Part shown: in pieces, positions 1 to 63,420 of the stretch
How positions within the stretch are numbered: the first letter of the stretch is position 1
How the letters are laid out: each line of letters opens with the position of its first letter
From: Thermoanaerobaculia bacterium
GTDB lineage: Bacteria; Acidobacteriota; Thermoanaerobaculia; Multivoradales; SZUA-115
Length of the DNA stretch: 63,420 bases
NCBI GenBank assembly: GCA_044869955.1
Contig: JBIOYC010000308.1
Coordinates: forward strand, 1-63,420
Direction of reading: 5' to 3'
Program-made: the position numbers and the translations under genes
The notes under the pieces: generated by a model
Seen by the model: only the letters and a program-made list of their open reading frames with translations
The model's database searches: none
What the model was told of the DNA's origin: nothing

Positions 1-738
<738 letters not shown>

Positions 739-746
<8 letters not shown>

Positions 747-1404
747 CGTCGCCCATCCCGGCCTCGCCCACCACTTCGAGAGCTACGAGCAGCAGCGCCA
801 GTCTGCTTCGCTCGGAATGTGGGTGTTCCTGGCCCAGGAGATCATGTTCTTCGGCGGGATGTTCCTCGCCTACATGGTCTACCGGTCCCGCTACCCGTTG
901 GCCTTCATCGCCGGCAGCCATCACCTGGACATCACGCTCGGCGCTTTCAACACCGCGGTGCTGATCGGCAGCAGCCTGACCATGGCACTTGGCGTGCGGG
1001 CGGCTCAGCTCGGCCGGCGCAAAGCAGTCGTGCTGTTCCTGATCCTGACTCTGGTCCTGGGCTCGATCTTCCTGGTGGTCAAATACTTCGAGTACAGCGA
1101 GAAGTGGGACCACCATCTGATCCCCGGCAAGCACTTCCACTTCGAAGGCGAAGGCAAGTTCGCGGAGATGCCCCAGGGGCCGATGCAGATCTTCTTCTCG
1201 CTCTACTTCGCGATGACCGGCTTCCACGCCCTACACATGATCGTGGGTGTGATCCTGATCCTCTACATGCTGCGGCCGGCGTGGCAGGGCAAGTACACGC
1301 CCGAGAACCACAACTACGTCGAGGGTTTCGGGCTCTACTGGCACTTCGTCGACATCGTCTGGATCTTCCTGTTCCCCTTGCTGTACTTGATCGGCCGCCA
1401 CTGA
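739..1404 (+). CDS. ctaE: cytochrome c oxidase subunit III
   Basis: A 221-aa polytopic protein with subunit III-like sequence ([40 protein letters not shown]). The TTG start overlaps the subunit I stop by 8 nt. Confidence 0.9.
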
Positions 1405-1414
1405 GGAGCGCGTG

Positions 1415-1714
1415 ATGTCGGTGCACGTCTCGTCCGTCAAGACCTACATCCTGATCTTCTCCGCCCTGATGGTGCTCACCGCGATCACGGTGGGAGCGGC
1501 CTTGTTCGATCTCGGCGCCCTCAACAACGTCGTGATGCTCACCATCGCGGTCACCAAGGCGACGCTGGTGGTGCTCTTCTTCATGCACGTGGCCCACGCC
1601 ACCAAGTTGATCAAGCTGGTGGTGGTGAGCAGCATGTTCTGGCTGCTGCTGTTGTTCGTCTTCACCATGTCCGACTACATGACGCGCGGCTGGCTGGGAG
1701 TCGCCGGCAAGTAA
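1415..1714 (+). CDS. cytochrome c oxidase subunit IV (small bacterial CoxIV/CtaF-type membrane subunit)
   Basis: A roughly 99-aa, 3-TM protein immediately after subunit III. ATG 1415 is preceded by GAGGAG (1404-1409); the track ORF starts at GTG 1412. Confidence 0.7.
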   Translation: MSVHVSSVKTYILIFSALMVLTAITVGAALFDLGALNNVVMLTIAVTKATLVVLFFMHVAHATKLIKLVVVSSMFWLLLLFVFTMSDYMTRGWLGVAGK

Positions 1715-1715
1715 G

Positions 1716-2291
1716 TTGCGGGTCAACGGCAGCCTCCTCGACCTCCTCCTCGAGGTACAGATCCTCGATCGTGTGCCGCGTATCGGCTATCCGATGCGCG
1801 GCGTCGCCGACGCCGAAAGCGTCACCGAGCATTCCTGGCACGTCGTCTTCCTGGTCTGGGCGATCGGTCCGCGGATCAGCGGCCTCGACGTCGGCCGGGC
1901 CATTCAGATCGCCCTCGTCCACGACCTCGCGGAGCTGCGCATCGGCGACCTGCCCCAGGTCGCTTCGCGCTACTTCCCGCCGGGGGCCAAGAAGGCTGCC
2001 GAGTCGGCGGCACTGGATGAGATCCTCGCCCCGCTGCCGGAGGCGAGCCGGGCTCTCTTCGCCGAGTATCTGGCCGGGGAGTCGCAGGAGGCTCGCCTGG
2101 TCAAGGCCTGCGACAAGCTGCAGCTGATGCTCAAGGTGGCGATGTACGAGCGGGGTGGGGCGGGGGGCCTGAAGGAGTTCTGGGGCAACCCGGCGAACTT
2201 CACCGACGGCGGCTTCGCCGAGATCCGCGAGCTGTTCGAGGAGCTGCGGCGGTGGCGTGAAAGCGACCCGGGAAGAGGGTTCCCGGGATGA
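1716..2291 (+). CDS. HD-domain phosphohydrolase (YfbR-like 5'-deoxynucleotidase family)
   Basis: Motifs VTEHSWHV and ALVHDLAELRIGDLP are typical of the HD superfamily. The TTG start lies 2 nt after the preceding stop. Confidence 0.75.
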   Translation: MRVNGSLLDLLLEVQILDRVPRIGYPMRGVADAESVTEHSWHVVFLVWAIGPRISGLDVGRAIQIALVHDLAELRIGDLPQVASRYFPPGAKKAAESAALDEILAPLPEASRALFAEYLAGESQEARLVKACDKLQLMLKVAMYERGGAGGLKEFWGNPANFTDGGFAEIRELFEELRRWRESDPGRGFPG

Positions 2292-2665
2292 ACGCGGGGA
2301 GCCGTTCGATCTGGAAGTGCGTCGCCCTCGCGGCCTGGACCGGCCTGGGGCTGATCGGCTGTAGCGAGGGCGCCGAGGCCGACAAGGCCCGCGCCTACAA
2401 CCTCTACCAGCGCAATTGCGCTGTCTGCCACGGTGGAGACGCCAAAGGGATGCGCGGGCTGGGCAAGAGCCTGATCGACAACCCCTTCGTCAAGGACCGC
2501 GGCGAAGCCGAGCTGGTGGGCTTCCTCAAGACCGGCCGCGACGCTTCCCACCCCCTGAACGAGACCGGCGTCAACATGCCGCCCCGCGGCGGCAATCCCT
2601 CCCTGACCGACGAGGACCTCGCGGCGATCTCACGGCATCTGAAGGGGTTGGCGGGGAATCGCTGA
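2288..2665 (+). CDS. monohaem c-type cytochrome, probable lipoprotein
   Basis: There is a single CAVCH haem-binding motif with a downstream Met region (GVNMPPRGG). The N-terminal signal has LIGC. The ATGA overlaps the upstream stop. Confidence 0.8.
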   Translation: MNAGSRSIWKCVALAAWTGLGLIGCSEGAEADKARAYNLYQRNCAVCHGGDAKGMRGLGKSLIDNPFVKDRGEAELVGFLKTGRDASHPLNETGVNMPPRGGNPSLTDEDLAAISRHLKGLAGNR

Positions 2666-2678
2666 AGCGGGCGCCGGC

Positions 2679-3263
2679 TCAGCGCTCGCCTTCGTCCTCT
2701 GCGTCCTCGCCGCCGCTCGGCGGCTTGAGACCTCTCTTCTCCAGCAGCCGCTCGATGCGCTGGCGGCGCCTCTTGCCGAGCAGGCGGTGGGCGGTGTCCG
2801 AGACGTCGCGCAGGACTTCGCGCAGGTCGTCCGGGCCGCTCCAGTGGCGGCGGGCGTGCGGCTCGAGCTCGCCGCCGAAGACTTGCGACAGCAGGGCCGT
2901 GGCCAGCACCAGGTCGTCGAGGAAGCCCGCGGCGCCGAGCAGGCCCTCGGGGAAGAGGTCCAGGGGGAGGAGGAAGTAGGCCAGCACCGAGCCGATCAGC
3001 GCCCGGGTGCCCCTCGGCACCTCCTTGTCCAGGGCGAGCCGAACCAGGAGGAGGAAGATGTCCGGCACCAACAGGAGGACGCGCATGGCGTCGGCACCCA
3101 GGCGATGACCCTTCTTCTCGAAGGAGCTGAGCACCCGCTTGCGCAGCCGATCGTAGGCGCCGAGCAGGTGCTCCTCTCGCTCGGGCACGGGCAAGGCCTC
3201 GAGGCGAGCGAGCTCCGGATCGTGGGGGCGGGGCTCCGCCGGATCCTGATTCATTCCAAGCAT
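2679..3263 (-). CDS. DUF1232 (YkvA-family) membrane protein
   Basis: The segment LAYFLLPLDLFPEGLLGAAGFLDDLVLATALL matches the DUF1232 signature (PxDxxPD/E...G..DD). Confidence 0.65.
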   Translation of the reverse strand: MLGMNQDPAEPRPHDPELARLEALPVPEREEHLLGAYDRLRKRVLSSFEKKGHRLGADAMRVLLLVPDIFLLLVRLALDKEVPRGTRALIGSVLAYFLLPLDLFPEGLLGAAGFLDDLVLATALLSQVFGGELEPHARRHWSGPDDLREVLRDVSDTAHRLLGKRRRQRIERLLEKRGLKPPSGGEDAEDEGER

Positions 3264-3381
3264 CTTAGCAGTGTCGACCCTGCGGGGCCGACAAGAAGTC
3301 CGGCCAAGACGGGTGCGATAGAGTCAGGCGGCTGAGTCGGCCGCAGATGCCCCCGCCGGCCGCCGATCCGAGAAGAGCACC

Positions 3382-4284
3382 ATGAGCCGCGCCGCCGATT
3401 CGGCCCTGGAAACGGGCCGTCCATCCGTTGCCAGCGACCTCGCCGAGCTGACCAAGTCGCGGATCACCATCCTGGTGGTGGTGACCGCCGCGGCGGGGTA
3501 CCTCCTGGCGAGTGGGGACAGGAGCCTGTGGCAGGCTCATTTCGCCTGGACTCTGCTGGGCACCGGCCTCCTGGCTGCCGGCGCTTCCGCCTTGAACCAG
3601 GTGATCGAGCGGGACCTCGACGCCCTGATGAAGCGCACGATGCACCGCCCTCTGCCGGCGGGCCGCCTGGATCCGGACCTCGCCCTGGGAGTGGGAGTCG
3701 CCCTGGTGGTCGCGGGGCTCGCGGTGCTGGCGCAGACGACCAACCTGCTGACCGCCGCGCTGGGCGCCGCCACCGTGCTCGGCTACCTCTTTCTCTACAC
3801 CCCCCTGAAACGCAAGACCTCGCTGGCCACCGTGGTGGGGGCGGTGCCGGGGGCGATCCCGCCGATGATGGGCTGGGCGGCCGTGCGGGACGACGTGGCC
3901 CTGGGCGCCTGGGCCCTCTTCGGCATCCTGTTCTGCTGGCAGCTGCCGCACTTCCTCGCCATCGCCTGGATGTATCGCGAGGACTACGCTCGTGGCGGCT
4001 TTCCGATGCTGCCGGTGATCGATCGTGAAGGCCGTGAGACCTCTCGCCAGACTGTGCTCTGGAGTGGCGCCCTCCTGCCCGTCTCCTTGCTACCCACCGT
4101 GCTCGGCCTCGCCGGCAGGGTCTACTTCGTAGGGGCCCTGCTCCTCGGGCTGGCCTTCTTCGTGATCGCCTGTGCCTTCGCCATGACTCGCAGCCACCTC
4201 GCCGCCCGCCGTCTGCTCCTGACCTCGGTCGCCTACTTGCCGGCCCTGCTGGCGGTGCTGGCGGTCGACCGTCTCGTGGATTGA
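3382..4284 (+). CDS. ctaB: protohaem IX farnesyltransferase (haem O synthase)
   Basis: A 300-aa polytopic UbiA-type prenyltransferase (NQVIERDLDALMKRT, YTPLKRKT, WQLPHFLAIAW), located in an oxidase cluster. Confidence 0.9.
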   Translation: MSRAADSALETGRPSVASDLAELTKSRITILVVVTAAAGYLLASGDRSLWQAHFAWTLLGTGLLAAGASALNQVIERDLDALMKRTMHRPLPAGRLDPDLALGVGVALVVAGLAVLAQTTNLLTAALGAATVLGYLFLYTPLKRKTSLATVVGAVPGAIPPMMGWAAVRDDVALGAWALFGILFCWQLPHFLAIAWMYREDYARGGFPMLPVIDREGRETSRQTVLWSGALLPVSLLPTVLGLAGRVYFVGALLLGLAFFVIACAFAMTRSHLAARRLLLTSVAYLPALLAVLAVDRLVD

Positions 4285-4288
4285 GGTC

Positions 4289-4912
4289 TTGCCCTTGAGC
4301 TCCCCTGCACGCTCCCCGCACCTCCGACGCCTCTTGTGGCTGGGGCTCCTGGTGAGCCTGGCGGGGGTGATCCTGCTGGCCGTCGTTCGCCGATTCGAGG
4401 ATGACGGCCGCCGGCTGCCCAATTACGGCACCCTGCCCGGCTTCCTCCTCACCAACCGCGACGGCCGCGAGGTGAGCTCGGCGAGCCTCGAAGGCAAGCC
4501 CTGGGTGGCGAGCTTCATCTTCACGCGCTGCCCGGGCCCCTGTCCGAAGATGACGGCGAAGATGGCCAAGCTCGGCGAGCAGTTGCCCCCCGGCTTCACG
4601 CGGGTCAGCTTCTCGGTCGATCCCGAGCACGACACGCCCGCCGTGCTCACCGCCTACGCCGAGCGCTATCAGGCTCCACCTTCCTGGCTCTTCTTGACCG
4701 GCGGCCGGGAGGCGATCTACGAGCTGGCGAACCTCGGCTTCAAGCTGCTCGCGGCACCCGCCGAGGATGCTGCCTCACCAGAAGGGCCCATCCTCCACTC
4801 CACCCGCTTCGTGCTGGTCGATGGTGAGGGCCGAATCCGGGGCTACTACGACGCCTTCGACCCGGTCGAGGAGAACCGCCTGGTGGCCGATGCGGCGGCA
4901 CTCGCGAGGTGA
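4289..4912 (+). CDS. SCO1/SenC-family copper chaperone (thioredoxin fold)
   Basis: An N-terminal TM anchor, the CxxxC motif FIFTRCPGPCP, and the conserved His context ILHSTRFVLVD. Confidence 0.85.
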   Translation: MPLSSPARSPHLRRLLWLGLLVSLAGVILLAVVRRFEDDGRRLPNYGTLPGFLLTNRDGREVSSASLEGKPWVASFIFTRCPGPCPKMTAKMAKLGEQLPPGFTRVSFSVDPEHDTPAVLTAYAERYQAPPSWLFLTGGREAIYELANLGFKLLAAPAEDAASPEGPILHSTRFVLVDGEGRIRGYYDAFDPVEENRLVADAAALAR

Positions 4913-5328
4913 GCATGGACGTTCGTGACTTGCCGGCCGTCAACGCCTTCCTGAACTCCCTGTCCGCGCTCTGCCTGGTGGCCGGCTACCTGTTGATCCG
5001 CGCTGGCCGTCGAGACGCTCACAAGGTGGCCATGATCGCTGCCCTGGCCTGCTCCACGCTCTTCCTCGCCTGCTACCTGGTCTATCACTACCAGGTCGGC
5101 TCGGTCCGCTTCCAGGGCACGGGCACCCTGCGCACCGTCTACCTCACCATCCTCGCCACGCACACCGTGCTGGCCGCCGCGGTGCCGGTCCTCGCCGCCA
5201 TCGTGGTCACCCACGCCGTGCGCCGTCGCTTCGACCGCCACAAGCGCATCGCCCGCTGGGCGCTGCCGATCTGGCTCTACGTGTCGGTCACCGGCGTGGT
5301 CGTCTACTGGATGCTCTACCAGCTCTAA
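4909..5328 (+). CDS. DUF420 membrane protein (CtaM-like oxidase accessory protein)
   Basis: A 139-aa, 4-TM protein whose start overlaps the SCO stop (GTGA). Its size and position match DUF420 genes of aa3/caa3 clusters. Confidence 0.65.
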   Translation: MSMDVRDLPAVNAFLNSLSALCLVAGYLLIRAGRRDAHKVAMIAALACSTLFLACYLVYHYQVGSVRFQGTGTLRTVYLTILATHTVLAAAVPVLAAIVVTHAVRRRFDRHKRIARWALPIWLYVSVTGVVVYWMLYQL

Positions 5329-5517
5329 GCTCGGTGTTCCCGCCCACGAGGCGGCGTCTCAGCTGCCCGGACCAAGATTCGGTCACCGAAATTCCAGTAC
5401 TTCCATAGTTGGCGCCGCTCGTGATGTGAAGAACCATTGTCACGGATCGGGCTCCAGGGGTACTTCTTCCCTATTGAGCGCTCGTCAACGCAAGTTGGAG
5501 TGGAGGTATCCCTTTCG

Positions 5518-6330
5518 ATGCCCGTGCTGGCTGTCGCTAGCTATAAGGGAGGCGTGGGCAAGACCACGGTGGCCCTCAATCTGGCCTTCGCCCTCGCCCA
5601 GCGCGGGTCGCGAGTGCTGCTCGTCGACGCCGATCCCCAGGGGGGCATCGGCAACTCGGTGCAGGGCACCGCGGCGCGAGCCAGCGCGGGGATGACCGGC
5701 TGCCTCGAAGGGCGCTCCACGGTCGCCGACGCGACCTTGCGCACCAGCCTGGAGCGCCTGGGGATCCTGCCCTTCGCGGGCCGGGACCCGGGAGCCGATC
5801 CGGCCGCCGGTGCCACCCTGTTGGAGGACCGCGGTGCCCTCCAGCGTGTGCTCGAGGAGGCGCGCCGGCTGGCGGACGTGGTGGTGGTCGACACCGCCTC
5901 GGGCCTCCACGGGCCCACCCGCTCGGTCGTCGAGCAGGCAGAGGCGCTCCTGGTGCCGCTCCAGGCCGAGCCCCTCTCCCTCCGGGCCACCACCCACCTG
6001 CTGACCTCGGTTGCGGCCCTGCGCAGCGCCGGGGCGAAGGTGGAGATCATCGGCTTCGTGCTCACCATGCTGTCGTCGAAGAGCGACGTCTCCCTGGCCG
6101 TGGCCCAGGAGACCTGGGGCACCCTGCCGTCCGAGCTGGTCCTGATGAGCTTCGTGCCTCGGGACCCCGCCTTCCTCCAGGCCAGCGCCCACGGCGTGCC
6201 CCTGGGCCTGCTGTCTCGGCGCCCGCCGGCGGTGGCGGGAGTCTTCGATCAGATCGCCGCCGAGCTGGAGCCCCGCCTCGGCCTGGTGAAGGAAGAGACC
6301 ATCGATGAACCGATCCCTCTCCTGGTGTGA
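5518..6330 (+). CDS. ParA/MinD-like P-loop ATPase
   Basis: A deviant Walker A ([20 protein letters not shown]) and Walker B-like [11 protein letters not shown] 5518 is preceded by GGAGGT; the track ORF starts further upstream at 5437. Confidence 0.8.
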
Positions 6331-6886
6331 GCCCGCCACCCTGCAGCAAGCCCTGTTGGCCGCGGGTCTGGCGGCGAGAACGGAGGGGCCTGCCTGGGCC
6401 AAGCCTCGAGCGACCTCCTCCTGGTGGCAGGCGCCGGCAGCGAGGCCGGTGGTCCCTCCTGGCCTGCAGGTCGAGGCGGAGCCGGCGGTGCGCTTCCGGC
6501 CCTTCGAGACCGCCGATTCGGCCCTTCGCGGCCGGCTGGAGGCCCTGTTCGGCTGGATCGTCGAGCAGACCGGCTGCCGCCGGCTCTTCATCGTCGACGC
6601 CGAGGGTCTGGTGGTCGTCGACAAGAACGCCGACCCGACCCTGGTGGCGATCTCCTCCGCCTTCGTCACCCTGATGGAGAGGATCCATGGCAGCCTCGAC
6701 ACCCCCACACGGACCTCGATCGCCATCGAGGTCGACTCCACTCACTACCTGCATCTGTTAGAGGCGGAGACGCCGCTCGGCCGTTACACCCTCGGCCTGG
6801 TCATCCCCCTGCCCTTGAGGCGGGAGCTGACCGAGGCCTTCCGCAAAGGCCTGACCCTCGCGATGAGCGCCGACGACGAAGCGTAG
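6305..6886 (+). CDS. Roadblock/LC7 (MglB-like) domain protein with low-complexity N-terminus
   Basis: The C-terminal ~110 aa ([35 protein letters not shown]...[21 protein letters not shown]) looks like a Roadblock/LC7 fold. The start is uncertain (ATG 6305 or TTG 6356). Confidence 0.55.
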
Positions 6887-6923
6887 GAGTCGGTACCCGG
6901 AAACCAGAGACGCGGAGGCCCCG

Positions 6924-7736
6924 ATGGCACTACCCAACTACGACCTGCGAGACAAGGCCCAAAACCGTGACTTCCTCGGCTACGTCCAGGGCCTGCCTCT
7001 GCAGACTGTCCTGCAGATGATCGAGATCGAGAAGCGGTCTTGCGTTCTCTACGTCTACACCGAGACCCAGGAGGGACGGCTGGCCTTCGAGCAAGGCCGG
7101 GTCGTCGAAGCGGAGGCCGGATCGCTCTCGGGCGAGGCAGCGGCTTACGAGATCGTGGGATGGCCGAGCACGGACGTCGAGCTGCGCGCACTCGAGGGTG
7201 CGCCCGGCCAGCGGCTCGACCTGAAAGTCAGTGGCATCTTGCTCGATCGACTTTGCCGAGACGACGAGACCCGGCTGCCGGAGCCCGAACCGGTGCTCAA
7301 GCTGGTCGAGCTCGTGCCGTCGGATCTGCCCGGAGAGGGAAAGGAGGAGCTTGAAGTGAATTCGCTTCAGAAGGTTCTCGAGAGTTTCCGCGACGAGGTC
7401 CCGGAGTTCGTCTCGACCGACATCGTCAACATCGACAGCGGCCTGTCGATCGGGGGTGGCTCGGTCGATCCAGAGTTCGACGCCTCGATCGCCGCGGCCT
7501 CGTACGCGGAGGTCGTCAAGGCGAATCGGCGGGCCCTCGACCTCCTGGGCATGGGCGCCGACGCCACGGAAGACATCCTGATCTCGACCGAGAGGGTGTA
7601 CGTGCTGATCCGTCCCATGGGCCACGAGTACTACCACGTGCTGGCGGTGTCCCGGAAAGGGAACCTCGGCCTCGCGCGCGCGATCATGAAGAAGTATGGC
7701 CCCAGGCTCTTGTCGGCCATCGGCGAGCTCGCCTGA
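6924..7736 (+). CDS. DUF4388 (PATAN-type) N-terminal domain fused to a Roadblock/LC7 domain
   Basis: The N-terminus (DFLGYVQGLPLQTVLQMIEIEKRSCVLYV...GRLAFEQGRVVEA...AAYEIVGW) is DUF4388-like. The C-terminus (EFVSTDIVNIDSGLSIGG...VYVLIRPMGHEYYHVLAVSRKGNLGLARAIM) is Roadblock-like. Confidence 0.6.
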   Translation: MALPNYDLRDKAQNRDFLGYVQGLPLQTVLQMIEIEKRSCVLYVYTETQEGRLAFEQGRVVEAEAGSLSGEAAAYEIVGWPSTDVELRALEGAPGQRLDLKVSGILLDRLCRDDETRLPEPEPVLKLVELVPSDLPGEGKEELEVNSLQKVLESFRDEVPEFVSTDIVNIDSGLSIGGGSVDPEFDASIAAASYAEVVKANRRALDLLGMGADATEDILISTERVYVLIRPMGHEYYHVLAVSRKGNLGLARAIMKKYGPRLLSAIGELA

Positions 7737-7799
7737 TCGCATCGGACCGCTCGCGGTGAGCGGCGGACCTGACCACGGTTTCGGGGAGGAGGCTCACCC

Positions 7800-8339
7800 G
7801 TGCACGGCTTCATCATCTCGGAGATCAAGAAGTACGTCGAGACCAAGCTCGGCCGCGAAGCCTGGCCCACTCTGCTGGAACAGGCCGGGCTGGGCAAGAA
7901 GGAGTACGAGAACTTCCTCATGTACCCCGACGAGGAAGTCGTCACCATGGTCGTCACGGCGTCGCAGATCACCGGTCTCGAGGTGTCGGTCATCCTCGAA
8001 GACTTCGGTCTGTTCATCGGCGGCGACCTGATCCGCATCTACAAGCCGCTGCTCAATCCCTCCTGGCGTACCGTCGAGTTTCTCGCCAATGTCGAGGACA
8101 CCATCCACCACGTGGTGCGCACTCGCAACCGTCAGGCCAAGCCGCCGGCCCTGGTCTGCTCCCGCACGGGTTCCAACGAGGTCACGGTGGTCTACCGTTC
8201 ACCACGCCGGATGTGCGCGCTGGCCAAGGGCATCATCCGCGGTGTGGCCGGGCACTACGGCGAGACCGTGGAGATCCGCGAAGCGACCTGCATGACCCAG
8301 GGGGACCCGACCTGTCAGATCAAGGTCCAGGTGAGCTGA
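7800..8339 (+). CDS. stand-alone H-NOX (haem NO/oxygen-binding, HNOB) domain protein
   Basis: The N-terminus MHGFIISEIKKYVETKLG is present. The proximal His context FLANVEDTIHHVV, then AKPP, then the YxSxR motif (VVYRSPRR) align with Tt H-NOX H102/P115/Y131-S133-R135 as I recall them. The GTG start is preceded by GGGGAGGAGG. Confidence 0.8.
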   Translation: MHGFIISEIKKYVETKLGREAWPTLLEQAGLGKKEYENFLMYPDEEVVTMVVTASQITGLEVSVILEDFGLFIGGDLIRIYKPLLNPSWRTVEFLANVEDTIHHVVRTRNRQAKPPALVCSRTGSNEVTVVYRSPRRMCALAKGIIRGVAGHYGETVEIREATCMTQGDPTCQIKVQVS

Positions 8340-8357
8340 GCAGGTCCGCCTCGGGGC

Positions 8358-8957
8358 TCAGAAGTAGTAGACCGACCAGACGTGGAAGGCCACCAGGGCC
8401 AGCAGCAGGCTGACGAACACCGTGTGAGCCAGCAGCCAGGTGGCGCGGAAGGGACGGCGGTGGTTCCGGCTCCCGTCGAGCCTCTCGCCGCGATCCTGCC
8501 GGCGTCCGGCGTGACGCAGCTTGAGGGCCTCGCCCAGCTTGCCCCCCACCCCCACCAGCACCGTGCCCACCAGGCTGGTCAGCAGCAAGCCGTTCAAGTT
8601 CGAGCCCCAACGACCCCCGGTGTGGACGACGATCAGCGGCAGGAGGCCAGCGCCGACGAGGATGTGGAGGACGCGCCAGCGCGCACGGTCTCCCGGCACG
8701 TGGACCTTGTTGCGCTTGACCAGAGCGTAGCCGACCTCGAGCAAGATCAGGCCCAGTGCTACGAAGCCCGTGACCTGCCGGAAGAAGTGGCTGCGGGTCC
8801 AGCGCGCGAGCTGGGCGAGGAGGCTTTCGCCGCCGTTGAGCAGCGCCTGCAGCATCGGCAGCATGGCCAGGACCGTCACTCCCAGCACGACGATCATGGG
8901 CAGCACCCGGAACTCCCAGCGCAGCCTCGGCTTGACCTTGATGGTTGCGGTGCTCAT
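8358..8957 (-). CDS. polytopic membrane protein, putative dihaem b-type cytochrome
   Basis: A 199-aa protein with 4-5 TM helices. Two transmembrane His pairs are each spaced by 13 residues (HILVGAGLLPLIVVH and HTVFVSLLLALVAFH). RBS GGGAGG; it is the last gene of the multihaem operon. Confidence 0.5.
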   Translation of the reverse strand: MSTATIKVKPRLRWEFRVLPMIVVLGVTVLAMLPMLQALLNGGESLLAQLARWTRSHFFRQVTGFVALGLILLEVGYALVKRNKVHVPGDRARWRVLHILVGAGLLPLIVVHTGGRWGSNLNGLLLTSLVGTVLVGVGGKLGEALKLRHAGRRQDRGERLDGSRNHRRPFRATWLLAHTVFVSLLLALVAFHVWSVYYF

Positions 8958-8969
8958 GGTCGGCCTCCC

Positions 8970-9563
8970 TCACGAAAGCGGCAAGGTGATCACGACCCCA
9001 CCGATCACGTCCCCGACCTTGAAGTCCTTGCGCGGGCTCTCGGCGTGGTCGTTGTGGCAGCCGACACAGGCCGGAGAGACGGCGACGTCGGCGTAGACGG
9101 CCATGAAATAGCGCTTGCCGTTGAATTCCTGGATGGTCCGAAAGGGTTTGGTGCGGTCGGAAATGACGGACGAGATGCCCTGCTTCTCGAAGTCGGTCTT
9201 CGGCAGGTTGGCTTTGTTGATCGCCCAGGGGCTGATCAGGGCGTAGCGCAGGCCCACCCCCTTTTCTGAGACCAACTGGGAGCCCATGCGCAGCATCTGG
9301 GCGGGCAGCGGCAGGGCCTTGTCCGCTTCGAAATGCTCGCTGGCCTTGATCACTCCCTCCTTGTTCTGCAGCCGCTGGACCACGCGGTCGGCGTAGACCG
9401 CGCGATCCGCCTCGATGACGGCGTGGATGTAGTCGGCGACCAGCTCGGGTGGAATGCCCGCGGGCGGAGCCGCGGCGGCGTCGCCGCAGTGGTCGAGCAG
9501 CAGCGAGACGGCAACGGCGGCGAGGGCCGCCCGGGTGGTGGCGCGCAGCGTGAAAGTCCTCAT
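8970..9563 (-). CDS. DUF3365 (Tll0287-like) c-type haem protein, secreted
   Basis: A signal peptide MRTFTLRATTRAALAAVAVSLLL and a C-terminal CVGCH haem motif within ...YFMAVYADVAVSPACVGCHNDH..., typical of DUF3365. ATG 9561-9563 is preceded by GGGGGAGG. Only the last 197 codons of the 622-aa track ORF are real. Confidence 0.75.
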   Translation of the reverse strand: MRTFTLRATTRAALAAVAVSLLLDHCGDAAAAPPAGIPPELVADYIHAVIEADRAVYADRVVQRLQNKEGVIKASEHFEADKALPLPAQMLRMGSQLVSEKGVGLRYALISPWAINKANLPKTDFEKQGISSVISDRTKPFRTIQEFNGKRYFMAVYADVAVSPACVGCHNDHAESPRKDFKVGDVIGGVVITLPLS

Positions 9564-9565
9564 GT

Positions 9566-10885
9566 CTATCCTCCCCCGCGGCTCCGCGCCGCCAGGTCTT
9601 TGATGAAACGGATGGAGGCCGCCCGTTCCCGCGGCCGGCCGGCGTAGCCGCGCCTGCCGAGATCGCGGTCCAGGAGGCTCGAGAGAGCCAGGTCGAGACC
9701 GTGGCAGCGCAGGCAGACCATGCCGGCCATGCGGTCGACCGGCTCCAAAGTGAACGTGTTGTTGTGGTTGACGACCACGCGCGGTCCCCTGCCTTCGTCG
9801 ATGGTCACCCGCGGCAGATGACAGGTGGCGCAGGTCACCTCGCCGGCTCCCGTGGGGCCCGGCCCGGAGCCGACCGTGCGGCCATGGGGAGAGGCCGTGA
9901 AGAGCCGGCTGTGCTCGTCGTCGTGGCAGGCCAGGCAGGCCTCGACGGCCGCCCGCCGGGTGTCCACGCTGTGCGGGTCGTGGCAGGTGCCGCAGGCCAT
10001 CGCAGCCGGGCGGTCCTTGCGGTCCTTCTTCATGGGCAGCCGCGCGTCGTCCGGCCCGAGGGCCGCCAGCTCCGCCTTGGCTCGTACGCCGTGCTTGCCG
10101 GCCCGCCAGGTCTCGTGCTCGAAGCCGTGGCAGTCCGCGCACTTGCCGAAGCCGGGGGAGCTGACGAAAGCAGCGCCCTCGCCGTGGCAGTCGCCGCAGC
10201 TCACCCCCGCCTCGCGGTGGCGGCTGGCGAGCCACGCTCGCTCGATGGCCGGGTCGCCCCGTCCGGGGGGGGCGTCCGCCGTGGCCGCCGGGCCGGCCGT
10301 GGGCTGCCGGAACGGGGGTAGCCCGTTGCGATCGACGAGGTCCGGCTTGTCGGCCTCCCGGGTGAGGAAGGCGGTGTTCAGCGTCCGATTGTCGTGGTAG
10401 TTGTGGCAACCCGCATCGCCGCAGGAGCTGGCGGGCAGGCCCTTGTGGCTGGCTCTCTTCTCGGGCACGTCGTCGTGGCAGGGGAAGCAGAAGGAGGCAT
10501 CGACCGTGACCCCGCGGGCCGCCACGTGATGCTCGGCGTGGCAGGTGATGCAGCGGGAGGCGTCCAGGCGGGCGAGGTCCTCGGCCCAGCGGGGGTCCTC
10601 GAAGACCCGGATGGAGTGGGTGTCCTGGGCGAGCTCGGCGCGGTGGCAACCGGCACAGGACTCGTTCTTGATCGCCTCGAATCCGCCGTGGCACGAGGAG
10701 CAAGCACCCTCGATCAGATGGTGACCGTCGGAGGTCCTGCCCGGGACGAAGATCGCGCGGTTGCCCGAGGCGAAGAGGATCCCGAGCACCGCGGCGACCA
10801 CTGCACCCGGCACCACGGGTCTCAAGAGCAGGCGCCACAGCGCCCCGGAGCCGCCTCCACCTCTCATCCCTGGCTCTACCCCCAT
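9566..10885 (-). CDS. multihaem cytochrome c (10 CxxCH plus one Cx4CH), N-terminally membrane-anchored
   Basis: Motifs CSSCH, CAGCH, CITCH, CFPCH, CGDAGCH, CGDCH, CADCH, CGTCH, CLACH, CATCH and CLRCH. The start is taken at ATG 10885 (alternatively 10867), ahead of the hydrophobic anchor LWRLLLRPVVPGAVVAAVLGILF. Confidence 0.85.
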   Translation of the reverse strand: MGVEPGMRGGGGSGALWRLLLRPVVPGAVVAAVLGILFASGNRAIFVPGRTSDGHHLIEGACSSCHGGFEAIKNESCAGCHRAELAQDTHSIRVFEDPRWAEDLARLDASRCITCHAEHHVAARGVTVDASFCFPCHDDVPEKRASHKGLPASSCGDAGCHNYHDNRTLNTAFLTREADKPDLVDRNGLPPFRQPTAGPAATADAPPGRGDPAIERAWLASRHREAGVSCGDCHGEGAAFVSSPGFGKCADCHGFEHETWRAGKHGVRAKAELAALGPDDARLPMKKDRKDRPAAMACGTCHDPHSVDTRRAAVEACLACHDDEHSRLFTASPHGRTVGSGPGPTGAGEVTCATCHLPRVTIDEGRGPRVVVNHNNTFTLEPVDRMAGMVCLRCHGLDLALSSLLDRDLGRRGYAGRPRERAASIRFIKDLAARSRGGG

Positions 10886-11096
10886 CGGATAAAACTCAGA
10901 TGTCGACCTACAACACGAATAGACAAGTGGTGCATTCCGGATTTCTCGACGTTGGAGCAATTTACCACAGGAATACCCACGGTGCATCCGGAGCGACGCC
11001 AGAACTGCCGTTGGTGGAGATCCTTCGGCCTCCGAATGCTCGTCCCGCCGGGCTTTCGATCGTCTGGTACCCTTCTCGTCGAACACAACCCTCGCC

Positions 11097-13268
11097 ATGA
11101 GCCAACCCCGAGATCCTGGTTCGCCCTCTCGTCCTCCGGCCGATGGGGGAGCGCCGGAGAGCGGTGGAGCGGGTCGCCTGGATCGGCGCGGTGATCTCGC
11201 CTGGATCTACCTCGATGAGCCGGGCCGGCGGGTGAACACCCTCTCGTCGCGCCTGCTGGCCGCCTTCGAGGAGTGGCTGGGCGATCTCGAGGGGCAGCCC
11301 CCCGCGGGGCTGGTGGTGACCTCAGCGAAGCCGGACACCTTCGTCGCCGGGGCGGACCTCGAGGAGCTCGCCGGCCTCACGGACCGCACGGCGGTCCTGG
11401 CCCTGCTTCGCCAGGGCCACGGCTTGCTGTCGCGGCTCGAGAGGCTGCCCTGCCCGACCGTGGCGGCGATCCACGGTGCCTGCCTGGGGGGCGGCCTGGA
11501 GTTGGCTCTGGCCTGCCGTTTCCGGGTGGCCACGAGCGCGACCGTGACCCGTCTCGGCCTGCCCGAGGTCGAGCTCGGCCTGATCCCGGGCATGGGCGGC
11601 ACCCAACGTCTACCGCGGCGAATCGGAGTGCCGAGCGCCCTCGAGCTACTGCTCACCGGCCGGCGTCTCGACGCCCGGAGCGCGCTGAGGCGCGGCCTGG
11701 TGGACGAGGTCTGCGATCCCCCCGATCTGGCCCTCGCGGCCGAGCGGTTGGCGCGGCGGCGAGGGTGCCCCCGCCCGAGCCTCGCCGCCCGAGCCGCCAA
11801 CCGGGTGGCCCGATGGCCCGGGCTTCGGGGCGCGATCTTCGGTCCGGCGAGGAAGCAGGTCCTGGCGCGGACCCACGGGCACTACCCGGCCCCCTTGAAA
11901 GCCCTGGAAGTGGTCGCCGAGGGCCTGCGCCTTCCTTTGCCCCGGGGTCTGGAGCTCGAGGCCACGGCCTTCGCCGAGCTGGTTCTCTCGGCAACGGCGC
12001 GGAACCTGATGGGTCTCTTCTTCCTCAAGAAGCACGTCGAGGCCGAGGCGGCGGCCGTGGCGAAGGGGACGGGGCCGGTCGAGCGCCTGGGGGTGATCGG
12101 GGCCGGCTTCATGGGCGCCGGGGTGGCCCAGCTCGCCGCCACCAAGGGGTACTCGGTGGTGCTCGTGGACCGCGACCAGCCGTCCCTCGACCGGGGCATC
12201 AAGCAGGTGGGGGACCTCTTCGGCGCGCTCGAGGCGAAAGGACGTCTGGTCGGCGAGCAGGCCGCCGCGGCCCGCGCGCGAGTGGTGCCTACGCTCGGGA
12301 TGGCCGAGCTCGCCGGCGTGGACCTGGTGATCGAGGCCGTGTTCGAGGACCTCGCCGTCAAGCACCAGGTGCTCGGGGCCCTCGAGGCGGTGGCCGCGGA
12401 GCGGCTGGTCTTCGCCTCGAATACCTCCGCGCTGCCCATCGCCTCGATCGCCGCCGCCAGCCGCCGCCCCGGCCGGGTGGTGGGCATGCACTTCTTCAGT
12501 CCGGTGGCGAAGATGCCCCTGCTCGAGGTCATCCACCACCCCGGGACCGATCGCGAAGCCCTGGCGACGGCGGTGGCGGTGGGGGAGCGCCTGGGCAAGA
12601 CCGTGGTGGTAGTGGCGGACGGCCCCGGCTTCTTCACCACCCGGGTGCTCGCGCCGTTGCTCAACGAGGCCGCCCGCTGCCTGCTCGAAGGAGCCACGAT
12701 CCCCGAGATCGACCGCGCCGCCACGGCCTGGGGCTGGCCGGTGGGTCCCCTGACGCTGCTCGACGAGGTCGGTCTGGACGTTGCCCGCCACGCTCAGGGA
12801 GTGATGACCGCGGGCCTCGGTCCACGGTTCGAGGCGCCGCCCCCCCTCGCCCGTCTGGCCGCGGCAGGGCGCTTCGGGCGCAAGGCCGGAAGGGGCTTCT
12901 ACCGCTACCAGGGCCAGGCGAAGGGCCCGGACGAGAGCGTCTACGCCCTGATCGGCTGGCAGGCTCGCCCCCTGCCGGCCGAGGACGTCGCGGATCGGCT
13001 CTGGCTGGCGATGCTGAACGAGACCGCCCGGGCGATCGAGGACGGCATCCTGACCGACCCCCAGGCCATCGACCTCGCGGTGGTCTTCGGCTTCGGCTTC
13101 CCCCCTTTCCGCGGCGGCATCCTGCGCGAAGCCGACTGCAGGGGCCTCCGCTGGGTGGTCGACCGGCTGCGATCACTCGACGAGCGCTACGGCGGCGAGG
13201 CCCTGGCGCCGGCGCCCCTGCTGATGCGGATGGCTGCTTCGGGGGAGCGGTTTTACGCCGGGCGTTGA
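11097..13268 (+). CDS. fadJ: fatty-acid oxidation complex alpha subunit (enoyl-CoA hydratase / 3-hydroxyacyl-CoA dehydrogenase)
   Basis: A 723-aa protein. It has an N-terminal crotonase fold (AAIHGACLGGGLELALAC) and a central Rossmann dehydrogenase (LGVIGAGFMGAGVAQ). The C-terminal 3HCDH domain carries GFFTTRVL. Confidence 0.9.
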   Translation: MSQPRDPGSPSRPPADGGAPESGGAGRLDRRGDLAWIYLDEPGRRVNTLSSRLLAAFEEWLGDLEGQPPAGLVVTSAKPDTFVAGADLEELAGLTDRTAVLALLRQGHGLLSRLERLPCPTVAAIHGACLGGGLELALACRFRVATSATVTRLGLPEVELGLIPGMGGTQRLPRRIGVPSALELLLTGRRLDARSALRRGLVDEVCDPPDLALAAERLARRRGCPRPSLAARAANRVARWPGLRGAIFGPARKQVLARTHGHYPAPLKALEVVAEGLRLPLPRGLELEATAFAELVLSATARNLMGLFFLKKHVEAEAAAVAKGTGPVERLGVIGAGFMGAGVAQLAATKGYSVVLVDRDQPSLDRGIKQVGDLFGALEAKGRLVGEQAAAARARVVPTLGMAELAGVDLVIEAVFEDLAVKHQVLGALEAVAAERLVFASNTSALPIASIAAASRRPGRVVGMHFFSPVAKMPLLEVIHHPGTDREALATAVAVGERLGKTVVVVADGPGFFTTRVLAPLLNEAARCLLEGATIPEIDRAATAWGWPVGPLTLLDEVGLDVARHAQGVMTAGLGPRFEAPPPLARLAAAGRFGRKAGRGFYRYQGQAKGPDESVYALIGWQARPLPAEDVADRLWLAMLNETARAIEDGILTDPQAIDLAVVFGFGFPPFRGGILREADCRGLRWVVDRLRSLDERYGGEALAPAPLLMRMAASGERFYAGR

Positions 13269-13281
13269 GTAGAATGCCGGC

Positions 13282-13464
13282 GTGCTCCAGCCCATCCTGA
13301 TCTTCACGATCTTCATCGCCCTGGCCACCGTCGGCTCCTACTTCGCGACGGCCTCGACCTTCAGCAAGAAAGCGGCGCGGATCGTGGCGGTCTCGGCCTT
13401 CCTCTTCCTCCTCGCCCTGGCCGCCGGCGTGATCTGGCTGATCCAGTCCGCCGAGGGCGGTTGA
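13282..13464 (+). CDS. small 2-TM hypothetical membrane protein
   Basis: A 60-aa ORF (GTG start) with two clear hydrophobic helices. No family was recognised. Confidence 0.35.
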   Translation: MLQPILIFTIFIALATVGSYFATASTFSKKAARIVAVSAFLFLLALAAGVIWLIQSAEGG

Positions 13465-13493
13465 GGCGCCGCTTCGAGTAAGCTCGCCCCGCC

Positions 13494-14366
13494 ATGTTCG
13501 GAGACAAGCGGACCGGAGCGGTCGTCTGCCGCGGCTGCGGCAGGTTGGTGGGGCGGAGCGAGAGCGCCTGCCCTTTTTGCGGCACCCGCAGCCCCTCGCT
13601 GATGGGACTCGAGCCCTGGCTGCGCCGGTTCGGCTCGGACTTCGGCTTCGTCGAGCTGGTGATGGGCGCCACGATCCTGCTCTACCTGGCCGTGGCCGCG
13701 CTCGATCCCCGCGGGCTCGCGGCGCTCATGAACCCCAGCCCGCGGAGTCTCCTCATTCTGGGCGCGAGCGGACCCCTGCCGGTGATCGAGCTCGGCCGCT
13801 GGTGGACCCTGCTCTCGGCCGGTTGGCTGCACGGTGGTCCGCTGCACATCTTCTTCAATCTGATGTGGATCCGGCAGCTGGCACCGGTCGTGGCTGAAGG
13901 CTACGGCGCCGCGCGCATGGTGGTGATCTACGTCGTCGGCTCGGTGGTCGGCTTCGTGTTCTCCACCTTCGGCTCCTTCGCCATGCTCGCGGCGAGCGCG
14001 ACCGGAGTGCTGCCCGACTTCCTGGCCAGGCACCTCGGCGGCTTGCTCTCAGTGGGGGCTTCCGCCGGGATCTTCGGTCTGTTCGGAGCCCTCATCTACT
14101 GGGGCCGGCGGGGTGGCTCGAGCCACCTCTCTCGCCAGGTGTGGGGCTGGGTGGTCTTCTTCTTCGTCCTCGGCTTCGTGCTGTCCAACGTCGACAACTG
14201 GGCCCACCTGGGCGGCCTCGCCGGCGGCTGGGTGACGGCCCGGATCCTCGATCCCCTGAAGCCCGAGAAGGCCACCCACGTCGCCTTCGCCCTGCTCCTC
14301 CTGCTCGCCACCGCCGCCTCCCTGGTCGCCTCCGTCCTGGTGCCGCTACCGGCGGGGCTAGGCTAG
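13494..14366 (+). CDS. rhomboid-family intramembrane serine protease with N-terminal zinc ribbon
   Basis: CRGCG...CPFCG at the N-terminus. Rhomboid motifs WWTLLSAGWLHGG, the catalytic GASAGIFGLFGA, and His in NWAHLGGLAGG. Confidence 0.85.
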   Translation: MFGDKRTGAVVCRGCGRLVGRSESACPFCGTRSPSLMGLEPWLRRFGSDFGFVELVMGATILLYLAVAALDPRGLAALMNPSPRSLLILGASGPLPVIELGRWWTLLSAGWLHGGPLHIFFNLMWIRQLAPVVAEGYGAARMVVIYVVGSVVGFVFSTFGSFAMLAASATGVLPDFLARHLGGLLSVGASAGIFGLFGALIYWGRRGGSSHLSRQVWGWVVFFFVLGFVLSNVDNWAHLGGLAGGWVTARILDPLKPEKATHVAFALLLLLATAASLVASVLVPLPAGLG

Positions 14367-14381
14367 AGACCGCTTCCCGGC

Positions 14382-15569
14382 CTACGGCAACCCCGCCAGC
14401 AGGTCCGCCACCGGCAGGCAGCGGATGCCGTTCTCGACGAAGTCGCGCTGGCCGTCGAGGACCACCTGGTAGGTGTGGGGGATCTTCAGGTGGTCGCGGA
14501 AGTAGACGAGGGCGGGATCGAGGCGGGTCTCGCTGAGCTTGACCTCGATCGCCGCCCAGGGCTTGCCGTCTGCCGTGAGCAGGAAGTCCACCTCGCGGCC
14601 GTCGCGGTCGCGCAGGTAGCGCAGATCCACCCGATAGCCCTCGCGATCCTCCAGCAGATGGCAGAGCTTTAGCAGGTGGAGGGCCACCAGGTTCTCGAGC
14701 CGGGCGCCCGGTGACGGCACCTGGCTCCAGTCCCAGAGATAGGCCTTGGGCATCCGCTTCAAACCCCGCGCGGACTGCACGGCGTAGGGGCGCAGCCGCA
14801 CCAGGTAGTAGAGCCGCTCCAGCACGTCCAACCAGTGCGTGACCGCGCGGTGGCTGACCTCGAGGTCCTCGCGCAGGGAGTTGGCCGAGAGCGGCGAAGC
14901 CACTCGCGCGGGCAGCAGGTCAGCGAGCACCTCGAGAGAGGAGAGGTCACGGACCGCTTCCAGGTCGCGCACGTCCTCGCGCAGGAACCGTTCGAAGCGC
15001 TCCTTCTGCCAGCGCCGATGGGTGCGCTCCGACTGTGCCAGGAAGGGCTCGGGAAAACCACCGAAACGGAGCAAGGTATCGACGGTCTCGCGCTCTCCCC
15101 GGCCCACTTCGAGCGGCTCGCCGGGGATGGGCAAGGATGCCGTGCTGCCACGGGCCTCGCCGTAGGAGACGGGGTGCAGGCGATAGTGGTGGTAGCGGCC
15201 CTGGAGGGAGTCTCCCCCGCGGCGGTAGACGTCGAGGCGGGCCGAGCCGGTCACCAAGAACTGGAGCGTCTCCTGGTGCTTGTCGTACTCCCCCTTGAGC
15301 CAGCCCTTCCAGCCTCTCCACTTGTGCAGCTCATCGAGGACGACCAGGGCTGGGCCGGCGGGCCAGCGGGCGGCGCGGATCAGGCCCCGGTCCTCTCGGT
15401 TGTCCCACGAGAAGTAGGCGCCGTGCTCGAAAGTGGCCAGAACCTGGCGCGCGAGAGTCGTCTTGCCCACCTGCCGCGGCCCGGCCACGAAGACCATCTT
15501 CCTCGCCAGGTCCTCGCGGATCGACGGCTCGAGGTAGCGGTGGAAGTCCACCGGCAGATTGTGCCACAA
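14382..15569 (-). CDS. AAA+ ATPase with DUF4143 C-terminal domain
   Basis: Walker A GPRQVGKTTLA, Walker B LVVLDELH, and a C-terminal restriction-endonuclease-like region (DRDGREVDFLL...AAIEVK). TTG start. Confidence 0.8.
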   Translation of the reverse strand: MWHNLPVDFHRYLEPSIREDLARKMVFVAGPRQVGKTTLARQVLATFEHGAYFSWDNREDRGLIRAARWPAGPALVVLDELHKWRGWKGWLKGEYDKHQETLQFLVTGSARLDVYRRGGDSLQGRYHHYRLHPVSYGEARGSTASLPIPGEPLEVGRGERETVDTLLRFGGFPEPFLAQSERTHRRWQKERFERFLREDVRDLEAVRDLSSLEVLADLLPARVASPLSANSLREDLEVSHRAVTHWLDVLERLYYLVRLRPYAVQSARGLKRMPKAYLWDWSQVPSPGARLENLVALHLLKLCHLLEDREGYRVDLRYLRDRDGREVDFLLTADGKPWAAIEVKLSETRLDPALVYFRDHLKIPHTYQVVLDGQRDFVENGIRCLPVADLLAGLP

Positions 15570-15575
15570 AGCAAG

Positions 15576-15591
15576 AAAAGTCGCGACTTTT
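15576..15591. repeat. perfect 16-bp AT-rich palindrome AAAAGTCGCGACTTTT, candidate operator or weak terminator
   Basis: Read directly. It lies 7 nt upstream of the DUF4143 ATPase start and downstream of the Mo-enzyme stop, and is followed by extra Ts on the + strand. Confidence 0.4.
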
Positions 15592-15617
15592 TTTGCCTAT
15601 GAGCAGAGATTGCCGGA

Positions 15618-16268
15618 TCAGTCCTGGCCGGGGACGAGGCCGAGGTCGCGGGCGCGGCGGCGGACCTCGCCGGCGTTTTTGGTCTCCTGGAAGGAGAAGC
15701 GCTGCTCGCTCCAGGGGTCGCCGTAGGTGTGGTAGCCGTTGACCTCCCAGAAACCCCGCTGGTCCTCGGCCACGATCTCGATGCCGGCAGCCCACTTGGC
15801 GCTCTTCCAGGCGTAGAGGTGCGGCACCACCAGGCGCAGCGGGCCGCCGTGCTCCAGGGCCAGGGGCTCGCCGGCGTGGCGGTCGGCGAAGAGGGCGCGC
15901 TCGGAGAGGAAGTCCTCGAGCGGCAGGTTGGTGGTGTAGCCGCCGAGGCAGTGCACCACCACGTGGCTCGCCTCGGGGGCGACGGTCACCTGCGAGAGTA
16001 CCTCGCGGGTGGAGAAGCCGCTCCAGGGGTTGTCGAGGGTGGAGAAGCGGGTGACGCAGTGGAAGTCCGCCGTGACCTCGGTTCGCGGCAAGGCCTGGAG
16101 CTCGGCCCAGGTCCACGCCAATTCCCGCTCGACGAGGCCGGAGATGCGGAAGCGGTAGGCGTCGAGGTCGACCGCGGGCGTCGGTCCGTAGGTCAGCACC
16201 GGCCACTTCTTCGAGACGTACTGGCCAGGGGGAATGCGCAGGTCGCCGGAGCGGATGCTGTCGTCCAT
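15618..16268 (-). CDS. sulfite-oxidase-fold molybdopterin oxidoreductase (small cytoplasmic YuiH-like form)
   Basis: The Mo-ligand Cys context ADFHCVTRFS, plus GGPLRLVVPHLYAWKSAKW typical of the SUOX/YedY catalytic domain. No signal peptide. Confidence 0.8.
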   Translation of the reverse strand: MDDSIRSGDLRIPPGQYVSKKWPVLTYGPTPAVDLDAYRFRISGLVERELAWTWAELQALPRTEVTADFHCVTRFSTLDNPWSGFSTREVLSQVTVAPEASHVVVHCLGGYTTNLPLEDFLSERALFADRHAGEPLALEHGGPLRLVVPHLYAWKSAKWAAGIEIVAEDQRGFWEVNGYHTYGDPWSEQRFSFQETKNAGEVRRRARDLGLVPGQD

Positions 16269-16388
16269 TCCACGGAGGATAGCGAAGATCGCGGCGGGCG
16301 GCCCCTCAATTGGTGACCAAGATCATCACCTTTACAACCTTTGGCCGGTCTGCTACCTTGAGCCGGTTCTCAGCACCGGAGGCCGCGT

Positions 16389-17342
16389 TTGTCGACCGCC
16401 ATCCTCGAAAGCCCCACCGCCCCCTCGCTCCTCCCCTTGGGTCGCCCGTTGCGGCAGGTGGAGCGGGTCGGGGGCACACCCCTGATCGACCTTTCCTTCC
16501 TGGTCGGTCGCAGCGGCGTCGAGCTGCTCGCCAAAGCGGAGATGGCCAACCCGGGCGGCTCGGTCAAGGACCGCGCGGCCCTGGCCATGATCGAGGAGGC
16601 CGGCCGGCGCGGGCTGATCGAGCCCGGTCGGCGGCTGCTCGACGCCACCTCGGGCAACACCGGCATCGCCCTCGCCATGATCGGTGCCGGCCGCGGTCTC
16701 GGCGTGACCCTCTGCCTGCCCGCCAACGCCAGCCGCGAGCGCAAGGCCATCCTCGGGGCCTACGGCGCCGAGCTGGTGCTGACCGATCCCCTCGAAGGCA
16801 GCGACGGCGCCATCCGCGAGGCCCGCCGCCTGGTGGCCGAGCACCCCGAGAGCTACGTCTACCTCGACCAGTACGCCAACCCCGAGAACTGGCTGGCTCA
16901 CTACCGCACCACCGGCCCGGAGATTTGGGCCCAGACCGGTGGTCGGATCACCCACTTCGTCACCGGTCTCGGAACCAGCGGCACCTTCATGGGTGTCGGC
17001 CGCTTCCTCCGCGAGTCCTCGCCGGCAGTGCGCCTGATCTCGATCGAGCCCGACTCGCCCCTGCACGGCCTCGAAGGCATGAAGCACATGGAGAGCGCCA
17101 TCGTGCCGCCGATCTACGACCCGGCCCTGGCCGACGAGGCGTGGGCGATCAGCACCGAGGATGCCTACGCCATGGTCCGGCGTCTGGCGCGGGAGGCGGG
17201 CCTGCTGGTGGGGGTCTCCTCCGGGGCCAACGTCGCCTCGGCTCTGGCCCTCGCCACGGGCCTCGAGCGCGGCGTAGTGGCCACCGTGCTCTGCGACGGT
17301 GCCGAGAAGTACCTCTCCGAGCCGTTCTGGGAGGAGCCGTGA
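16389..17342 (+). CDS. cysM: cysteine synthase (PLP-dependent; CysM-type, thiocarboxylate-dependent by context)
   Basis: The PLP lysine context NPGGSVKDRAAL, plus SGNTGIALA and GLGTSGTFMG. Followed by JAMM, MoaD-like and MoeZ-like genes. Confidence 0.9.
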   Translation: MSTAILESPTAPSLLPLGRPLRQVERVGGTPLIDLSFLVGRSGVELLAKAEMANPGGSVKDRAALAMIEEAGRRGLIEPGRRLLDATSGNTGIALAMIGAGRGLGVTLCLPANASRERKAILGAYGAELVLTDPLEGSDGAIREARRLVAEHPESYVYLDQYANPENWLAHYRTTGPEIWAQTGGRITHFVTGLGTSGTFMGVGRFLRESSPAVRLISIEPDSPLHGLEGMKHMESAIVPPIYDPALADEAWAISTEDAYAMVRRLAREAGLLVGVSSGANVASALALATGLERGVVATVLCDGAEKYLSEPFWEEP

Positions 17343-17770
17343 CCCGCATCGCCCTGTCCACCGACCAGCTGGAGAGCCTCACCCACCACGCCCGGGTGGC
17401 CTACCCAGAGGAAGGCTGCGGCATCCTGCTGGGGCGGCCGGGCGAGGCCTCCGGGGCGGTGGTCGAAGAGCTGGTGCTGGCCGACAACGAGCGGGCCGAT
17501 TCCCGCCACAACCGCTACGTGATCGCCCCGGAGACCGTCCTCGCCGCTCATCGCCGAGCCCGCGACGGGGGCCTCGACGTGGTCGGCTACTTCCACTCCC
17601 ACCCGGACTGCCCGGCGGTGCCCAGCGATTTCGACCGCGAGCACGCCTGGCCGGGCCTGTCCTATGTCATCGTCTCGGTGCGCGCGGGCGAAGTGGCGGA
17701 GGTGCGCAGCTGGCGCCTCGCCGACGACCGCGAGCGTTTCCGCGAAGAGACCCTGGAGACTCTCCGATGA
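17339..17770 (+). CDS. mec: JAMM/MPN+ metalloprotease (Mec-like)
   Basis: EEGCGILLG followed by the JAMM motif YFHSHPDCPAVPSDFD. GTG 17339 overlaps the cysM stop (GTGA). Only the last 143 codons of the 486-aa track ORF are real. Confidence 0.85.
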   Translation: MTRIALSTDQLESLTHHARVAYPEEGCGILLGRPGEASGAVVEELVLADNERADSRHNRYVIAPETVLAAHRRARDGGLDVVGYFHSHPDCPAVPSDFDREHAWPGLSYVIVSVRAGEVAEVRSWRLADDRERFREETLETLR

Positions 17771-18048
17771 GCGTCACCATCCACGTGCCCACCCCCCTGC
17801 GGAGCTACGCCGGCGGCCAGACCGAGGTGGAGGTCGAGGCCACCACCGTCGGCGGCGCCCTGCGCGCCCTGACCGGCCAGTACCCGAGCCTCTCGCGTCA
17901 CCTCTACACCGAGGCCGGAGCGCTGCGCAGTTTCGTCAACGTCTTCGTCAACGACACCAACGCCCGGGAGCTCTCCGGCGAGGCCACCGCCGTGGCGCCG
18001 GGGGACAGCCTGATGATCATCCCGGCGATCGCCGGGGGCCGGTCATGA
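17767..18048 (+). CDS. cysO: MoaD/ThiS-family sulfur-carrier protein (CysO-like), Gly-Gly followed by two extra residues
   Basis: A 93-aa beta-grasp-like sequence ending ...MIIPAIAGGRS. ATGA overlaps occur at both ends. Confidence 0.8.
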   Translation: MSVTIHVPTPLRSYAGGQTEVEVEATTVGGALRALTGQYPSLSRHLYTEAGALRSFVNVFVNDTNARELSGEATAVAPGDSLMIIPAIAGGRS

Positions 18049-19247
18049 CCGCGTTGCTTGATCCCTTCGTGGCTACCGAGGCGGCCCTCTCGCCGGGGGA
18101 GATCCGGCGCTACAGCCGCCACCTGATCCTGCCCGAGGTCGGCATGGAGGGGCAGAAGAAGCTCAAGGCCTCTCGGGTGCTGATGGTGGGGGCGGGCGGC
18201 CTGGGCTCTCCCCTCGGCCTCTACCTGGCCGCCGCGGGCGTGGGCTCGCTGGGAGTGGTGGAGTTCGACGTCGTCGACGAGTCCAACTTGCAGCGCCAGC
18301 TGCTCTACGGTCAGTCGAGCGTGGGCCGGCCCAAGCTCGAGGCGGCGGCGGAACGGCTCGCGGACATCAATCCCTACATCAAGATCGAGCCCCACCCCGT
18401 GCGGCTCTCGTCCGAGAACGCCCTGGAGCTATTCCAGGGCTACGACCTGGTGGTCGACGGCACCGACAACTTCCCCACTCGCTATCTGGTCAACGACGCC
18501 TGCGTGATGACCGGCAAGCCGAACGTCTACGGCTCGATCTTCCGCTTCGAGGGCCAGGTGTCGGTGTTCTGGGGAGCCCAGGGCCCCTGCTACCGCTGCC
18601 TCTTCCCCGAGCCGCCGCCTCCCGGCCTGGTGCCGTCCTGCGCCGAGGGCGGCGTGCTGGGCGTGCTGCCGGGCATCATCGGCGCCCTCCAGGCCAACGA
18701 GGTGGTGAAGCTCCTGCTCGGTATCGGCGACCCCCTGATCGGCCGCCTGGTGCTTTTCGACGCCCTGCGGCTCAAGTTCCGTGAGCTGAAGCTCAAGAAG
18801 AACCCGGAGTGCCCGGTCTGCTCGGAGCACCCCACACTGACGCAGCTGATCGACTACGAGCAGTTCTGCGGCCTGGGCCAGGGCGAGGCCCCGGTCGAGA
18901 CGGCGCCGGAGGTCGACGAGCTGCCCTGGGAGGTGACCTCCCTCGAGGTCAAGGCCTGGCTGGACGATGGCCGGGACCTGTTGCTCCTCGACGTGCGCAA
19001 CCCTCCCGAGCTGGCGATCTGCCGGATCGACGGCTCCCGCTTCCTGCCCCTTCCCGAGCTGCCGGAGCGGGTGGCGGAGCTGGACGGGGAGCAGGACCGC
19101 CTGATCGTGGCCTACTGCCACGGCGGCGTGCGCTCGCTCAAGGCTGCCCGCTTGCTGCGCGAGCAGGGTTTCGGCAAGGTGGTGAGCCTGGCCGGCGGCA
19201 TCGACGCCTGGAGCCGCCACGTCGACCCGCGGTTGCCGCGGTACTGA
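18045..19247 (+). CDS. moeZ: MoeB/ThiF-type adenylyltransferase fused to rhodanese (MoeZ-like)
   Basis: RYSRHLILPEVG, the nucleotide loop VGAGGLGSP, CxxC pairs (CYRC, CPVC), and a C-terminal rhodanese active site YCHGGVRS. Confidence 0.9.
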   Translation: MTALLDPFVATEAALSPGEIRRYSRHLILPEVGMEGQKKLKASRVLMVGAGGLGSPLGLYLAAAGVGSLGVVEFDVVDESNLQRQLLYGQSSVGRPKLEAAAERLADINPYIKIEPHPVRLSSENALELFQGYDLVVDGTDNFPTRYLVNDACVMTGKPNVYGSIFRFEGQVSVFWGAQGPCYRCLFPEPPPPGLVPSCAEGGVLGVLPGIIGALQANEVVKLLLGIGDPLIGRLVLFDALRLKFRELKLKKNPECPVCSEHPTLTQLIDYEQFCGLGQGEAPVETAPEVDELPWEVTSLEVKAWLDDGRDLLLLDVRNPPELAICRIDGSRFLPLPELPERVAELDGEQDRLIVAYCHGGVRSLKAARLLREQGFGKVVSLAGGIDAWSRHVDPRLPRY

Positions 19248-19340
19248 GGTGCAAAGAGGGCAGGCACAGGGGCCTGCCCCTACGAAGACCTCTGCGATCC
19301 GGCCGTAGGGGCAGGCCCCTGTGCCTGCCCTCGTCGCACC
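19248..19340. terminator. large perfect inverted repeat filling the convergent moeZ/anti-sigma gap (probable bidirectional terminator or REP-like element)
   Basis: The 29-nt arms GAGGGCAGGCACAGGGGCCTGCCCCTACG (19256-19284) and CGTAGGGGCAGGCCCCTGTGCCTGCCCTC (19304-19332) are exact reverse complements, separated by a 19-nt loop. An outer GGTGC/GCACC pair follows a 3x3 internal loop. Confidence 0.6.
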
Positions 19341-20386
19341 TACCGCCGAGCTGGCTCGACCAGCATCAGCTCGACGGTCCCGATCACCTCAGGCTTGGTG
19401 CCTGCCGGCTCGCCGAGGACCTCGAGAGTCAGCTCGCCGGCTGGGTAGCGCGTGGGTTCGATGAGGACGACGGCCGAGCCGGCGTCTCGGCTCATCGTCT
19501 CCTCACGGCTCTCGATCCGGTCGCTCTTGTCGCGCAAGCGGAACCGGAAGCGCTGGACATCTGGGTAGTCCTTGGCCAGGCGGTCCAGACGTACTGAAAC
19601 AGCTTGCAGACCCTGTGTGCGCAGGAGGCTCAGGATCTTGCCGCTTCCCCGGACAACGCCCTCGCGGCCGCTCTGGGGGTTGATCTGCGCTGGGCCGGGC
19701 AGAACCGAGGGCACTCCCTCGGCCAGCCGGGTAGGAACGGGCCGCGCGGTGCGCAGCCGCTCGAGCTCGAGCTGGAGTCGGTCCAACTCGGCGGCGCTGG
19801 CAGCGTTGCCCGTGGCCTTCGACTCCGCCTCGCGGACCCGCGCCGTCAGTTGCTCGACGGCTGCGCGATGCTCGGCGTCCCGACCCTGTTCGGTGCGGCG
19901 GTACTCCGCCACGGTGGCCGTGAGGTCGCTGCGTAGGGTCTGGTTCCACACCAGCAGCGCCGGCAGCAGGAGCCCGGCGATCGAAGCGGCGATCGGCAGC
20001 CAGCGAGGCACCTCGACCTTGCGGCCGAAGCGGCCAAACAGCACCTTGCCGCCGTTGGGCGAAGCCGCGCCGGCGGGCGTGGCCTCGAAGTCGGCCAGGC
20101 TCCGGCGGAGCAGGGCTACCTCTTCCTGGTAACGCGGTTCGCTTTCGATCCGCCGAGCCACCAGGGTCGGGTCGAGACCCGAAGTGGTGGTGCCCAGCAC
20201 GTAGTCGGTCAGGGCCTCGGCGGGAAGCTCCGCGCGGTAGATCTCGGCCGCGCGACGCAGCTCCTCGAGCTCGCGGCGGCAATCCGTGCAGCCTGCCAGG
20301 TGACCTTCGATCTCATCCTTCTCGCGAGGGTCGAGCGAGCCGTTCAAGAACCAGGGCAGCCGCTCGGCGATTTCAGTGCAGTTCAT
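19340..20386 (-). CDS. zf-HC2 anti-sigma factor, single-pass, with ~210-aa extracytoplasmic domain
   Basis: The N-terminus is MNCTEIAERLPWFLNGSLDPREKDEIEGHLAGCTDCRREL (the H-x3-C-x2-C motif) and the TM helix is WLPIAASIAGLLLPALLVW. ATG 20386 is preceded by GAGGTGAGGG, 7 nt after the sigma stop; the track ORF starts further upstream at 20524. Confidence 0.75.
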   Translation of the reverse strand: MNCTEIAERLPWFLNGSLDPREKDEIEGHLAGCTDCRRELEELRRAAEIYRAELPAEALTDYVLGTTTSGLDPTLVARRIESEPRYQEEVALLRRSLADFEATPAGAASPNGGKVLFGRFGRKVEVPRWLPIAASIAGLLLPALLVWNQTLRSDLTATVAEYRRTEQGRDAEHRAAVEQLTARVREAESKATGNAASAAELDRLQLELERLRTARPVPTRLAEGVPSVLPGPAQINPQSGREGVVRGSGKILSLLRTQGLQAVSVRLDRLAKDYPDVQRFRFRLRDKSDRIESREETMSRDAGSAVVLIEPTRYPAGELTLEVLGEPAGTKPEVIGTVELMLVEPARR

Positions 20387-20393
20387 CGATCCC

Positions 20394-20996
20394 TCACCTC
20401 CCGACATGCTTAGGCTGGGCCGGGGGGGAGGCGTTACCTCCCGGTGTCGATGCGATGGCGGCCAGGTCCTCACGCACGGCGAGGGCGCGACGCCGGCAGC
20501 GCAACACGCGTACGCGCAACGCACCTTCCGCCACGCCCAGGCGGTCGCTCATCTCGCGGTAGGAGAGGCCGTCGAAGATCATCTGCCAGAGCCGGCGGCA
20601 GTCGTCGCTCATCTCGTCGAGCACCCGGAAGAGGAGATCCCGGGTCTCCCGGGACTGCGAGCTCTGCGCCGCGGCCTCGAGGACCGCGTCGCCCCGCTGA
20701 TCGACGGTCTCGAGCTCCTCCCAAGCCACCCGCCGGCGGGCCCGTAGGCGATCGAGGCAGGCGTTGGCGGTGACCCGCCAGACGTAGGTCTTGAGGCTCG
20801 ACTCGCCGCGGAAGGTGCCCCTACCGAAGAGTCGGGTCAGCTCCAGGCGGACGTCCTGCAGCACGTCGTCGAAGTCTCCCTCCAGCCGGCTACGGAAGGA
20901 GGCTGCCGCCCGGCGGATCCAATCGTCCACCTCGGCGAACGTACCAGGCTCACCGCTCAGATAGCGGTTGATCCGGCTCTGATCGTCGACGCTCAC
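20394..20996 (-). CDS. ECF-type RNA polymerase sigma factor (sigma-70 regions 2 and 4)
   Basis: Region 2 (DDVLQDVRLELTR...LKTYVWRVTANACLDRLR) and a region 4 HTH (DGLSYREMSDRLGVAEGALRVRVLRCR). GTG start. Confidence 0.9.
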   Translation of the reverse strand: MSVDDQSRINRYLSGEPGTFAEVDDWIRRAAASFRSRLEGDFDDVLQDVRLELTRLFGRGTFRGESSLKTYVWRVTANACLDRLRARRRVAWEELETVDQRGDAVLEAAAQSSQSRETRDLLFRVLDEMSDDCRRLWQMIFDGLSYREMSDRLGVAEGALRVRVLRCRRRALAVREDLAAIASTPGGNASPPAQPKHVGR

Positions 20997-21113
20997 TCTC
21001 TCGGGCCCCCGGGGTCGGCGGCTTGATGCTGGCCGAAGTGACGGAAGGAGTCAACGATCCGAACCCGGCGCGAGCCTGTCAGCCGGAGCGGAGTAAGATC
21101 GAATCTCAACGAA

Positions 21114-24100
21114 ATGCTTCTAACCTGGGCTGTGCTCGCTGTCCTGGCTGCTCTTCCGGGGGGAACTTTCCCCTGTGATGGGCCATTGCTCGAGCCGGGG
21201 CTCCCGCTGCGGGCGAGCCTCTCAGAGGGACAAACCCGCACCTTCGCGCTCGACGTGCCCGTAGGTCAGCTGGCTCGGGTGGTGGTCACCCAGGGTTGCA
21301 CAGACTTCGCGGTCCAAGTCAGGACACCGGCGGGGGAGGTCCTCGAGTTCGACACTCCCAATGGCCCGCAGGGATCCGAGATCGTCGAGTGGATTGCCGA
21401 GACTTCCGGCCGGTCATGCATCCAGGTCCCGCACGTCGGCGACCAGCCTCCAGGTCAACTCGAGATCGTCCTCGAAGCCCTCCGACCGGCGAACGCCGAA
21501 GATCGTCTGCGGGTCTCGGCCTTTCGCAACGCTTACGAAACCTACAGGGCCCTCGACCTCCGCCAGGTCCCTCTCTGCCGCCTCAGTGACTGCAGCGCCG
21601 CCCTTGCGCGGTGGCAGGCTGTCGGCCAGGCGGACTGGCAAAGCTTTTTCGAGCTCGAGCTAGCGCTTGCAGCCGAGAAGGAAGCCGAGACGAGGGAGCG
21701 GCTGAAACGGGCCTTCGAGTTGGCGAAAGAGGCCACCAACCCCCACCTCCTACACCTGATCGCGGCCCAGTTGCCGGCAGGAGATCCGCGTGCCCTCGAG
21801 GGATTCGAGACCAGCGTCCGGGCCTGGGCAGCCGGGGGCTGTCGAGCCAAGCAGCTGCGCTCTTTGCACGGGGCCGCCAAGGCTGCGCGCCAGCTCGGCG
21901 ACTTCGAACGGGCTGCGGGCTTTCTCGCCGAGGCGTTCGAGGTCGCCCGCAGCCTCGACGATCCTGCCGAGCTGGCCCAGACCTGGATGCTCGAAGGGGT
22001 GCACCGGATGGCCAAGCCGGAGCCTCCGGAGCTGGCGCTCGCCGCCTACGGGGAGGCGCAGAAGCAACTCGCCCGGATGACCGATGCGGTCCGGCAGCGT
22101 GAGCTCGAGAACGAGCTGACGGCCAGCCGGGCGGTGGCGCTCTACTACCAAGGCAACACAGATCAGGCGCTGCAGGAGCTGGAGGCCCTCTTGAAGCGCC
22201 TAGTGGCGGCGAAGGCACGCACGGCCGGACCCGGGGAGCTGGGGGCCTACTACACCCTGGGGAGCCTCTTCCTGACCTTCGGCGCCGTGGACCGGGCCGC
22301 GATCGCCTATCGCCAGGGGCTCGGCCTGGCCGAAAGCCGAAAGCTGACGGGCTGGCGAGTGAGGTTCAGCATCAGCCTGGCCACGACGTTGCGACAGGCC
22401 GATCGCGACCAAGATGCCGGGGAGCTCTACCAGGAGGCGATCCGGCTGGCGGATGAGGGTGGGCCGGACCAAGCGGCGGCCTTGTGCGGCCTGGGAGCTC
22501 TCGAGCTGAAGGCCCGGCGGCTCGAGCCGGCCCAGATCTACCTGGAGCAAGCCGAGGAGATCTGGCGTCGGAGGCAGGAGCCCGAACGTCTGGCCGAAGT
22601 CCTGCTGGAACGAGCCCGCGTAGCTCGAGAGTCCGGAGATCGGACTGGCGCGTTGGCCAGGACGGAAGAAGGCCTCCGGCGATTGCCGGGAACCGGCCTC
22701 TCGGTGATCCGAGCCGCCCTCCAGGAGCTCCAGGCGCGCCTTCTGGCGGACGCCGAGGACCTGGAACCGGCGCTCCATGCAGTCGAGGCCGCCATCCGTT
22801 TCGACGAGGTGCTGCGCAGCAGCGTGGTCTCTCACGACCTGCGTACCCATCTGCTGGCCCGCCGCCGGGCGCGCTATGAGCTCGAGATCGATCTGCTCTT
22901 GCGCCTGGCCGAGCGGTCGCCGAGCAGGGCGGCGGAGTGGCGGGAAAAGGCTCTGCGGGCCAGCGAGAAGGCCCGAGCCCGCAGCTTCGCGGAGCTTCTG
23001 GCCGAGTCGGACCTCACTCGTGCTCTACAGGTGCCGCCGGATCTCGCTCGCGAGTACGAGCGGCTGCGTGGGGATCTCGAGGCCGTTCAGCGCCAGTGGC
23101 TGGATCGCGCTGCGACCCTGCCCGCCTCTTCGCTGGAGGTGCAGCGCCTCGGCGTTGCCCGTGATCAGGCCCTGGCCGCCTTCGAGCAGACTTACGAGCG
23201 GATCCGAGAGCATCAGCTCCGCCAGCGCAGCCATCGCCTGCCCCCGACCGAGCCCCCGGATCTCAGGGAGATCCAGTCGAGCCTGGCAGAGGGCGATGCG
23301 CTGCTGGAGTACGTGCTCGGAGACAGAGGGGGAGCTGTTTTCGTTGTCACCTCCAAGGGGATGGAAGCGAGGCGACTGGCCGTTGGTGCCGGCGAGGTCG
23401 AGGGGAGGCAGGAGGACCTCCAGAGCGCCATCGAGGGCCGAGAGACTCGCGACGATGACGAATTCCGGGAGGCCGCGAGCTGGCTCTATCAGCAGCTCCT
23501 GGCTCCGGCCGAAGCGTGGACGAGGGATCGGAGTCGCCTGATCGTCGTGCCGGACGGACCTTTGCACCGCCTGAACTTCGAGACACTGTTGCTCTCCGGG
23601 GGTGAAGCTCCGGAGGGCGCTCCGCTCCGCTACGCGGTCGAGCGTTGGGCGATCTCCTACGTGCCTTCGGCGACCGTTCGCATGCAGCTCCTGCGGCAGC
23701 CGAGTAAGTCCGGCCGGCAGATCGAGCTGCTCGCACTGGCTGATCCGGCGCCTCCGGCGGCACCGGGCTCGGGCGTGCCGACCGGTTCGCGCCGAGGCCG
23801 GACGGCCCTCCTGCTGCCCAGCCTCGCCGGCGCCAGGCGGGAGGTCCAGGAGATTGGCGGGCTTTTCGGACCGCGAGCGAAGGTCCTGGTGGGAGAAGCC
23901 GCCAGTGAGGCGGCGGTGCAGGCGACAGCGGCCAGGGCGCGATACCTACACTTCGCGGTGCACAACTATTTCGACGAGGTGCGCCCGAGCTCCATGGGTC
24001 TGGTCCTCGCTCCAGCGGGCGAAGGTGATGGGTTCCTGGGGCTTGCTGAGATCGAGTCGATGCATCTGGACGCAGAGCTGGTGGTGTTGTCCGCGTGCGA

Positions 24101-24371
24101 CTCGGCGCGAGGGGAACAAAAGGCTGGTGAGGGGGTCATCGGTCTCGTGCGGGCGTTCATGACCGCTGGCGCTGAGAACGTGGCCGTCAGCCTCTGGCTG
24201 GCCGACGACGAGGAGACCCCGGCTCTGATGGTCGCGTTCTATCGGGGTCTATTGGCCGGAGGGTCTCAAAGCGAGGCGCTGCGCGAGGCCAAGCTGGCGC
24301 TCATCGCTCGGAGTGGTAGGGCAGGAGAGCCCGAGGTCTGGGCTCCCTTCATCCTATTTGGAGCTCGCTAG
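21114..24371 (+). CDS. TPR-repeat / CHAT-domain (caspase-like) protease with N-terminal signal-like segment
   Basis: A 1085-aa protein. The N-terminus is hydrophobic (MLLTWAVLAVLAALPGG) and the central ~600 aa are Ala/Leu/Glu-rich helical TPR-like repeats. The C-terminal CHAT has a His/Cys dyad context (YLHFAVHNYFD and LVVLSACDSARGE...GLVRAF). Confidence 0.85.
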   Translation: MLLTWAVLAVLAALPGGTFPCDGPLLEPGLPLRASLSEGQTRTFALDVPVGQLARVVVTQGCTDFAVQVRTPAGEVLEFDTPNGPQGSEIVEWIAETSGRSCIQVPHVGDQPPGQLEIVLEALRPANAEDRLRVSAFRNAYETYRALDLRQVPLCRLSDCSAALARWQAVGQADWQSFFELELALAAEKEAETRERLKRAFELAKEATNPHLLHLIAAQLPAGDPRALEGFETSVRAWAAGGCRAKQLRSLHGAAKAARQLGDFERAAGFLAEAFEVARSLDDPAELAQTWMLEGVHRMAKPEPPELALAAYGEAQKQLARMTDAVRQRELENELTASRAVALYYQGNTDQALQELEALLKRLVAAKARTAGPGELGAYYTLGSLFLTFGAVDRAAIAYRQGLGLAESRKLTGWRVRFSISLATTLRQADRDQDAGELYQEAIRLADEGGPDQAAALCGLGALELKARRLEPAQIYLEQAEEIWRRRQEPERLAEVLLERARVARESGDRTGALARTEEGLRRLPGTGLSVIRAALQELQARLLADAEDLEPALHAVEAAIRFDEVLRSSVVSHDLRTHLLARRRARYELEIDLLLRLAERSPSRAAEWREKALRASEKARARSFAELLAESDLTRALQVPPDLAREYERLRGDLEAVQRQWLDRAATLPASSLEVQRLGVARDQALAAFEQTYERIREHQLRQRSHRLPPTEPPDLREIQSSLAEGDALLEYVLGDRGGAVFVVTSKGMEARRLAVGAGEVEGRQEDLQSAIEGRETRDDDEFREAASWLYQQLLAPAEAWTRDRSRLIVVPDGPLHRLNFETLLLSGGEAPEGAPLRYAVERWAISYVPSATVRMQLLRQPSKSGRQIELLALADPAPPAAPGSGVPTGSRRGRTALLLPSLAGARREVQEIGGLFGPRAKVLVGEAASEAAVQATAARARYLHFAVHNYFDEVRPSSMGLVLAPAGEGDGFLGLAEIESMHLDAELVVLSACDSARGEQKAGEGVIGLVRAFMTAGAENVAVSLWLADDEETPALMVAFYRGLLAGGSQSEALREAKLALIARSGRAGEPEVWAPFILFGAR

Positions 24372-24430
24372 CGAACGACGACGTTTGCGGTAACGGAGAG
24401 TTTCAAGGCCAGGCCCAAGTGAGCACTGCC

Positions 24431-24466
24431 CACCGTCTTGCGCCGAAACGGTGCGGCTGTTTTTTC
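24431..24466 (+). terminator. weak hairpin plus T6 run after the CHAT gene
   Basis: CACCG..CGGTG or GCCG..CGGC stems are followed by TGTTTTTTCT. A T-run is unusual in this GC-rich DNA, but the stem is weak. Confidence 0.35.
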
Positions 24467-24488
24467 TCGAGGATGAGGAGGAAATGCC

Positions 24489-24974
24489 ATGCCTGTGGGA
24501 AACCAGTCCGATCGTGTGACCGACGTCAGCATCCTGCCACCTCCCCCTTCGCCCCCGCCGCCCGGCGTCGTGATCAGCGCCGTGGTCTTCCTGGTCACCG
24601 CGGCCGTCCTGATCGCCCTGGGCCTCGTCGAGAACGAGTTCCAGGTGCTTGCCGCGGTTGGCGGAGGTTTTCTGGTGGCCGGCTTGACGCAGCTCGCCAT
24701 CCTGCAGCTTCAGGGAAATGCTCAGACCGGGATGCTGACTATCCGTCTCGCGCCCGGCTTGACCAGCCCCTACCCCGAGGAGCTCAACACTGCGGATCCT
24801 GCTGCGAAGCTCTACTTCACCGTCTGGCCGGCTACCGGCCCCGGGACTGGAACGGCGGAAGTGATCGAGCACCCGACGGCCGGGAAGGATCCGAAGACCA
24901 CCTTCTACCTCGACGAGAAGCGGGAGTTGATGGCGGAGGAGTCACAGTTCGAGGTGAACGAAGCGCTGGCGTGA
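24489..24974 (+). CDS. hypothetical 2-TM protein, paralog 1 (conserved N-terminal 20-mer MPVGNQSDRVTDVSILPPPP)
   Basis: RBS GGAGGA; two hydrophobic helices. A C-terminal ~85-aa domain is shared with the next gene (TIRL.P...PEE.NTA...TGPGTG...HP.AGK.PK). Confidence 0.6.
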   Translation: MPVGNQSDRVTDVSILPPPPSPPPPGVVISAVVFLVTAAVLIALGLVENEFQVLAAVGGGFLVAGLTQLAILQLQGNAQTGMLTIRLAPGLTSPYPEELNTADPAAKLYFTVWPATGPGTGTAEVIEHPTAGKDPKTTFYLDEKRELMAEESQFEVNEALA

Positions 24975-25130
24975 GTGCCTCGGCTCGGGCTGCGCTCGTC
25001 GCCTGGAAGCGTGCGGGATCCGCTTTCTCGCAGTAACGGAGCGCCAGGACCCGCGCCCAACGACTGACTGTCGGACGCCTCTCCTACCGAGGGGCGTAAT
25101 CTGTTGTCTCGAGATTGCGGAGGAAATGCC

Positions 25131-25646
25131 ATGCCCGTGGGGAACCAATCCGATCGCGTGACCGACGTCAGTATCCTGCCGCCTCCTCCCGAGTCCGGGC
25201 CACTCCCGGAGGGCGACGCATTGCCCGTGGCCGAGATGCTCGGAGGGGGGGCCTTCATGCTCTACGGCCTCGCCGTCCGAGGAGCGCGTGAGCTCGCCTT
25301 CGTGGGCCTAGGGCTCTTCGTGGGTGGGTTGATCCAGTACGTTGCCCAGCGCGCCGGCCGGCGCCGGCTGCCCCGTCCCCGGGTGTTTTTTTCCCAGCTG
25401 AGCTCCTGGACCATCCGACTCGACCCCTACGAGGTCAGCGATCTGCCCGAGGAGTTCAACACCGCCGAGGCTTCGGCCGAGCTGGTCTGGAACGTCCATC
25501 CGGACACCGGCCCGGGAACCGGTGCGACCATCGAGATCCATCATCCGATGGCCGGCAAGGAGCCGAAGGTCACCTGTCTGCTCGAGGTGGACCACCAGAA
25601 GGGCCTGAGCACCTCGGGCTTCGTGATCAACGACTACCTGGTCTGA
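25131..25646 (+). CDS. hypothetical 2-TM protein, paralog 2 (same N-terminal 20-mer)
   Basis: It has the same GGAGGAAATGCC-ATG initiation region as paralog 1, so the start is taken at ATG 25131 rather than the track's 25104. The architecture matches paralog 1. Confidence 0.6.
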   Translation: MPVGNQSDRVTDVSILPPPPESGPLPEGDALPVAEMLGGGAFMLYGLAVRGARELAFVGLGLFVGGLIQYVAQRAGRRRLPRPRVFFSQLSSWTIRLDPYEVSDLPEEFNTAEASAELVWNVHPDTGPGTGATIEIHHPMAGKEPKVTCLLEVDHQKGLSTSGFVINDYLV

Positions 25647-25658
25647 GGAGGCTGCCCG

Positions 25659-27626
<1,968 letters not shown>

Positions 27627-27655
27627 TCCGGCCCCGGACCCTGCGTATCCCCACC

Positions 27656-30100
27656 ATGGAACCCTCGATTCCGCCGCCGGCCCCTCCCCCGCGCATCAAG
27701 ATCCGGATCCGGCGTGGCCGCTGGGGCAAGCGCGCGCTGATCGCCGGTGCCGTGCTGGCCGTCGCCCTGACGGCCTTCGTGCTGTGGACCCTCCAGCCCT
27801 TCTGGGAGCTCTCCGCGCAGTTCACCGACATCCCGAGCCGGCAGCCGTCGCGCCTCTATGGTCGCTCGCTGGCGATCGCGGTTGGCGAGCTGGCCGACGA
27901 GCAGGGCCTGCTCGACGAGCTCGAGCGGCTCTCCTACCGCCCGGCCGAGGGCGGGGGAGCTCTCCAGCAGGGACGCTTCCGCCGCACGGCGCGGGGCTTC
28001 GAGGTGTTCTTGCGCTCCTCCCCGGCCGCCGAGGGGCTCGAGAAGGGATACCTCCTCGGCATCGAGCTTTCCGCGGCGCGGGTCGCCCGCCTGACCAGCA
28101 ACGGCCAGGAGGTGGCGAGCGCCCGGCTGGAGGCGCCGCTGCTGGCCACCTACTACGGTCCGGAGGTCGAGGAGCGACGACCAGTGGTGGTCTACGAGCT
28201 GCCGGATCACGTCCTCCAGGCCGTCCTCGCCGCCGAGGACGAGCGCTTCTTCAAGCACTCGGGGGTCTCGGTCAAGGGCATCCTGCGCGCCGTCTGGGTC
28301 AACCTCCGCGGCGGCGAGCTGCGCCAGGGCGGCAGCACCCTCACCCAGCAGCTGGTCAAGAACCTCTATCTCTCCCACGAGCGCTCGGTGGGGCGCAAGG
28401 TGCAGGAGGGGGTGCTCTCCCTCTTCCTCGAAGCGCGCTACAGCAAGGCACAGATCCTCCAGGCCTACCTCAACGAGATCTATCTCGGCACCCTCGGCGG
28501 CGTGAACCTCCAGGGCATCGGCGCGGCCTCACGGGCCTACTTCGGCAAGGATCCCGAGCAGCTCAGCGTGGGGGAGGCGGCCACCCTGGCGGGGATCATC
28601 CCGGCGCCGGGGTCCTTCTCGCCGGTGGCTCACCGCGAGAAGGCCCTCGAGCGGCGCAACCTGGTGCTGTCGCGGCTGGCGGCCCTCGGCACCGTGCCGG
28701 CGGAGGCCATCGAAGTGGCGCGCCGGGAGCCGCTCGCGGTGGCCCCGGTGCCGCCGGTGCGGCGGCGGGCGCCCTACTTCGGCGACGCCATGGCCGAGGA
28801 GGCGGCACGCCGCTTCGGCGTCAAGGACCTGGCCGCGAGCGGCTACACGCTGCTCTCGACTCTCTCGCTGGGCGATCAGAAGGCCGCCGAGGACGCCACC
28901 TCCTGGGGTCTCGCGTCTCTCGAGAAGGGCTGGGAGAAGGGCTCCAAGGCCGAGGGGCCCCTGCAGGTGGCGCTGGTGTCGATCGATCCCCGGACCGGCG
29001 CCATCCTCTCCTACCTGGGCGGCAGGGACTACGGCGCCTCGCAGTTCGACCGCGTCGTCCAGGCCCGCCGCCAGGCAGGCAGCGCCTTCAAGGCGGTGGT
29101 CTACGCCGCGGCCTTCGAGAGCGGCACGGTCACCCCGGCCACTCTGGTGGAGGACGCACCCCTGACGGTCACCGAAGGGGGCCAGACCTGGACGCCCCTC
29201 AACGACGACAAGGAATTCGCGGGCTGGGTGACGGTGCGGCGGGCGGTGGAGAAGAGCCTCAACATCCCGACCGCGCGAGTGGCCCTGGCCACGGGCCTGC
29301 CGAAGATCGTCAGCCTGGCGAAGAAGATGGGGGTCACGGCCCCCCTCCAGCCCTTCCCTTCGCTCTCCCTGGGCGCCTTCGAGCTCACCCCCCTGGAGCT
29401 GGCCACGGTCTACGGCACCCTCGCCGGCGGCGGCGTGCGGCCGCCGGCGCATGGGCTCGAGGCGGTGCTCGACAAGGCCGGCGAAGCCGTGCCGGGGACG
29501 CCTCTGCCGGCGCCGGAGCGGGTCCTCTCCAAGGACAGCGCCTACCTCGTCACCTCGATCCTCCAGGGGGTGGTGAACCAAGGCACCGGGGCTTCGGTGC
29601 GCAGCCAGGGCCTGTTCGATCCCCTGGCGGGAAAGACCGGCACGACCAACGGCCGTCGCGACAGCTGGTTCGCCGGTTACTCGCCGGATCGCACCACCGT
29701 GGTCTGGCTCGGCTACGACGACAACGCCAAGACTCGCCTCTCCGGCTCGCGGGCGGCAGCGCCGATCTGGGGCCGCTTCACCCTCGGCGTGCGACCGCCG
29801 GGGGGCTACCGGAACTTCGGGACACCGGGCGGCATCGTCGTCGCCAGCGTGGACCCCACCACCGGTGGTCTCGCCACCACGGACTGTCCCGAGGCGGTGA
29901 ACGAGGTCTTCCGCGAGGGCACGGTGCCCACCGCCCTGTGCGCCGTGCACGACGGCTTCTTCGCCGTCCCCGCGGCTCAGGGCTCCGGTGTGGAGGGCGG
30001 CGAGCGCCGTCCCCTGCGCAGCTGGCTCCGCCGGGTCTTCGGCGGCAAGCAGCAGAAAGAGCCCCCCGGAGGCACCGAGACGGAGCCAGACACCCGGTGA
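27656..30100 (+). CDS. bifunctional class A penicillin-binding protein (glycosyltransferase GT51 + transpeptidase)
   Basis: An N-terminal TM helix. GT51 motifs EDERFFKHSGV, GGSTLTQQL and RKVQE. Transpeptidase motifs SAFK and KTGTTN. Confidence 0.9.
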   Translation: MEPSIPPPAPPPRIKIRIRRGRWGKRALIAGAVLAVALTAFVLWTLQPFWELSAQFTDIPSRQPSRLYGRSLAIAVGELADEQGLLDELERLSYRPAEGGGALQQGRFRRTARGFEVFLRSSPAAEGLEKGYLLGIELSAARVARLTSNGQEVASARLEAPLLATYYGPEVEERRPVVVYELPDHVLQAVLAAEDERFFKHSGVSVKGILRAVWVNLRGGELRQGGSTLTQQLVKNLYLSHERSVGRKVQEGVLSLFLEARYSKAQILQAYLNEIYLGTLGGVNLQGIGAASRAYFGKDPEQLSVGEAATLAGIIPAPGSFSPVAHREKALERRNLVLSRLAALGTVPAEAIEVARREPLAVAPVPPVRRRAPYFGDAMAEEAARRFGVKDLAASGYTLLSTLSLGDQKAAEDATSWGLASLEKGWEKGSKAEGPLQVALVSIDPRTGAILSYLGGRDYGASQFDRVVQARRQAGSAFKAVVYAAAFESGTVTPATLVEDAPLTVTEGGQTWTPLNDDKEFAGWVTVRRAVEKSLNIPTARVALATGLPKIVSLAKKMGVTAPLQPFPSLSLGAFELTPLELATVYGTLAGGGVRPPAHGLEAVLDKAGEAVPGTPLPAPERVLSKDSAYLVTSILQGVVNQGTGASVRSQGLFDPLAGKTGTTNGRRDSWFAGYSPDRTTVVWLGYDDNAKTRLSGSRAAAPIWGRFTLGVRPPGGYRNFGTPGGIVVASVDPTTGGLATTDCPEAVNEVFREGTVPTALCAVHDGFFAVPAAQGSGVEGGERRPLRSWLRRVFGGKQQKEPPGGTETEPDTR

Positions 30101-30143
30101 GCGACGAGATGCGCTCGCGAGGCGGGCCGCCGGGATCCTGAGC

Positions 30144-30173
30144 TTGTGGATCGTCTAGACACTCATCTATACT
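30144..30173 (+). promoter_or_regulatory. candidate sigma70-type promoter for vapBC-1 (TTGTGG-18-TATACT), probably giving a leaderless or near-leaderless mRNA
   Basis: Hexamers were read directly. The -10 ends 7 nt before ATG 30181, and the palindrome GTCTAGAC (30153-30160) sits in the spacer. Confidence 0.35.
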
Positions 30174-30180
30174 TCTCGCC

Positions 30181-30423
30181 ATGAGAGCCGCACGAGCCAA
30201 ACTGTTCACCAATGGCGGGAGCCAGGCCGTTCGTCTGCCCAAGGAGTGCCGGTTCCCGGCCGAGCAGAGCGAAGTGCTGGTGAGGCGAGAAGGGCGCGCC
30301 GTGATCCTGGAGCCGGTCGACGAGTGGCCGGCGAGCTTCCTCGCAGTCCTCGGCGCTTGGGAGGAGGACATCCCGCGGCCGCCTCAGCCCCTCCTCTCCG
30401 AGCTGAAGGATCCCTTCGAGTGA
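30181..30423 (+). CDS. vapB: AbrB/SpoVT-fold type II antitoxin
   Basis: An 80-aa protein with KLFTNGGSQAVRLPKECRF, typical of VapB/MazE-type swapped-hairpin antitoxins. A PIN gene follows. Confidence 0.8.
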   Translation: MRAARAKLFTNGGSQAVRLPKECRFPAEQSEVLVRREGRAVILEPVDEWPASFLAVLGAWEEDIPRPPQPLLSELKDPFE

Positions 30424-30818
30424 GCCCGCGGTTCATGCTCGACACCGACACCGTGAGCTACGCCATCAAGGGTCACGGACAAGTCGGCACCCGGATGGTG
30501 CAGCATCCCCCCTCTCAGCTCTGCCTGAGCGCGATCACGCTCGCGGAGCTCCGCTACGGAGCGGATCACAAGGATTCCACCAAGCTCCACCGCCTCATCG
30601 ACGCTTTCGTCCAGCCGCTGAGCGTCCTGCCGATCGATGCAGAAGTGGCAGCTCGCTACGGCAAGCTAGCCACCCTCCTGCGCCAGCAGGGCACTCCCAT
30701 CGGAGCCTTCGACACCCTGGTGGCAGCCCACACGCTCGTTGCCAGCCTGACCCTGGTGACGAACAACCTCAGGCACTTTGAGCGGGTGCCTGGGTTGCGA
30801 GCGGAGAGCTGGGTGTAG
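30420..30818 (+). CDS. vapC: PIN-domain ribonuclease toxin
   Basis: FMLDTDTVSY (first acidic residue), ITLAELRYGA, and the C-terminal LVTNNLRHFERV. The start is GTG 30420 (4-nt overlap with vapB) or ATG 30435. Confidence 0.85.
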   Translation: MSPRFMLDTDTVSYAIKGHGQVGTRMVQHPPSQLCLSAITLAELRYGADHKDSTKLHRLIDAFVQPLSVLPIDAEVAARYGKLATLLRQQGTPIGAFDTLVAAHTLVASLTLVTNNLRHFERVPGLRAESWV

Positions 30819-30822
30819 CTTT

Positions 30823-30841
30823 GTTCAGCCGTTCGCTGAAC
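30823..30841 (+). terminator. hairpin GTTCAGC-CGTTC-GCTGAAC just after vapC (no U-tract)
   Basis: A 7-bp stem read directly, 5 nt after the TAG stop. Confidence 0.3.
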
Positions 30842-30922
30842 CCACACAACAGCGCTGCGCACACTCGTGCGAGGTGCTGGAGCGCCCCTTCGATCTGATG
30901 GTTCGTGGTGTGAGGTGTCGAT

Positions 30923-31306
30923 GTGAGCCCTGTGACCTTCAACTCCCCCTCCGCTCCGCAGCCCTCTGGCGGCTATTCGCAGGCGGTGGCGATCGAAGCG
31001 GGAAGGCGTTTGCTGTTCATCAGCGGTCAGATCCCGGAATCCGCCGAGGGGATCGTGCCGCCGGACTTTCGATCGCAGTGCCGTCAGGTCTGGGCCAACG
31101 TGATCGCTCAGCTGGAGGCTGCCGGGATGTCCGCCCGCGACCTCGTGAAGGTCACGACGTTCCTCGCTTCACGCGAGCACGCCGGTGAGAACAGCACGGT
31201 GAGGCGCGAGGTTCTGGGGTCGTGCTCACCGGCGTTGACGGTGGTCATTGCCGGCATCTTCGACGAGCAGTGGCTGGTGGAGATCGAGGCGGTGGCGGCG
31301 GACTGA
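30923..31306 (+). CDS. ridA: RidA/YjgF/Rid-family enamine/imine deaminase
   Basis: A 127-aa protein with PSGGYSQAVAIEAGRRLLFISGQIP and the C-terminal VEIEAVA typical of the YjgF fold. Confidence 0.8.
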   Translation: MSPVTFNSPSAPQPSGGYSQAVAIEAGRRLLFISGQIPESAEGIVPPDFRSQCRQVWANVIAQLEAAGMSARDLVKVTTFLASREHAGENSTVRREVLGSCSPALTVVIAGIFDEQWLVEIEAVAAD

Positions 31307-31323
31307 ATCGCTTCGAAATGCGG

Positions 31324-31346
31324 CGGGCGGCCTGTTCGGCCGCCCG
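31324..31346. terminator. bidirectional intrinsic terminator between convergent genes
   Basis: A 9-bp GC stem CGGGCGGCC / GGCCGCCCG with a 5-nt loop. It is flanked by TTCGAAA upstream and TTTCGAA downstream. Confidence 0.55.
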
Positions 31347-31361
31347 GTTCCTCGTTTCGAA

Positions 31362-31841
31362 TTACTCCCAGCAGATCTCGCCCACCAGCAGGGCTTCGCC
31401 GATCCCGTTGGCGAAGGTGCCGGTGCCGATCAACTTGCCGCTGGCGCCGGCCCACACGCCCGTGCCGCCGACGATGGTGTCCACCTCGCCGAACTCACCG
31501 GCGCCGGTAGTGGCGAGGACGATGGTGTCTTTGGTGAGGAGATCGCCGTCGCGGGTGTGGATGGTGTTGTCACCGGTCAGCACGAGCACGCCCGTGGCCG
31601 GCGTGTCGACGGTCGAGACGAAGCTGGTGCCGATGAACTCCGAGGTGCCGCGCAGGCTGCCCTTGAGCACTCCGCCGGCGCACAGACCGACCTCCGACGT
31701 GCAGCCCGGACCGGCCGACGCCGTGAGGGTGACGCGAGAGTGGATGGTGCGGCAGTCCGAGTCGGCAGCGGCCGGCGTCGCGGCGGCGAGGGCGAGGGCC
31801 AGGGCGAGCAAGGAGTGGGATGGGGAAAACGTTGCGTTCAT
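31362..31841 (-). CDS. secreted hypothetical protein (4 Cys, Gly/Thr-rich beta-type)
   Basis: A signal peptide MNATFSPSHSLLALALALAAATPAAA. ATG 31841 is preceded by GGAGG; the track starts one codon earlier at TTG. No family was recognised. Confidence 0.5.
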   Translation of the reverse strand: MNATFSPSHSLLALALALAAATPAAADSDCRTIHSRVTLTASAGPGCTSEVGLCAGGVLKGSLRGTSEFIGTSFVSTVDTPATGVLVLTGDNTIHTRDGDLLTKDTIVLATTGAGEFGEVDTIVGGTGVWAGASGKLIGTGTFANGIGEALLVGEICWE

Positions 31842-31936
31842 CAAGACCTCCAGGTTTTCGGTCGTTGTCGGTTCGCCTGCTCCGATGCACGACCGAAAGA
31901 GGAGGTTTCATTCGCCCTCGAGGGGGCGAAGCAACC

Positions 31937-32521
31937 TCAGGTCCAGTTGACCTGGAACGGTACGTCCAGAGAGAGGGCCAAGGTCTCCGGTGAATCGATC
32001 AAAGAAACCTGGAAGCGGGCCTTCAGCTGATGGAGACCGGAATCGAGGTGGAGCTCGCTGTAGGGCAGAACCAGGACGTAATCCGGGAACACCGCGCTCG
32101 GGTACTGGGCCACGATCGGGGCACCCACCGACGCCTGGCCATCCAAGCTGGTGTAGAGCCCGTTGAAATCCCGCAGTGGAGTGCCGTCGGCGAAGGAGAA
32201 ATAGGCGGTGCCGAAGGCCGACCGGCCGACGGCGTTGTTGAGGGTGAACTGGGCGTGGAGGCGTAGGCCCAGCTCCGCCCCGACCGGCACGTTGTGCTCG
32301 ATCCAGACGTTCTGGATGATGGCCGACGGTCGCTGGACCGGAATGGGGGCGGGGGCGGCCAGCGAGCGCGAGGTCGTTTCCGGGGTCACGGGCTTCGGCT
32401 CGGAGCCCTTGGGCATGAGCTGGATGATGGCGACGGTGATCGTCGCGATCGCGGCGATCGCAGCCGGGATCGACGCCGCAGCGCAGCCCCAGACCCCGGA
32501 CTTCTCTTGCTTCTCCGCCAT
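31937..32521 (-). CDS. N-terminally anchored hypothetical protein with ~130-aa extracytoplasmic beta-rich domain
   Basis: A TM helix IPAAIAAIATITVAIIQL, a Pro-rich linker, then IQNVWIEHNV...LHAQFTLNN...AYFSFADGTPLRDFNGLYTSLDG... No family was recognised. Confidence 0.5.
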   Translation of the reverse strand: MAEKQEKSGVWGCAAASIPAAIAAIATITVAIIQLMPKGSEPKPVTPETTSRSLAAPAPIPVQRPSAIIQNVWIEHNVPVGAELGLRLHAQFTLNNAVGRSAFGTAYFSFADGTPLRDFNGLYTSLDGQASVGAPIVAQYPSAVFPDYVLVLPYSELHLDSGLHQLKARFQVSLIDSPETLALSLDVPFQVNWT

Positions 32522-32785
32522 TCCTCTGACCTCACTGTTGGTGGATCCGAGCCACTCCGCATCCTACCGAGTCGATGGTGCCGGGTAGCCTCATTGTACG
32601 AAGCCCACCGAGGCCGTCAAGGTCCCGTGCATGGTCAATGACTGAGATATTGACACGAAGGGATTGATCGGATGCTTCGAGAGATGGCTCCCTGCCGGGG
32701 CGGCCAGCCCGGGGTCCCCGCAGTAGGATAGCGGCTTGCTCTCGGCCCGGCCGTCGCCGAAGCCCGCCCCAGAACCGATCGACGC

Positions 32786-35614
32786 ATGCCCTCCGCCCCC
32801 GCCATCGAGGTCGTCAACGCCCGCACTCACAACCTCAAGGGCATCGACTGCCGGGTGCCCCACGGCCAGGTCACCGTGGTCACCGGACCCTCCGGAGCCG
32901 GCAAGTCCTCCCTCGCCTTCGACACCATCTTCGCCGAGGGCCAGCGACGCTTCGTCGAGTCGATGTCCACCTACGCCCGGCAGTTCCTCGACCAGATGGA
33001 GCGCCCGCCGGCCGACAGCATCGACAACCTGCTGCCGGCGGTCGCCCTCGAAGCCAAGAACGCGATCAAGAACGCCCGCTCGACCGTCGGCACCATCACC
33101 GAGACCCATGACGTCCTGCGCCTGCTCTTCACGCACCTGGGCGAGGTGGGCTGCCCCAACGGCCATGGCCCGGTGGTGCGCCACACCGCGGCGGAGGCCG
33201 CCGCGGCCCTCGATCGGGGCGAGATGGGCGAGCGCTTCCTGGTGCTCGCCAACGTGCCCCGTCCCCGCCGCAACGCCGACGCGGCCTTGGCAGAGCTGAT
33301 TCGCCAGGGCTGGGGACGCGCCTTCGTCGACGGCCACCTCCTCCGTCTGGCGGTGGGCGAGAAGTGGCCGAAGGGCCTCGACCCCCTACCTTTGCTCCTG
33401 GGTCGCTTCCGCGCCCGAGGCGAGGGGATCCAGGCCCTCGCCGCCACGGTCGAGGACGGCTTCCGGCTCGGTGGCGGGCGCATCGAGGTGGTGGCCGCGG
33501 ACGACCGCCGCCGGCTCTACGCGGCGGAGCTCTCCTGCCCGATGTGTGGAGCGGTGGCCCGGCGACCGGTGCCGGCCCTGTTCTCGTTCAATTCGCCCCT
33601 CGGCGCCTGCTCGCGCTGCGAGGGCTTCGGGCGGACCATCGGCGTCGACCGCGAGCGGGTGATCCCGGACCCCAGCAAGTCCCTCTCCCAGCGGCCGATC
33701 GCCCCCTGGAACACGCCGGCCTACGAGGAGCTCTACGACCAGCTCTACGCGGCCTGCCGCCGGCGGAGGATCTCCCTGGACCTGCCCTGGCGAGAGCTGC
33801 CCGACGAGGTCCGCGAGTGGGTGTGGAGTGGCGACGGTCCCTTCGTCAGCCTGGAGGAGTTCTTCACCTGGCTCGAGTCGCGGACCTACAAGGTGCACGT
33901 GCGCGTGCTGCTCGCCCGCTACCGGGCCTACAACCCCTGCCCGGACTGCGGCGGCAGCCGCCTGAAGCCCGAGGCGCGGGCGGTCAAGCTGCACGGCCGG
34001 AGCCTGCCCGAGCTTTCCGCCTTGTCGATCGAGCGCCTTCGCGCCTGGCTCTCCGAGCAGCGCTGGAGCGAGCGGGAGAGGGCGATGGCCGGCCACCTGC
34101 TCGAGGAGGTGGAGAGCCGCGTCGGGGTGCTCCACCGGGTGGGCCTCGACTACCTGACCCTCGATCGCCAGGCCCGCACCCTCTCCGGGGGCGAGGCGCA
34201 GCGCATCCACCTCGCCGCGGCCCTGGGCTCCGGGCTGACCAGCACCCTCTACGTCCTCGACGAGCCCACCATCGGCCTCCACCCCCAGGACTCCGACCGG
34301 CTCCTCGCCTTGCTCCGGGACTTGGCCGGCCGTGGCAACACCGTGTTGGTGGTGGAGCACGACCGCACCCTGATCCAGGGTGCCGATTGGCTGATCGACC
34401 TCGGGCCGGAAGCGGGTGAGCGAGGAGGCGAGGTGATCGCCCAGGGCACTCTCGCCCAGGTGCTGGAGAGCGAGCTGTCCCTGACCGCCCGCTACCTGCG
34501 CGAGCGGCTGCCCACCCAGGCCTGGGAGCACGTGGCCCGCCATCGCCGCGAGCGGGGTTGGGAGAGCCTGGATGCCGAGCTGGCGAAACGGCCGCGGGTG
34601 GCGATCCGCGGAGCGCGCGCGAACAACTTGAAGAACGTCGACCTCGAGCTGCCGTTGGGCGCCCTGGTGGTCGTCACCGGGGTCTCCGGCTCGGGCAAGT
34701 CCACGCTGGTCGAGAACGTGCTCTACGGCACCTACCAGCGCTCGCGAGGAGTGGTCGACGTGGAGCCGGGGGAGGTCGACCTGCTCTCCGGCCTCTCGGA
34801 CCTCGCCGACGTCACCCTGGTTGACCAGCGCCCGCTGGGCCGCTCCAGCCGCTCGAACCCGGTGACCTACGTCAAGGCCTACGACGAGATCCGCAATCTC
34901 TTCGCGGCCACGGTCAAGGCCCGGGCACGGCGGATCACGGCGGCGCACTTCTCCTTCAACCTCGACCGGGGTCGCTGCCCGGTCTGCCAGGGCACCGGGG
35001 TCACCGAGGTGGACATGCACTTCATGGCCCCGGTGACGGTGACCTGTGACGCCTGCCAGGGCCACCGCTTCCGGCCGGAGGTGCTCGAGGTCACCTTCAA
35101 GGGCCGCAACATCGCCGAGGCCCTGGAGTTGACGGTGGAGGAGGCTCGGACCTTCTTCACCGGCCAGAGGAAGCTGCTGCGCCGCCTCGAGCTGCTCTGC
35201 GACGTCGGCCTGGGCTACCTGCGCCTGGGCCAGCCCACTTCGACCCTCTCGGGAGGGGAAGCGCAGCGGTTGAAGCTCGCGAGCTTCCTCGATCGACCCG
35301 AGAGCGAGGCGGCCCGGCTCTTCCTGTTCGACGAGCCGACCACCGGCCTGCACCTGGCGGACATCGATCTGCTCTACCGCACGCTGCGCCGGCTGGTGCA
35401 GCGGGGTGACGGCGTGGTGGTGGTCGAGCACAGCCTGGACCTCGTCGCCCGGGCCGATTGGGTGATCGACCTCGGGCCCGGCGGCGGCGTCCATGGCGGT
35501 GAGGTGCTCCACTGCGGCTCGCTGGGGTCCTTCCTGACCGGCGGCGAGGGCCCCACGGCCCGCGAGCTGCGCAGCTTCCTGCGCTGGCAGCCGGCGCCGG
35601 CCGCCGCCGGGTAG
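32786..35614 (+). CDS. uvrA: excinuclease ABC subunit A family protein
   Basis: A 942-aa protein. N-terminus [58 protein letters not shown]. Two ABC modules (LSGGEAQR twice) and zinc modules [34 protein letters not shown]. Confidence 0.85.
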
Positions 35615-35619
35615 GGAGC

Positions 35620-35647
35620 TTTCCAGTGAGGGCCCGGGTGCTATATT
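35620..35647 (+). promoter_or_regulatory. candidate promoter TTTCCA-16-TATATT upstream of the FHA-RDD gene
   Basis: Hexamers were read directly, ~95 nt upstream of GTG 35742. This is speculative. Confidence 0.25.
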
Positions 35648-35741
35648 CGCGACAGCTCCCCGGCGCCGCTCCCGCCTTCGCAGCCCGCTCTGCCTCGCGG
35701 GGCTCCGGACGGCCCAGCGTGGGAGCGGAGGAGAGCACCAG

Positions 35742-36824
35742 GTGAGCAGCGCCAGGTTCTACTTCGAGAGCGGCCAAGACCGCTTCGCCTTGCTTCCCGG
35801 CACCAGCACCATCGGCCGCAGCCGCAACTGTGAGGTGTTGCTCGACGATCCGAGCGCCAGCCGAAACCACGCCCTGGTGACCCTCGACAACGACCGCGTG
35901 ATCCTCCAGGACCTGGGCTCGGCCAACGGCACCCTGGTCAACGGCCGGCGGCTCCAAGGCGAGACCGAGATCCAGCACGGCGACGTGATCACCATCGGTG
36001 AGACCCGCCTGGTGCTCAAGGCTTTGGGCAACCAGGCCGCCACCCAGCTGATGGACCTCGACTCGATCGCCGCCGCGTCCGAGGCAGGCGGCCGGTCGAT
36101 GAGCCCCTCCGAGGCGATCTCCGCCCTCGAAGCCATGCCGGTGGGCGAGGTGATCGCTCGCCCCTCCCCCTACCGCGACGCCACCGACATCCGCCCGCCT
36201 TCGGAGCTCGGCGCCCCGGAGCCGCCCCCTCCGCCCCTGTCCTTCCCGGGGATGCCGGAGCCGCCGCACGCCCACCAGCCCCTCCCCACGCCGCCGCCGA
36301 TGGCGATCCCGGTGCCGGCCGGCGAGGTGCTCGCCACCTTCGAGGAGATCGATCGGCGCTTGGCCGAGGGCGGGCCGGTCCTCACCGAATCGGGGAACTA
36401 CGAGGTCAGCCGCATCGACCTGCCGCCGGCCCCCTTCTGGCGGCGCGCGGTGGCGATCCTGATCGACGGTCTGTTGATCGGGGTGCTCTCCCTGCTCTCC
36501 TCCTTCGCCCTCGGCGGCCCCAACTCCGGCGGCGGCGCTCTGCTCCTCGGCGTGGTCTCCCTGGTCGCCGCCGTGGTCCTGCCGGTGGTCGGCTGGAGCG
36601 GTTGGGGCACCACCCCGGGCAAGCGGCTGATGGGGCTCTACGTCTGTGGCCTGGATGGTCGGGTGGGCCTGCCCTTCGGCCGCGCCCTGCTGCGCTACGT
36701 CGGCTACCTGGTGAGCGCTCTCCCCCTCGGCATCGGCTTCCTCCTGCCCCTCTTCAACGCACGCCGGCGAGCCCTCCACGACCTGATCGCGGGCAGCTAC
36801 GTGGGCTACCTGGCGCGGCGCTAG
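35742..36824 (+). CDS. FHA domain - proline-rich linker - RDD-family membrane domain fusion protein
   Basis: FHA: TIGRSRNCEVLLDDPSASRNHALV...LGSANGTLVNG. RDD: PAPFWRRAVAILIDGLLIG ... RRRALHDLIAGSYV. Confidence 0.8.
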   Translation: MSSARFYFESGQDRFALLPGTSTIGRSRNCEVLLDDPSASRNHALVTLDNDRVILQDLGSANGTLVNGRRLQGETEIQHGDVITIGETRLVLKALGNQAATQLMDLDSIAAASEAGGRSMSPSEAISALEAMPVGEVIARPSPYRDATDIRPPSELGAPEPPPPPLSFPGMPEPPHAHQPLPTPPPMAIPVPAGEVLATFEEIDRRLAEGGPVLTESGNYEVSRIDLPPAPFWRRAVAILIDGLLIGVLSLLSSFALGGPNSGGGALLLGVVSLVAAVVLPVVGWSGWGTTPGKRLMGLYVCGLDGRVGLPFGRALLRYVGYLVSALPLGIGFLLPLFNARRRALHDLIAGSYVGYLARR

Positions 36825-36909
36825 GTCGGAGGGCCAGCCCTTCCCGCCGTCATCCCCGCACGAGCGGGGTCCCACCGGGCCGTTTCTCACCTCCTGTTAG
36901 GATCCCCCC

Positions 36910-37890
36910 GTGACCACCGAGGCCCTCGCCCCCTCTGGAACGGAGACCCGGCCCGCTCCGCCGGCCTGGAGTCGTCGCGCCGGCACCGCCGGCGGGGTGC
37001 TGCTGGGGCTGGTGCTCCTGGTCGCCGCCTACGCCAAGCTGATCCATCCCGCGGCCTTTGTCGAGCAGATCGCCGCCGAGGGCCTCGACGTGCTGTTGTC
37101 CGCGCGCGCCGTCGCCTTCCTCGCCCTGGGTCTCGAGGTGGCGATCGGGTTAGCGCTGACCTCGGGAGTCCGCCGTCTCTGGGTGCTGGTCCCGGCGGCA
37201 TTGTTGGTGGCTTTCTTCCTCCTCCTGACCGGGCGCTCCTGGTATCTCGAAGCCCACGGCCTGACCAGTGCCGACGGCAGCTGCGGCTGTTTTGGCAGCC
37301 TGGTGGAGCGCACTCCGAAGGAGGCCTTCCTCCAGGACCTGGCCCTGCTGCTGCCGGCTCTGGCGCTGGCCTTCGTGGGCCGGGAGAGCAAGCGGCCTTT
37401 CCCGCGCTGGCGTGCCGCGTGCATCGCCGCCCTGACCATGGCATCCCTGGCCTTCGCCGCGAAGGCTCCCGAGCTTCCCCTCGACGACCTCGCCACCCGG
37501 CTCAAGCCCGGGGTCCGGGTCGCCGACGTCTGCACCGGCCGGGGTGCCGAGCGCCTCTGTCTCGACTTCGTGTTGCCCGAGGCCCTCGAGGGGGAGCACG
37601 TGGTGGTGATGTTGGACGTTGCGAGTGCCACGGCGGGCGAAGCGGTGCCAGCCCTCAACGACTACGTCACCGCGGGCCGCGGGCCCCGCCTGTGGGCCCT
37701 CGCCGCCGCCGAGCCCGATGCGCTGCACCGCTTCTACTGGGAGAAGGGGCCGGTCTTCGAAATCCGCGAGGCCCCGCCGAGCCTGCTCAAACCCCTCTAT
37801 CGCCGCCTGCCACGCAGCTTCCGAGTGCGGGAGGGCCGCGTTGTGGAGACCTACTCGAGCCTGCCGCCCCTCGCGCGGCTGGCCGGCTGA
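36910..37890 (+). CDS. MauE/DoxX-like membrane domain fused to a thioredoxin-like (no CxxC) periplasmic domain
   Basis: Four N-terminal TM helices ending in the CGCFG motif typical of the MauE-like family. The C-terminal ~150 aa are soluble. Confidence 0.55.
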   Translation: MTTEALAPSGTETRPAPPAWSRRAGTAGGVLLGLVLLVAAYAKLIHPAAFVEQIAAEGLDVLLSARAVAFLALGLEVAIGLALTSGVRRLWVLVPAALLVAFFLLLTGRSWYLEAHGLTSADGSCGCFGSLVERTPKEAFLQDLALLLPALALAFVGRESKRPFPRWRAACIAALTMASLAFAAKAPELPLDDLATRLKPGVRVADVCTGRGAERLCLDFVLPEALEGEHVVVMLDVASATAGEAVPALNDYVTAGRGPRLWALAAAEPDALHRFYWEKGPVFEIREAPPSLLKPLYRRLPRSFRVREGRVVETYSSLPPLARLAG

Positions 37891-37910
37891 CCCAACGGAG
37901 AACGACGCCC

Positions 37911-38747
37911 ATGAAGCCTTCCCAACCCTCACGAGCCCGGATCGCGGCCGTTTGCCTCGCCGCCATGGCGGCGTCCACGGCCCTGAGCCAGGCCGCGGCC
38001 GACTCGGTGCTGAGGGACTTTTCGCCCACCAGCGAATACGCCATCTGGATCGCCGGCAAAGAGGTACCCAAGGCCGAGCTCTACGAGTCGCCGGTGGCGG
38101 GCGCCTACCTCCTGATCACCTCCAGCCTGGCCTCGCCGGTGCTGGTCTCGCGGCGGACTCGCACGGCCGAGTCGATCAACCTGATGAAGGTGGTGAAGCG
38201 CCCGGACGGTCTAGTCGACCTCCTGGCGGATGCCACCTTGACGCCCCTCGGGGTGCTCAGCCTCGATGGCGCCGAGATCGTCTTCAAGGCCGAGAACAAG
38301 GAGGTCCGCTTCAAGGTCAAGCCGCCTCTGGTGGGCTCTCACTCGCGGGTGGAGCTGCTGGCTCACAGCCCGGCCTATCAGCAAGCGGCGAACGGCTACC
38401 GCCCGGATCCCGCCACCCTCGAGCGGCTCAAGCGGATCACCAAGACCGCCGAGGTTCGCATCTTCTTCGGCTCCTGGTGCCCCCACTGCCGGCGCTTCCT
38501 GCCCAACGCCCTCAAGGTGGAGGAGCTGGTGGCCGGCTCCAAGGTGTCATTCCGCTACTATGGGCTCGAGGTGCCGCCTCAAGCGTGGCGCGACCCCGAG
38601 GCAGTGAAGCTCGGGGTCAAGGGCGTGCCCACGGCGATCGTCTTCGTCGACGGTCGCGAGGTCGGGCGCATCCAGAACAACGATTGGCTCAACGTCGAGG
38701 CGTCGATCGCGCGGTTGGTCGGGCTGCCCGTGCCGACCTCGCGCTGA
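37911..38747 (+). CDS. secreted protein with C-terminal thioredoxin domain (CPHC)
   Basis: A signal peptide MKPSQPSRARIAAVCLAAMAASTALSQAAA and a Trx motif FFGSWCPHCRRFLP ... GVPTAIVF. The start is taken at ATG 37911, not the long track ORF start. Confidence 0.7.
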   Translation: MKPSQPSRARIAAVCLAAMAASTALSQAAADSVLRDFSPTSEYAIWIAGKEVPKAELYESPVAGAYLLITSSLASPVLVSRRTRTAESINLMKVVKRPDGLVDLLADATLTPLGVLSLDGAEIVFKAENKEVRFKVKPPLVGSHSRVELLAHSPAYQQAANGYRPDPATLERLKRITKTAEVRIFFGSWCPHCRRFLPNALKVEELVAGSKVSFRYYGLEVPPQAWRDPEAVKLGVKGVPTAIVFVDGREVGRIQNNDWLNVEASIARLVGLPVPTSR

Positions 38748-38788
38748 GCCCTCGCCCCCTCGGTCTTTCTTTCCTCTCGGCTTCGCCC

Positions 38789-38809
38789 AGGGCAGGCCCG
38801 GCCTGCCCT
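38789..38809 (+). terminator. GC hairpin AGGGCAGGC-CCG-GCCTGCCCT after the thioredoxin gene
   Basis: A 9-bp stem read directly, followed by CTTCGCCTTTCCC. It shares the GGGCAGGC/GCCTGCCC core with the 19.3-kb palindrome. Confidence 0.45.
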
Positions 38810-38826
38810 CTTCGCCTTTCCCGCGC

Positions 38827-38845
38827 AACGGGAGTCCTTCCCGTT
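38827..38845 (+). terminator. second hairpin AACGGGA-GTCCT-TCCCGTT followed by a T/C-rich tract
   Basis: A 7-bp stem read directly, followed by CTTTCCCTTCTCC. Confidence 0.4.
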
Positions 38846-38959
38846 CTTTCCCTTCTCCATCCGAGCTAGGATCGGCGTCGTAGCTTCCCCTGGAGTGTTC
38901 TGGTCGACCGGGTAACGGATGCCGACGGTGTGTCCCTAAGAGGGCCGAAGGAGAGGCAC

Positions 38960-40321
38960 ATGAGGAAGATCTTGTCGCTCACAGCGATGTACTGTGTCTT
39001 GATGGTCTGGTGCGCAACCCCTGCTCCGGCCCAGGAGGAAGCGGCGGCCGAGGAGCCCGAGGACGGGGGCGTGGAGCTGTCGTGGGGCATCGAAGGCAAG
39101 GCCCACTACCGGGACAGCGAGCTGACCAGGGCCCCGGTGACGCTGCCGCCGCAGGTACCGACGCCGCCCGGAGGCGCCTTCCTCGAGACGGTGGATGAAG
39201 GCGAGCACTTCGAGGTCTCCGTACTCACCCTTTTCCTCGACGCCGTGTGGGGGGAGAGCCTGGCCGCTCATGCCAAGCTCGACGCGATCGACCTCTATGA
39301 TCGCAACCCCACTTCCGAGGACCACAAATTCGACGTCGACGAGGTGTGGATCCGCTTCGGCCGCGAGTCCCAGCCGGCGGTGGTGCCGGAGCGGCCGGGG
39401 GTCTACGTCAAGGTGGGCAAGATGCCCAAGTGGGAGCGCCAGAACGACCGTCACCTCGAGAGCTACGGCCTGGTCTCGACAGCCTTCAACCGCTTCGAGG
39501 ACGCCGGCATCGAGCTCGGTGCCGATCTCGGTCGCCATGTCTATCTGCGCCTGTCGGCCACCCAGGGCAATCCCCTGTTCATTCGGGACCCCAACGCCCT
39601 GGCCGGTGACAACGGCACCTCCTTCTTCCTGACTCCGGCGCCGGGCCAGACCCGGCCGCCGCTGCAGTCTGGCTTCCCGATCTTCTACGACGCCGAAGTG
39701 GAGGACGTGGACAGCGACGGCGACCTCGAGCTGGGCGGAGGTCTGGGTTTCCGCACCAGCTGGGGTACCGGCGCGGACGGTCTCGACGTGCTGGTCTGGA
39801 CCTACCGCCGCGAGCTTGCGGAGGAGGTCGACCTCAACGGCACCTTCTACGGCGGCGACCTCGATCTCCTGCGCGGCCCCCTGGACCTCTTCGCCCTGCC
39901 GATCACCGGCAACGACAAGGAGGAGATCGGCGGCAACCTGTGGCTCTACCTCGGCGGGCTGTCGGTCTTCGCGCAGTACGTCGACCAGGATCTCGCCGGT
40001 CTCGAGCGAACGGGCATCGAAGGCGAGGTGGCCTACCGCTTCGAGCTGCCGGTGATCTGGGGCCTCGCCGGCCGCCAGCTCTTCCCGACCATCGCCCCGG
40101 CCTTCCGCTACTCCAAGCTCGACCCCGACTACCGCACCCCGCCTGGCTTCCCGGCCCCGAGCGTGGCTTGGGATTGGGAGAAGCTGGACTACGGCCTGAG
40201 GGTGGAGATCGTGGAGGGGGTGGACGTCACCCTCGAGTACGCCGCCAACACCTTCACCCTCTTCTCCGGCCGCGAGCTGACCAACGACGAGCTGCTGGCG
40301 ACGTTGCGGTTCAGGATGTAG
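38960..40321 (+). CDS. putative outer-membrane beta-barrel (porin-like) protein
   Basis: A signal peptide MRKILSLTAMYCVLMVWCATPAPAQ and RBS GGAGAGG. Alternating amphipathic beta-strand pattern, aromatic-rich, with a terminal ...LLATLRFRM. Confidence 0.55.
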   Translation: MRKILSLTAMYCVLMVWCATPAPAQEEAAAEEPEDGGVELSWGIEGKAHYRDSELTRAPVTLPPQVPTPPGGAFLETVDEGEHFEVSVLTLFLDAVWGESLAAHAKLDAIDLYDRNPTSEDHKFDVDEVWIRFGRESQPAVVPERPGVYVKVGKMPKWERQNDRHLESYGLVSTAFNRFEDAGIELGADLGRHVYLRLSATQGNPLFIRDPNALAGDNGTSFFLTPAPGQTRPPLQSGFPIFYDAEVEDVDSDGDLELGGGLGFRTSWGTGADGLDVLVWTYRRELAEEVDLNGTFYGGDLDLLRGPLDLFALPITGNDKEEIGGNLWLYLGGLSVFAQYVDQDLAGLERTGIEGEVAYRFELPVIWGLAGRQLFPTIAPAFRYSKLDPDYRTPPGFPAPSVAWDWEKLDYGLRVEIVEGVDVTLEYAANTFTLFSGRELTNDELLATLRFRM

Positions 40322-40363
40322 AGCAGGCCAAGCGAGGATGGAAGCCTTCCGAGCGGGTGGTCC

Positions 40364-40597
40364 ATGGAGCCTGAAATTTTCGGTGAGATTGGCGACATCG
40401 AGCTTATCGCCGCCGGTTCCGGGATCCGAGAGCTGACTCGATTGCAGGAAGCCTATGGCCAGGGCCGATGGCGCAAGCTGAAGGGACGAGCGTTGGCGAG
40501 GCTTCCTGACGAGCGGGTGGTGCTGGCCGAGGTGCACTGGTACGAGGCCCATGGCCACGGCCGGAAAGAGCTGAAGATCAAGCGTATACTCGATTAG
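40364..40597 (+). CDS. small hypothetical protein (77 aa; motif HWYEAHGHGRKELKIKR)
   Basis: A compact ORF with normal composition. It lies 3 nt upstream of a second small ORF. Confidence 0.5.
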   Translation: MEPEIFGEIGDIELIAAGSGIRELTRLQEAYGQGRWRKLKGRALARLPDERVVLAEVHWYEAHGHGRKELKIKRILD

Positions 40598-40600
40598 CCC

Positions 40601-40825
40601 ATGGCCCAGCCGAACACCTTCTTCGTCCTCTGCCTCGACAATCAGGGCTACCCTGCGTCGCTGGAACCTCGCAAGGTGTACCAGGCGATCCGCGATCTCG
40701 AGGCGGAGCGCCATGGCATGGTGCGGGTGATCGACGAGTCCGGCGAGGACTACCTCTTCCCCTCAGCCTTCTTCGTTCCGCTCGAAGTCCCCGAAGCTGC
40801 CGAGCGGGCCTTCTCTCACGCATGA
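40601..40825 (+). CDS. small hypothetical protein (74 aa; motif VRVIDESGEDYLFP)
   Basis: A compact ORF with normal composition, tightly linked to the preceding small gene. Confidence 0.5.
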   Translation: MAQPNTFFVLCLDNQGYPASLEPRKVYQAIRDLEAERHGMVRVIDESGEDYLFPSAFFVPLEVPEAAERAFSHA

Positions 40826-40855
40826 GCGTGAGCCCATAGGCGGCCCAGGCCGCGC

Positions 40856-42046
40856 TCACCCTCGAAACACCGCCACCAGGTCCACACCCCCGTTGCGCCA
40901 GTCCGCTTCCGTGGCCTGGAGGTAGCCGGGGGGAGTGGTGCGACAGACGCCGAGAGCCGCGAGCGCCGGAGCCAGGGCTTCGGCGCTTTCGCCGGCCAGA
41001 GCGGCTCCCTGGAGCTGACCTCGCCAGGGCGCGAGGAGGCCTGGTAGCTCGTCGAGGTCCGTCAAGGGGTGGACGCGCACCGTGCGCAGGCCGGGGGAGG
41101 GGCGAAAGCGGGGGTCGGGATCGAGGATCACCGTGCCTTCGGCGAGCGGGCCGGGTGGGGAGCAGAAGGGCCTGGCCAGTTCTGCGGTTTCCCGGGCCTG
41201 ACGGGCGGCTGCAGCCTCGGCCGGCAGGGCCGGTCCCGGGGGCAGGCGTTGCCCCTCCCGGGCCAGGGCCTCGGCGAGGGCGGCGGCCACGGCCTCGGCG
41301 TCTCCCTCCACGTAGACCGCCGCCACCGACAGACAGCCACGCTGGTCGAAGAGGGCAACGTCCCGGGCGAGGCCCGGGGCGACGGCGTGCGGATCCACCT
41401 CGCGACCGACGACCGCCAGGCTGGTGCGCGGACCGAAGGCCAGGGCTCGACCTTGGGCTCGGCGCGCGACGCTCGCCACCGTTTCGGCCGAGCCGTAGAC
41501 GACCACCGGGTCGGCCGCCGCCAGCAGGGGCCCTTCGAGCGCATCCAGGCCGCCCGGCCAGGTGATCGCCGTGAAGGCCTCCCCCAACGGCGGCGCCTGT
41601 TCCGCCAGCACCGCGAGGAAGGCCGGCAAGAAGAGGGGCTCCGCCGAGGGGCACTTGAGCAGCAGAGGCCGGCCGGCCACCAGCGCCGGCAGCAGCACCT
41701 GGAGTCCGAGGGCCGGGAGGTTGCCGGCGAGGATGGCCAAGACAGGAGGCAGCTCGGCTGGGGGCGTTGGAAGGCATGGTGCCGGCGCTGCCAGCCTCCG
41801 GAGCGGTGCACCGGTGAGCCCCCCGAGCAGCGATTCGAGGCCGGCGGTGAGGCCCGCGGGCGAGAGGCGACAGATCTGGGCGAGGGTCGTGTCGAGACTC
41901 TGCCGGGCTGAGGAGCCGGGATCACGGAAGACCTCGACCGTCGCCTCCCAGGCCCGCAGTCGCTCTTCGAGGGAGAGCGAGGCCAGGGCTGCTGCACCGC
42001 GCGTTGCGAGGGTGCGGGCGAGGTCGAGGACGGCGGCTGGATCCAC
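40856..42046 (-). CDS. aldehyde-dehydrogenase-superfamily protein, possibly LuxC-type acyl-CoA reductase (tentative)
   Basis: A 396-aa protein whose length and N-terminal pattern (LSLEERLRAWEATVEVF...) are reminiscent of LuxC-like reductases. No partner luxE-like gene is present. Confidence 0.45.
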   Translation of the reverse strand: MDPAAVLDLARTLATRGAAALASLSLEERLRAWEATVEVFRDPGSSARQSLDTTLAQICRLSPAGLTAGLESLLGGLTGAPLRRLAAPAPCLPTPPAELPPVLAILAGNLPALGLQVLLPALVAGRPLLLKCPSAEPLFLPAFLAVLAEQAPPLGEAFTAITWPGGLDALEGPLLAAADPVVVYGSAETVASVARRAQGRALAFGPRTSLAVVGREVDPHAVAPGLARDVALFDQRGCLSVAAVYVEGDAEAVAAALAEALAREGQRLPPGPALPAEAAAARQARETAELARPFCSPPGPLAEGTVILDPDPRFRPSPGLRTVRVHPLTDLDELPGLLAPWRGQLQGAALAGESAEALAPALAALGVCRTTPPGYLQATEADWRNGGVDLVAVFRG

Positions 42047-42084
42047 CGGGCGATCCTACCCCCGGCCCCTCCCCCTTCCGCTTG

Positions 42085-42510
42085 GTGATAGTTTTTGCGC
42101 GATTGAGCCCCCACATCCGCGCGACGGTCAGCCACTTCGAGCTCCCGGTGGCGAGCTCCGCCCGGGCGGTCCGGTTCTACCGCCGCGTCTTCGGCTGGCG
42201 GGTAGAGCGACTGGCCGCCGGCGGGGCCGAGTACTACACCATCCGCACCGACGCCCCGGCGGAGCCGCCCCCCGGCGCCCACCTCGGCGCCATCGGCGGC
42301 GGGCTGGGAGCCCCAGCGGTGATCGGCGCCGAGCAGCCCCTGCTCGTCCTCCACCTCCACGGCTGCACCCTGACCGAGTGCCTGCTGGCCATTTCCCGGG
42401 CCGGCGGAGAGATCGTCGAGCCCCCACGCCAGGTGGGCAAGATGGGCTTCTTCGCCCGCTTCCGGGATCCGGAAGGCAACCTCCTCGGCCTGTGGAGCGC
42501 CGGCGGCTAG
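42085..42510 (+). CDS. VOC (glyoxalase/bleomycin-resistance fold) family protein
   Basis: VSHFELPVASSARAVRFYRRVFGW ... MGFFARFRDPEGNLLGLWS. The start is uncertain (GTG 42085 or TTG 42103); the track start at 42004 would overlap the divergent gene. Confidence 0.7.
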   Translation: MIVFARLSPHIRATVSHFELPVASSARAVRFYRRVFGWRVERLAAGGAEYYTIRTDAPAEPPPGAHLGAIGGGLGAPAVIGAEQPLLVLHLHGCTLTECLLAISRAGGEIVEPPRQVGKMGFFARFRDPEGNLLGLWSAGG

Positions 42511-44174
42511 GGAGCGCCGGCTCGCTTCACGAAGCGGCCGGGGGTGGCCCCGGTGTGCTGGCCATCGGCGAGCACCTGCACTCCGTTGACGAAGACGTGG
42601 GCCACGCCTGTCGCCAGCTGGTGGGGCCGCTCGAAGGTCGCGTGGTCCTGGACCTTGTCCGGGTCGAAGGCCACCAGGTCGGCGAAGAAGCCGGGCGCCA
42701 GCCGGCCCCGCCCCCCGAGATGGAGGTTCGTGGCCGGCAGGGAGGTCAGGCGCCGGACCGCCTCGGCCAGGGAGAGGATCTTCTCCTCGCGCACGTAACG
42801 GCCGAGCAGCCGGGCGAAGTTGCCGTAGGCACGCGGGTGGCGGCTGGTGCGCAGGAACACTCCCTCCGGGGCGGGAGCGTCGGCGTCCGAGCCGAAGCTC
42901 ACCCAGGGCAGGGTGAGCTGCTTCCTCACGTTGTCCTCGGACATCAGGAAGTACACCGCGCCGAGGTCCAGGCCGTTCTCGACGATCAGGTCGAAGACCG
43001 TTTCGGCGGCGTCCTTGCCGCGCAGGCGCGCGACCTCGGCGAGGCTCTTGCCGATCAGGGGCCGCAGCTCCTCCTTGCGCACGTCGACGATCAAGATCTT
43101 GTCCGCCCCGGCGGCGAGGAAGAAGTTCTCCCAGGCGTCGCTGGCCTGGCCCATCTCGGCCCGCAGCCGGGTGCGCATCGCGGGATCGGCGAGACGGGCG
43201 AGGAAGGGCTGCTGCCCGCCCTCCTGAGCCCACGGCGGCATGGTCGCCGAGAGACCGGTCGCCCCGGCGGTGTAGGTGTACATGTCGGCGGTGATGGCCA
43301 GGCCCTCGGCGCGGGCCGCCTCGATCTTGGCGATGGCGGCGGCGAGCTTGTCCCAGTTCGGTCGGCCAGCGGCCTTGAGGTGGTAGATCTCGGCCGGCAG
43401 CCTGGTCCTGCGGGCGATCTCGATCAGCTCGTCGATCGCCTCGAGCAGGCGGTCTCCCTCGCTCCTCATGTGGGAGATGTAGATCCCACCGTGCTCGCCG
43501 GCCACTTTGGCGAGGGCCACCAGCTCTTCGGTGTCGGCAAAGAAAGCCGGTGGGTAGATCAGCGAGGTGCCGAGGCCCAGCGCTCCCTCCTCCATGGCCT
43601 GGCGCACGAGTGCCTGCATGCGCGCCAGCTCTTCGGCGGTGGGCTTGCGGTTGGCGTAGCCCAGCTCGTGGATGCGCACCGTCGTCGCACCGACGAAGGA
43701 AGCGACGTTGACCGAGACGCCGCGGGTCTCGAGGTGGGAGAGGTAGCCGCCGAGGCTGGTCCAGGGGATCTCGTACTTGAGGTCCCCCTGGTTGGCCAGG
43801 GCCTCCTGGCGCATGGCGTCGTTGACCGGCCCCATGGACCAGCCCTCGCCGAAAACCTCGAGGGTGACGCCCTGGGCCACGTCTGCGACGGCCCGCCCGT
43901 CGACCAGCAGCGACTCGGTGGCCCAGGACAGGACGTTGATGAAGCCCGGGGCCAGGGCCAACCCCCCGAGGTCGAGCTCCCGGCGGCCGCGGGCCGCGCC
44001 CAGGTCGCCCAGGGCGGCGATGCGATCGCCGAGCACGGCGACGTCGCCGCGGAAGGGCGGCAGGCCGCTGCCGTCGTAGATCACGGCGTTGCGGAGCAGG
44101 AGGTCGTAGGAGGGCGGCTCGCCGGTGGCCGGGGCGGCGAGCAGGGCGAGCACCAACAGGGCCTTGGCTGTCAT
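42507..44174 (-). CDS. D-aminoacylase / N-acyl-D-amino-acid deacylase family amidohydrolase, secreted
   Basis: A signal peptide MTAKALLVLALLAAPATG, then YDLLLRNAVIYDGSG, APGFINVLSW and ISHMRSEG. The start is at ATG 44174, not the track's 44369. Confidence 0.85.
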   Translation of the reverse strand: MTAKALLVLALLAAPATGEPPSYDLLLRNAVIYDGSGLPPFRGDVAVLGDRIAALGDLGAARGRRELDLGGLALAPGFINVLSWATESLLVDGRAVADVAQGVTLEVFGEGWSMGPVNDAMRQEALANQGDLKYEIPWTSLGGYLSHLETRGVSVNVASFVGATTVRIHELGYANRKPTAEELARMQALVRQAMEEGALGLGTSLIYPPAFFADTEELVALAKVAGEHGGIYISHMRSEGDRLLEAIDELIEIARRTRLPAEIYHLKAAGRPNWDKLAAAIAKIEAARAEGLAITADMYTYTAGATGLSATMPPWAQEGGQQPFLARLADPAMRTRLRAEMGQASDAWENFFLAAGADKILIVDVRKEELRPLIGKSLAEVARLRGKDAAETVFDLIVENGLDLGAVYFLMSEDNVRKQLTLPWVSFGSDADAPAPEGVFLRTSRHPRAYGNFARLLGRYVREEKILSLAEAVRRLTSLPATNLHLGGRGRLAPGFFADLVAFDPDKVQDHATFERPHQLATGVAHVFVNGVQVLADGQHTGATPGRFVKRAGAP

Positions 44175-44251
44175 GGTGGCGACCTCGAGAAACCTTGTAA
44201 CGGCCCCGACGTACCGGGGACCGGTTTGGATCGTCCGGGAGGAGCGCGAGC

Positions 44252-45574
44252 ATGTTAGCGAAGAAAATGGCCCGGCTGCTGGCGATGGTGCTCGCCCTCG
44301 TCCACCTCGAGGCGGCGCTGAGCCCACTGGCCGCGGCCGAGGCACCGGCGCCGAAGCAGGCGACCGCACCGGCGGCCGGGGCCAGCTTCGATCCCTCGGC
44401 AGCCACCCGTGCCTATCTCGACCGTCTCACCCCGGAGCAGAAGGAGCGTTCGGACTCCTACTTCGAAGGACGTTACTGGCTCAAGCTCTGGGGCTTCCTC
44501 TACGGACTGGCCGTAGCCTGGCTGTTGCTCTTTCGCGCTTTCTCGCGGCGGATGCGAGACCTGGCCGAGCGACTCGCCCCCGGCGGCTTGGTGCCCGTGA
44601 TCTACGGCGCCCAGTACTTGCTGGCCACGACCCTCCTCTATCTGCCCCTGGGGCTCTACGCCGGTTTCTTCCGAGAGCACCAGTACGGCCTGTCCAACCA
44701 GACTCTCGGCGGCTTTCTCGTCGACGAGGCCAAGAGCCTCGGCGTGTCGCTGCTCCTGGGCTCGCTGGCCATCGGCCTGCTCTACGCCGTGTTGCGGGCT
44801 GCGCCTCGCACCTGGTGGGTGTGGGGCACGGTGGTCACGGTCGTCTTCATGATGTTCGCCTCGGCGATCCTGCCGGTGTTCATCCTGCCCCTGTTCAACG
44901 ATTACACCCGCCTCGAGGATCCGGCCGTGCGGGAGCCGATCCTCTCCCTCGCCCGGGCCAACGGCGTGCCCGTCCACGACGTGTGGGTCTCGGACGCCTC
45001 GCGCCAGACCAAGCGGATCTCGGCGAACGTCAGCGGCTTCGCCGGCACCGAGAGGATCACCCTCAACGACAACCTCCTCGCCCGCTGCACGCCGCCCGAG
45101 ATCCGGGCGGTCATGGCCCACGAGATCGGCCACTACGCGTTGAACCACATGGTCAAGGGTCTGCTCTTCTCGGGCGTGCTCTTCGCGACGGGCTTCGCCT
45201 TCCTCTCTTGGAGCTTCGAGCGGGCGCGGAAACGTTGGGGCGAGGCGTGGGGCGTGCGGGGCGTCGACGATCCGGCGGGCCTGCCCCTGCTGGCCGCCCT
45301 GCTCTCGCTGTTCTTCTTCTTCGCCACGCCGGTGACGACCACCATCTCCCGAACGATCGAGGCCGAAGCGGATCTCTTCGGTCTGAATGCCGCCCGGGAG
45401 CCCGACGGCTTCGCCGAGGTCGCCTTGAAGCTCGCCGAGTACCGCAAGCTCGAGCCGAGCCGGATCGAGGAGCTCCTGTTCTTCGATCACCCGAGCGGCA
45501 AGAGCCGCATCCAGATGGCGATGCGCTGGAAGGCCGAGCAGCTCGCCGCCCCTCCTGCCGCCCCGGCGCCCTGA
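44252..45574 (+). CDS. M48-family (Ste24/HtpX-like) zinc metallopeptidase, polytopic
   Basis: The HExxH motif MAHEIGHYALNH, a downstream EAEAD, and multiple TM helices. RBS GGGAGGAG. Confidence 0.85.
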   Translation: MLAKKMARLLAMVLALVHLEAALSPLAAAEAPAPKQATAPAAGASFDPSAATRAYLDRLTPEQKERSDSYFEGRYWLKLWGFLYGLAVAWLLLFRAFSRRMRDLAERLAPGGLVPVIYGAQYLLATTLLYLPLGLYAGFFREHQYGLSNQTLGGFLVDEAKSLGVSLLLGSLAIGLLYAVLRAAPRTWWVWGTVVTVVFMMFASAILPVFILPLFNDYTRLEDPAVREPILSLARANGVPVHDVWVSDASRQTKRISANVSGFAGTERITLNDNLLARCTPPEIRAVMAHEIGHYALNHMVKGLLFSGVLFATGFAFLSWSFERARKRWGEAWGVRGVDDPAGLPLLAALLSLFFFFATPVTTTISRTIEAEADLFGLNAAREPDGFAEVALKLAEYRKLEPSRIEELLFFDHPSGKSRIQMAMRWKAEQLAAPPAAPAP

Positions 45575-45604
45575 GGCCGCCGCCTCCTCGCCTGTCTCTC
45601 GTGA

Positions 45605-45638
45605 TTGACACGGGATACGTGGGCACGTAATCTGTGCC
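45605..45638 (+). promoter_or_regulatory. candidate sigma70 promoter TTGACA-17-TAATCT with an inverted repeat GGCAC-N7-GTGCC over the -10
   Basis: Hexamers at 45605-45610 and 45628-45633, and the inverted repeat at 45622-45638, were read directly. They lie ~85 nt upstream of the antitoxin start. Confidence 0.45.
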
Positions 45639-45717
45639 AACTGGAGAGGAAAGAGGAATTTTCCGACCTCTTCGCCTCGAATCTGAGCCGTTTTCCGTCA
45701 AGAAGGAGTAGGAGGGT

Positions 45718-45945
45718 ATGAACTTGACCCTGGCCATAGAGGACCGGATCGTGGACGAAGCGAGAAAGGTGGCATCCTCGATGGGCAAGAGCCTCAATCA
45801 GCTGGTGCGGGACTATCTCGAGGAGGTGGCGGCGCGGGGCTTGGCCGAGGCCGAGATCGACGAGATGCGGGCGATCTCCCTCGAAAGCGGCGGCCGTTCC
45901 CGCGGTTGGCGCTTCGACCGGGAGGAGATCCATGAGCGCCCGTAG
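45718..45945 (+). CDS. vapB: type II antitoxin (ribbon-helix-helix-like)
   Basis: A 75-aa protein with N-terminus MNLTLAIEDRIVDEARKVASSMGKSLNQLVRDYLEE. It overlaps the downstream PIN gene by 14 nt. Confidence 0.7.
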   Translation: MNLTLAIEDRIVDEARKVASSMGKSLNQLVRDYLEEVAARGLAEAEIDEMRAISLESGGRSRGWRFDREEIHERP

Positions 45946-46345
45946 CTTCCTCGACTCGAACGTGCTGGTCTACACCGACGACGGCGACGCGCCGGAGAAA
46001 CGCGCCCGTGCCCTCGACCTCTACCAGGACCTGCGCCAGAGCCGGCGAGGCGTGATTTCGACCCAGGTGCTGGGGGAGTACTTCTCGGTGGCGACGCGGA
46101 AGCTGGGGGTGGGACCGCAGGTGGCCCGGCGCAAGGTGGAGCTCTTCGCCCGCCTGGACGTGGTGCTGGTCGACGCCGCCACGATCCTGAAGGCGATCGA
46201 CCTCCACCGCCTGCGCTCCCTGTCGTGGTGGGACTCGTTGATCGTCTGCGCCGCTTTGGAGGCGAACTGCCGGGTGCTCTTCTCGGAGGATCTCCATCCC
46301 GGACGCATCGAAGGCCTCGAGGTCGTCAACCCGTTTGGGGCCTGA
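45932..46345 (+). CDS. vapC: PIN-domain toxin
   Basis: SFLDSNVLVY (first Asp) and WWDSLIVCAALEANCRVLFSEDL, typical of VapC. Confidence 0.85.
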   Translation: MSARSFLDSNVLVYTDDGDAPEKRARALDLYQDLRQSRRGVISTQVLGEYFSVATRKLGVGPQVARRKVELFARLDVVLVDAATILKAIDLHRLRSLSWWDSLIVCAALEANCRVLFSEDLHPGRIEGLEVVNPFGA

Positions 46346-46516
46346 TCGCGCGGGATCGTCCCACCCCAATAGGTAGTATTCACTGTCGGGCGGTAATTAG
46401 CTCGTCGTGATACGCTCCGTGGCGACTCTGAACCGCCGAGAATGTTTCCAGGCCGTGTCAGCCCGCCTCAGTCCTCCGGTCGTCGCTCTTCCGCCTTGCC
46501 AACAAGGAGGTTCCCC

Positions 46517-49500
46517 ATGACGTTCTCCCGCTCCAGGGAGCTCCTCCGGGCTCCTGGGCGAGCGATCGCTCTGCTCGCCTTGCTCGCCGGACTTGCCCAG
46601 CCGGCCCCGTCCCCCGCCTCCGACACCCCCGATCCCACCAGCGTCACGGTCGCCGGCAGCCTGCAGGACGAGCTCGGCTGTCCCGGCGACTGGCAAGCCG
46701 ACTGTGCGGCGACTCACCTCGTCTTCGACAGCGAGGACCGGGTCTGGCAGGGAGTCTTCACCCTTCCGGCCGGCTCCTTCGAGTACAAGGCGCCGCTCAA
46801 CGACAGCTGGGACGAGAACTACGGCCTCGGCGGCGTGCGCGGCGGCCCCAACATCCCTCTCACCCTCGGCTCGGCCGAGAGCGTGAAGTTCTACTACGAC
46901 CACGAGAGCCATTGGATCACCGACAACGTGGGCTCGACGATCGCAGTGGCGCCGGGGAGCTTCCAGAGCGAGCTGGGCTGCCCTGGCGACTGGGATCCCT
47001 CCTGCCTGCGCTCCTGGCTGCAAGACCCGGACGGTGACGGCACCTACTCCTTCACCACCTTCGCCCTGCCCGCGGGCAGCTACGAGGCCAAGGTGGCGAT
47101 CGACGAGTCCTGGACCGAGAACTACGGGGCGGGCGGTGTCCCGAACGGCGCCAACATCCCCTTCACCGTGGCCACGGACGGCGCTCCGACGGTCTTCTCC
47201 TTCGACTCGGCGACCAACGTGCTGACCGTCTCCGCCGCCGGCGCCCCGGCCGGCAACCTCAACCGCGCCCAGGCCCATTGGGTGCTCGAGGACACCCTCG
47301 CCTGGAACGTGCCGGTGGTGGCGGGCAACAGCTACCGCCTGCACTGGGACGAGAACGGCGACCTGGCCCTCGACGAGACCGGGGTGGTGGGCGGCCAGTC
47401 GATCGCCCTGAGCCACGACCCGGCCGGCTTGCCCCAGGCGGTGCAGGACAAGTTCCCCCACCTGGCCGATCTGCCGGCGTTCAAGATCGCTGCGACCGAC
47501 CTCGGCCTGGTGCCGGCGATCCTGAGGAGCCGCTTCGCCGTCTCGGCTGCCACCGCCGGCGGCGACCCGGTGGACGCCACCTCGCTGCAGATTCCCGGCG
47601 TGCTCGACGACCTCTACGCCTATGCCGGCTCCCTCGGCGTGGTCTGGAACGGTGCGGAGCCGAGGCTCGCGGTCTGGGCCCCCACTGCCCGCTCGGTCTC
47701 CCTGCTCCTCTTCGCGGACGCCCAGCCGGCGACGGTTCCGACGACGATCCCGATGAGCCTCGATGCCGCAACGGGCGTCTGGAGCGTGGCCGGCACCCCG
47801 AGCTGGAAGGGCCAGTACTACCTCTACGAGGTCGAGGTCTGGGCGCCGTCGACGGCCGCCGTCGAGGTCAACCAGGTCACCGACCCCTACTCGCTCTCCC
47901 TCTCGGCCGACAGCCAGCGCTCCCAGATCGTCGACCTCGACGACTCCACCCTGAAGCCTCCGGGCTGGGACCACCTGAGGAAGCCCCGGCTCGAGCGGCC
48001 CGAGGACGTGGTGCTCTACGAGCTCCACGTGCGGGATTTCTCGATCGCCGACGATTCCCTGCCCCCATCGCGCCGTGGCACCTTCCGTGCCGTCGCCGAG
48101 CCTCATTCGGACGGCATGCGGCACCTCGCGGCCCTGGCGCGTGCCGGCCTCACCCACGTCCATCTGCTGCCCGCCTTCGACTTCGCCACCGTGCCCGAGC
48201 GCCGTGCGGATCAGGCCACCACCGGCGACCTCTCGGCGTACCCGCCGGACTCCGACCAACAGCAGGCGGCGGTGGCGGCCATCCGGGACCAGGATGGCTT
48301 CAATTGGGGCTACGACCCGTTCCACTACACGGTGCCGGAGGGCTCGTACTCGACCGACCCCGACGGTCCGGCGCGCATCCGCCAGTTCCGCGAGATGGTG
48401 CGCGGACTCTCGCGGGCGGGCCTGCGGGTGGTGATGGACGTGGTTTACAACCACACCACCGCCTCCGGGCAGAGCGCCAGGTCGGTGCTGGACCGCATCG
48501 TGCCCGGCTACTACCACCGCTTGAACGCGGACGGCTTCGTCGAGACCTCGACCTGCTGTGCCAACACCGCCTCCGAGCACACCATGATGGGCAAGCTGAT
48601 GCGGGACTCGCTCGTCACCTGGGCCAAGGCTTACAAGGTGGACGGCTTCCGCTTCGATCTCATGGGCCACCACATGAAGGCCAACTTGCTCGAGATCCGC
48701 GACGCCCTGGCCGCCCTCACCCTCGAGGACGACGGCGTGGACGGCTCGAAGATCTACCTTTACGGCGAGGGCTGGAACTTCGGCGAGGTGGCGAACAACG
48801 CCCGCGGCGTCAACGCCACCCAGCTCAACATGCCGGGCACCGGCATCGGCACCTTCTCGGACCGCCTGCGCGACGCCGCCCGAGGCGGCAACCCGTTCGG
48901 AGGGCTCGTCGAGCAAGGCTTCCTCAACGGCCTCTACACCGACTCGAACGGCCAGCCCCAGGGCAACGAGCTGGACAAGATCCTGCTCTTCACCGATCAG
49001 ATCAAGGTCGGCCTGGCCGGCAACCTCGCGGCCTTCCCGCTCATCGACCGCTTCGGCAACGCCGTGGTCGGCTCCGAGATCGACTACAACGGCCAGCCGG
49101 CGGGCTACACCCAGGACCCGCAGGAGGTCATCACCTACGTCGAGGCCCACGACAACGAGACCCTCTTCGACGCCGTCCACCTGAAGGCACCGGCCTCGAC
49201 GTCGATGGCCGAGCGGGTGCGCATGCAGAACCTCGGAGTCTCCCTGGTCGCTCTGGGCCAGGGCATCCCCTTCTTCCATGCCGGCGTGGACCTGCTGCGC
49301 TCGAAGTCCCTCGACCGCAACAGCTACAACTCCGGGGACTGGTTCAACGCCATCGACTGGACCGGGGCCGACAACGGCTGGGGTCACGGCCTGCCCGCGG
49401 CGGTGGACAACCAGTCGAACTGGCCCCTCTTCCAGCCTCTGCTGGCCGACCTGGCCCTGAAGCCCACGGCGGCGGACGCCGAGAAGGCGAAGCGCCACCT

Positions 49501-49879
49501 GCGAGAGATGCTCGAGATCCGCAAGAGCTCGGAGCTGTTCCGGCTGGAGACCGGTGCCGAGGTGATCTCCCGGGTGCGCTTCCACAACGAGGGCCCGGGC
49601 CAGGTGCCGGGGCTGCTGGTGATGTCGATCGGTGATCCCGGCGGGGACGTCGACCGCCAGATCGCTGAGATCGTGGTGATCGTCAACGTCGACGATCAGA
49701 CCCTGGGATTTGCCCCCGCCGGCCTCGCCGAGTCGAGGTTCGAGCTACATCCGGTGCAGCGTCATTCCTTCGACTCGGTGGTGCGCACGGCGAGCTACGA
49801 CCGCGACACGGGCATCTTCACCGTGCCCGGTCGCACGGCGGCGGTCTTCGTCGCCAAGCGGCGAGCCGGGCATCGGTGA
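46517..49879 (+). CDS. pulA: pullulanase-type alpha-1,6-glucosidase (GH13) with N-terminal carbohydrate-binding modules, secreted
   Basis: RBS AAGGAGG and a signal peptide. Two repeated N-terminal modules (GSFQ.ELGCPGDW...C). FNWGYDPFHYTVPEGSY, and GH13 regions VVMDVVYNHT, DGFRFDLMGH, YGEGWNF, YVEAHDN. Confidence 0.9.
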   Translation: MTFSRSRELLRAPGRAIALLALLAGLAQPAPSPASDTPDPTSVTVAGSLQDELGCPGDWQADCAATHLVFDSEDRVWQGVFTLPAGSFEYKAPLNDSWDENYGLGGVRGGPNIPLTLGSAESVKFYYDHESHWITDNVGSTIAVAPGSFQSELGCPGDWDPSCLRSWLQDPDGDGTYSFTTFALPAGSYEAKVAIDESWTENYGAGGVPNGANIPFTVATDGAPTVFSFDSATNVLTVSAAGAPAGNLNRAQAHWVLEDTLAWNVPVVAGNSYRLHWDENGDLALDETGVVGGQSIALSHDPAGLPQAVQDKFPHLADLPAFKIAATDLGLVPAILRSRFAVSAATAGGDPVDATSLQIPGVLDDLYAYAGSLGVVWNGAEPRLAVWAPTARSVSLLLFADAQPATVPTTIPMSLDAATGVWSVAGTPSWKGQYYLYEVEVWAPSTAAVEVNQVTDPYSLSLSADSQRSQIVDLDDSTLKPPGWDHLRKPRLERPEDVVLYELHVRDFSIADDSLPPSRRGTFRAVAEPHSDGMRHLAALARAGLTHVHLLPAFDFATVPERRADQATTGDLSAYPPDSDQQQAAVAAIRDQDGFNWGYDPFHYTVPEGSYSTDPDGPARIRQFREMVRGLSRAGLRVVMDVVYNHTTASGQSARSVLDRIVPGYYHRLNADGFVETSTCCANTASEHTMMGKLMRDSLVTWAKAYKVDGFRFDLMGHHMKANLLEIRDALAALTLEDDGVDGSKIYLYGEGWNFGEVANNARGVNATQLNMPGTGIGTFSDRLRDAARGGNPFGGLVEQGFLNGLYTDSNGQPQGNELDKILLFTDQIKVGLAGNLAAFPLIDRFGNAVVGSEIDYNGQPAGYTQDPQEVITYVEAHDNETLFDAVHLKAPASTSMAERVRMQNLGVSLVALGQGIPFFHAGVDLLRSKSLDRNSYNSGDWFNAIDWTGADNGWGHGLPAAVDNQSNWPLFQPLLADLALKPTAADAEKAKRHLREMLEIRKSSELFRLETGAEVISRVRFHNEGPGQVPGLLVMSIGDPGGDVDRQIAEIVVIVNVDDQTLGFAPAGLAESRFELHPVQRHSFDSVVRTASYDRDTGIFTVPGRTAAVFVAKRRAGHR

Positions 49880-49885
49880 CGAGGG

Positions 49886-52800
49886 TCACGGGTCGCTGAA
49901 GGCTCCTGTATCCGCCCGGCCGCAGAGGTTGCCGGGCGGATTGTGGTACGTCCTCGAGACTCCGGTCAGGTGGTCGGTGACCGTGAGGTCGTACTCGACG
50001 TCCGAGAGGGCGGCGAAGAAGACCCAGAAGCGGCCGTTGACCGGGCGTCCGTCGAGGACCTTGACCACCAGCTCGAGCACACCGGGGTTGAAGAAGTAAA
50101 AGGAGCCGCTCTCGTCGGTGCCGGGCACGGTGCCGCCGGTGCCGGTCTGCCCGGAGCGCGGCTCTCGCCAGGTCACGGATACCCCGAAGCGCCCACCCTG
50201 GAGACAGAGCTCGGTGCTGCCCGGCACACAGGCGCCGCTTGCAGCTGCCGGTACAAGAGTGAGAGGCAAGTTGAGCGGTTCGGGCGCGAGAGCCGTGGCG
50301 TTCGCCGTAGGCACGGAATCCACGTCCGCGAGGCCGCAGATCTCCCCGGCGACGCTGGTGTAGTGGCGACTACGACCGGTCGCCAAGTCGGTGACCTCCA
50401 CCTCGTACTCGACATCGGACAGAGCGCCGTAGAAGGTCCAAAGGTGAGCGTTCAAGGCGCTGCCGTCGAGGATCTTGACCACCAGCTCGAGGTTGCCGGG
50501 GGAGAAGAACCAGAAGAAGCCGGTCTCCTCTGAGAAGGGCACGGCGGTAGCCGAGCCCTCGGCCCCGGTACGCACGTCCCGCCAGCGAGCGCGCACCCGC
50601 ACGCGTCCGTCCAGGAGGCAGAGGTCCTGCGGCGACTGGCAGGGAGCCGCCGGGGGCTCGAGGTCGAGGCGCCACAGCTCCTCGCCAGTCACGCCGTCGT
50701 CGGCCGTGAAGTAGAGGTTGTTGCCGACAGGGACCATCCAGCTTGGGTGTGCCGAAGCAGGGCCGGGCCAGGTGTCGGTCAGCCTGTAAGTACCCAGCAC
50801 CGTGCCATCGGTGATCCACAGCTCTTGACCGTGCTCGCCGTCGCTTGCACTGAAGACCAGCCGGTCGCCGGCGAGGTTCATGACCAGGGGGAAGCCTGAG
50901 CTGGGACCCGGCTGGAGATCGACCACAAGCCGGGTCCCCTCGTCGGTGCCGTCCGTCAGCCAGAGCTCGTCGCCATGCTCGCCGTCGTTGGCTACGAAGT
51001 AGGCGCGTGGGCCAATGGTGAGGAAGTTGAAGGGGTTCGAGCTGAGGCGCCCGGGGCGGAAGTCACGCAGTAGGCGCGTGCCGTCGGGTGTGCCGTCGCT
51101 CGTCCAGAGCTCGACACCATGGTCGCGCGTGAACGCACTGAAGACCAGGTGGTTCCCCACCGGGGTCAGGAAGTGGAAGAGCTCACTGCCGAAAAGGCCG
51201 ATGTCGGCGAGCTCGACGGCATCTCCGGGAACACCGTCGGTGACCCACAGCTCGGTGAAGTTGCTGTCTTCCCGGCCGGCTGTGAAGAAAAGCCGGGAAC
51301 CGACCACGGCCATCTGGCCCGTGGCGAAGAAATCTTCGTCCCCGTCGAAGAATGGGGATGTTCCCGCAGCCGTGCCGTCGGTTCGCCACAGGTCGCCACC
51401 TGCCCCCTGGAAGTAGAAGAACCCTCCGAAGCTCGCGCCGGAGGAGATGAGGCACTGGCTGCCGACTCCGACACTCTGCGCTACCAGAGAAGTCCCGGCG
51501 GCGGTGCCGTCGGTTTGCCATAGGTCGTGCTGGTCGTTCTCGGGTCGAGTGAAGAAGTAGAGCCCTCCGTCGTGCAGGTGAAAGCCGCAGTCGAGGTCGT
51601 CTTCGAAGTACGCGACCAACCGGGTGCCCGCTGGCGTGCCATCCGTCGCCATCAGAGCGTCTTCGAAGGTGTTGCTGGGGGATGCCCTGAAGAGCACCTG
51701 GTTGCCCAAGACCACGGTCTGTTGTGGCGCAGCGGCGCTCGGGTCCTCAGGGTCCGTGAGCCGCACGGTCGAAGCGGTGTCACCCTGGGTCGCGAACAGC
51801 GAGGGTACCTGCGAGAAGCTCTCGTTGGCGATGAAGACCAGCCGGTCGCCCAAGGGAGCGAGCCACCTGGGGTCGCTCCCCTGCTCCAGGGAAGGGGAGA
51901 AGTCACGCACCCGCTCCAGGCTGCCCGGAGTGCCGTCCGTACGGTAGAGATCCCTGGGCCCGGACGATTCGCCAAGAGCCAGAAGGAGGTCCCCGTTCGG
52001 CAGCAAGGCTGCCTCGGAGCCGGGAGGGCTGGCGGGCAGCTCTGCCACTGAAACCGTGCCGGCGGGGGTCCCGTCGGTCCGCCACAGCTCGTTGATTCCC
52101 TGGGCACCGCGTCCCGAGAAGAGCAGTGAGCTGCCGAGAGTCCAGGCTCGATCGGGCCGTGACTCGCAGCTTCCCGTGCAGAGGTCCCGCAGCTGCCGGG
52201 TCCCCGCCGTCGTGCCATCCGTAACCCAAGGCTCGATACCCGTCGCGCCGTCGCTCGCGCTGAAGACCACCAGGTCACCGACGGTTCCCAAGAGAACGAG
52301 CGAGGAGGAGCACGTCCCGGGGCAGACGTCCTTGAGCAACCGCGTGCCGTTGGGAGTGCCGTTCGAGATCCACAACTCCTCGCCCTGCTCCGCAGTCGCC
52401 ACCGGGATCACAAAGCGGTCCCCCAAGGGCAGGACGGAGAGACCGGCATCGGCTGAGGCCGGCAGGATGGACCGAGTCCCGGTCGGAGTGCCGTTCGTGG
52501 AAAAGAGGCGGGACTGCCCGTCGCCAATGGCCGCGGTGAAGGCGATGCCCGCGGGCGTGGACAGGAACGAGTTGAAGAAAGCGAAGAGGCTGCCTGCGGG
52601 ACCGGGATTGAGGTCGCCGAGCGGTCGGGTCCCGGCTGGCGTACCGTCCGTCACCCACGGCTCGAGCCCTTGCTCGGGCGAGAAGCCCCGGAAGAGCACC
52701 AAGCCGCCGAAAGGCGTGAGCGCCCCCAAGCCGCCTTGGCCGTCGCCAGCCTGGGCAGCGACCAGGCGAGTGGTGCCGTCTGAGGTTCCATCCGTGGTCC

Positions 52801-53437
52801 ACAGCTCGGGCAGGTCCTCCTGTGTGAAGGCCACGAAATAGACTCGCCCAGCGGCGTACACCATCTCGCTCGGTGCCAGGCGGCCGGAAGGCTGTATCAC
52901 GTTCGCGATGCGCCGCGTCCCGGCTACCGTGCCGTCACTCACCCAAGGTTCGAACCCCGCCTCGTCCGCTCCGACGAAGAAGAGCAGGCCACGCAGCGGG
53001 TCGACCGCAGCGATCTCGACGTCCTGCTCGCGCCAGAAGGTGAACGCCGTCAAGATCTGCGTGCGTTCGGGCGTCCCATCGGAGCGCAGCAGCTGGTAGC
53101 TACCGCTCCCATCCCTGACGCCGAAGAAGGCAACTCCGCCCGTCGCGGCGATCGGGATGGGATTCGCCGAGCAGGTCGGGCAGATGTCCTTCACCAGCGA
53201 AGTGCCCTGGGGGGTCCCGTCTGAACGCCACAGCTCGCGGCCCTGGGCCGGGAACGACGAAGGGAACAGAGCTTGGTTCCCGGTTAGGAGAAAGGGACCG
53301 GGGAAGGTCGAGGCGGAGGAGGTCGACGCCGGGTCCACGTTCAAGTTCACCACCTGCGTCGCCCCGCCCTGGCCGAGGGCCGGGGCGGACCCTAGGAGCA
53401 CCAGCAACAACGGGAGGCTTCGTTTCGCTCGAATCAT
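49886..53437 (-). CDS. ELWxxDGT-repeat protein (about 19 repeats) with two tandem C-terminal ~105-aa domains, secreted
   Basis: A signal peptide MIRAKRSLPLLLVLLGSAPALG. The recurring unit is G.ELW.[ST]DGT..GT..[LV].D; the C-terminal duplicated domain is described in findings. Confidence 0.8.
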   Translation of the reverse strand: MIRAKRSLPLLLVLLGSAPALGQGGATQVVNLNVDPASTSSASTFPGPFLLTGNQALFPSSFPAQGRELWRSDGTPQGTSLVKDICPTCSANPIPIAATGGVAFFGVRDGSGSYQLLRSDGTPERTQILTAFTFWREQDVEIAAVDPLRGLLFFVGADEAGFEPWVSDGTVAGTRRIANVIQPSGRLAPSEMVYAAGRVYFVAFTQEDLPELWTTDGTSDGTTRLVAAQAGDGQGGLGALTPFGGLVLFRGFSPEQGLEPWVTDGTPAGTRPLGDLNPGPAGSLFAFFNSFLSTPAGIAFTAAIGDGQSRLFSTNGTPTGTRSILPASADAGLSVLPLGDRFVIPVATAEQGEELWISNGTPNGTRLLKDVCPGTCSSSLVLLGTVGDLVVFSASDGATGIEPWVTDGTTAGTRQLRDLCTGSCESRPDRAWTLGSSLLFSGRGAQGINELWRTDGTPAGTVSVAELPASPPGSEAALLPNGDLLLALGESSGPRDLYRTDGTPGSLERVRDFSPSLEQGSDPRWLAPLGDRLVFIANESFSQVPSLFATQGDTASTVRLTDPEDPSAAAPQQTVVLGNQVLFRASPSNTFEDALMATDGTPAGTRLVAYFEDDLDCGFHLHDGGLYFFTRPENDQHDLWQTDGTAAGTSLVAQSVGVGSQCLISSGASFGGFFYFQGAGGDLWRTDGTAAGTSPFFDGDEDFFATGQMAVVGSRLFFTAGREDSNFTELWVTDGVPGDAVELADIGLFGSELFHFLTPVGNHLVFSAFTRDHGVELWTSDGTPDGTRLLRDFRPGRLSSNPFNFLTIGPRAYFVANDGEHGDELWLTDGTDEGTRLVVDLQPGPSSGFPLVMNLAGDRLVFSASDGEHGQELWITDGTVLGTYRLTDTWPGPASAHPSWMVPVGNNLYFTADDGVTGEELWRLDLEPPAAPCQSPQDLCLLDGRVRVRARWRDVRTGAEGSATAVPFSEETGFFWFFSPGNLELVVKILDGSALNAHLWTFYGALSDVEYEVEVTDLATGRSRHYTSVAGEICGLADVDSVPTANATALAPEPLNLPLTLVPAAASGACVPGSTELCLQGGRFGVSVTWREPRSGQTGTGGTVPGTDESGSFYFFNPGVLELVVKVLDGRPVNGRFWVFFAALSDVEYDLTVTDHLTGVSRTYHNPPGNLCGRADTGAFSDP

Positions 53438-53480
53438 TGTTTGATTCTAAGCGGAAGCGAAGCTGCGTCGGGCTCGAGGT

Positions 53481-54014
53481 CTACAGCCCCACCCGCAGCA
53501 CCGCGCCGAAGGTGTAGGTGTCGGTGTCGACGTCGACGTTCTCGAGCTCGTCCCACTCGTCGAAGCGGTAGGTGGCGTGGACGTCGAGCTGGATCGAGCC
53601 GAGGAGGGTGAGGCGGTAGCCGAGGCGGCCCATGTAGAAGGGATCGGAGGGGTTGTCCTCGAGGCCGTCCGAGTAGGCCACTCCGGCGCCCACCCCGCCG
53701 TAGAAGTTGCCGCCCACCAGGACGAAGACCTCGGGCAGGATGGCGCGCTCGGTGGAGCCGCCATAGCCGTCCTCGTAGAGCTCGGCGTCGACCTGGAAGG
53801 TGAAGATCCCGCTGGGTTTGTACTGATAGGACAGGACATAGGAGTTGCCGTCGTCCTCGATGTCCTCGAAGTCCGAGTCCGAGGGCAGGCCGTCGACGGT
53901 GCGCCAGTAGTGGATGCCCACGCCGATCGAGTGCTCACCGGCCTGAGCCGGAAGGGTGGCAAGGGGCAGGGCGAGGGCGATCAGGGCGAAGGACAGGCGG
54001 GTTCGCGGGCTCAT
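53481..54014 (-). CDS. small outer-membrane beta-barrel protein (OmpW/OprF-N-like porin family)
   Basis: A signal peptide MSPRTRLSFALIALALPLATLPAQA, with ~8 amphipathic strands and Gly/Tyr-rich turns. The start is at ATG 54014, not the track's 54125. Confidence 0.6.
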   Translation of the reverse strand: MSPRTRLSFALIALALPLATLPAQAGEHSIGVGIHYWRTVDGLPSDSDFEDIEDDGNSYVLSYQYKPSGIFTFQVDAELYEDGYGGSTERAILPEVFVLVGGNFYGGVGAGVAYSDGLEDNPSDPFYMGRLGYRLTLLGSIQLDVHATYRFDEWDELENVDVDTDTYTFGAVLRVGL

Positions 54015-54090
54015 CGAGGGTCCTTTCCGAAAGTGGCGCCGCCGGCGCCGGCTGGGAGGGATTGTACGGGAGTCGGTCCGAGCGCTCGGC

Positions 54091-55290
54091 TCAGGGCGCC
54101 AGCCCCAACCCCACCGCCCCGGCATAGCGCTCGAGGGCTGACTGGGCGGCGGCCTGGTCGGTGGCGCTGGGGCGGTCGGCTTCGAAGTGTCGGGCGAGCA
54201 CGTGGAGCCGGCCCTGGCGGCGGTCGGCCTTCAAGTCCACACGGCCGATCAGGCGCTCGCCGGCCAGGATGGGCAGGCAGAAGTAGCCGAACACCCGCCG
54301 CTCCGCCGGCGTGAAGATCTCCAGCCGCTGCTCGAAGCAGAAGAAGAGCTCCACGCGTCGGCGATCCCAGAGCAGGGGGTCGAAGGGAGAGAGCAGAACT
54401 CCACGGCCGCTGCGGGGCCGGAGAGCGCCGAGCTTTGCGGCCAGCTCCAGGTCCCCGGGCCGGATGTGGCCCTTGAGCTTGCGGCCGTCCTCGGTGGCCA
54501 GGACACAGGGCAGCACCCGCCCTTCCTCCACCAGCTCGGCGGTCGCCGAGGCCGCCTCCTCCGTGCGGTAGCGCAGCCGCCAGGTGGCGTTTACCGTGCG
54601 GGCGTCGGTCCAGCCGTGTCCGGAAAGGGCGAGGAGCACCAGCTCTTTCAACGCCTCTCGAGCCGGCAGGGCCGGACGGCGGCGCCAGGCCTCCGGGATC
54701 ACCCGTTCGGTTAGGTCGAAGGTGCGCTGGAAGCCCCGTCGCTCGGCCACCGCGAGGTCACCGGAGGACCACAGGGCGGAGATCACTTTCTTGGTCGTCT
54801 TCAGGCCCCACCAGCCGCCGCTCCCCTCCCCCTCGAGGTCCATCGAGCGCAAGGGCCCCTCGGAGGCGATGCGCTCGAGGATCTCCCGCGCCAGCTCGGG
54901 GTGCTCGCCGAGCAGGTCCCCCCACCAGGGATGGACGCGAAACTCCTCGCGCCGGAAGGCCATGGCCGGGTAGAGCTCGATCGGCAGCCAGCACGCCTCG
55001 TGGCCCCAGTATTCGAAGAGGGGCTCACCAGGCTGGAGCAGCCTCTCGCCCAGCTCGGCCGGGAATCCGGCCAGTCGCGAGGTGAGGACGATCGAGTGCG
55101 AGCGGGCGCCGGCGATCGACACCGTGTCGAGCTGGAGGTAGCCGAAGCGGCGGATCACCGCGTGGGCGGCGGCGCGGGCCTGCTTCTCGCCGCGTCCGGC
55201 CGAGGCCGGCAGCCCGGTGTACTCCGGGCCGAGCAGCCCGGCTCGAGCCAGGGCCAGGCGCCGGGCTTCGCGCAGGGAGAGGGATTCCAC
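54091..55290 (-). CDS. winged-helix DNA glycosylase family protein (YcaQ/AlkZ-like, DUF1006)
   Basis: A 399-aa protein with LSLREARRLALARAGL, RRFGYLQLDTVS, FEYWGHEACWLP and VFGYFCLPIL, typical of the YcaQ family. Confidence 0.75.
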   Translation of the reverse strand: MESLSLREARRLALARAGLLGPEYTGLPASAGRGEKQARAAAHAVIRRFGYLQLDTVSIAGARSHSIVLTSRLAGFPAELGERLLQPGEPLFEYWGHEACWLPIELYPAMAFRREEFRVHPWWGDLLGEHPELAREILERIASEGPLRSMDLEGEGSGGWWGLKTTKKVISALWSSGDLAVAERRGFQRTFDLTERVIPEAWRRRPALPAREALKELVLLALSGHGWTDARTVNATWRLRYRTEEAASATAELVEEGRVLPCVLATEDGRKLKGHIRPGDLELAAKLGALRPRSGRGVLLSPFDPLLWDRRRVELFFCFEQRLEIFTPAERRVFGYFCLPILAGERLIGRVDLKADRRQGRLHVLARHFEADRPSATDQAAAQSALERYAGAVGLGLAP

Positions 55291-55339
55291 GGCGGCGAAC
55301 GTTATCGTAAGGAAAGGGCGTTACGGATCGGCCCGCGAG

Positions 55340-55368
55340 GGAACATTTCTCCGCCACGCCCGTAGAAT
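55340..55368 (+). promoter_or_regulatory. candidate promoter GGAACA-17-TAGAAT for the efflux operon
   Basis: Read directly in the divergent YcaQ/adaptor intergenic region. An inverted repeat CGTAA-N10-TTACG lies just upstream. Confidence 0.3.
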
Positions 55369-55420
55369 GGCCCGACATTCCGGACTCTGCTCCCCCCTCC
55401 ACTCAACCGACGAGATCGAC

Positions 55421-56662
55421 ATGGCTGACACGAATGCTTCTCTCTCCGATCTGCGCATCGACGACGACGACCGCCTCGACCTTTCCCGCTCGCGGCGCCG
55501 CAAGCGTGCCGTCCTCCTGGTCGTCGTCTTGAGCGGCCTGGTCACCACCGGCGTGGTGATGCGCGGCGGCAAGGTCTACTCCCTCGAAACGATGAAAGCC
55601 GACGAGATCCGGGCCGAGGGCCCCGCGGCCATCCTCCAGGCCTCCGGCTACGTCACTGCCCGCCGCAAGGCCACCGTTTCCTCCAAGTTCACCGGCAAGG
55701 TCACCGAGATCCTGGTCGAGGAGGGCATGAAGGTGGAAGAGGGCCAGGTGCTGGCCCGCCTCGACGACAGCCTCCTCTCGCGCCAGGTCGGCCTCGACGA
55801 GGCTCGGCTCCAGGCGTCGAAGAGCAGCCTGACCGAGATCGAGGTCCGGCTGGCCGAGGCCGAGCTCAACAAAAAGCGCAGCGGGCAGCTGGTCTCCTCC
55901 GGGGTCTCCGCCCAGGCGCAGCTGGACGCCGACCGCGCCGCCGTGGACTCCCTCAAGGCCCGCCTCGCCGCCGCGGGCGACGAGGTCGCGGTGGCCGCGC
56001 AGAACCTCGAGCTGGCCCGCCAGCAGCTCACCGACGCGGTCATCCGCGCCCCCTTCTCCGGCGTCGCAGTGTCCAAGGACGCCCAGCCGGGCGAGATGAT
56101 CTCTCCGGTATCGGCCGGCGGCGGCTTCACCCGCACGGGCATCTGCACCCTGGTCGACATGGGCTCCCTCGAGATCGAGGTCGACGTCAACGAGGCATAC
56201 ATCAACCGCGTGGTGTCCGGCCAGCGGGTCGAGGCGGTGCTCGACTCCTACCCGGACTGGAAGATCCCCGGCCGGGTGATCACCACCGTGCCCACGGCCG
56301 ACCGGCAGAAGGCCACGGTCACTGTGCGCATCGGCTTCGACCAGCTCGACCTTCGGATCCTTCCCGACATGGGAGTGAAGGTCTCCTTCCTGGACGACAG
56401 CGCCGCGGCCTCCGGGCCCCGCCGCTTCGTGGTGGTGCCCTGCGGCGCCCTGGTGAAGGAAGGGGAGCTGCGCTTCGCCTTCGTGCTCGACCCCGAGAGC
56501 AAGAAGGTCTCGCGGCGCGAGGTGAAGGTCGCCCAGCGACCCCTGTCCCAGGAGTGCGAGATCAGCGAGGGGATTGCCGGCGGCGAGCTGGTGGCCACCG
56601 ATCCTCCTGCCGAGCTCAAGGACGGCGACCGGGCGCGCCCCGCCCGGAGCAAGAAGAGCTGA
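55421..56662 (+). CDS. HlyD/MacA-type periplasmic adaptor (membrane fusion protein)
   Basis: An N-terminal TM helix, a biotinyl/lipoyl-like hairpin (GKVTEILVEEGMKVEEGQVLARLDD), a coiled coil, and IRAPFSGV. The start is at ATG 55421. Confidence 0.85.
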   Translation: MADTNASLSDLRIDDDDRLDLSRSRRRKRAVLLVVVLSGLVTTGVVMRGGKVYSLETMKADEIRAEGPAAILQASGYVTARRKATVSSKFTGKVTEILVEEGMKVEEGQVLARLDDSLLSRQVGLDEARLQASKSSLTEIEVRLAEAELNKKRSGQLVSSGVSAQAQLDADRAAVDSLKARLAAAGDEVAVAAQNLELARQQLTDAVIRAPFSGVAVSKDAQPGEMISPVSAGGGFTRTGICTLVDMGSLEIEVDVNEAYINRVVSGQRVEAVLDSYPDWKIPGRVITTVPTADRQKATVTVRIGFDQLDLRILPDMGVKVSFLDDSAAASGPRRFVVVPCGALVKEGELRFAFVLDPESKKVSRREVKVAQRPLSQECEISEGIAGGELVATDPPAELKDGDRARPARSKKS

Positions 56663-56669
56663 GGCCGCC

Positions 56670-57362
56670 GTGGCGAACGACAACGTCGTCCGAGCTCTCG
56701 ACGTCCACAAGACCTTCCGGCGGGGCGCCGAGCTGGTCCAGGTCCTGATGGGCCTGTCGCTCGAGATCCCGCGCGGCGAGTTTCTCGCCCTGATGGGACC
56801 TTCGGGCTCCGGCAAGTCGACCTTGCTCAACCTGATCGGCGGCCTCGACCGGCCGACGCGCGGCGCCATCGAGGTCGGCGGCCAGCGCATCGACCGCCTC
56901 TCGGACGCCGACCTCTCGGCCTGGCGGGCCCGCAACGTGGGCTTCGTCTTCCAGATGTACAACCTGCTGCCGGTGCTCACCGCCGAGCGCAACGTCGAGC
57001 TGCCCCTGCTGCTGACCAAGCTCTCGCGGGCCGAGCGCAAGCGCCGGGTGCGCATCGCCCTCTCGCTGGTGGGTCTGGGCGATCGCATCAAGCACTTCCC
57101 GCGACAGCTCTCCGGTGGTCAGGAGCAGCGGGTGGGCATCGCCCGGGCGATCGTCACCGATCCGACCCTGCTGCTCTGCGACGAGCCCACGGGCGACCTC
57201 GACCGCAAGTCCGGTGACGAGGTCCTGAGCCTCTTGACCTCGCTCAACCGGGACCACGGCAAGACGATCATCATGGTGACCCACGACCCCCATGCGGCCG
57301 AGCGCGCTTCTCGCGTGCTGCACTTCGAGAAGGGAGTCCTCCAGCTGGATTCCGCGGCCTGA
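56670..57362 (+). CDS. ABC transporter ATP-binding protein (MacB/LolD-type)
   Basis: [12 protein letters not shown], the Q-loop FVFQMYNLLP, the signature LSGGQEQRV, and Walker B LLLCDEPTGDLD. GTG start at 56670. Confidence 0.9.
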   Translation: MANDNVVRALDVHKTFRRGAELVQVLMGLSLEIPRGEFLALMGPSGSGKSTLLNLIGGLDRPTRGAIEVGGQRIDRLSDADLSAWRARNVGFVFQMYNLLPVLTAERNVELPLLLTKLSRAERKRRVRIALSLVGLGDRIKHFPRQLSGGQEQRVGIARAIVTDPTLLLCDEPTGDLDRKSGDEVLSLLTSLNRDHGKTIIMVTHDPHAAERASRVLHFEKGVLQLDSAA

Positions 57363-57367
57363 GGAAG

Positions 57368-58531
57368 GTGCCCATGAAGTATCTGCCCCTGATCTGGAAG
57401 AACATCTGGCGCAAGAAGACGCGGGCGATCTTCACCCTGCTCGCGATCGTCATGGCCTTCGCCCTCTTCGGGCTGCTCACCGCCGTAGGCGAGGCATTCT
57501 CGGGCGGAGTCGACCTCACCGGGGCGGATCGCCTGGTGATGGTCCACAAGGTCTCGTTGATCCAGCCCCTGCCGTCGAGCTACATGGGTCGGATCCGGGC
57601 CACCGCCGGAGTGGTCGACGTCACCCACGCCAGCTGGTTCGGCGGCTACTACCAGAAGCCGGAGAACTTCTTCGGCCAGTTCCCGGTCGATCCCGAAAGC
57701 TACCTGCGGATGTTCCCGGAGATCCTCCTGCCGGAGGACCAGAAGAGAGCCTGGCTCAAGGACAAGGAAGGTTGCATCGTCGGCCGCAAGCTCGCCGACC
57801 AACATGGCTTCCGGGTCGGGGATCGAGTCCCGATCATCGGCAGCCCGTGGCGGAAGATCGATGGCGGCGACACCTGGGAGTTCAACGTCTCCGGGATCTA
57901 CGACGGCTCCGAAGAGGGCACGGATACCACGGTGTTGCTGTTCCGCTACGACTACTTCGACGAAGCCCGGCAGCACCGCAAGGGGATGGTGGGCTGGTAC
58001 ACCATCCGCATCGACGAGCCCGACCAGGCGGCGGCCATCGCCCAGTCCATCGACGCCAACTTCGAGAACTCCTCGGCCGAGACCAAGACCTCGACCGAGA
58101 AGGCGTTCGCCGAAGGCTGGGCCAACCAGATCGGCAACATCGCGGCGATCGTCGAGGCGATCTCGGCAGCGGTCTTCTTCATCATCCTGCTGGTGGCGGC
58201 CAACACCATGGCGCAATCGGTGCGCGAGCGGGTCAACGAGATCGCGGTGCTCAAGACCCTCGGCTTCGGGCCGTTCAAGGTGCTCGGTCTGGTGCTCGGG
58301 GAGTCGTTCTTCCTCGCCCTGGTGGGAGGCGCGCTCGGCCTGCTGCTGGCCCAGGTGCTGGTGGGCGGCGTGGGCAAGGCCCTGGAGCGCTTCCTGCCGA
58401 TCTTCTACATGCCGCCGGACGCGATCGGCACCGGGCTGTTGATCGCCGCCGCCGTCGGGGCGATCGCCGGTCTGCTCCCCGGCATCCAGTCCATGCGGCT
58501 GCCGATCGCGGCGGCCCTGCGGCGAGGGTGA
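57368..58531 (+). CDS. FtsX/MacB-type ABC permease 1
   Basis: A 4-TM architecture with a large periplasmic loop after TM1, and a C-terminal FtsX domain (RVNEIAVLKTLGF). Confidence 0.85.
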   Translation: MPMKYLPLIWKNIWRKKTRAIFTLLAIVMAFALFGLLTAVGEAFSGGVDLTGADRLVMVHKVSLIQPLPSSYMGRIRATAGVVDVTHASWFGGYYQKPENFFGQFPVDPESYLRMFPEILLPEDQKRAWLKDKEGCIVGRKLADQHGFRVGDRVPIIGSPWRKIDGGDTWEFNVSGIYDGSEEGTDTTVLLFRYDYFDEARQHRKGMVGWYTIRIDEPDQAAAIAQSIDANFENSSAETKTSTEKAFAEGWANQIGNIAAIVEAISAAVFFIILLVAANTMAQSVRERVNEIAVLKTLGFGPFKVLGLVLGESFFLALVGGALGLLLAQVLVGGVGKALERFLPIFYMPPDAIGTGLLIAAAVGAIAGLLPGIQSMRLPIAAALRRG

Positions 58532-58539
58532 GCCCAGTC

Positions 58540-59730
58540 ATGCTCCGAGCCTTCAACCAGACCTTCCAGATCAGCCTGCTCAACCTGCGCAACCTACCGG
58601 CGCGAGCCGGCTCCTCCCTGGTGGCGGTGATCGGCATCGCCGGCGTGGTGGCGATCCTGGTCGCCGTGCTGTCGATTGCCGCCGGCTTCCGCCAGACCAT
58701 CGCCTCGACCGGCGCACCGGACCGCGCGGTGGTGCTGCGGCAGGGATCGACCTCCGAGATGATGAGCTTCGTCGGCGGCGATTCGGCGCGACTGATCAAG
58801 AACGCCCCTGGAGTGGCGCAGGAGGGCGGCACCTCGCTCGCCTCGGCGGAGCTCTTCGTCATCGTCGACCTGCCCAAGCTGCCGGCCGGCACTCCGGCCA
58901 ACGTGCCCCTGCGGGGGGTGGAGCCCTCGGCCTTCGCCATCCGCAAGGAGCTGAAGATGGTGGAGGGGCGGCCGTTCCGCACCGGCACCCGCGAGCTGAT
59001 CGCGGGCAGGAGCGCGGCCCTCTCCTTCGCCGGCCTCGCCGTGGGCTCGACGCTGCGCCTGGGGGGCAACGACTGGAAAGTGGTGGGGATCTTCGAGTCC
59101 GGAGGCTCGCTCACCGAATCCGAGCTGTGGTGTGACGCTCGGGTGCTGCAGCCCACCTACCGGCGGGGCAACAGCTTCCAGGCCATCTACGTCCAGCTCG
59201 AGACCGAGGCCTCCCTCGCGCAGTACCGCTACTCGCTCGAGAACGACCCCCGGCTGGACGTCGCCGTCTCGCGGGAGACGGACTACTTCTCGTCACAGTC
59301 GGAGGTGCTCACCGGCCTGATCCTCTCGCTAGGCGTGGTGATCGGGATCATCATGGGAGCCGGCGCAGCCTTCGGCGCCCTCAACACCATGTACACGGCG
59401 GTGTCCTCCCGCACCCGGGAGATCGCCACCCTGCGCGCCGTGGGTTTCCAGCGCACGCCGATCGTGGTGTCGGTGATGGTGGAGGCGCTCTTCCTCGGCC
59501 TGATCGGCGGGGCGATCGGGGCGGCGGCGGCCTGGTGGCTGTTCGACGGCTTCCGGGCCTCGACCATGAACTGGCAGAGCTTCAGCCAGGTGGCCTTCGC
59601 CTTCCGGGTCACGCCCGAGCTACTGGTGCTGGCGGTGACCTACGCTCTCGGCCTGGGCCTCGTCGGCGGCATCCTGCCGGCGATCAAGGCCGCCCGCCTG
59701 CCGGTGGCGACGGCGCTGCGCGAGCTGTAG
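58540..59730 (+). CDS. FtsX/MacB-type ABC permease 2
   Basis: Same architecture as permease 1, with an FtsX motif (RTREIATLRAVGF). The start is at ATG 58540, within the long track ORF. Confidence 0.85.
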   Translation: MLRAFNQTFQISLLNLRNLPARAGSSLVAVIGIAGVVAILVAVLSIAAGFRQTIASTGAPDRAVVLRQGSTSEMMSFVGGDSARLIKNAPGVAQEGGTSLASAELFVIVDLPKLPAGTPANVPLRGVEPSAFAIRKELKMVEGRPFRTGTRELIAGRSAALSFAGLAVGSTLRLGGNDWKVVGIFESGGSLTESELWCDARVLQPTYRRGNSFQAIYVQLETEASLAQYRYSLENDPRLDVAVSRETDYFSSQSEVLTGLILSLGVVIGIIMGAGAAFGALNTMYTAVSSRTREIATLRAVGFQRTPIVVSVMVEALFLGLIGGAIGAAAAWWLFDGFRASTMNWQSFSQVAFAFRVTPELLVLAVTYALGLGLVGGILPAIKAARLPVATALREL

Positions 59731-59756
59731 CCGTCCGGGCGCCGGGCCGTGCGCCC

Positions 59757-60551
59757 CTACGAGCCGATGATCAGGCCGCCGTCGACCGGCAGCACCGCAC
59801 CCGAGACGAAGCTCGCGGCTGCCGAGGCCAGCCAGAAGTAGGCCTCCGCCACCTCCTCGGGCCGGCCCAGCCGGCCCAAGGGCGTGTGATCCACCACGCG
59901 CTTGACCACCATCTCGGGCAGGGCGTCGACCATCGGCGTGGCGACGAAGCCGGGGGCCACGGCATTGACCCGAATGCGGTGTCGGCCCAACTCCCGGGCC
60001 CAGGTCTTGACCATCGCCTCCAGGCCGGCCTTGGCAGCGGCGTAGTTGGTCTGGCCGAAGTTGCCGGTGGCGGCCACCACCGAGGAGGCCACGGCGATCG
60101 AGCCGCCGCCCGAGGCGATCAGCAGGGGCACCGCGGCCCGCACGGTCAGGAACACGCCGCGCAGGTTGGTGTCGAGCACGCGATCGAAGTCCTCGTCCGA
60201 GAGCTGGGAGACCGCCTGCCCGCCCCGCCATTTCACCAGCAGCCCGTCGCGCACCACGCCGGCGTTGGCGATCACGGCGTCCAGGCGGCCGCAGTGGCAG
60301 CGCACGCCCTCGAGGGCCACGGCCACGGCCGCCGAGTCGGACACGTCGACCAGCGTGAGGTGGGCCTGGGCGCCGCGAGCCAGGAGCGCGGGCTCGAGAT
60401 CCGCGAGCTTGGGGGAGACGTCCCAGGCCGCCACGTCCCAGCCGCCCTCGGCGAAGCGCAGGGCGACCGACCGACCGATGCCGACGGCGGCCCCGGTGAC
60501 CAGAACGACGGGTCGATGAGGAGCTGGACCGAGCGAAGGGTCAGGGCTCAT
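59757..60551 (-). CDS. short-chain dehydrogenase/reductase (FabG-like 3-oxoacyl reductase)
   Basis: The cofactor loop VTGAAVGIGRS, NAG, the catalytic YAAAKAG, and PGFVATPM. The start is at ATG 60551, within the 513-aa track ORF. Confidence 0.85.
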   Translation of the reverse strand: MSPDPSLGPAPHRPVVLVTGAAVGIGRSVALRFAEGGWDVAAWDVSPKLADLEPALLARGAQAHLTLVDVSDSAAVAVALEGVRCHCGRLDAVIANAGVVRDGLLVKWRGGQAVSQLSDEDFDRVLDTNLRGVFLTVRAAVPLLIASGGGSIAVASSVVAATGNFGQTNYAAAKAGLEAMVKTWARELGRHRIRVNAVAPGFVATPMVDALPEMVVKRVVDHTPLGRLGRPEEVAEAYFWLASAAASFVSGAVLPVDGGLIIGS

Positions 60552-60575
60552 GGAGGGCGATACTATGCCGCGCGC

Positions 60576-61364
60576 ATGACAGTTCTCGATGGCCTCATCC
60601 TGCTCGCCACCGGCGTCGCGGTGGGCCTGCTCAACACGGTGGCCGGAGGGGGCTCCTTCCTGTCCTTGCCGGTGCTCATCTTCGTCGGCCTGCCACCGGG
60701 CATCGCCAACGGCACCAACCGCATTGCGATCCTGGCCCAGAACGTCAGCGCCGTGACCGGCTTCCACCGCCACCGCCTGATCGACTGGAGCTGGGGCTGG
60801 CTCGCCGCCCTGCCCACCTGCGCCGGCACGGTGGTGGGCACCTGGCTCGCGCTCGAGACGCCGGACCAGCTCTTCCGCCGCCTGCTCGCCGTGTTCATGG
60901 TGGGCTTCACCCTGTGGACCCTGTTCGCCAAGAGCCCGGCGCCGGCCGGTCACGCCGAGCTCGACGGCACCGGAGAGGGCCAGCGAGCGGGGAGCGCCGC
61001 CGCGCTTTCCCCTGGCCGGCGCGCCGCGCTCGTCGTCGGCTTCTTCGCCGCGGGGGTCTACGGCGGTTTCATCCAGGCCGGAGTGGGCTTCCTGGTCCTG
61101 GCGCTGACGTCCCTGGGCGGGCTCGACCTGGTGCGCGGCAACGCCGTGAAGGTCTTCTCGATCTTCCTGTCGATGATCGTCTCCCTCACCGGCTTCCTCC
61201 TCGCGGGCCGGGTGGAGTGGTTGCCGGGCCTGCTGCTGGCCGCCGGCACCGTGGTGGGCGCGGCCTGGGGCGTCCGCCTCTCCGTGCTCAAGGGCCACGG
61301 CTGGATCCGCGGTGTGGTCACCGCCGCCGTGCTCGCCTGCGCCGTGCGCCTGTTGCTGTTCTGA
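60576..61364 (+). CDS. TauE/SafE-family anion (sulfite/sulfonate) exporter
   Basis: GLLNTVAGGGSFLSLPVLIFVGLPPGIANGTNR, with a repeat in the second half (GVYGGFIQAGVGFLVL). 7-8 TM helices. Confidence 0.85.
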   Translation: MTVLDGLILLATGVAVGLLNTVAGGGSFLSLPVLIFVGLPPGIANGTNRIAILAQNVSAVTGFHRHRLIDWSWGWLAALPTCAGTVVGTWLALETPDQLFRRLLAVFMVGFTLWTLFAKSPAPAGHAELDGTGEGQRAGSAAALSPGRRAALVVGFFAAGVYGGFIQAGVGFLVLALTSLGGLDLVRGNAVKVFSIFLSMIVSLTGFLLAGRVEWLPGLLLAAGTVVGAAWGVRLSVLKGHGWIRGVVTAAVLACAVRLLLF

Positions 61365-61368
61365 GCCC

Positions 61369-61860
61369 CTACGACCCCAACCGCCTCGCCAGGCGCTTGC
61401 CGATCAGCTCGAGGGCCGTCGGCCCGGCCGCTTCGAGGAGCTTCGACAGGGCCTCGGGCTGCTGGGCCAGCTCGAGGGCCAGCGACAGGGCCTGCATGAA
61501 GTCGTGGTCCCAGATGCGGGTGCGGCCGCAGACCTCGCCGTGGCGTTCGACCGGGTAGCCCTCGAGGGTCGGGTCAGCGCGCAGCCGAAAGGCCGGCTCG
61601 CGGGAGAGGGCGGGCAGCATGGCCGCCGCCAGGCGGGCGAGGTGGGGATCGTCGAAGGTGCAGTGAGGCAGGTCGCCGGAGCCGGGGCTCTCCCAGCCGC
61701 GGAAGACCCCGAACTCACCGCCGCCCAGGGCGACGACCTCCCAGGGACCGGCGAGCTCCGCGGGGGCGGCGCTCGCCGGATCGTCCAGGGTCTCGAGCCG
61801 GGCGAGGTAGCTCGGGTCGAACGCGTTGGCGACCCGCTCGGAAGACATGTGCTCGTCCAT
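61369..61860 (-). CDS. hypothetical protein
   Basis: A 163-aa ORF with non-degenerate composition. No motif was recognised. Confidence 0.4.
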   Translation of the reverse strand: MDEHMSSERVANAFDPSYLARLETLDDPASAAPAELAGPWEVVALGGGEFGVFRGWESPGSGDLPHCTFDDPHLARLAAAMLPALSREPAFRLRADPTLEGYPVERHGEVCGRTRIWDHDFMQALSLALELAQQPEALSKLLEAAGPTALELIGKRLARRLGS

Positions 61861-61954
61861 CGGGGAGCTCCTCCATTTACGCCGTACTTTCGCTGAACTC
61901 TAGTCGACCCTGCCGAGCGAGTCAATCCTCGACGCTGCCTCTATACTCCCCGCG

Positions 61955-62536
61955 ATGAGTGAGACCGATCCCTTCGCCTGGTTCGGCCGAGTGCTGGCCG
62001 AGGCCGAGGCCACCGGCATCAGCGACCCCAACGCCATGGTCCTCGCCTCCGTCGACGCCTCCGGCAGGCCCTCCTCGCGGGTGGTCTTGCTCAAGGGCTT
62101 CGACCACCGGGGCTTCGTCTTCTACACCAACCTCGAGAGCTGCAAGGGCGAGCAGATCCGCGCCCGTCCCGAGGTCTGTCTGAATTTCTTCTGGCGAGAG
62201 CTCAGCCAGCAAGTGCGCATCGAGGGCCGTGCCGAGCTCGTCGACGACGCCGAGGCGGATGCCTACTTCTCCTCGCGCCCCCACGGCAGCCAGATCGGTG
62301 CCTGGGCCTCGAAGCAGAGCCGACCCTTGGCCGGTCGGGGGGAGCTGCTTTCGGCGGTAGCCGCCGTCGAGGCCCGCTACCTCGGCCGTCCGGTGCCGCG
62401 TCCACCGCACTGGTCGGGCTTCCGAGTCGTGCCGGAGCGCTTCGAGTTCTGGGTCGGTCGGGTCTTCCGTCTGCACGACCGGACGGTCTTCGAGCGTTCC
62501 CCCGAAGGCTGGCGTTCCTTCCGTCTCTATCCCTGA
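61955..62536 (+). CDS. pdxH: pyridoxamine 5'-phosphate oxidase
   Basis: RVVLLKGFDHRGFVFYTNLESCKGEQI, the FWVGR..RLHDR motif, and C-terminal RLYP. Confidence 0.9.
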   Translation: MSETDPFAWFGRVLAEAEATGISDPNAMVLASVDASGRPSSRVVLLKGFDHRGFVFYTNLESCKGEQIRARPEVCLNFFWRELSQQVRIEGRAELVDDAEADAYFSSRPHGSQIGAWASKQSRPLAGRGELLSAVAAVEARYLGRPVPRPPHWSGFRVVPERFEFWVGRVFRLHDRTVFERSPEGWRSFRLYP

Positions 62537-62868
62537 AGTCCCGCGCCGGGCGCCGCCGGAATCCCTGACAGTAGGAGTCCCGCTCGAGGACCGCGCGCGA
62601 GCGCCGCGATCCACCTGACCCGGCGTCCCTGGAGTCGCCGGAGCGGAGACTTCTTTTCAGTACGGGGATGGCAAAACGGCGTCCGTGTCCGTCGATACAA
62701 GAAGAGGACTCCAGCGACCGAAAACCATCGGCGGGGATCTGTAGACAAATCGGATGTAAACGCCAATCGTTGAGAAATACAGGACTTTCCTTGTTGCAAA
62801 TGATCGATGGGGATCCTATGATGCTGCGCCAACCGCCCTCCCGCACAGAAGGGCCTCGTTACTCTCCC

Positions 62869-63297
62869 ATGTCGAGCTCACCCGCAACGACCGACGAGCG
62901 CCTCGGCAGAGTGCTTCGCTTGCTGCAGGGAGCGATCCGCGCGGCGGGTGCCACGCAAACGGAAGTGGACGAGGCGATCCAGCGCCGCCGGGGTTATCTA
63001 TCGCACGTGTTCCAGCGCCGGGTGGATCTGAAGCTGATCGATCTGCTGCGAGCGCTCGAAGTGCTGCGGGTCGATCCGCATCGATTCTTCCAGCTGGCCT
63101 TCTCCTCGCGCGCCGAGCCGGCGGTGTCCTCGGTGCTCACCGAGTGTTTCGACCCAGAACAGCTGGGTGAGAGCGGCAACGCCAACCTCAAGACCCGAGC
63201 CACCGAGGATCCGTCGCTGCTCGAACGGGTGCGGGGTGCCGTGCGGGACCTGTTGGCCGAGATCCGGCCTCCCAGCCCGGGTCGCGAGGAGCGATGA
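62869..63297 (+). CDS. putative helix-turn-helix (XRE-like) DNA-binding protein
   Basis: AGATQTEVDEAIQRRRGYLSHVFQRRVDLKLIDLLRALEVL resembles an HTH_3-type motif. The start is uncertain (ATG 62869, or upstream ATGs from 62668). Confidence 0.4.
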   Translation: MSSSPATTDERLGRVLRLLQGAIRAAGATQTEVDEAIQRRRGYLSHVFQRRVDLKLIDLLRALEVLRVDPHRFFQLAFSSRAEPAVSSVLTECFDPEQLGESGNANLKTRATEDPSLLERVRGAVRDLLAEIRPPSPGREER

Positions 63298-63420
63298 CGG
63301 CCGCCGGACGAGAAATCATCACCAGCCTGTCACCTCCGGCGGGTCGTCGCGCACCTACATTTCCAGAGAACCGATCGTAGAGGGGCGGGACGGGTTGGAC
63401 GGACGGCGCGGTCGGGGCCC

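Follow-up and report, generated by a model that had tools for sequence, protein, structure and literature searches.

A conserved gene set in Acidobacteriota that combines a stand-alone H-NOX with a ParA-type ATPase and Roadblock-like proteins

Introduction

Signalling by bacterial H-NOX proteins is known almost wholly through histidine kinases and c-di-GMP enzymes. The locus presented here raises the question of what an H-NOX might act on when its neighbours belong to neither class. In the stretch of 63,420 nt that was analysed (the window), a stand-alone H-NOX gene is the last of four genes, the others being predicted to encode a ParA-like ATPase, a small protein named RoblA and a fusion of a PATAN (DUF4388) domain to a Roadblock domain. 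No description of a partnership between H-NOX and ParA, Roadblock or PATAN proteins was found in the literature searched, and the H-NOX neighbourhood networks given in reviews hold only histidine kinases and response regulators, GGDEF/EAL, FIST and Nudix proteins. The four products, the conservation of their genes in related loci (designated by L numbers) and the genes flanking them were examined for what they suggest about a common function.

Results

Four tightly packed genes

The four genes are co-directional and follow each other with the short gaps and overlaps that had been described for them (Table 1). The ATPase gene begins with an ATG preceded by GGAGG, and it is translationally coupled to the RoblA gene, the start of which overlaps its stop by 26 nt. 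A promoter/terminator consensus that would define the four-gene set as an operon was sought, and none was found.

Table 1. Features of the four-gene set and of the adjoining cytochrome operon (positions in the window).
Feature	Coordinates	Strand	Basis of assignment
ParA/Soj-like deviant-Walker-A ATPase, 270 aa	5518..6330	+	Pfam, PDB profile matches, motifs
RoblA, 193 aa, probable Roadblock fold	6305..6886	+	Conserved N-terminal peptide and weak fold evidence
PATAN(DUF4388)-Roadblock fusion, 270 aa	6924..7736	+	Pfam DUF4388 and AF2/Foldseek
Stand-alone H-NOX, 179 aa	7800..8339	+	Pfam HNOB and haem-site residues
Membrane protein, 199 aa, about 5 hydrophobic segments	8358..8957	-	Alignment and hydropathy
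Tll0287-like (DUF3365) periplasmic c-type haem protein, 197 aa	8970..9563	-	Pfam PF11845, 6.5e-18
Multihaem cytochrome c, 10 CxxCH and 1 CxxxxCH	9566..11098	-	Pfam Cytochrom_c3_2, Cytochrome_C7

The ATPase matched Pfam AAA_31 (2.2e-24) and CbiA (3.2e-19), and the motifs KGGVGKTT (with the signature Lys), D-x-DPxG and DTxSG were invariant across nine ParA orthologues, which confirms the deviant-Walker-A ParA/MinD-type ATPase of the original prediction. The protein carries [26 protein letters not shown] and ends in a conserved acidic tail (RLGL..EE..PI.LL.). The nearest solved structures were those of Soj/ParA (6iub, 1wcv; E about 1e-19). All NCBIfam matches were far under their cut-offs, the best being ParA_partition (91.8 vs 180), and assignment as a chromosomal or plasmid ParA, MinD, FlhG, BcsQ, MipZ or Mrp was rejected for this reason.

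RoblA has an N-terminal peptide followed by a variable linker and a globular domain, a layout common to 75 sequences of a family with 196 representatives at E<=1e-3. The peptide (aa 1-21) is conserved as M-x-x-S-L-S-W-I-D/E-P-x-x-L-x-x-L-L-x-R-A-G; the linker is rich in Pro and Ala and is 32-82 aa long across the 75 sequences; and the C-terminal domain of ~115 aa (aa about 72-190) contains FVADxDGL. By analogy, this architecture would resemble that of adaptors that activate ParA-type ATPases. The RoblA gene directly followed the ParA gene in every case, distant members included, and this adjacency was kept down to 26-30% RoblA identity.

RoblA had been called Roadblock-like at the outset. In favour of this, a single-sequence AF2 model of low confidence (pLDDT 42) had Roadblock topology and retrieved mostly MglB, LC7 and Ragulator structures in Foldseek, though with weak E values (6e-3 to 0.1). 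The sequence comparisons lent the assignment little: the match to Pfam Robl_LC7 had E=0.1, only 2/75 family members matched Robl_LC7 and 2/75 LAMTOR5, and profile searches against the PDB and against the product of the third gene (hhalign) gave no match. The C-terminal domain of RoblA is probably Roadblock-like, though the support is weak.

The third protein consists of a PATAN domain (aa 19-115), a linker modelled with low confidence (aa 118-145) and a Roadblock/LC7 domain, RoblB (aa 147-269). The PATAN domain matched DUF4388/PatA_N (PF14332) at 5.5e-11 (residues 19-115, 43 bits vs a cut-off of 25), and DUF4388 was above the curated threshold in 66/70 homologues. The C-terminal half, which is very highly conserved in the alignment of homologues, gave no match to Pfam Robl_LC7 (PF03259) even at E<=10; a paralogue in L013 does match this family. 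In the AF2 model (pLDDT 77.5) residues 147-269 adopt an a-b-b-a-b-b-b-a topology, and Foldseek placed MglC (7ct3) and MglB (6izw, 6hjm, 1j3w and 3t12) at the top, with Asgard Roadblock and LAMTOR structures also matched (E 1.6e-7 to 4e-5, target TM 0.64-0.84, typically 0.8). These structural matches bear out the fusion of DUF4388 to a Roadblock domain named in the original prediction. The COG-based name given to the homologues at JGI is 'regulator of Ras-like GTPase activity (Roadblock/LC7/MglB family)'.

The H-NOX keeps its haem site

The fourth gene had been taken to encode a stand-alone H-NOX, and its product matched Pfam HNOB (PF07700) at 1.4e-33 (116.5 bits vs a cut-off of 25.5) over residues 2-160. 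H103, P115-P116 and Y132-x-S134-x-R136 were invariant in 29 homologues and were intact also in the H-NOX proteins of L019, L023 and L031. We take H103 to be the counterpart of His102, the proximal haem ligand of Tt H-NOX, P115 that of its distortion Pro115, and YxSxR the propionate-binding motif. The sequence marks the protein as a bona fide haem-type H-NOX in which every haem-binding determinant is kept.

Tyr140 of Tt H-NOX is the distal hydrogen-bonding Tyr that marks O2-binding H-NOX proteins. By alignment count this Tyr is absent from the window protein and Leu141 stands in its place, presumably the equivalent position when counted from the aligned YxSxR in Tt numbering. The protein would belong with the NO-selective type, and O2 binding is unlikely because the distal pocket is apolar.

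Another reading of this protein is that it senses redox state through thiols and zinc, independently of haem, as has been put forward for the H-NOX of Vibrio cholerae, and does not sense NO. Redox sensing at the zinc/Cys site of H-NOX has been described in reviews (PMC8738867). The closest PDB entry was the Shewanella oneidensis H-NOX (2kii/4u99; 1.6e-15), with the zinc-site Cys residues aligned to three Cys of the window protein. These form a V4R-like triad at the C-terminus (C139-equivalent plus CxxxxxxxC), a V4R/MsvR-type motif, and V4R was the second Pfam match (2e-9); V4R proteins share the H-NOX fold (PMC10933270). The triad is, however, missing from several in-module orthologues, for example P0002 (=L002), P0003, P0016, P0038, P0048 and both H-NOX proteins of L023, and the haem ligands were invariant in all of these. 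Since the Cys residues are lost and the haem ligands are not, the haem site is the conserved feature of the module, and a redox sensor of this kind is improbable.

Conservation of the gene set

Loci with ParA, RoblA, a Roadblock protein with or without PATAN, and H-NOX were L001, L002/L017, L004, L005, L006/L018, L007/L016, L009, L015, L019 and L031. The set recurred in about 10 distinct H-NOX lineages (46-93% H-NOX identity), mostly in MAGs of Acidobacteriota/Thermoanaerobaculia, and the linkage was kept where the H-NOX gene is inverted (L031) and where the PATAN fusion has been lost (L004, L031). The neighbourhood comparison put forward with the original prediction thus finds the four genes co-conserved through rearrangements, and no H-NOX-linked kinase or cyclase was found beside the ParA-type loci.

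These results bear on whether the four genes lie together by accident and are functionally unrelated. The failure to find a promoter/terminator consensus and the occurrence of the components in other combinations would fit such an explanation, which was already disfavoured. Against it stand the overlapping or closely spaced genes, the spread over about 10 lineages and the survival of rearrangement, and all four of the stand-alone H-NOX relatives at 42-50% identity that were examined lacked the set. Descent from a single, recently transferred island is argued against by identities of 46-75%. We consider a fortuitous arrangement highly improbable; comparative gene order indicates that the neighbourhood did not arise by chance and that its components are co-inherited.

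The other combinations show which pairings are stable. L023 has REC-PATAN-Roadblock, H-NOX, Roadblock and a second H-NOX, without ParA; its H-NOX proteins form a deep-branching clade (24-27% identity), and a histidine kinase gene and an NtrC-type regulator gene adjoin divergently. L013/L014 have REC-PATAN-Roadblock with V4R proteins in the place of H-NOX, and L029/L030 have PATAN, ParA, RoblA and Roadblock without H-NOX. ParA was not found in L013, L023 or the 5.4-kb contig of L003, so ParA is dispensable for H-NOX/Roadblock function in general. By gene content, H-NOX pairs stably with Roadblock/PATAN, as ParA does with RoblA, and ParA appears as one of two alternative modules and not as an obligatory end point.

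Usual partners of H-NOX and Roadblock proteins

Among all 53 ORFs of the window, Pfam searches gave no match to a small GTPase, histidine kinase, GGDEF, EAL, HD-GYP or MCP, so the reported absence of the usual partners from the window holds. An MglA-like ORF was found neither in the window nor in 31 related loci (tblastn, with one MglA query sequence), and the Pfam tables of the related loci contained no small GTPase families. The genome could carry a small GTPase gene at another site. In that case the two Roadblock proteins would form an MglB/MglC-like regulator of a Ras-like GTPase, modulated by H-NOX and PATAN, and ParA would be separate or merely co-expressed. The best matches of the fusion's Roadblock domain to MglC and MglB and the REC variants lacking ParA speak for this, and PATAN genes are known to lie near homologues of mglA and mglB (PMC4316618). 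We nevertheless regard it as distinctly unlikely, given the lack of a small GTPase in the 63-kb window and the 31 loci; and because the overlap and adjacency of ParA and RoblA persist at 26-30% identity, ParA can be argued to be the cognate NTPase.

The resemblance to a conservon suggested in the original prediction did not survive as membership. Conservons, which are actinobacterial, combine a CvnA histidine kinase, CvnB Roadblock protein, CvnC DUF742 protein and CvnD GTPase in one operon (PMC4316618). The window set is likewise a four-gene signalling cluster with a Roadblock protein and an NTPase, but the Roadblock element is the only one in common: ParA and H-NOX are present instead of CvnA, CvnC and the CvnD/MglA GTPase, and the assignment was rejected.

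Neighbouring respiratory genes

The set lies, as had been described, between a terminal oxidase cluster and a multihaem cytochrome operon. Upstream are COX3, COX4, cytochrome c, CtaB, SCO1 and DUF420 genes. The cytochrome operon is convergent to the set. Its first gene encodes the multihaem cytochrome, which is weakly similar to NrfA and octahaem nitrite reductase (E 1e-4 to 1e-3) and the true start of which is uncertain, probably downstream of 11098. The Tll0287-like protein has a signal peptide and one CVGCH. The last gene, ending 18 nt from the H-NOX stop, encodes a membrane protein with four conserved His and the motifs HTGGRWGSN and SVYYF; it had no match in Pfam or NCBIfam and is possibly a b-type haem subunit.

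The recurrence of this operon beside the module was missed in the original prediction. The cytochrome was found there also in L001, L002/L017, L016 and L019, the Tll0287-like gene in the same loci and, by itself, in L006/L018, and the membrane protein was conserved in L001, L002/L017 and L019. Counting the window, the trio adjoins the module in L001, L002/L017, L016 and L019 in three arrangements, one of which (L019) is a co-directional run of seven genes. Haem-copper oxidase or assembly genes were adjacent in the window and L003, and SCO1 in L016.

The module may then serve the neighbouring respiratory haem proteins and not cell polarity. Its task would be to regulate, build or place the decahaem cytochrome/Tll0287-like/membrane-protein complex or a haem-copper oxidase/NO reductase; ParA would be an assembly or positioning ATPase of the SIMIBI type, and H-NOX would report NO made or consumed by that complex. 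The recurrent neighbourhoods and the similarity to nitrite reductases are in keeping with this. Conversely, the modules of L009, L015, L007 and L031 had no cytochrome-operon or oxidase genes within 8 kb, the window ParA is nearer to Soj/ParA than to the maturation ATPases Mrp, CooC and NifH, and to our knowledge neither PATAN nor Roadblock has a role in cofactor assembly. This explanation is rather unlikely as an alternative; it bears on the physiological target and can hold together with the mechanism discussed below.

Discussion

The co-conserved set points to an undescribed coupling of gas sensing to a positioning or polarity ATPase. In the reading that we favour, with a probability of roughly 0.5, the four genes form one signalling module in which a Roadblock heterodimer would relay an NO signal from H-NOX to the ParA cycle and PATAN would be the targeting or output element. 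H-NOX would bind haem, sense NO and dock on a heterodimer of RoblA and the fusion's Roadblock domain, in the way that MglA docks on the MglB dimer, and its ligand-induced change would alter the Roadblock platform. The N-terminal peptide of RoblA, on its flexible linker, would in turn control dimerisation or ATP hydrolysis of ParA. ParB, MinE and McdB regulate their ParA/MinD partners through such peptides. PATAN would target the complex to a cellular machine or act on one, and overall the gas would determine where or when the ParA-type ATPase acts. The direction of the signal towards ParA is what we infer from the gene set. The physiological context is probably NO/nitrite or oxygen respiration, because multihaem cytochrome and haem-copper oxidase genes adjoin. 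More tentatively, H-NOX, or in sister systems a V4R protein of the same Bet3/TRAPPC3-like fold, may sit on the Roadblock heterodimer as a ligand-gated platform and switch ParA on or off by way of the tethered peptide.

The window H-NOX resembles the canonical proteins (those of Shewanella and Vibrio with HnoK/HqsK, and of Legionella and Paracoccus with GGDEF/EAL) in being a stand-alone protein of ~180 aa with the proximal His, YxSxR, an apolar distal pocket and the Zn-site Cys. It differs in that ParA, Roadblock and PATAN proteins take the place of a histidine kinase or c-di-GMP enzyme as its co-conserved neighbours. The MglA/MglB(/MglC) systems of Myxococcus and Thermus also use a Roadblock/LC7 dimer to regulate an NTPase switch, whereas the window NTPase is a SIMIBI-class ParA/Soj-like ATPase and not a TRAFAC-class Ras-like GTPase, a haem gas sensor belongs to the set, and there are two distinct Roadblock proteins, one with PATAN and the other with an N-terminal peptide extension.

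Similarities to ParA/MinD and their partners (ParB, MinE, McdB, TlpT/PpfA, PomXY) include the deviant Walker A motif with its signature Lys intact, an overlapping downstream partner gene, and a partner with a short conserved N-terminal motif, a flexible linker and a dimerising domain. The globular domain of RoblA is, however, Roadblock-like in the model and not a DNA-binding, coiled-coil or MinE fold, and the window ParA has no evident cargo. No pilus or division genes were found near the module. [quoted passage not shown] As in the cyanobacterial PATAN-REC regulators PatA, PixG and PixE, the window PATAN is above the Pfam threshold, and REC is also fused in the relatives L013 and L023; in the window protein, PATAN is fused to Roadblock and not to REC, and the input would be a haem sensor and not phosphorylation. 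Eukaryotic and Asgard TRAPP and Ragulator likewise combine subunits of Bet3/V4R/H-NOX fold with Roadblock/longin-fold subunits to regulate an NTPase. This is an analogy of folds only, without evidence of homology between the assemblies, a GTPase or a membrane-traffic context.

If the proposed mechanism is true, it would represent a new class of H-NOX output, the first in bacteria that is neither a kinase nor a cyclase, in which NO sensing is tied to spatial or positional regulation. It would also provide the first Roadblock-type regulator of a ParA/MinD ATPase and a new type of partner for these ATPases, a Roadblock fold with a tethered peptide, and Roadblock/MglB platforms would not be limited to small GTPases. 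By fold composition, the module would be a bacterial counterpart of the eukaryotic TRAPP/Ragulator-type platforms that regulate NTPases, in which NO would govern how the cell is organised in space. All four proteins are small and soluble and have simple cofactor needs, so that in vitro work is feasible although the hosts are uncultured Acidobacteriota. In these bacteria, multihaem cytochrome and haem-copper oxidase genes recur as neighbours of the module, suggesting that it takes part in the respiration of nitrogen oxides or oxygen in soils and sediments.

Organisation of the module

The module had been predicted as four co-directional genes separated by short gaps or overlapping, and this arrangement was found on the + strand (see table). 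The G+C content of the window is approximately 69%, and its best protein matches came from Thermoanaerobaculia (Acidobacteriota) MAGs; the H-NOX homologue P0001, on contig DASUEU010000037, had 94% identity. A GGAGG-type ribosome-binding site precedes three of the four module starts, unlike the 6305 ATG of RoblA (gene 2), which has merely the purine-rich GAAGGAAGAG upstream. ParA and RoblA are translationally coupled. Two antisense ORFs over these genes, at 5485-6741 (-, 418 aa) and 6062-6754 (-, 230 aa), were judged to be high-GC artefacts, since it is the + strand frames that have Pfam matches and show conservation across related loci. A simple GC3-based gene picker favoured one of these antisense ORFs above the real genes. 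A promoter and terminator scan of 5200-11400 gave no match, but is uninformative at 69% GC in a non-model phylum.

Coordinates of the module genes, the adjoining operon and the sister gene sets
Feature	Position	Strand	Description
Gene 1, ParA-like	5518-6330	+	270 aa counted from ATG
Gene 2, RoblA	6305-6886	+	193 aa; 26-nt overlap with gene 1 stop
Gene 3, PATAN-Roadblock	6924-7736	+	270 aa; 37-nt gap after gene 2
Gene 4, H-NOX	7800-8339	+	179 aa; 63-nt gap after gene 3
Three-gene operon (trio)	8358-11098	-	multihaem cytochrome c, Tll0287-like protein, 199-aa membrane protein; downstream of and convergent with module
L023 sister set	5479-8383	+	REC-PATAN-Roadblock 427 aa, H-NOX 174 aa, Roadblock 130 aa, H-NOX 186 aa; no ParA
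L013/L014 sister set	L013 3013-9122	+	REC-PATAN-Robl_LC7, 163-aa protein, two V4R proteins, aminotransferase, second REC-PATAN-Roadblock
L029/L030 set	L029 1504-4179; L030 1-3393		separate PATAN-TPR, ParA, RoblA overlapping ParA, Roadblock-like protein, 424-aa protein

Identity of the four proteins

The prediction of a ParA/MinD-type ATPase with a deviant Walker A motif was borne out for gene 1 by Pfam matches to AAA_31 (2.2e-24) and CbiA (3.2e-19). The nearest solved structures were Soj of H. pylori and T. thermophilus (~1e-19), and no NCBIfam equivalog was matched at threshold. Nine orthologues keep the motifs KGGVGKTT (the deviant Walker A), DxDPxG, DTxSG and PLQAEPL, and also an acidic C-terminal tail, RLGL..EE..PI.LL. 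Judged from its sequence, gene 1 is a ParA/Soj-like ATPase, and the ParA catalytic core is intact. A MinD-like membrane-targeting helix was considered unlikely, as the conserved tail is acidic. A defence-system reading was rejected because PADLOC returned just generic P-loop hits, for ParA.

Gene 4 matched Pfam HNOB over the whole domain (1.4e-33), so that the failure against H-NOX profiles that had been named as refuting for this stand-alone protein did not occur. Its best PDB relative was the Shewanella oneidensis H-NOX (1.6e-15), and its C-terminus also matched V4R (2e-9). Residues H103, P115/P116 and Y132-x-S134-x-R136 were invariant among 29 H-NOX homologues, and on its sequence gene 4 is a genuine H-NOX with intact haem-binding determinants. 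In the Thermoanaerobacter H-NOX, O2 is stabilised by Tyr140. Counting from the YxSxR motif, we take Leu141 of gene 4 to be the equivalent residue, which, from established H-NOX knowledge, suggests a pocket of the NO-selective type. In the alignment with the Shewanella protein, the three C-terminal Cys residues fall at its zinc site, and gene 4 might instead be a thiol/zinc redox sensor. This alternative is less likely, as conservation of the Cys residues does not extend through the module: several in-module orthologues lack them and retain the haem ligands. Haem-based NO sensing is the likely input of the module.

The predicted fusion of DUF4388 (PATAN) with a Roadblock domain was recovered in gene 3 by two routes. 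Residues 19-115 matched PATAN/DUF4388 in Pfam (5.5e-11). The C-terminal domain is very strongly conserved and had no Pfam match; in an AF2 model from a 24-sequence alignment (pLDDT 77.5), residues 147-269 adopted the order a-b-b-a-b-b-b-a, and Foldseek placed this domain with MglC, MglB, Asgard Roadblock and LAMTOR proteins (E ~1e-7, target TM ~0.8). Homologues of gene 3 are labelled by JGI as Roadblock/LC7/MglB regulators. On the model, gene 3 carries a Roadblock fold.

The Roadblock assignment of RoblA is the weak point among the four identities. A word-indexed search retrieved only RoblA itself and one close relative, and an exhaustive HMMER scan was needed to obtain the family of 196 cluster representatives, in 75 of which the architecture was read. 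An N-terminal peptide, M-x-x-S-L-S-W-I-D/E-P-x-x-L-x-x-L-L-x-R-A-G, was constant across these 75 sequences. It is followed by a Pro/Ala-rich linker of 32-82 residues without conservation and by a globular domain of ~115 aa with near-invariant R77, W84, F95, D98, G101 and L102 (FVADxDGL). The original description of gene 2 as Roadblock/LC7-like stood only in part. The AF2 single-sequence model showed Roadblock topology at low confidence (pLDDT 42), and its Foldseek list consisted nearly entirely of MglB, dynein LC7 and Ragulator proteins with weak E-values. On the other side, the match to Pfam Robl_LC7 had E=0.1, just 4 of the 75 relatives touched Robl_LC7 or LAMTOR5, searches of the PDB with profiles of 8 and 75 sequences were negative, and so was hhalign of RoblA against gene 3. 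RoblA is probably Roadblock-like, as far as the model goes.

Conservation of the gene set

Genomic contexts were fetched for homologues of the H-NOX, PATAN-Roadblock and RoblA proteins and were searched with window proteins and profiles; a genome scan with a 12-sequence H-NOX alignment gave five genome loci. ParA, RoblA, (PATAN-)Roadblock and H-NOX occurred together in L001, L002/L017, L004, L005, L006/L018, L007/L016, L009, L015, L019 and L031 (fetched loci). The H-NOX proteins of these loci had a mutual identity of 46-93%, corresponding to about ten distinct lineages, and the recurrent ParA-like and Roadblock partners sought around H-NOX genes were present. In L004 and L031 the gene 3 equivalent lacked PATAN and consisted of the Roadblock domain alone. 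The set was kept even in L031, where the H-NOX gene is inverted and RoblA is ~30% identical to that of the window. On the 5.4-kb contig L003 the only members seen were H-NOX and, convergent with it, a PATAN-Roadblock gene, and no module partners were found in the fetched contexts of four stand-alone H-NOX relatives of 42-50% identity (L008, L010, L011 and L012). The four components are co-inherited, chance adjacency is effectively excluded, and the four genes very probably form one functional module.

Neither the kinase nor the cyclase that would have refuted the reading was encountered at comparable loci: no histidine kinase, GGDEF/EAL enzyme or small GTPase lay next to the set in the ParA-type loci. 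Pfam scans of 53 ORFs over the whole window likewise found no GTPase, kinase, cyclase or MCP, in agreement with the reported absence of the usual H-NOX and Roadblock partners. The real target could be an MglA-type GTPase encoded elsewhere in the genome. This is improbable: tblastn with an MglA query found no MglA-like gene in the window or in 31 related loci, and the coupling of ParA with RoblA also speaks against it.

Respiratory neighbours and other genes

Both flanks proposed for the module, a terminal oxidase cluster and a multihaem cytochrome operon, were found. COX3, COX4, cytochrome c, CtaB, SCO1 and DUF420 lie upstream. In the downstream trio, the cytochrome has 10 CxxCH motifs and one CxxxxCH, with weak similarity to NrfA/octahaem nitrite reductase (E 1e-4); the second member is a Tll0287-like c-type haem protein, and the third an uncharacterised membrane protein with four conserved His. 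The trio also adjoins the module elsewhere, in three arrangements altogether: it is convergent in L001 and L002/L017, lies upstream and divergent in L016, and follows H-NOX co-directionally in L019, giving a seven-gene run. In L006/L018 the Tll0287-like gene alone adjoins, and the fetched loci L007, L009, L015 and L031 have the module without the trio. The link is recurrent, not universal, and suggests a respiratory, possibly nitrogen-oxide, context. That the module serves the cytochrome/oxidase machinery would be compatible with the mechanism favoured below, as its physiological purpose; the recurrent adjacency, which is not universal, is in its favour. As a rival we consider it rather unlikely.

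Haem-copper oxidase subunits or assembly genes (CtaB, SCO1, DUF420) were seen beside the module in L003 (63-2200, -), the window (409-5328) and L016 (2739-3260), and haem biosynthesis genes (URO-D, HemY-like amine oxidase) in L031 (12564-14968). A gene for a DUF1232 protein lies 2.2 kb from the module on its upstream side in the window (2679-3263, -) and, in L007, directly downstream of H-NOX (2348-2944, -), which is possibly coincidental. MacB/FtsX-type permeases occurred near the module in L006 (9162-11570), L007 (3220-5649), L009 (13304-15805) and L015 (14694-16834), and in the window at 57218-58531, probably by coincidence, as they are very abundant in Acidobacteriota. Elsewhere, the window encodes an ECF-type sigma factor and a zf-HC2 anti-sigma factor (-) beside a 1109-aa TPR-CHAT protein (+) at 19340-24371, a UvrA-like double ABC ATPase (32732-35614) upstream of an FHA-RDD membrane protein and then a MauE-family protein (35538-37890, +), and two ORFs of 1186 and 249 aa with coding-like GC3 and no Pfam match at E<=1e-4 (49886-54230, -).

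Modular recombination in sister loci

The components recur in other combinations. Genes for a histidine kinase and an NtrC-type sigma-54 activator run divergently from the L023 set; L024 is similar but not identical, with REC-PATAN-Roadblock, one H-NOX and further weak Roadblock matches. The L023 H-NOX proteins keep the His, Pro-Pro and YxSxR, and as they have 24-27% identity to that of the window, the H-NOX/Roadblock/PATAN link spans deep H-NOX clades. In L013/L014 the sensor position is held by V4R proteins, which share a fold with H-NOX and TRAPPC3 (PMC10933270). L029/L030 have no H-NOX, and their 424-aa protein gave a sub-threshold V4R match. Two partnerships are stable across these combinations. 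One joins ParA to RoblA; the other joins a sensor of H-NOX/V4R fold to the highly conserved Roadblock domain, which in most cases is PATAN-fused. As modules, ParA and REC appear to be alternatives to each other.

Relation to known systems and proposed mechanism

The conservon-like switch of the original prediction was not sustained. Conservons by definition include the CvnA kinase, the CvnC DUF742 protein and the CvnD GTPase (PMC4316618), and the module is not one because all three are absent. Nor is it a member of the MglA/MglB system, as that system has a GTPase and the module has none in the window or related loci. Gene 4 is a true H-NOX, yet its neighbours differ from those reviewed for canonical H-NOX operons, which are HK/RR, GGDEF/EAL, FIST and Nudix only (reviews including PMC8738867). 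PATAN adjoining MglB or MglA is already known (PMC4316618; bioRxiv 10.1101/2021.06.11.447907). In the searchable literature, no paper was found on H-NOX with Roadblock/PATAN or MglB, or on ParA with Roadblock, H-NOX or PATAN.

In its mode of action the module would come closest to two known arrangements, the MglB-type Roadblock regulator that governs an NTPase switch and the pairing of ParA with a partner protein. The Roadblock domains of RoblA and gene 3 would form a heterodimer, in the way known for MglB/MglC-type proteins and Ragulator subunits. H-NOX would dock on this platform and alter it upon NO binding, and the tethered N-terminal peptide of RoblA would act on ParA as those of ParB, MinE or McdB do on their ATPases. 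PATAN may supply targeting or output; it is an output domain that functions autonomously, and in Synechocystis it binds the pilus motor PilB1/PilC (bioRxiv 10.1101/2021.06.11.447907). We give this whole picture a probability of about 0.5. More tentatively still, a ligand-gated Roadblock platform, with sister systems based on V4R, may control an ATPase of the ParA class.

Follow-up and report, generated by a model that had tools for sequence, protein, structure and literature searches.

In the ECF sigma factor system DdvS/DdvA of Myxococcus xanthus, anti-sigma factor and TPR-CHAT are joined on one polypeptide, DdvA, with an N-terminal zinc-type anti-sigma domain, a single TM helix and a periplasmic TPR-CHAT part with a His-Cys dyad, outside the cytoplasmic membrane (PMC11506125). 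The pair governs an island of CBASS and CRISPR-Cas genes, and its TPR-CHAT part has been proposed to sense a phage-associated protein; autoproteolysis of DdvA is put forward in the source paper as a proposal only, a subset only of DdvA-like pairs adjoin defence genes, and the fused forms reported are confined to Myxococcota plus a single Comamonas species (PMC11506125). A TPR-CHAT protein is also found in the Craspase arm of type III-E CRISPR systems, made up of Csx29 (TPR-CHAT), Csx30, Csx31 and the CASP-sigma/RpoE factor (PMC10028731). Classical RIP of anti-sigma factors is exemplified by RseA/DegS/RseP in E. coli and RsiW/PrsW/RasP in B. subtilis (PMC11506125, PMC10028731).

We analysed a 63,420-nt stretch of genomic DNA (contig JBIOYC010000308.1, hereafter the window) from a Thermoanaerobaculia bacterium of the Acidobacteriota, in which an initial annotation had described a sigma factor gene, an anti-sigma factor gene, a TPR-CHAT gene and two small membrane protein genes, and had likened them to the Craspase arm. 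The analysis confirmed these five genes, their coordinates, their domains and the His/Cys dyad. The locus is a copy of a four-gene signalling cassette that is real and conserved in Acidobacteria, composed of sigma factor, anti-sigma factor, TPR-CHAT protein and small membrane protein, and DdvS/DdvA is the real precedent for it.

Gene content and conservation of the cassette

The sigma factor (200 aa; 20394..20996, minus strand) matched Sigma70_r2 in Pfam (1.5e-07) and the ECF family TIGR02937 in NCBIfam (6.6e-21), while its Sigma70_r4_2 match (2.5e-05) was, at 24.3 bits, below the 25.7-bit cut-off. With the signatures L(R/K)TY(L/V)WRV and EG(A/T)LRVRVLRCR (subfamily alignment A14), it is a member of a distinct ECF subfamily. 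DdvS was missing from its PDB matches at E ≤ 0.01, and hence it falls outside the DdvS group, in a different ECF subfamily.

Starting 7 nt past the sigma stop codon, as first annotated, is the gene for a single-pass class I (ZAS-type) anti-sigma factor (348 aa; 19340..20386, minus strand; zf-HC2, 3.1e-10). Reading the translation by eye revealed one hydrophobic helix at residues ~129-151 followed by ~197 residues, in a layout of cytoplasmic zf-HC2, one TM helix, a ~100-residue linker and, at the C-terminus, an outer domain of ~100 residues, which looks beta-rich and can be aligned with that of CHAT-linked anti-sigma factors from other loci. PDB profile matches were weak (RslA, the DdvA N-terminus and RsiW).

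The nearest relative, also from Thermoanaerobaculia (L088 to L090), has the order ThiF/rhodanese, anti-sigma, sigma, then CHAT and small protein. Its sigma factor (L088) is 66% identical to that of the window, the N-terminal part of its anti-sigma factor 45% and its CHAT protein 32%. In L088, the zinc ligands of the anti-sigma factor have been lost, which indicates that sensing of zinc or redox state is not a conserved feature.

Adjacency of these genes is far beyond chance. Seen from the CHAT side, an ECF sigma gene lies ≤1.5 kb from CHAT in 33 of the 64 genome loci with enough flank, with a density of 0.177 ECF sigma genes per kb near CHAT versus 0.0068 per kb further out (26-fold; binomial P = 8e-18). 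Seen from the sigma side, a divergent TPR-CHAT gene is present in 37/38 metagenomic loci of the sigma subfamily, and an anti-sigma HMM match adjoins the sigma gene in 57/58 subfamily loci; a small TM ORF directly 3' of CHAT was found in 33/35 loci. Synteny is therefore kept in relatives, and the proposal of a stand-alone, CRISPR-independent module holds. The 63 kb contain no CRISPR-like arrays, as noted before, and no cas-like gene was detected among the 20 larger ORFs scanned (the largest in the window being of 1183 aa), which were housekeeping or had no match.

The genes that flank the locus in the window are housekeeping ones (sulfur-carrier/ThiF, ABC-F, PBP1A, UvrA and pullulanase). Orthologous loci have SIMPL and cupin genes in common, not defence genes, and the position of the locus on the chromosome is conserved, unlike that of mobile defence islands.

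The TPR-CHAT protein and its relatives

Pfam (CHAT, 5.6e-64; TPR_12, 2.2e-09), AF2, PDB profile and Foldseek analyses all point to a predicted exported TPR-CHAT caspase-like protease (1085 aa; 21114..24371, plus strand), with a signal-like helix (2-12), a beta-sandwich (25-122), a TPR-like solenoid (128-710) and the CHAT domain (720-1085). The N-terminal helix followed by the beta-sandwich was also evident in the AF2 model (pLDDT 84.5, pTM 0.80). By eye, the N-termini of orthologues read as signal or lipoprotein peptides, and the protein is thus predicted to be exported; together with the single-pass anti-sigma factor, this bears out the envelope location suggested at the outset. The beta-sandwich is missing in the L088 CHAT protein and so cannot be a universal docking site.

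The catalytic dyad is intact, as initially annotated: H950 (codon 23961-23963) in HFAVHNYFD (23949-23975) and C995 (codon 24096-24098) in LSACDSARGE (24087-24116) are invariant across 33 homologues. The residue following the catalytic His is Asn in the window protein but Ala or Gly in homologues, and its activity is therefore only assumed.

With the CHAT-domain profile against PDB, the best match was DdvA (8ROT; 5e-16), followed by Craspase TPR-CHAT (2e-11) and the more distant Csx29 (6e-06). In Foldseek, DdvA came first at 1.0e-16, narrowly ahead of Csx29 at 2.2e-15, and the TM-scores of the Csx29 and Craspase TPR-CHAT chains were above that of DdvA. By sequence profile, DdvA is thus the closest solved relative, the Foldseek preference being marginal.

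These comparisons bear on the suggestion that the locus is a type III-E CRISPR (Craspase) remnant that lacks Cas7-11 and array. In both, a TPR-CHAT protease, of a common fold class, sits together with an ECF sigma factor and an inhibitor, Csx29 is close behind DdvA in Foldseek, and protease-gated sigma release may be the logic of the window locus as well. This shared logic is what stands of the resemblance first noted; membership does not, and we consider a remnant extremely improbable and already contradicted. Craspase is cytoplasmic, RNA-guided and Cas7-11-bound, whereas the CHAT protein of the window is predicted to be exported, has no cas or CRISPR partners and is nearer to DdvA by sequence profile; with the type III-E sigma model (CAS_III-E_sigma), the sigma factor scored 29 bits against a cut-off of 100; and Csx30, unlike the anti-sigma factor of the window, does not belong to the class I membrane anti-sigma factors. 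Moreover, neither the small proteins nor the anti-sigma factor produced a Csx30 or Csx31 match in a PDB sequence set that included a deposited Cas7-11/Csx29/Csx30 complex (8EEY), and the module recurs widely across Acidobacteria in stable synteny, with no cas genes.

The lineage nearer to Craspase is a different one, judging from CHAT profiles. Cytoplasmic triads of sigma factor, soluble anti-sigma-like protein and TPR-CHAT (L049, L062, L080, L068, L077, L063) occur in Chloroflexota, Actinomycetota and some Acidobacteriota, and no description of them was found in the literature searched. They share the three-gene logic, their middle protein resembling an anti-sigma factor at its N-terminus and having a beta-sandwich at its C-terminus but, unlike in the window, neither partner has a signal peptide or TM helix. 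Their CHAT profile matched Craspase TPR-CHAT at 1.6e-13 and DdvA at 1e-3, an order opposite to that of the window type.

The small membrane proteins encoded after CHAT

CHAT is followed by genes for two small membrane proteins, protein 1 (161 aa; 24489..24974, plus strand) and its paralogue, protein 2 (171 aa; 25131..25646, plus strand), with 42% (BLAST) or 47% (MAFFT) identity and a predicted two-helix membrane hairpin in each, in agreement with their description as twin 2-TM proteins. Protein 1 is composed of a conserved N-terminal tail, MPVGNQSDRVTDVSILPPPP, the hairpin (25-47 and 52-75) and a C-terminal region of ~85 residues with no fold assigned. Residues 1-20 of protein 2 are those of protein 1, yet their first 20 codons differ by 8 synonymous and 0 non-synonymous changes, and hence the tail is strongly constrained. 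Each leader has a terminator-like hairpin, one with a T-run (24438..24456, plus strand) and one with a leader z-score of -2.24 (25075..25097, plus strand), at the same position but with different sequences.

Neither protein had matches in Pfam, NCBIfam or PADLOC. Protein 1 was the top window ORF (E = 3.3e-05) for an HMM of post-CHAT small proteins built without window sequences, and its homologue P0065 has the same synteny; among 1.84 billion representative proteins, the sole clear homologue of the twins was in a Thermoanaerobaculia genome with the same gene order. The twins are a duplicated, C-terminally extended form of the conserved post-CHAT small protein, and this small proline-motif hairpin protein may well be a fourth, fast-evolving membrane partner whose conserved element is the N-terminal tail.

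Small membrane proteins acting with ECF sigma/anti-sigma pairs include YhdK of B. subtilis, which works with YhdL/SigM. In the same bacterium, YxlD acts with YxlC/SigY (PMC7826278). Those of the window are likewise small multi-TM proteins co-encoded with such a pair, but they have no sequence relation to YhdK or YxlD, have a conserved N-terminal polyproline tail and are encoded after the protease gene rather than after the anti-sigma gene.

The initial annotation had proposed, by analogy with Csx30/Csx31, that the twins might be cleaved by CHAT or might themselves be what receives the signal. Short peptides are commonly bound by TPR domains, and the constrained tail and the place after CHAT kept in most loci would fit such a role. 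Nevertheless, 2-TM forms have 1 to 6 K/R residues directly past TM2 (six in protein 2) and mostly 0 in the loop, a distribution that puts both termini on the cytoplasmic side of the membrane and so apart from an exported protease, although in the L014, L002 type subfamily the first hydrophobic segment is weak and the tail could face outward. The twins matched no PDB chain by sequence, Csx30 complex included, and their AF2 model (pLDDT 50) was too poor for fold comparison. We therefore find this role very unlikely for the twins.

Promoters and control of the sigma factor

In the divergent intergenic alignment, a candidate sigma-70-like promoter of the sigma/anti-sigma operon (TTGACT, 17 nt, CAGCAT; 21026..21054, minus strand) is kept between the window and L088/L089, with TTGACT-17-TAGGAT as the L001 equivalent; it is tentative, since a consensus scan made no call. 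On the CHAT side, a -10-like TAAGAT identified by eye, also tentative (21094..21099, plus strand), lies 15 nt 5' of the start codon and is found again as TA(A/G)GAT at the same position in orthologous loci. This conserved -10 element is sigma-70-like, with no obvious ECF motif ahead of CHAT, consistent with a constitutively made sensor. Neither a promoter motif specific to the sigma factor nor a regulon was found.

Divergent operons on either side of a single intergenic region are a typical arrangement for a regulator with its target, and many ECF regulons take in neighbouring genes. The CHAT/small-protein operon could thus be an output of the sigma factor instead of its regulator, supplying an envelope protease and a membrane protein induced by an envelope stress sensed by the anti-sigma factor itself through its own outer domain. 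This is rather unlikely given that the -10 upstream of CHAT is not ECF-like, that fused anti-sigma-TPR-CHAT proteins are known (DdvA, PMC11506125; the single zf-HC2 and CHAT polypeptide P0038), and that many loci have CHAT within the sigma/anti-sigma operon itself, its codons overlapping those of its neighbours (4-nt overlaps among the three genes in codirectional loci such as L003). Furthermore, the compartment of CHAT tracks that of the anti-sigma C-terminal domain: a CHAT protein with a signal or lipoprotein peptide goes with an anti-sigma factor that has a TM helix and outer domain, and one without signal peptide with an anti-sigma-like protein without TM helix.

We lean instead towards CHAT acting on the anti-sigma factor. 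The ECF sigma factor would be held at the membrane by the single-pass anti-sigma factor, and the exported, divergently transcribed TPR-CHAT protein would act on the outside of this membrane with the anti-sigma C-terminal outer domain, which it may contact, the signal being sensed via its TPR/beta-sandwich part. On signal, CHAT would cut off the outer portion of the anti-sigma factor as a site-1 protease or, alternatively, stop shielding it, and intramembrane (site-2) proteolysis would then release the sigma factor to its putative regulon. As in classical RIP, a single-pass anti-sigma factor would hold the ECF sigma factor and an extracytoplasmic site-1 protease would be the signal-dependent step, but the candidate protease is a dedicated caspase-fold TPR-CHAT encoded with the pair rather than one of DegS or PrsW type, and an RseB-like partner is absent at the window locus.

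Could the signal be phage? A protein of phage or envelope origin might be detected by TPR-CHAT, with the sigma factor then turning on defence genes elsewhere in the genome, as the DdvS/DdvA precedent would suggest; this is a claim about role, compatible with a split DdvS/DdvA mechanism. We deem it unlikely, because none of the five proteins has a PADLOC match, the locus has housekeeping neighbours, SIMPL and cupin genes shared among orthologous loci and a conserved chromosomal position, and no defence island adjoins it, unlike DdvS/DdvA.

The locus shares with DdvS/DdvA the ECF sigma factor, a zinc-type anti-sigma domain at the N-terminus together with one TM helix, the His-Cys TPR-CHAT predicted outside the cytoplasmic membrane and, as proposed, a role of CHAT before RseP, either as site-1 protease or as steric cap. 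It differs in that TPR-CHAT is a separate, divergently transcribed and probably secreted protein with an extra N-terminal beta-sandwich, that the anti-sigma factor carries a C-terminal outer domain of its own, and that a small membrane protein is conserved as a fourth component, in Acidobacteriota rather than in the groups with fused forms. Altogether, the locus may well be one copy of an Acidobacteria envelope module, a two-polypeptide version of DdvS/DdvA in which CHAT would act on the anti-sigma factor.

Gene content and conservation of the cluster

An ECF sigma gene (20394-20996, minus strand; Sigma70_r2, 1.5e-07; TIGR02937, 6.6e-21; Pfam and NCBIfam) and, on the same strand, an anti-sigma gene (20386 to 19340; zf-HC2, 3.1e-10), which starts 7 nt past the sigma stop codon and whose translation reads as having one TM helix, diverge from a TPR-CHAT gene (21114-24371, plus strand; 1085 aa; CHAT, 5.6e-64; TPR_12, 2.2e-09). 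The latter is followed on the plus strand by two paralogous genes for small 2-TM proteins, twin 1 (24489-24974) and twin 2 (25131-25646), of which the second has an ORF opening at 25104 and its conserved Met at 25131. The sigma factor also matched Sigma70_r4_2 in Pfam (2.5e-05), slightly below the curated cut-off. The initial annotation had called these five genes and their domains by reading the sequence, and the ORF table and the Pfam/NCBIfam families bear out all the coordinates and assignments; the CHAT motifs it quoted occur exactly in the translation, and the His/Cys dyad it proposed corresponds to H950 and C995, invariant in an alignment of 33 homologues. It was likewise right in finding no CRISPR-Cas genes: there is no array in the window and no cas-like product among the larger ORFs scanned (FadB-like, UvrA, pullulanase, MacB/FtsX, M48 peptidase, FHA-RDD, AlkZ-like and rhomboid, with some giving no match). 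PADLOC matched no module protein, GC content is uniform across the locus, and the flanking genes are housekeeping genes.

Upstream is a sulfur-carrier type cluster (16389-19247) with cysteine synthase-like, MPN/JAMM-like, ThiS/MoaD-like and ThiF-rhodanese genes, where ThiF/rhodanese is Pfam-assigned in the orthologue from the related locus L088 and the remaining names are read from translations. The ThiF-rhodanese gene is the left neighbour in L088 too, indicating that the module occupies a conserved chromosomal position. Farther out lie an AAA-type ATPase gene (14382-15569, minus strand; ~4 kb off the module) matching the PADLOC candidate defence family PDC-S01 (1.1e-54), with no tie to the module seen in other loci, and a gene for a rhomboid-family intramembrane protease (13494-14366, plus strand; ~5 kb from the module). 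The longest ORF of the window, of 1183 aa (49886-53437, minus strand), matched neither Pfam nor PADLOC, and the alternative ORFs at 41562-44258 (plus strand) and 41128-44406 (minus strand), of 898 or 1092 aa, are also without a Pfam match.

The closest database relative of the window CHAT protein shares only 30% identity with it, yet the pattern recurs around the best matches: sigma and anti-sigma genes diverge from CHAT in L001, with a gene for a 70-aa two-TM protein after CHAT; sigma, zf-HC2 anti-sigma and CHAT form a single operon with 4-nt overlaps in L003; the anti-sigma gene is immediately upstream of CHAT in L005; and CHAT and two small genes are followed by convergent anti-sigma and sigma genes in L007 and L008. 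Scanning 185,579 species genomes with a three-sequence CHAT-domain alignment yielded 79 loci, mostly from Acidobacteriota MAGs, whose ORFs were called and searched with our own sigma, anti-sigma and CHAT HMMs. Of the 64 loci whose upstream flank reaches 1.5 kb or more, 33 have an ECF sigma gene within 1.5 kb of CHAT, and sigma density is 0.177/kb near CHAT compared to 0.0068/kb farther out in the same loci (26-fold; binomial P = 8e-18).

The association was also followed from the sigma side. The window sigma factor falls within a tight subfamily whose members share 46 to 66% identity (alignment A14) and carry the signatures L(R/K)TY(L/V)WRV and EG(A/T)LRVRVLRCR, and a search of metagenomes with the subfamily alignment gave 80 loci. 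Where the upstream sequence spans 3.6 kb or more, 37 of 38 loci have a divergent CHAT gene; where 1 kb or more is available downstream, 57 of 58 have an anti-sigma gene; and of the 35 that extend past the CHAT stop, 33 have a small TM-containing ORF directly 3' of CHAT. From the small-protein side, a word-indexed search with the twins recovered only the twins themselves and the first 88 loci contained no twin homologue; a full HMMER search of 1.84 billion representatives gave one further homologue, P0065 (E = 7.7e-11), a hypothetical protein of a Thermoanaerobaculia bacterium. Its locus has the same order as the window, namely ThiF/rhodanese, anti-sigma (minus), sigma (minus), TPR-CHAT (plus) and P0065 (plus), where the ThiF/rhodanese neighbour matches the window gene at 17664-19247 and the sigma factor, anti-sigma N-terminus and CHAT protein are 66%, 45% and 32% identical, respectively, to those of the window. 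The initial annotation had made its reading depend on synteny in related genomes, and the genes are clearly syntenic whether approached from CHAT, sigma or the small protein. The window gene cluster is real and beyond chance; the four genes are inherited together, and we have high confidence that they constitute a co-functioning module.

Many orthologous loci have SIMPL and cupin genes after the module. Among variants, L026 carries tandem TPR-CHAT genes (3356-6580 and 6837-10169) adjoining one sigma/anti-sigma pair, with a gene for a small proline-motif membrane protein (10237-10539) after the second. Peptidase_C14 (caspase/metacaspase) genes occur near some modules (L003 5013-7085; L007 2306-3283; L008 2308-3285). 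Downstream of the L001 module, 9900-11000 contains two HicB-like/HicA-like toxin-antitoxin pairs (names read from translations) and tRNA-like remnants, and looks like an integration hotspot. In the sigma subfamily, residues C80, C133 and C167 (window numbering) are invariant cysteines (A14), which to our knowledge is unusual among ECF sigma factors. The closest anti-sigma orthologue (L088 1266-2123, minus strand) has lost the HxxxCxxC zinc ligands, with LADSPEL in place of HLAGCTDC, and hence zinc or redox sensing cannot be essential to the module.

The TPR-CHAT protein and its likeness to DdvA

An AF2 model of the window CHAT protein, built from 33 homologues (pLDDT 84.5, pTM 0.80), consists of an N-terminal helix (2-12), a beta-sandwich (25-122), a TPR-like solenoid (128-710) and the CHAT domain (720-1085). 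The N-terminus is signal-like in the model, and those of orthologues read as signal or lipoprotein peptides (LVASC in L001, GLSVAC in the homologue P0007, LFLTTGC in L088), which suggests that the CHAT protein is exported and that the TPR-CHAT part, with its His-Cys dyad, is predicted to lie outside the cytoplasmic membrane. In Foldseek searches against the PDB, DdvA ranked first (8RW5, 8ROT; 1e-16) with Csx29 marginally behind (2.2e-15), followed by separase and Craspase TPR-CHAT; global TM-scores were low for all these multi-domain matches, with Csx29 and Craspase chains above DdvA. A single-sequence PDB search with the CHAT protein gave nothing useful and a full-length profile was swamped by TPR proteins, so we used a CHAT-only profile. 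It matched DdvA best (8ROT, 5.2e-16; identified as DdvA in the data statement of PMC11506125), then Craspase TPR-CHAT (2.4e-11), separase (~5e-07) and Csx29 (5.8e-06). Among solved structures, the CHAT domain is thus most similar to that of DdvA, by profile and marginally by Foldseek.

The Myxococcus xanthus protein DdvA, a single-pass anti-sigma factor, has a periplasmic TPR-CHAT part of ~900 residues and is, according to its authors, the only characterised anti-sigma factor with TPR-CHAT; they found fused homologues in Myxococcota and one Comamonas species and nowhere else (PMC11506125; PMC6061681). They propose that CHAT acts as site-1 protease, cutting in trans the linker that leads to the TM helix, whereupon RseP releases the ECF sigma factor DdvS; removal of TPR-CHAT exposes DdvA to RseP, and autoproteolysis has not yet been demonstrated (PMC11506125; PMC6061681).

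The window locus resembles DdvS/DdvA in that its ECF sigma gene adjoins a gene for a protein that has one TM helix and, at its N-terminus, an anti-sigma domain of class I (zinc-type), and in the predicted location of a TPR-CHAT part with the dyad outside the cytoplasmic membrane. In profile searches of the PDB the class I domain weakly matched RslA, the N-terminus of DdvA (8RLZ, E = 0.058) and RsiW. The window locus differs in that anti-sigma and TPR-CHAT, a single polypeptide in DdvA, are encoded by two genes on opposite strands, a split also present in 37 of the 38 loci of the window sigma subfamily. Moreover, the regulon of DdvS/DdvA is an adjacent CBASS/CRISPR-Cas defence island, whereas the window has neither arrays nor, among the ORFs scanned, cas-like genes, and its module has no PADLOC matches. 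Fusions of otherwise separate proteins are classic evidence of joint function, and fused anti-sigma/TPR-CHAT proteins, that is, DdvA and the CHAT-protein homologue P0038 (zf-HC2 plus CHAT), consequently argue that the separate window proteins work together. The anti-sigma C-terminal domain of ~100 residues is alignable across CHAT-linked anti-sigma factors of different sigma subfamilies. The locus is best described as a DdvS/DdvA-like switch in split form, to which a fourth conserved partner belongs.

The architecture fits regulated intramembrane proteolysis of a class I anti-sigma factor, with putative site-1 and then site-2 cleavage. The TPR/beta-sandwich part of the CHAT protein would sense a signal, upon which the CHAT domain would cut the outer linker of the anti-sigma factor or cease to shield it, and site-2 proteolysis would afterwards free the sigma factor. 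That CHAT cleaves the anti-sigma factor we hold with moderate confidence. By eye, a TA(A/G)GAT element is conserved in the CHAT promoter region, and the sigma gene has a candidate promoter, TTGACT-17-CAGCAT; both candidates look sigma-70-like, which fits a constitutively present sensor, and a consensus promoter scan called no promoter, these two candidates included. Comparing orthologues for an ECF-type motif brought out no sigma-specific motif, just sigma-70-like elements and a AAGGATAGGAT block that is conserved at the ribosome-binding site of the sigma gene. The GTAACGGAG-N15-GCCCAA element, common to both twin leaders, is not conserved in L088 and was discarded as a candidate.

The small membrane proteins encoded after CHAT

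Twin 1 and twin 2 share 42 to 47% identity and have no match in Pfam, NCBIfam or PADLOC, and their profile has none in the PDB sequence set. Another twin-type protein is encoded after CHAT in L148. In the orthologous loci (type A), CHAT is nearly always followed by a gene for a protein of 60 to 190 aa, in which a short N-terminal tail containing (V/I)P-x-x-PPP(R/P) leads into one or two hydrophobic helices and then a stretch of basic residues. An HMM of ten such proteins, built without the window sequence, found more members after other CHAT genes and gave twin 1 the top rank among the 378 window ORFs (E = 3.3e-05), which indicates that the twins represent a fast-evolving fourth component in duplicated and C-terminally extended form.

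Over their first 20 codons (MPVGNQSDRVTDVSILPPPP; 24489-24548 and 25131-25190) the twin genes show eight synonymous and no non-synonymous differences, and the two diverge from codon 21 onward. Such synonymous-only change argues that the tail is subject to purifying selection, and against a recent gene conversion, and the codon comparison points to the tail peptide MPVGNQSDRVTDVSILPPPP being under strong selection of this kind. P0065 retains M1, P2, N5, Q6, R9 and D12 as well as the PPPP run. The small proteins have 1 to 6 K/R in the 15 residues after TM2 and mostly none in the hairpin loop, a skew that predicts cytoplasmic location of both termini in the 2-TM forms, if weakly for twin 1 itself; the first hydrophobic segment is weak in the L014/L002 subfamily, so the predicted topology of the small proteins is tentative. 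An AF2 model of twin 1 from a three-sequence alignment (pLDDT 50) shows a hairpin (25-47 and 52-75) with the C-terminal region left unmodelled.

A terminator-like hairpin and T-run lies ahead of each twin gene (24438-24456; 25075-25097), ~30 nt before the start codon; the two hairpins differ in sequence but are equivalent in position. They could be partial terminators or attenuators that keep expression below that of CHAT. Local hairpins form on folding the leaders, with weak overall z-scores (0.62, -2.24, -0.46).

Relation to Craspase and wider occurrence

The initial annotation had likened the locus to the Craspase-Csx30-RpoE effector arm. This stands as a likeness of logic, a TPR-CHAT protease with an inhibitor and an ECF sigma factor, but not as membership. 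The window sigma factor scored 29 bits against CAS_III-E_sigma (NF041236; cut-off 100 bits) and is not a member, and profiles of the twins and the anti-sigma factor, proposed for comparison with Csx30/Csx31, matched no such chain at the sequence level in the PDB sequence set. Unlike Craspase, with its Cas7-11/gRAMP and CRISPR array, the window has no array and no cas domains in the ORFs scanned; and unlike the cytoplasmic Craspase TPR-CHAT, its CHAT protein is predicted to be exported, given the signal-like N-terminus and orthologues that appear to be lipoproteins.

A CRISPR-less Craspase arm fits better another group of loci, from Chloroflexota, Actinomycetota and Acidobacteriota, with an ECF sigma factor, a soluble protein of ~160-215 aa and a TPR-CHAT protein without signal peptide (L049 4516-8759; L062 912-5083; L080 4553-8759; L068 2500-6770; L077 4572-8771; L063 4742-8756). 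Their CHAT profile matched Craspase TPR-CHAT at 1.6e-13, Csx29 at 7e-10 and DdvA only at 1e-3, the reverse of the order for the window type. The middle protein has an anti-sigma-like N-terminus and a C-terminal beta-sandwich (NOMO-like match, 2.7e-07; weak CarboxypepD_reg matches). In these six loci the CHAT protein and the middle protein both lack a signal peptide and a TM helix, which would place the anti-sigma C-terminal domain and the TPR-CHAT protein always in a common compartment, as expected if the two touch. As a lead rather than a result, these cytoplasmic triads may be related to the stock that supplied type III-E with its Csx29/sigma arm.

A more general reading, which taken as a whole we regard as speculative and rather doubtful, is that TPR-CHAT, anti-sigma and ECF sigma make up an old, widespread, CRISPR-independent cassette with exported and cytoplasmic lineages. 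The exported lineage would comprise fused DdvA and the split Acidobacteria module, with the polyproline-tailed hairpin protein as an essential fourth component that might, for example, connect CHAT activity with the membrane or with site-2 proteolysis; the cytoplasmic lineage, with CHAT nearer to that of Craspase, would be the kind of cassette recruited as the type III-E Csx29/sigma arm.

We found no description of the split form in the literature, where searches on CHAT with sigma/anti-sigma topics gave DdvA and Craspase papers only, and the main text of the ECF reclassification paper makes no mention of CHAT. The split form is therefore, provisionally and on the basis of these papers, apparently undescribed, even if DdvA provides a precedent. 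DdvA logic, reported as nearly confined to Myxococcota, thus also exists as a split four-gene module that is widespread and common in Acidobacteria, and whose parts stay together in >95% of the loci of one sigma subfamily. With protease, substrate candidate and accessory protein separately expressible and mutable, the split system is easier to test than the fused one and makes the still unproven idea of site-1 cleavage of an anti-sigma factor by CHAT directly testable, while its cytoplasmic cousins suggest an origin for the Csx29/sigma arm of Craspase.
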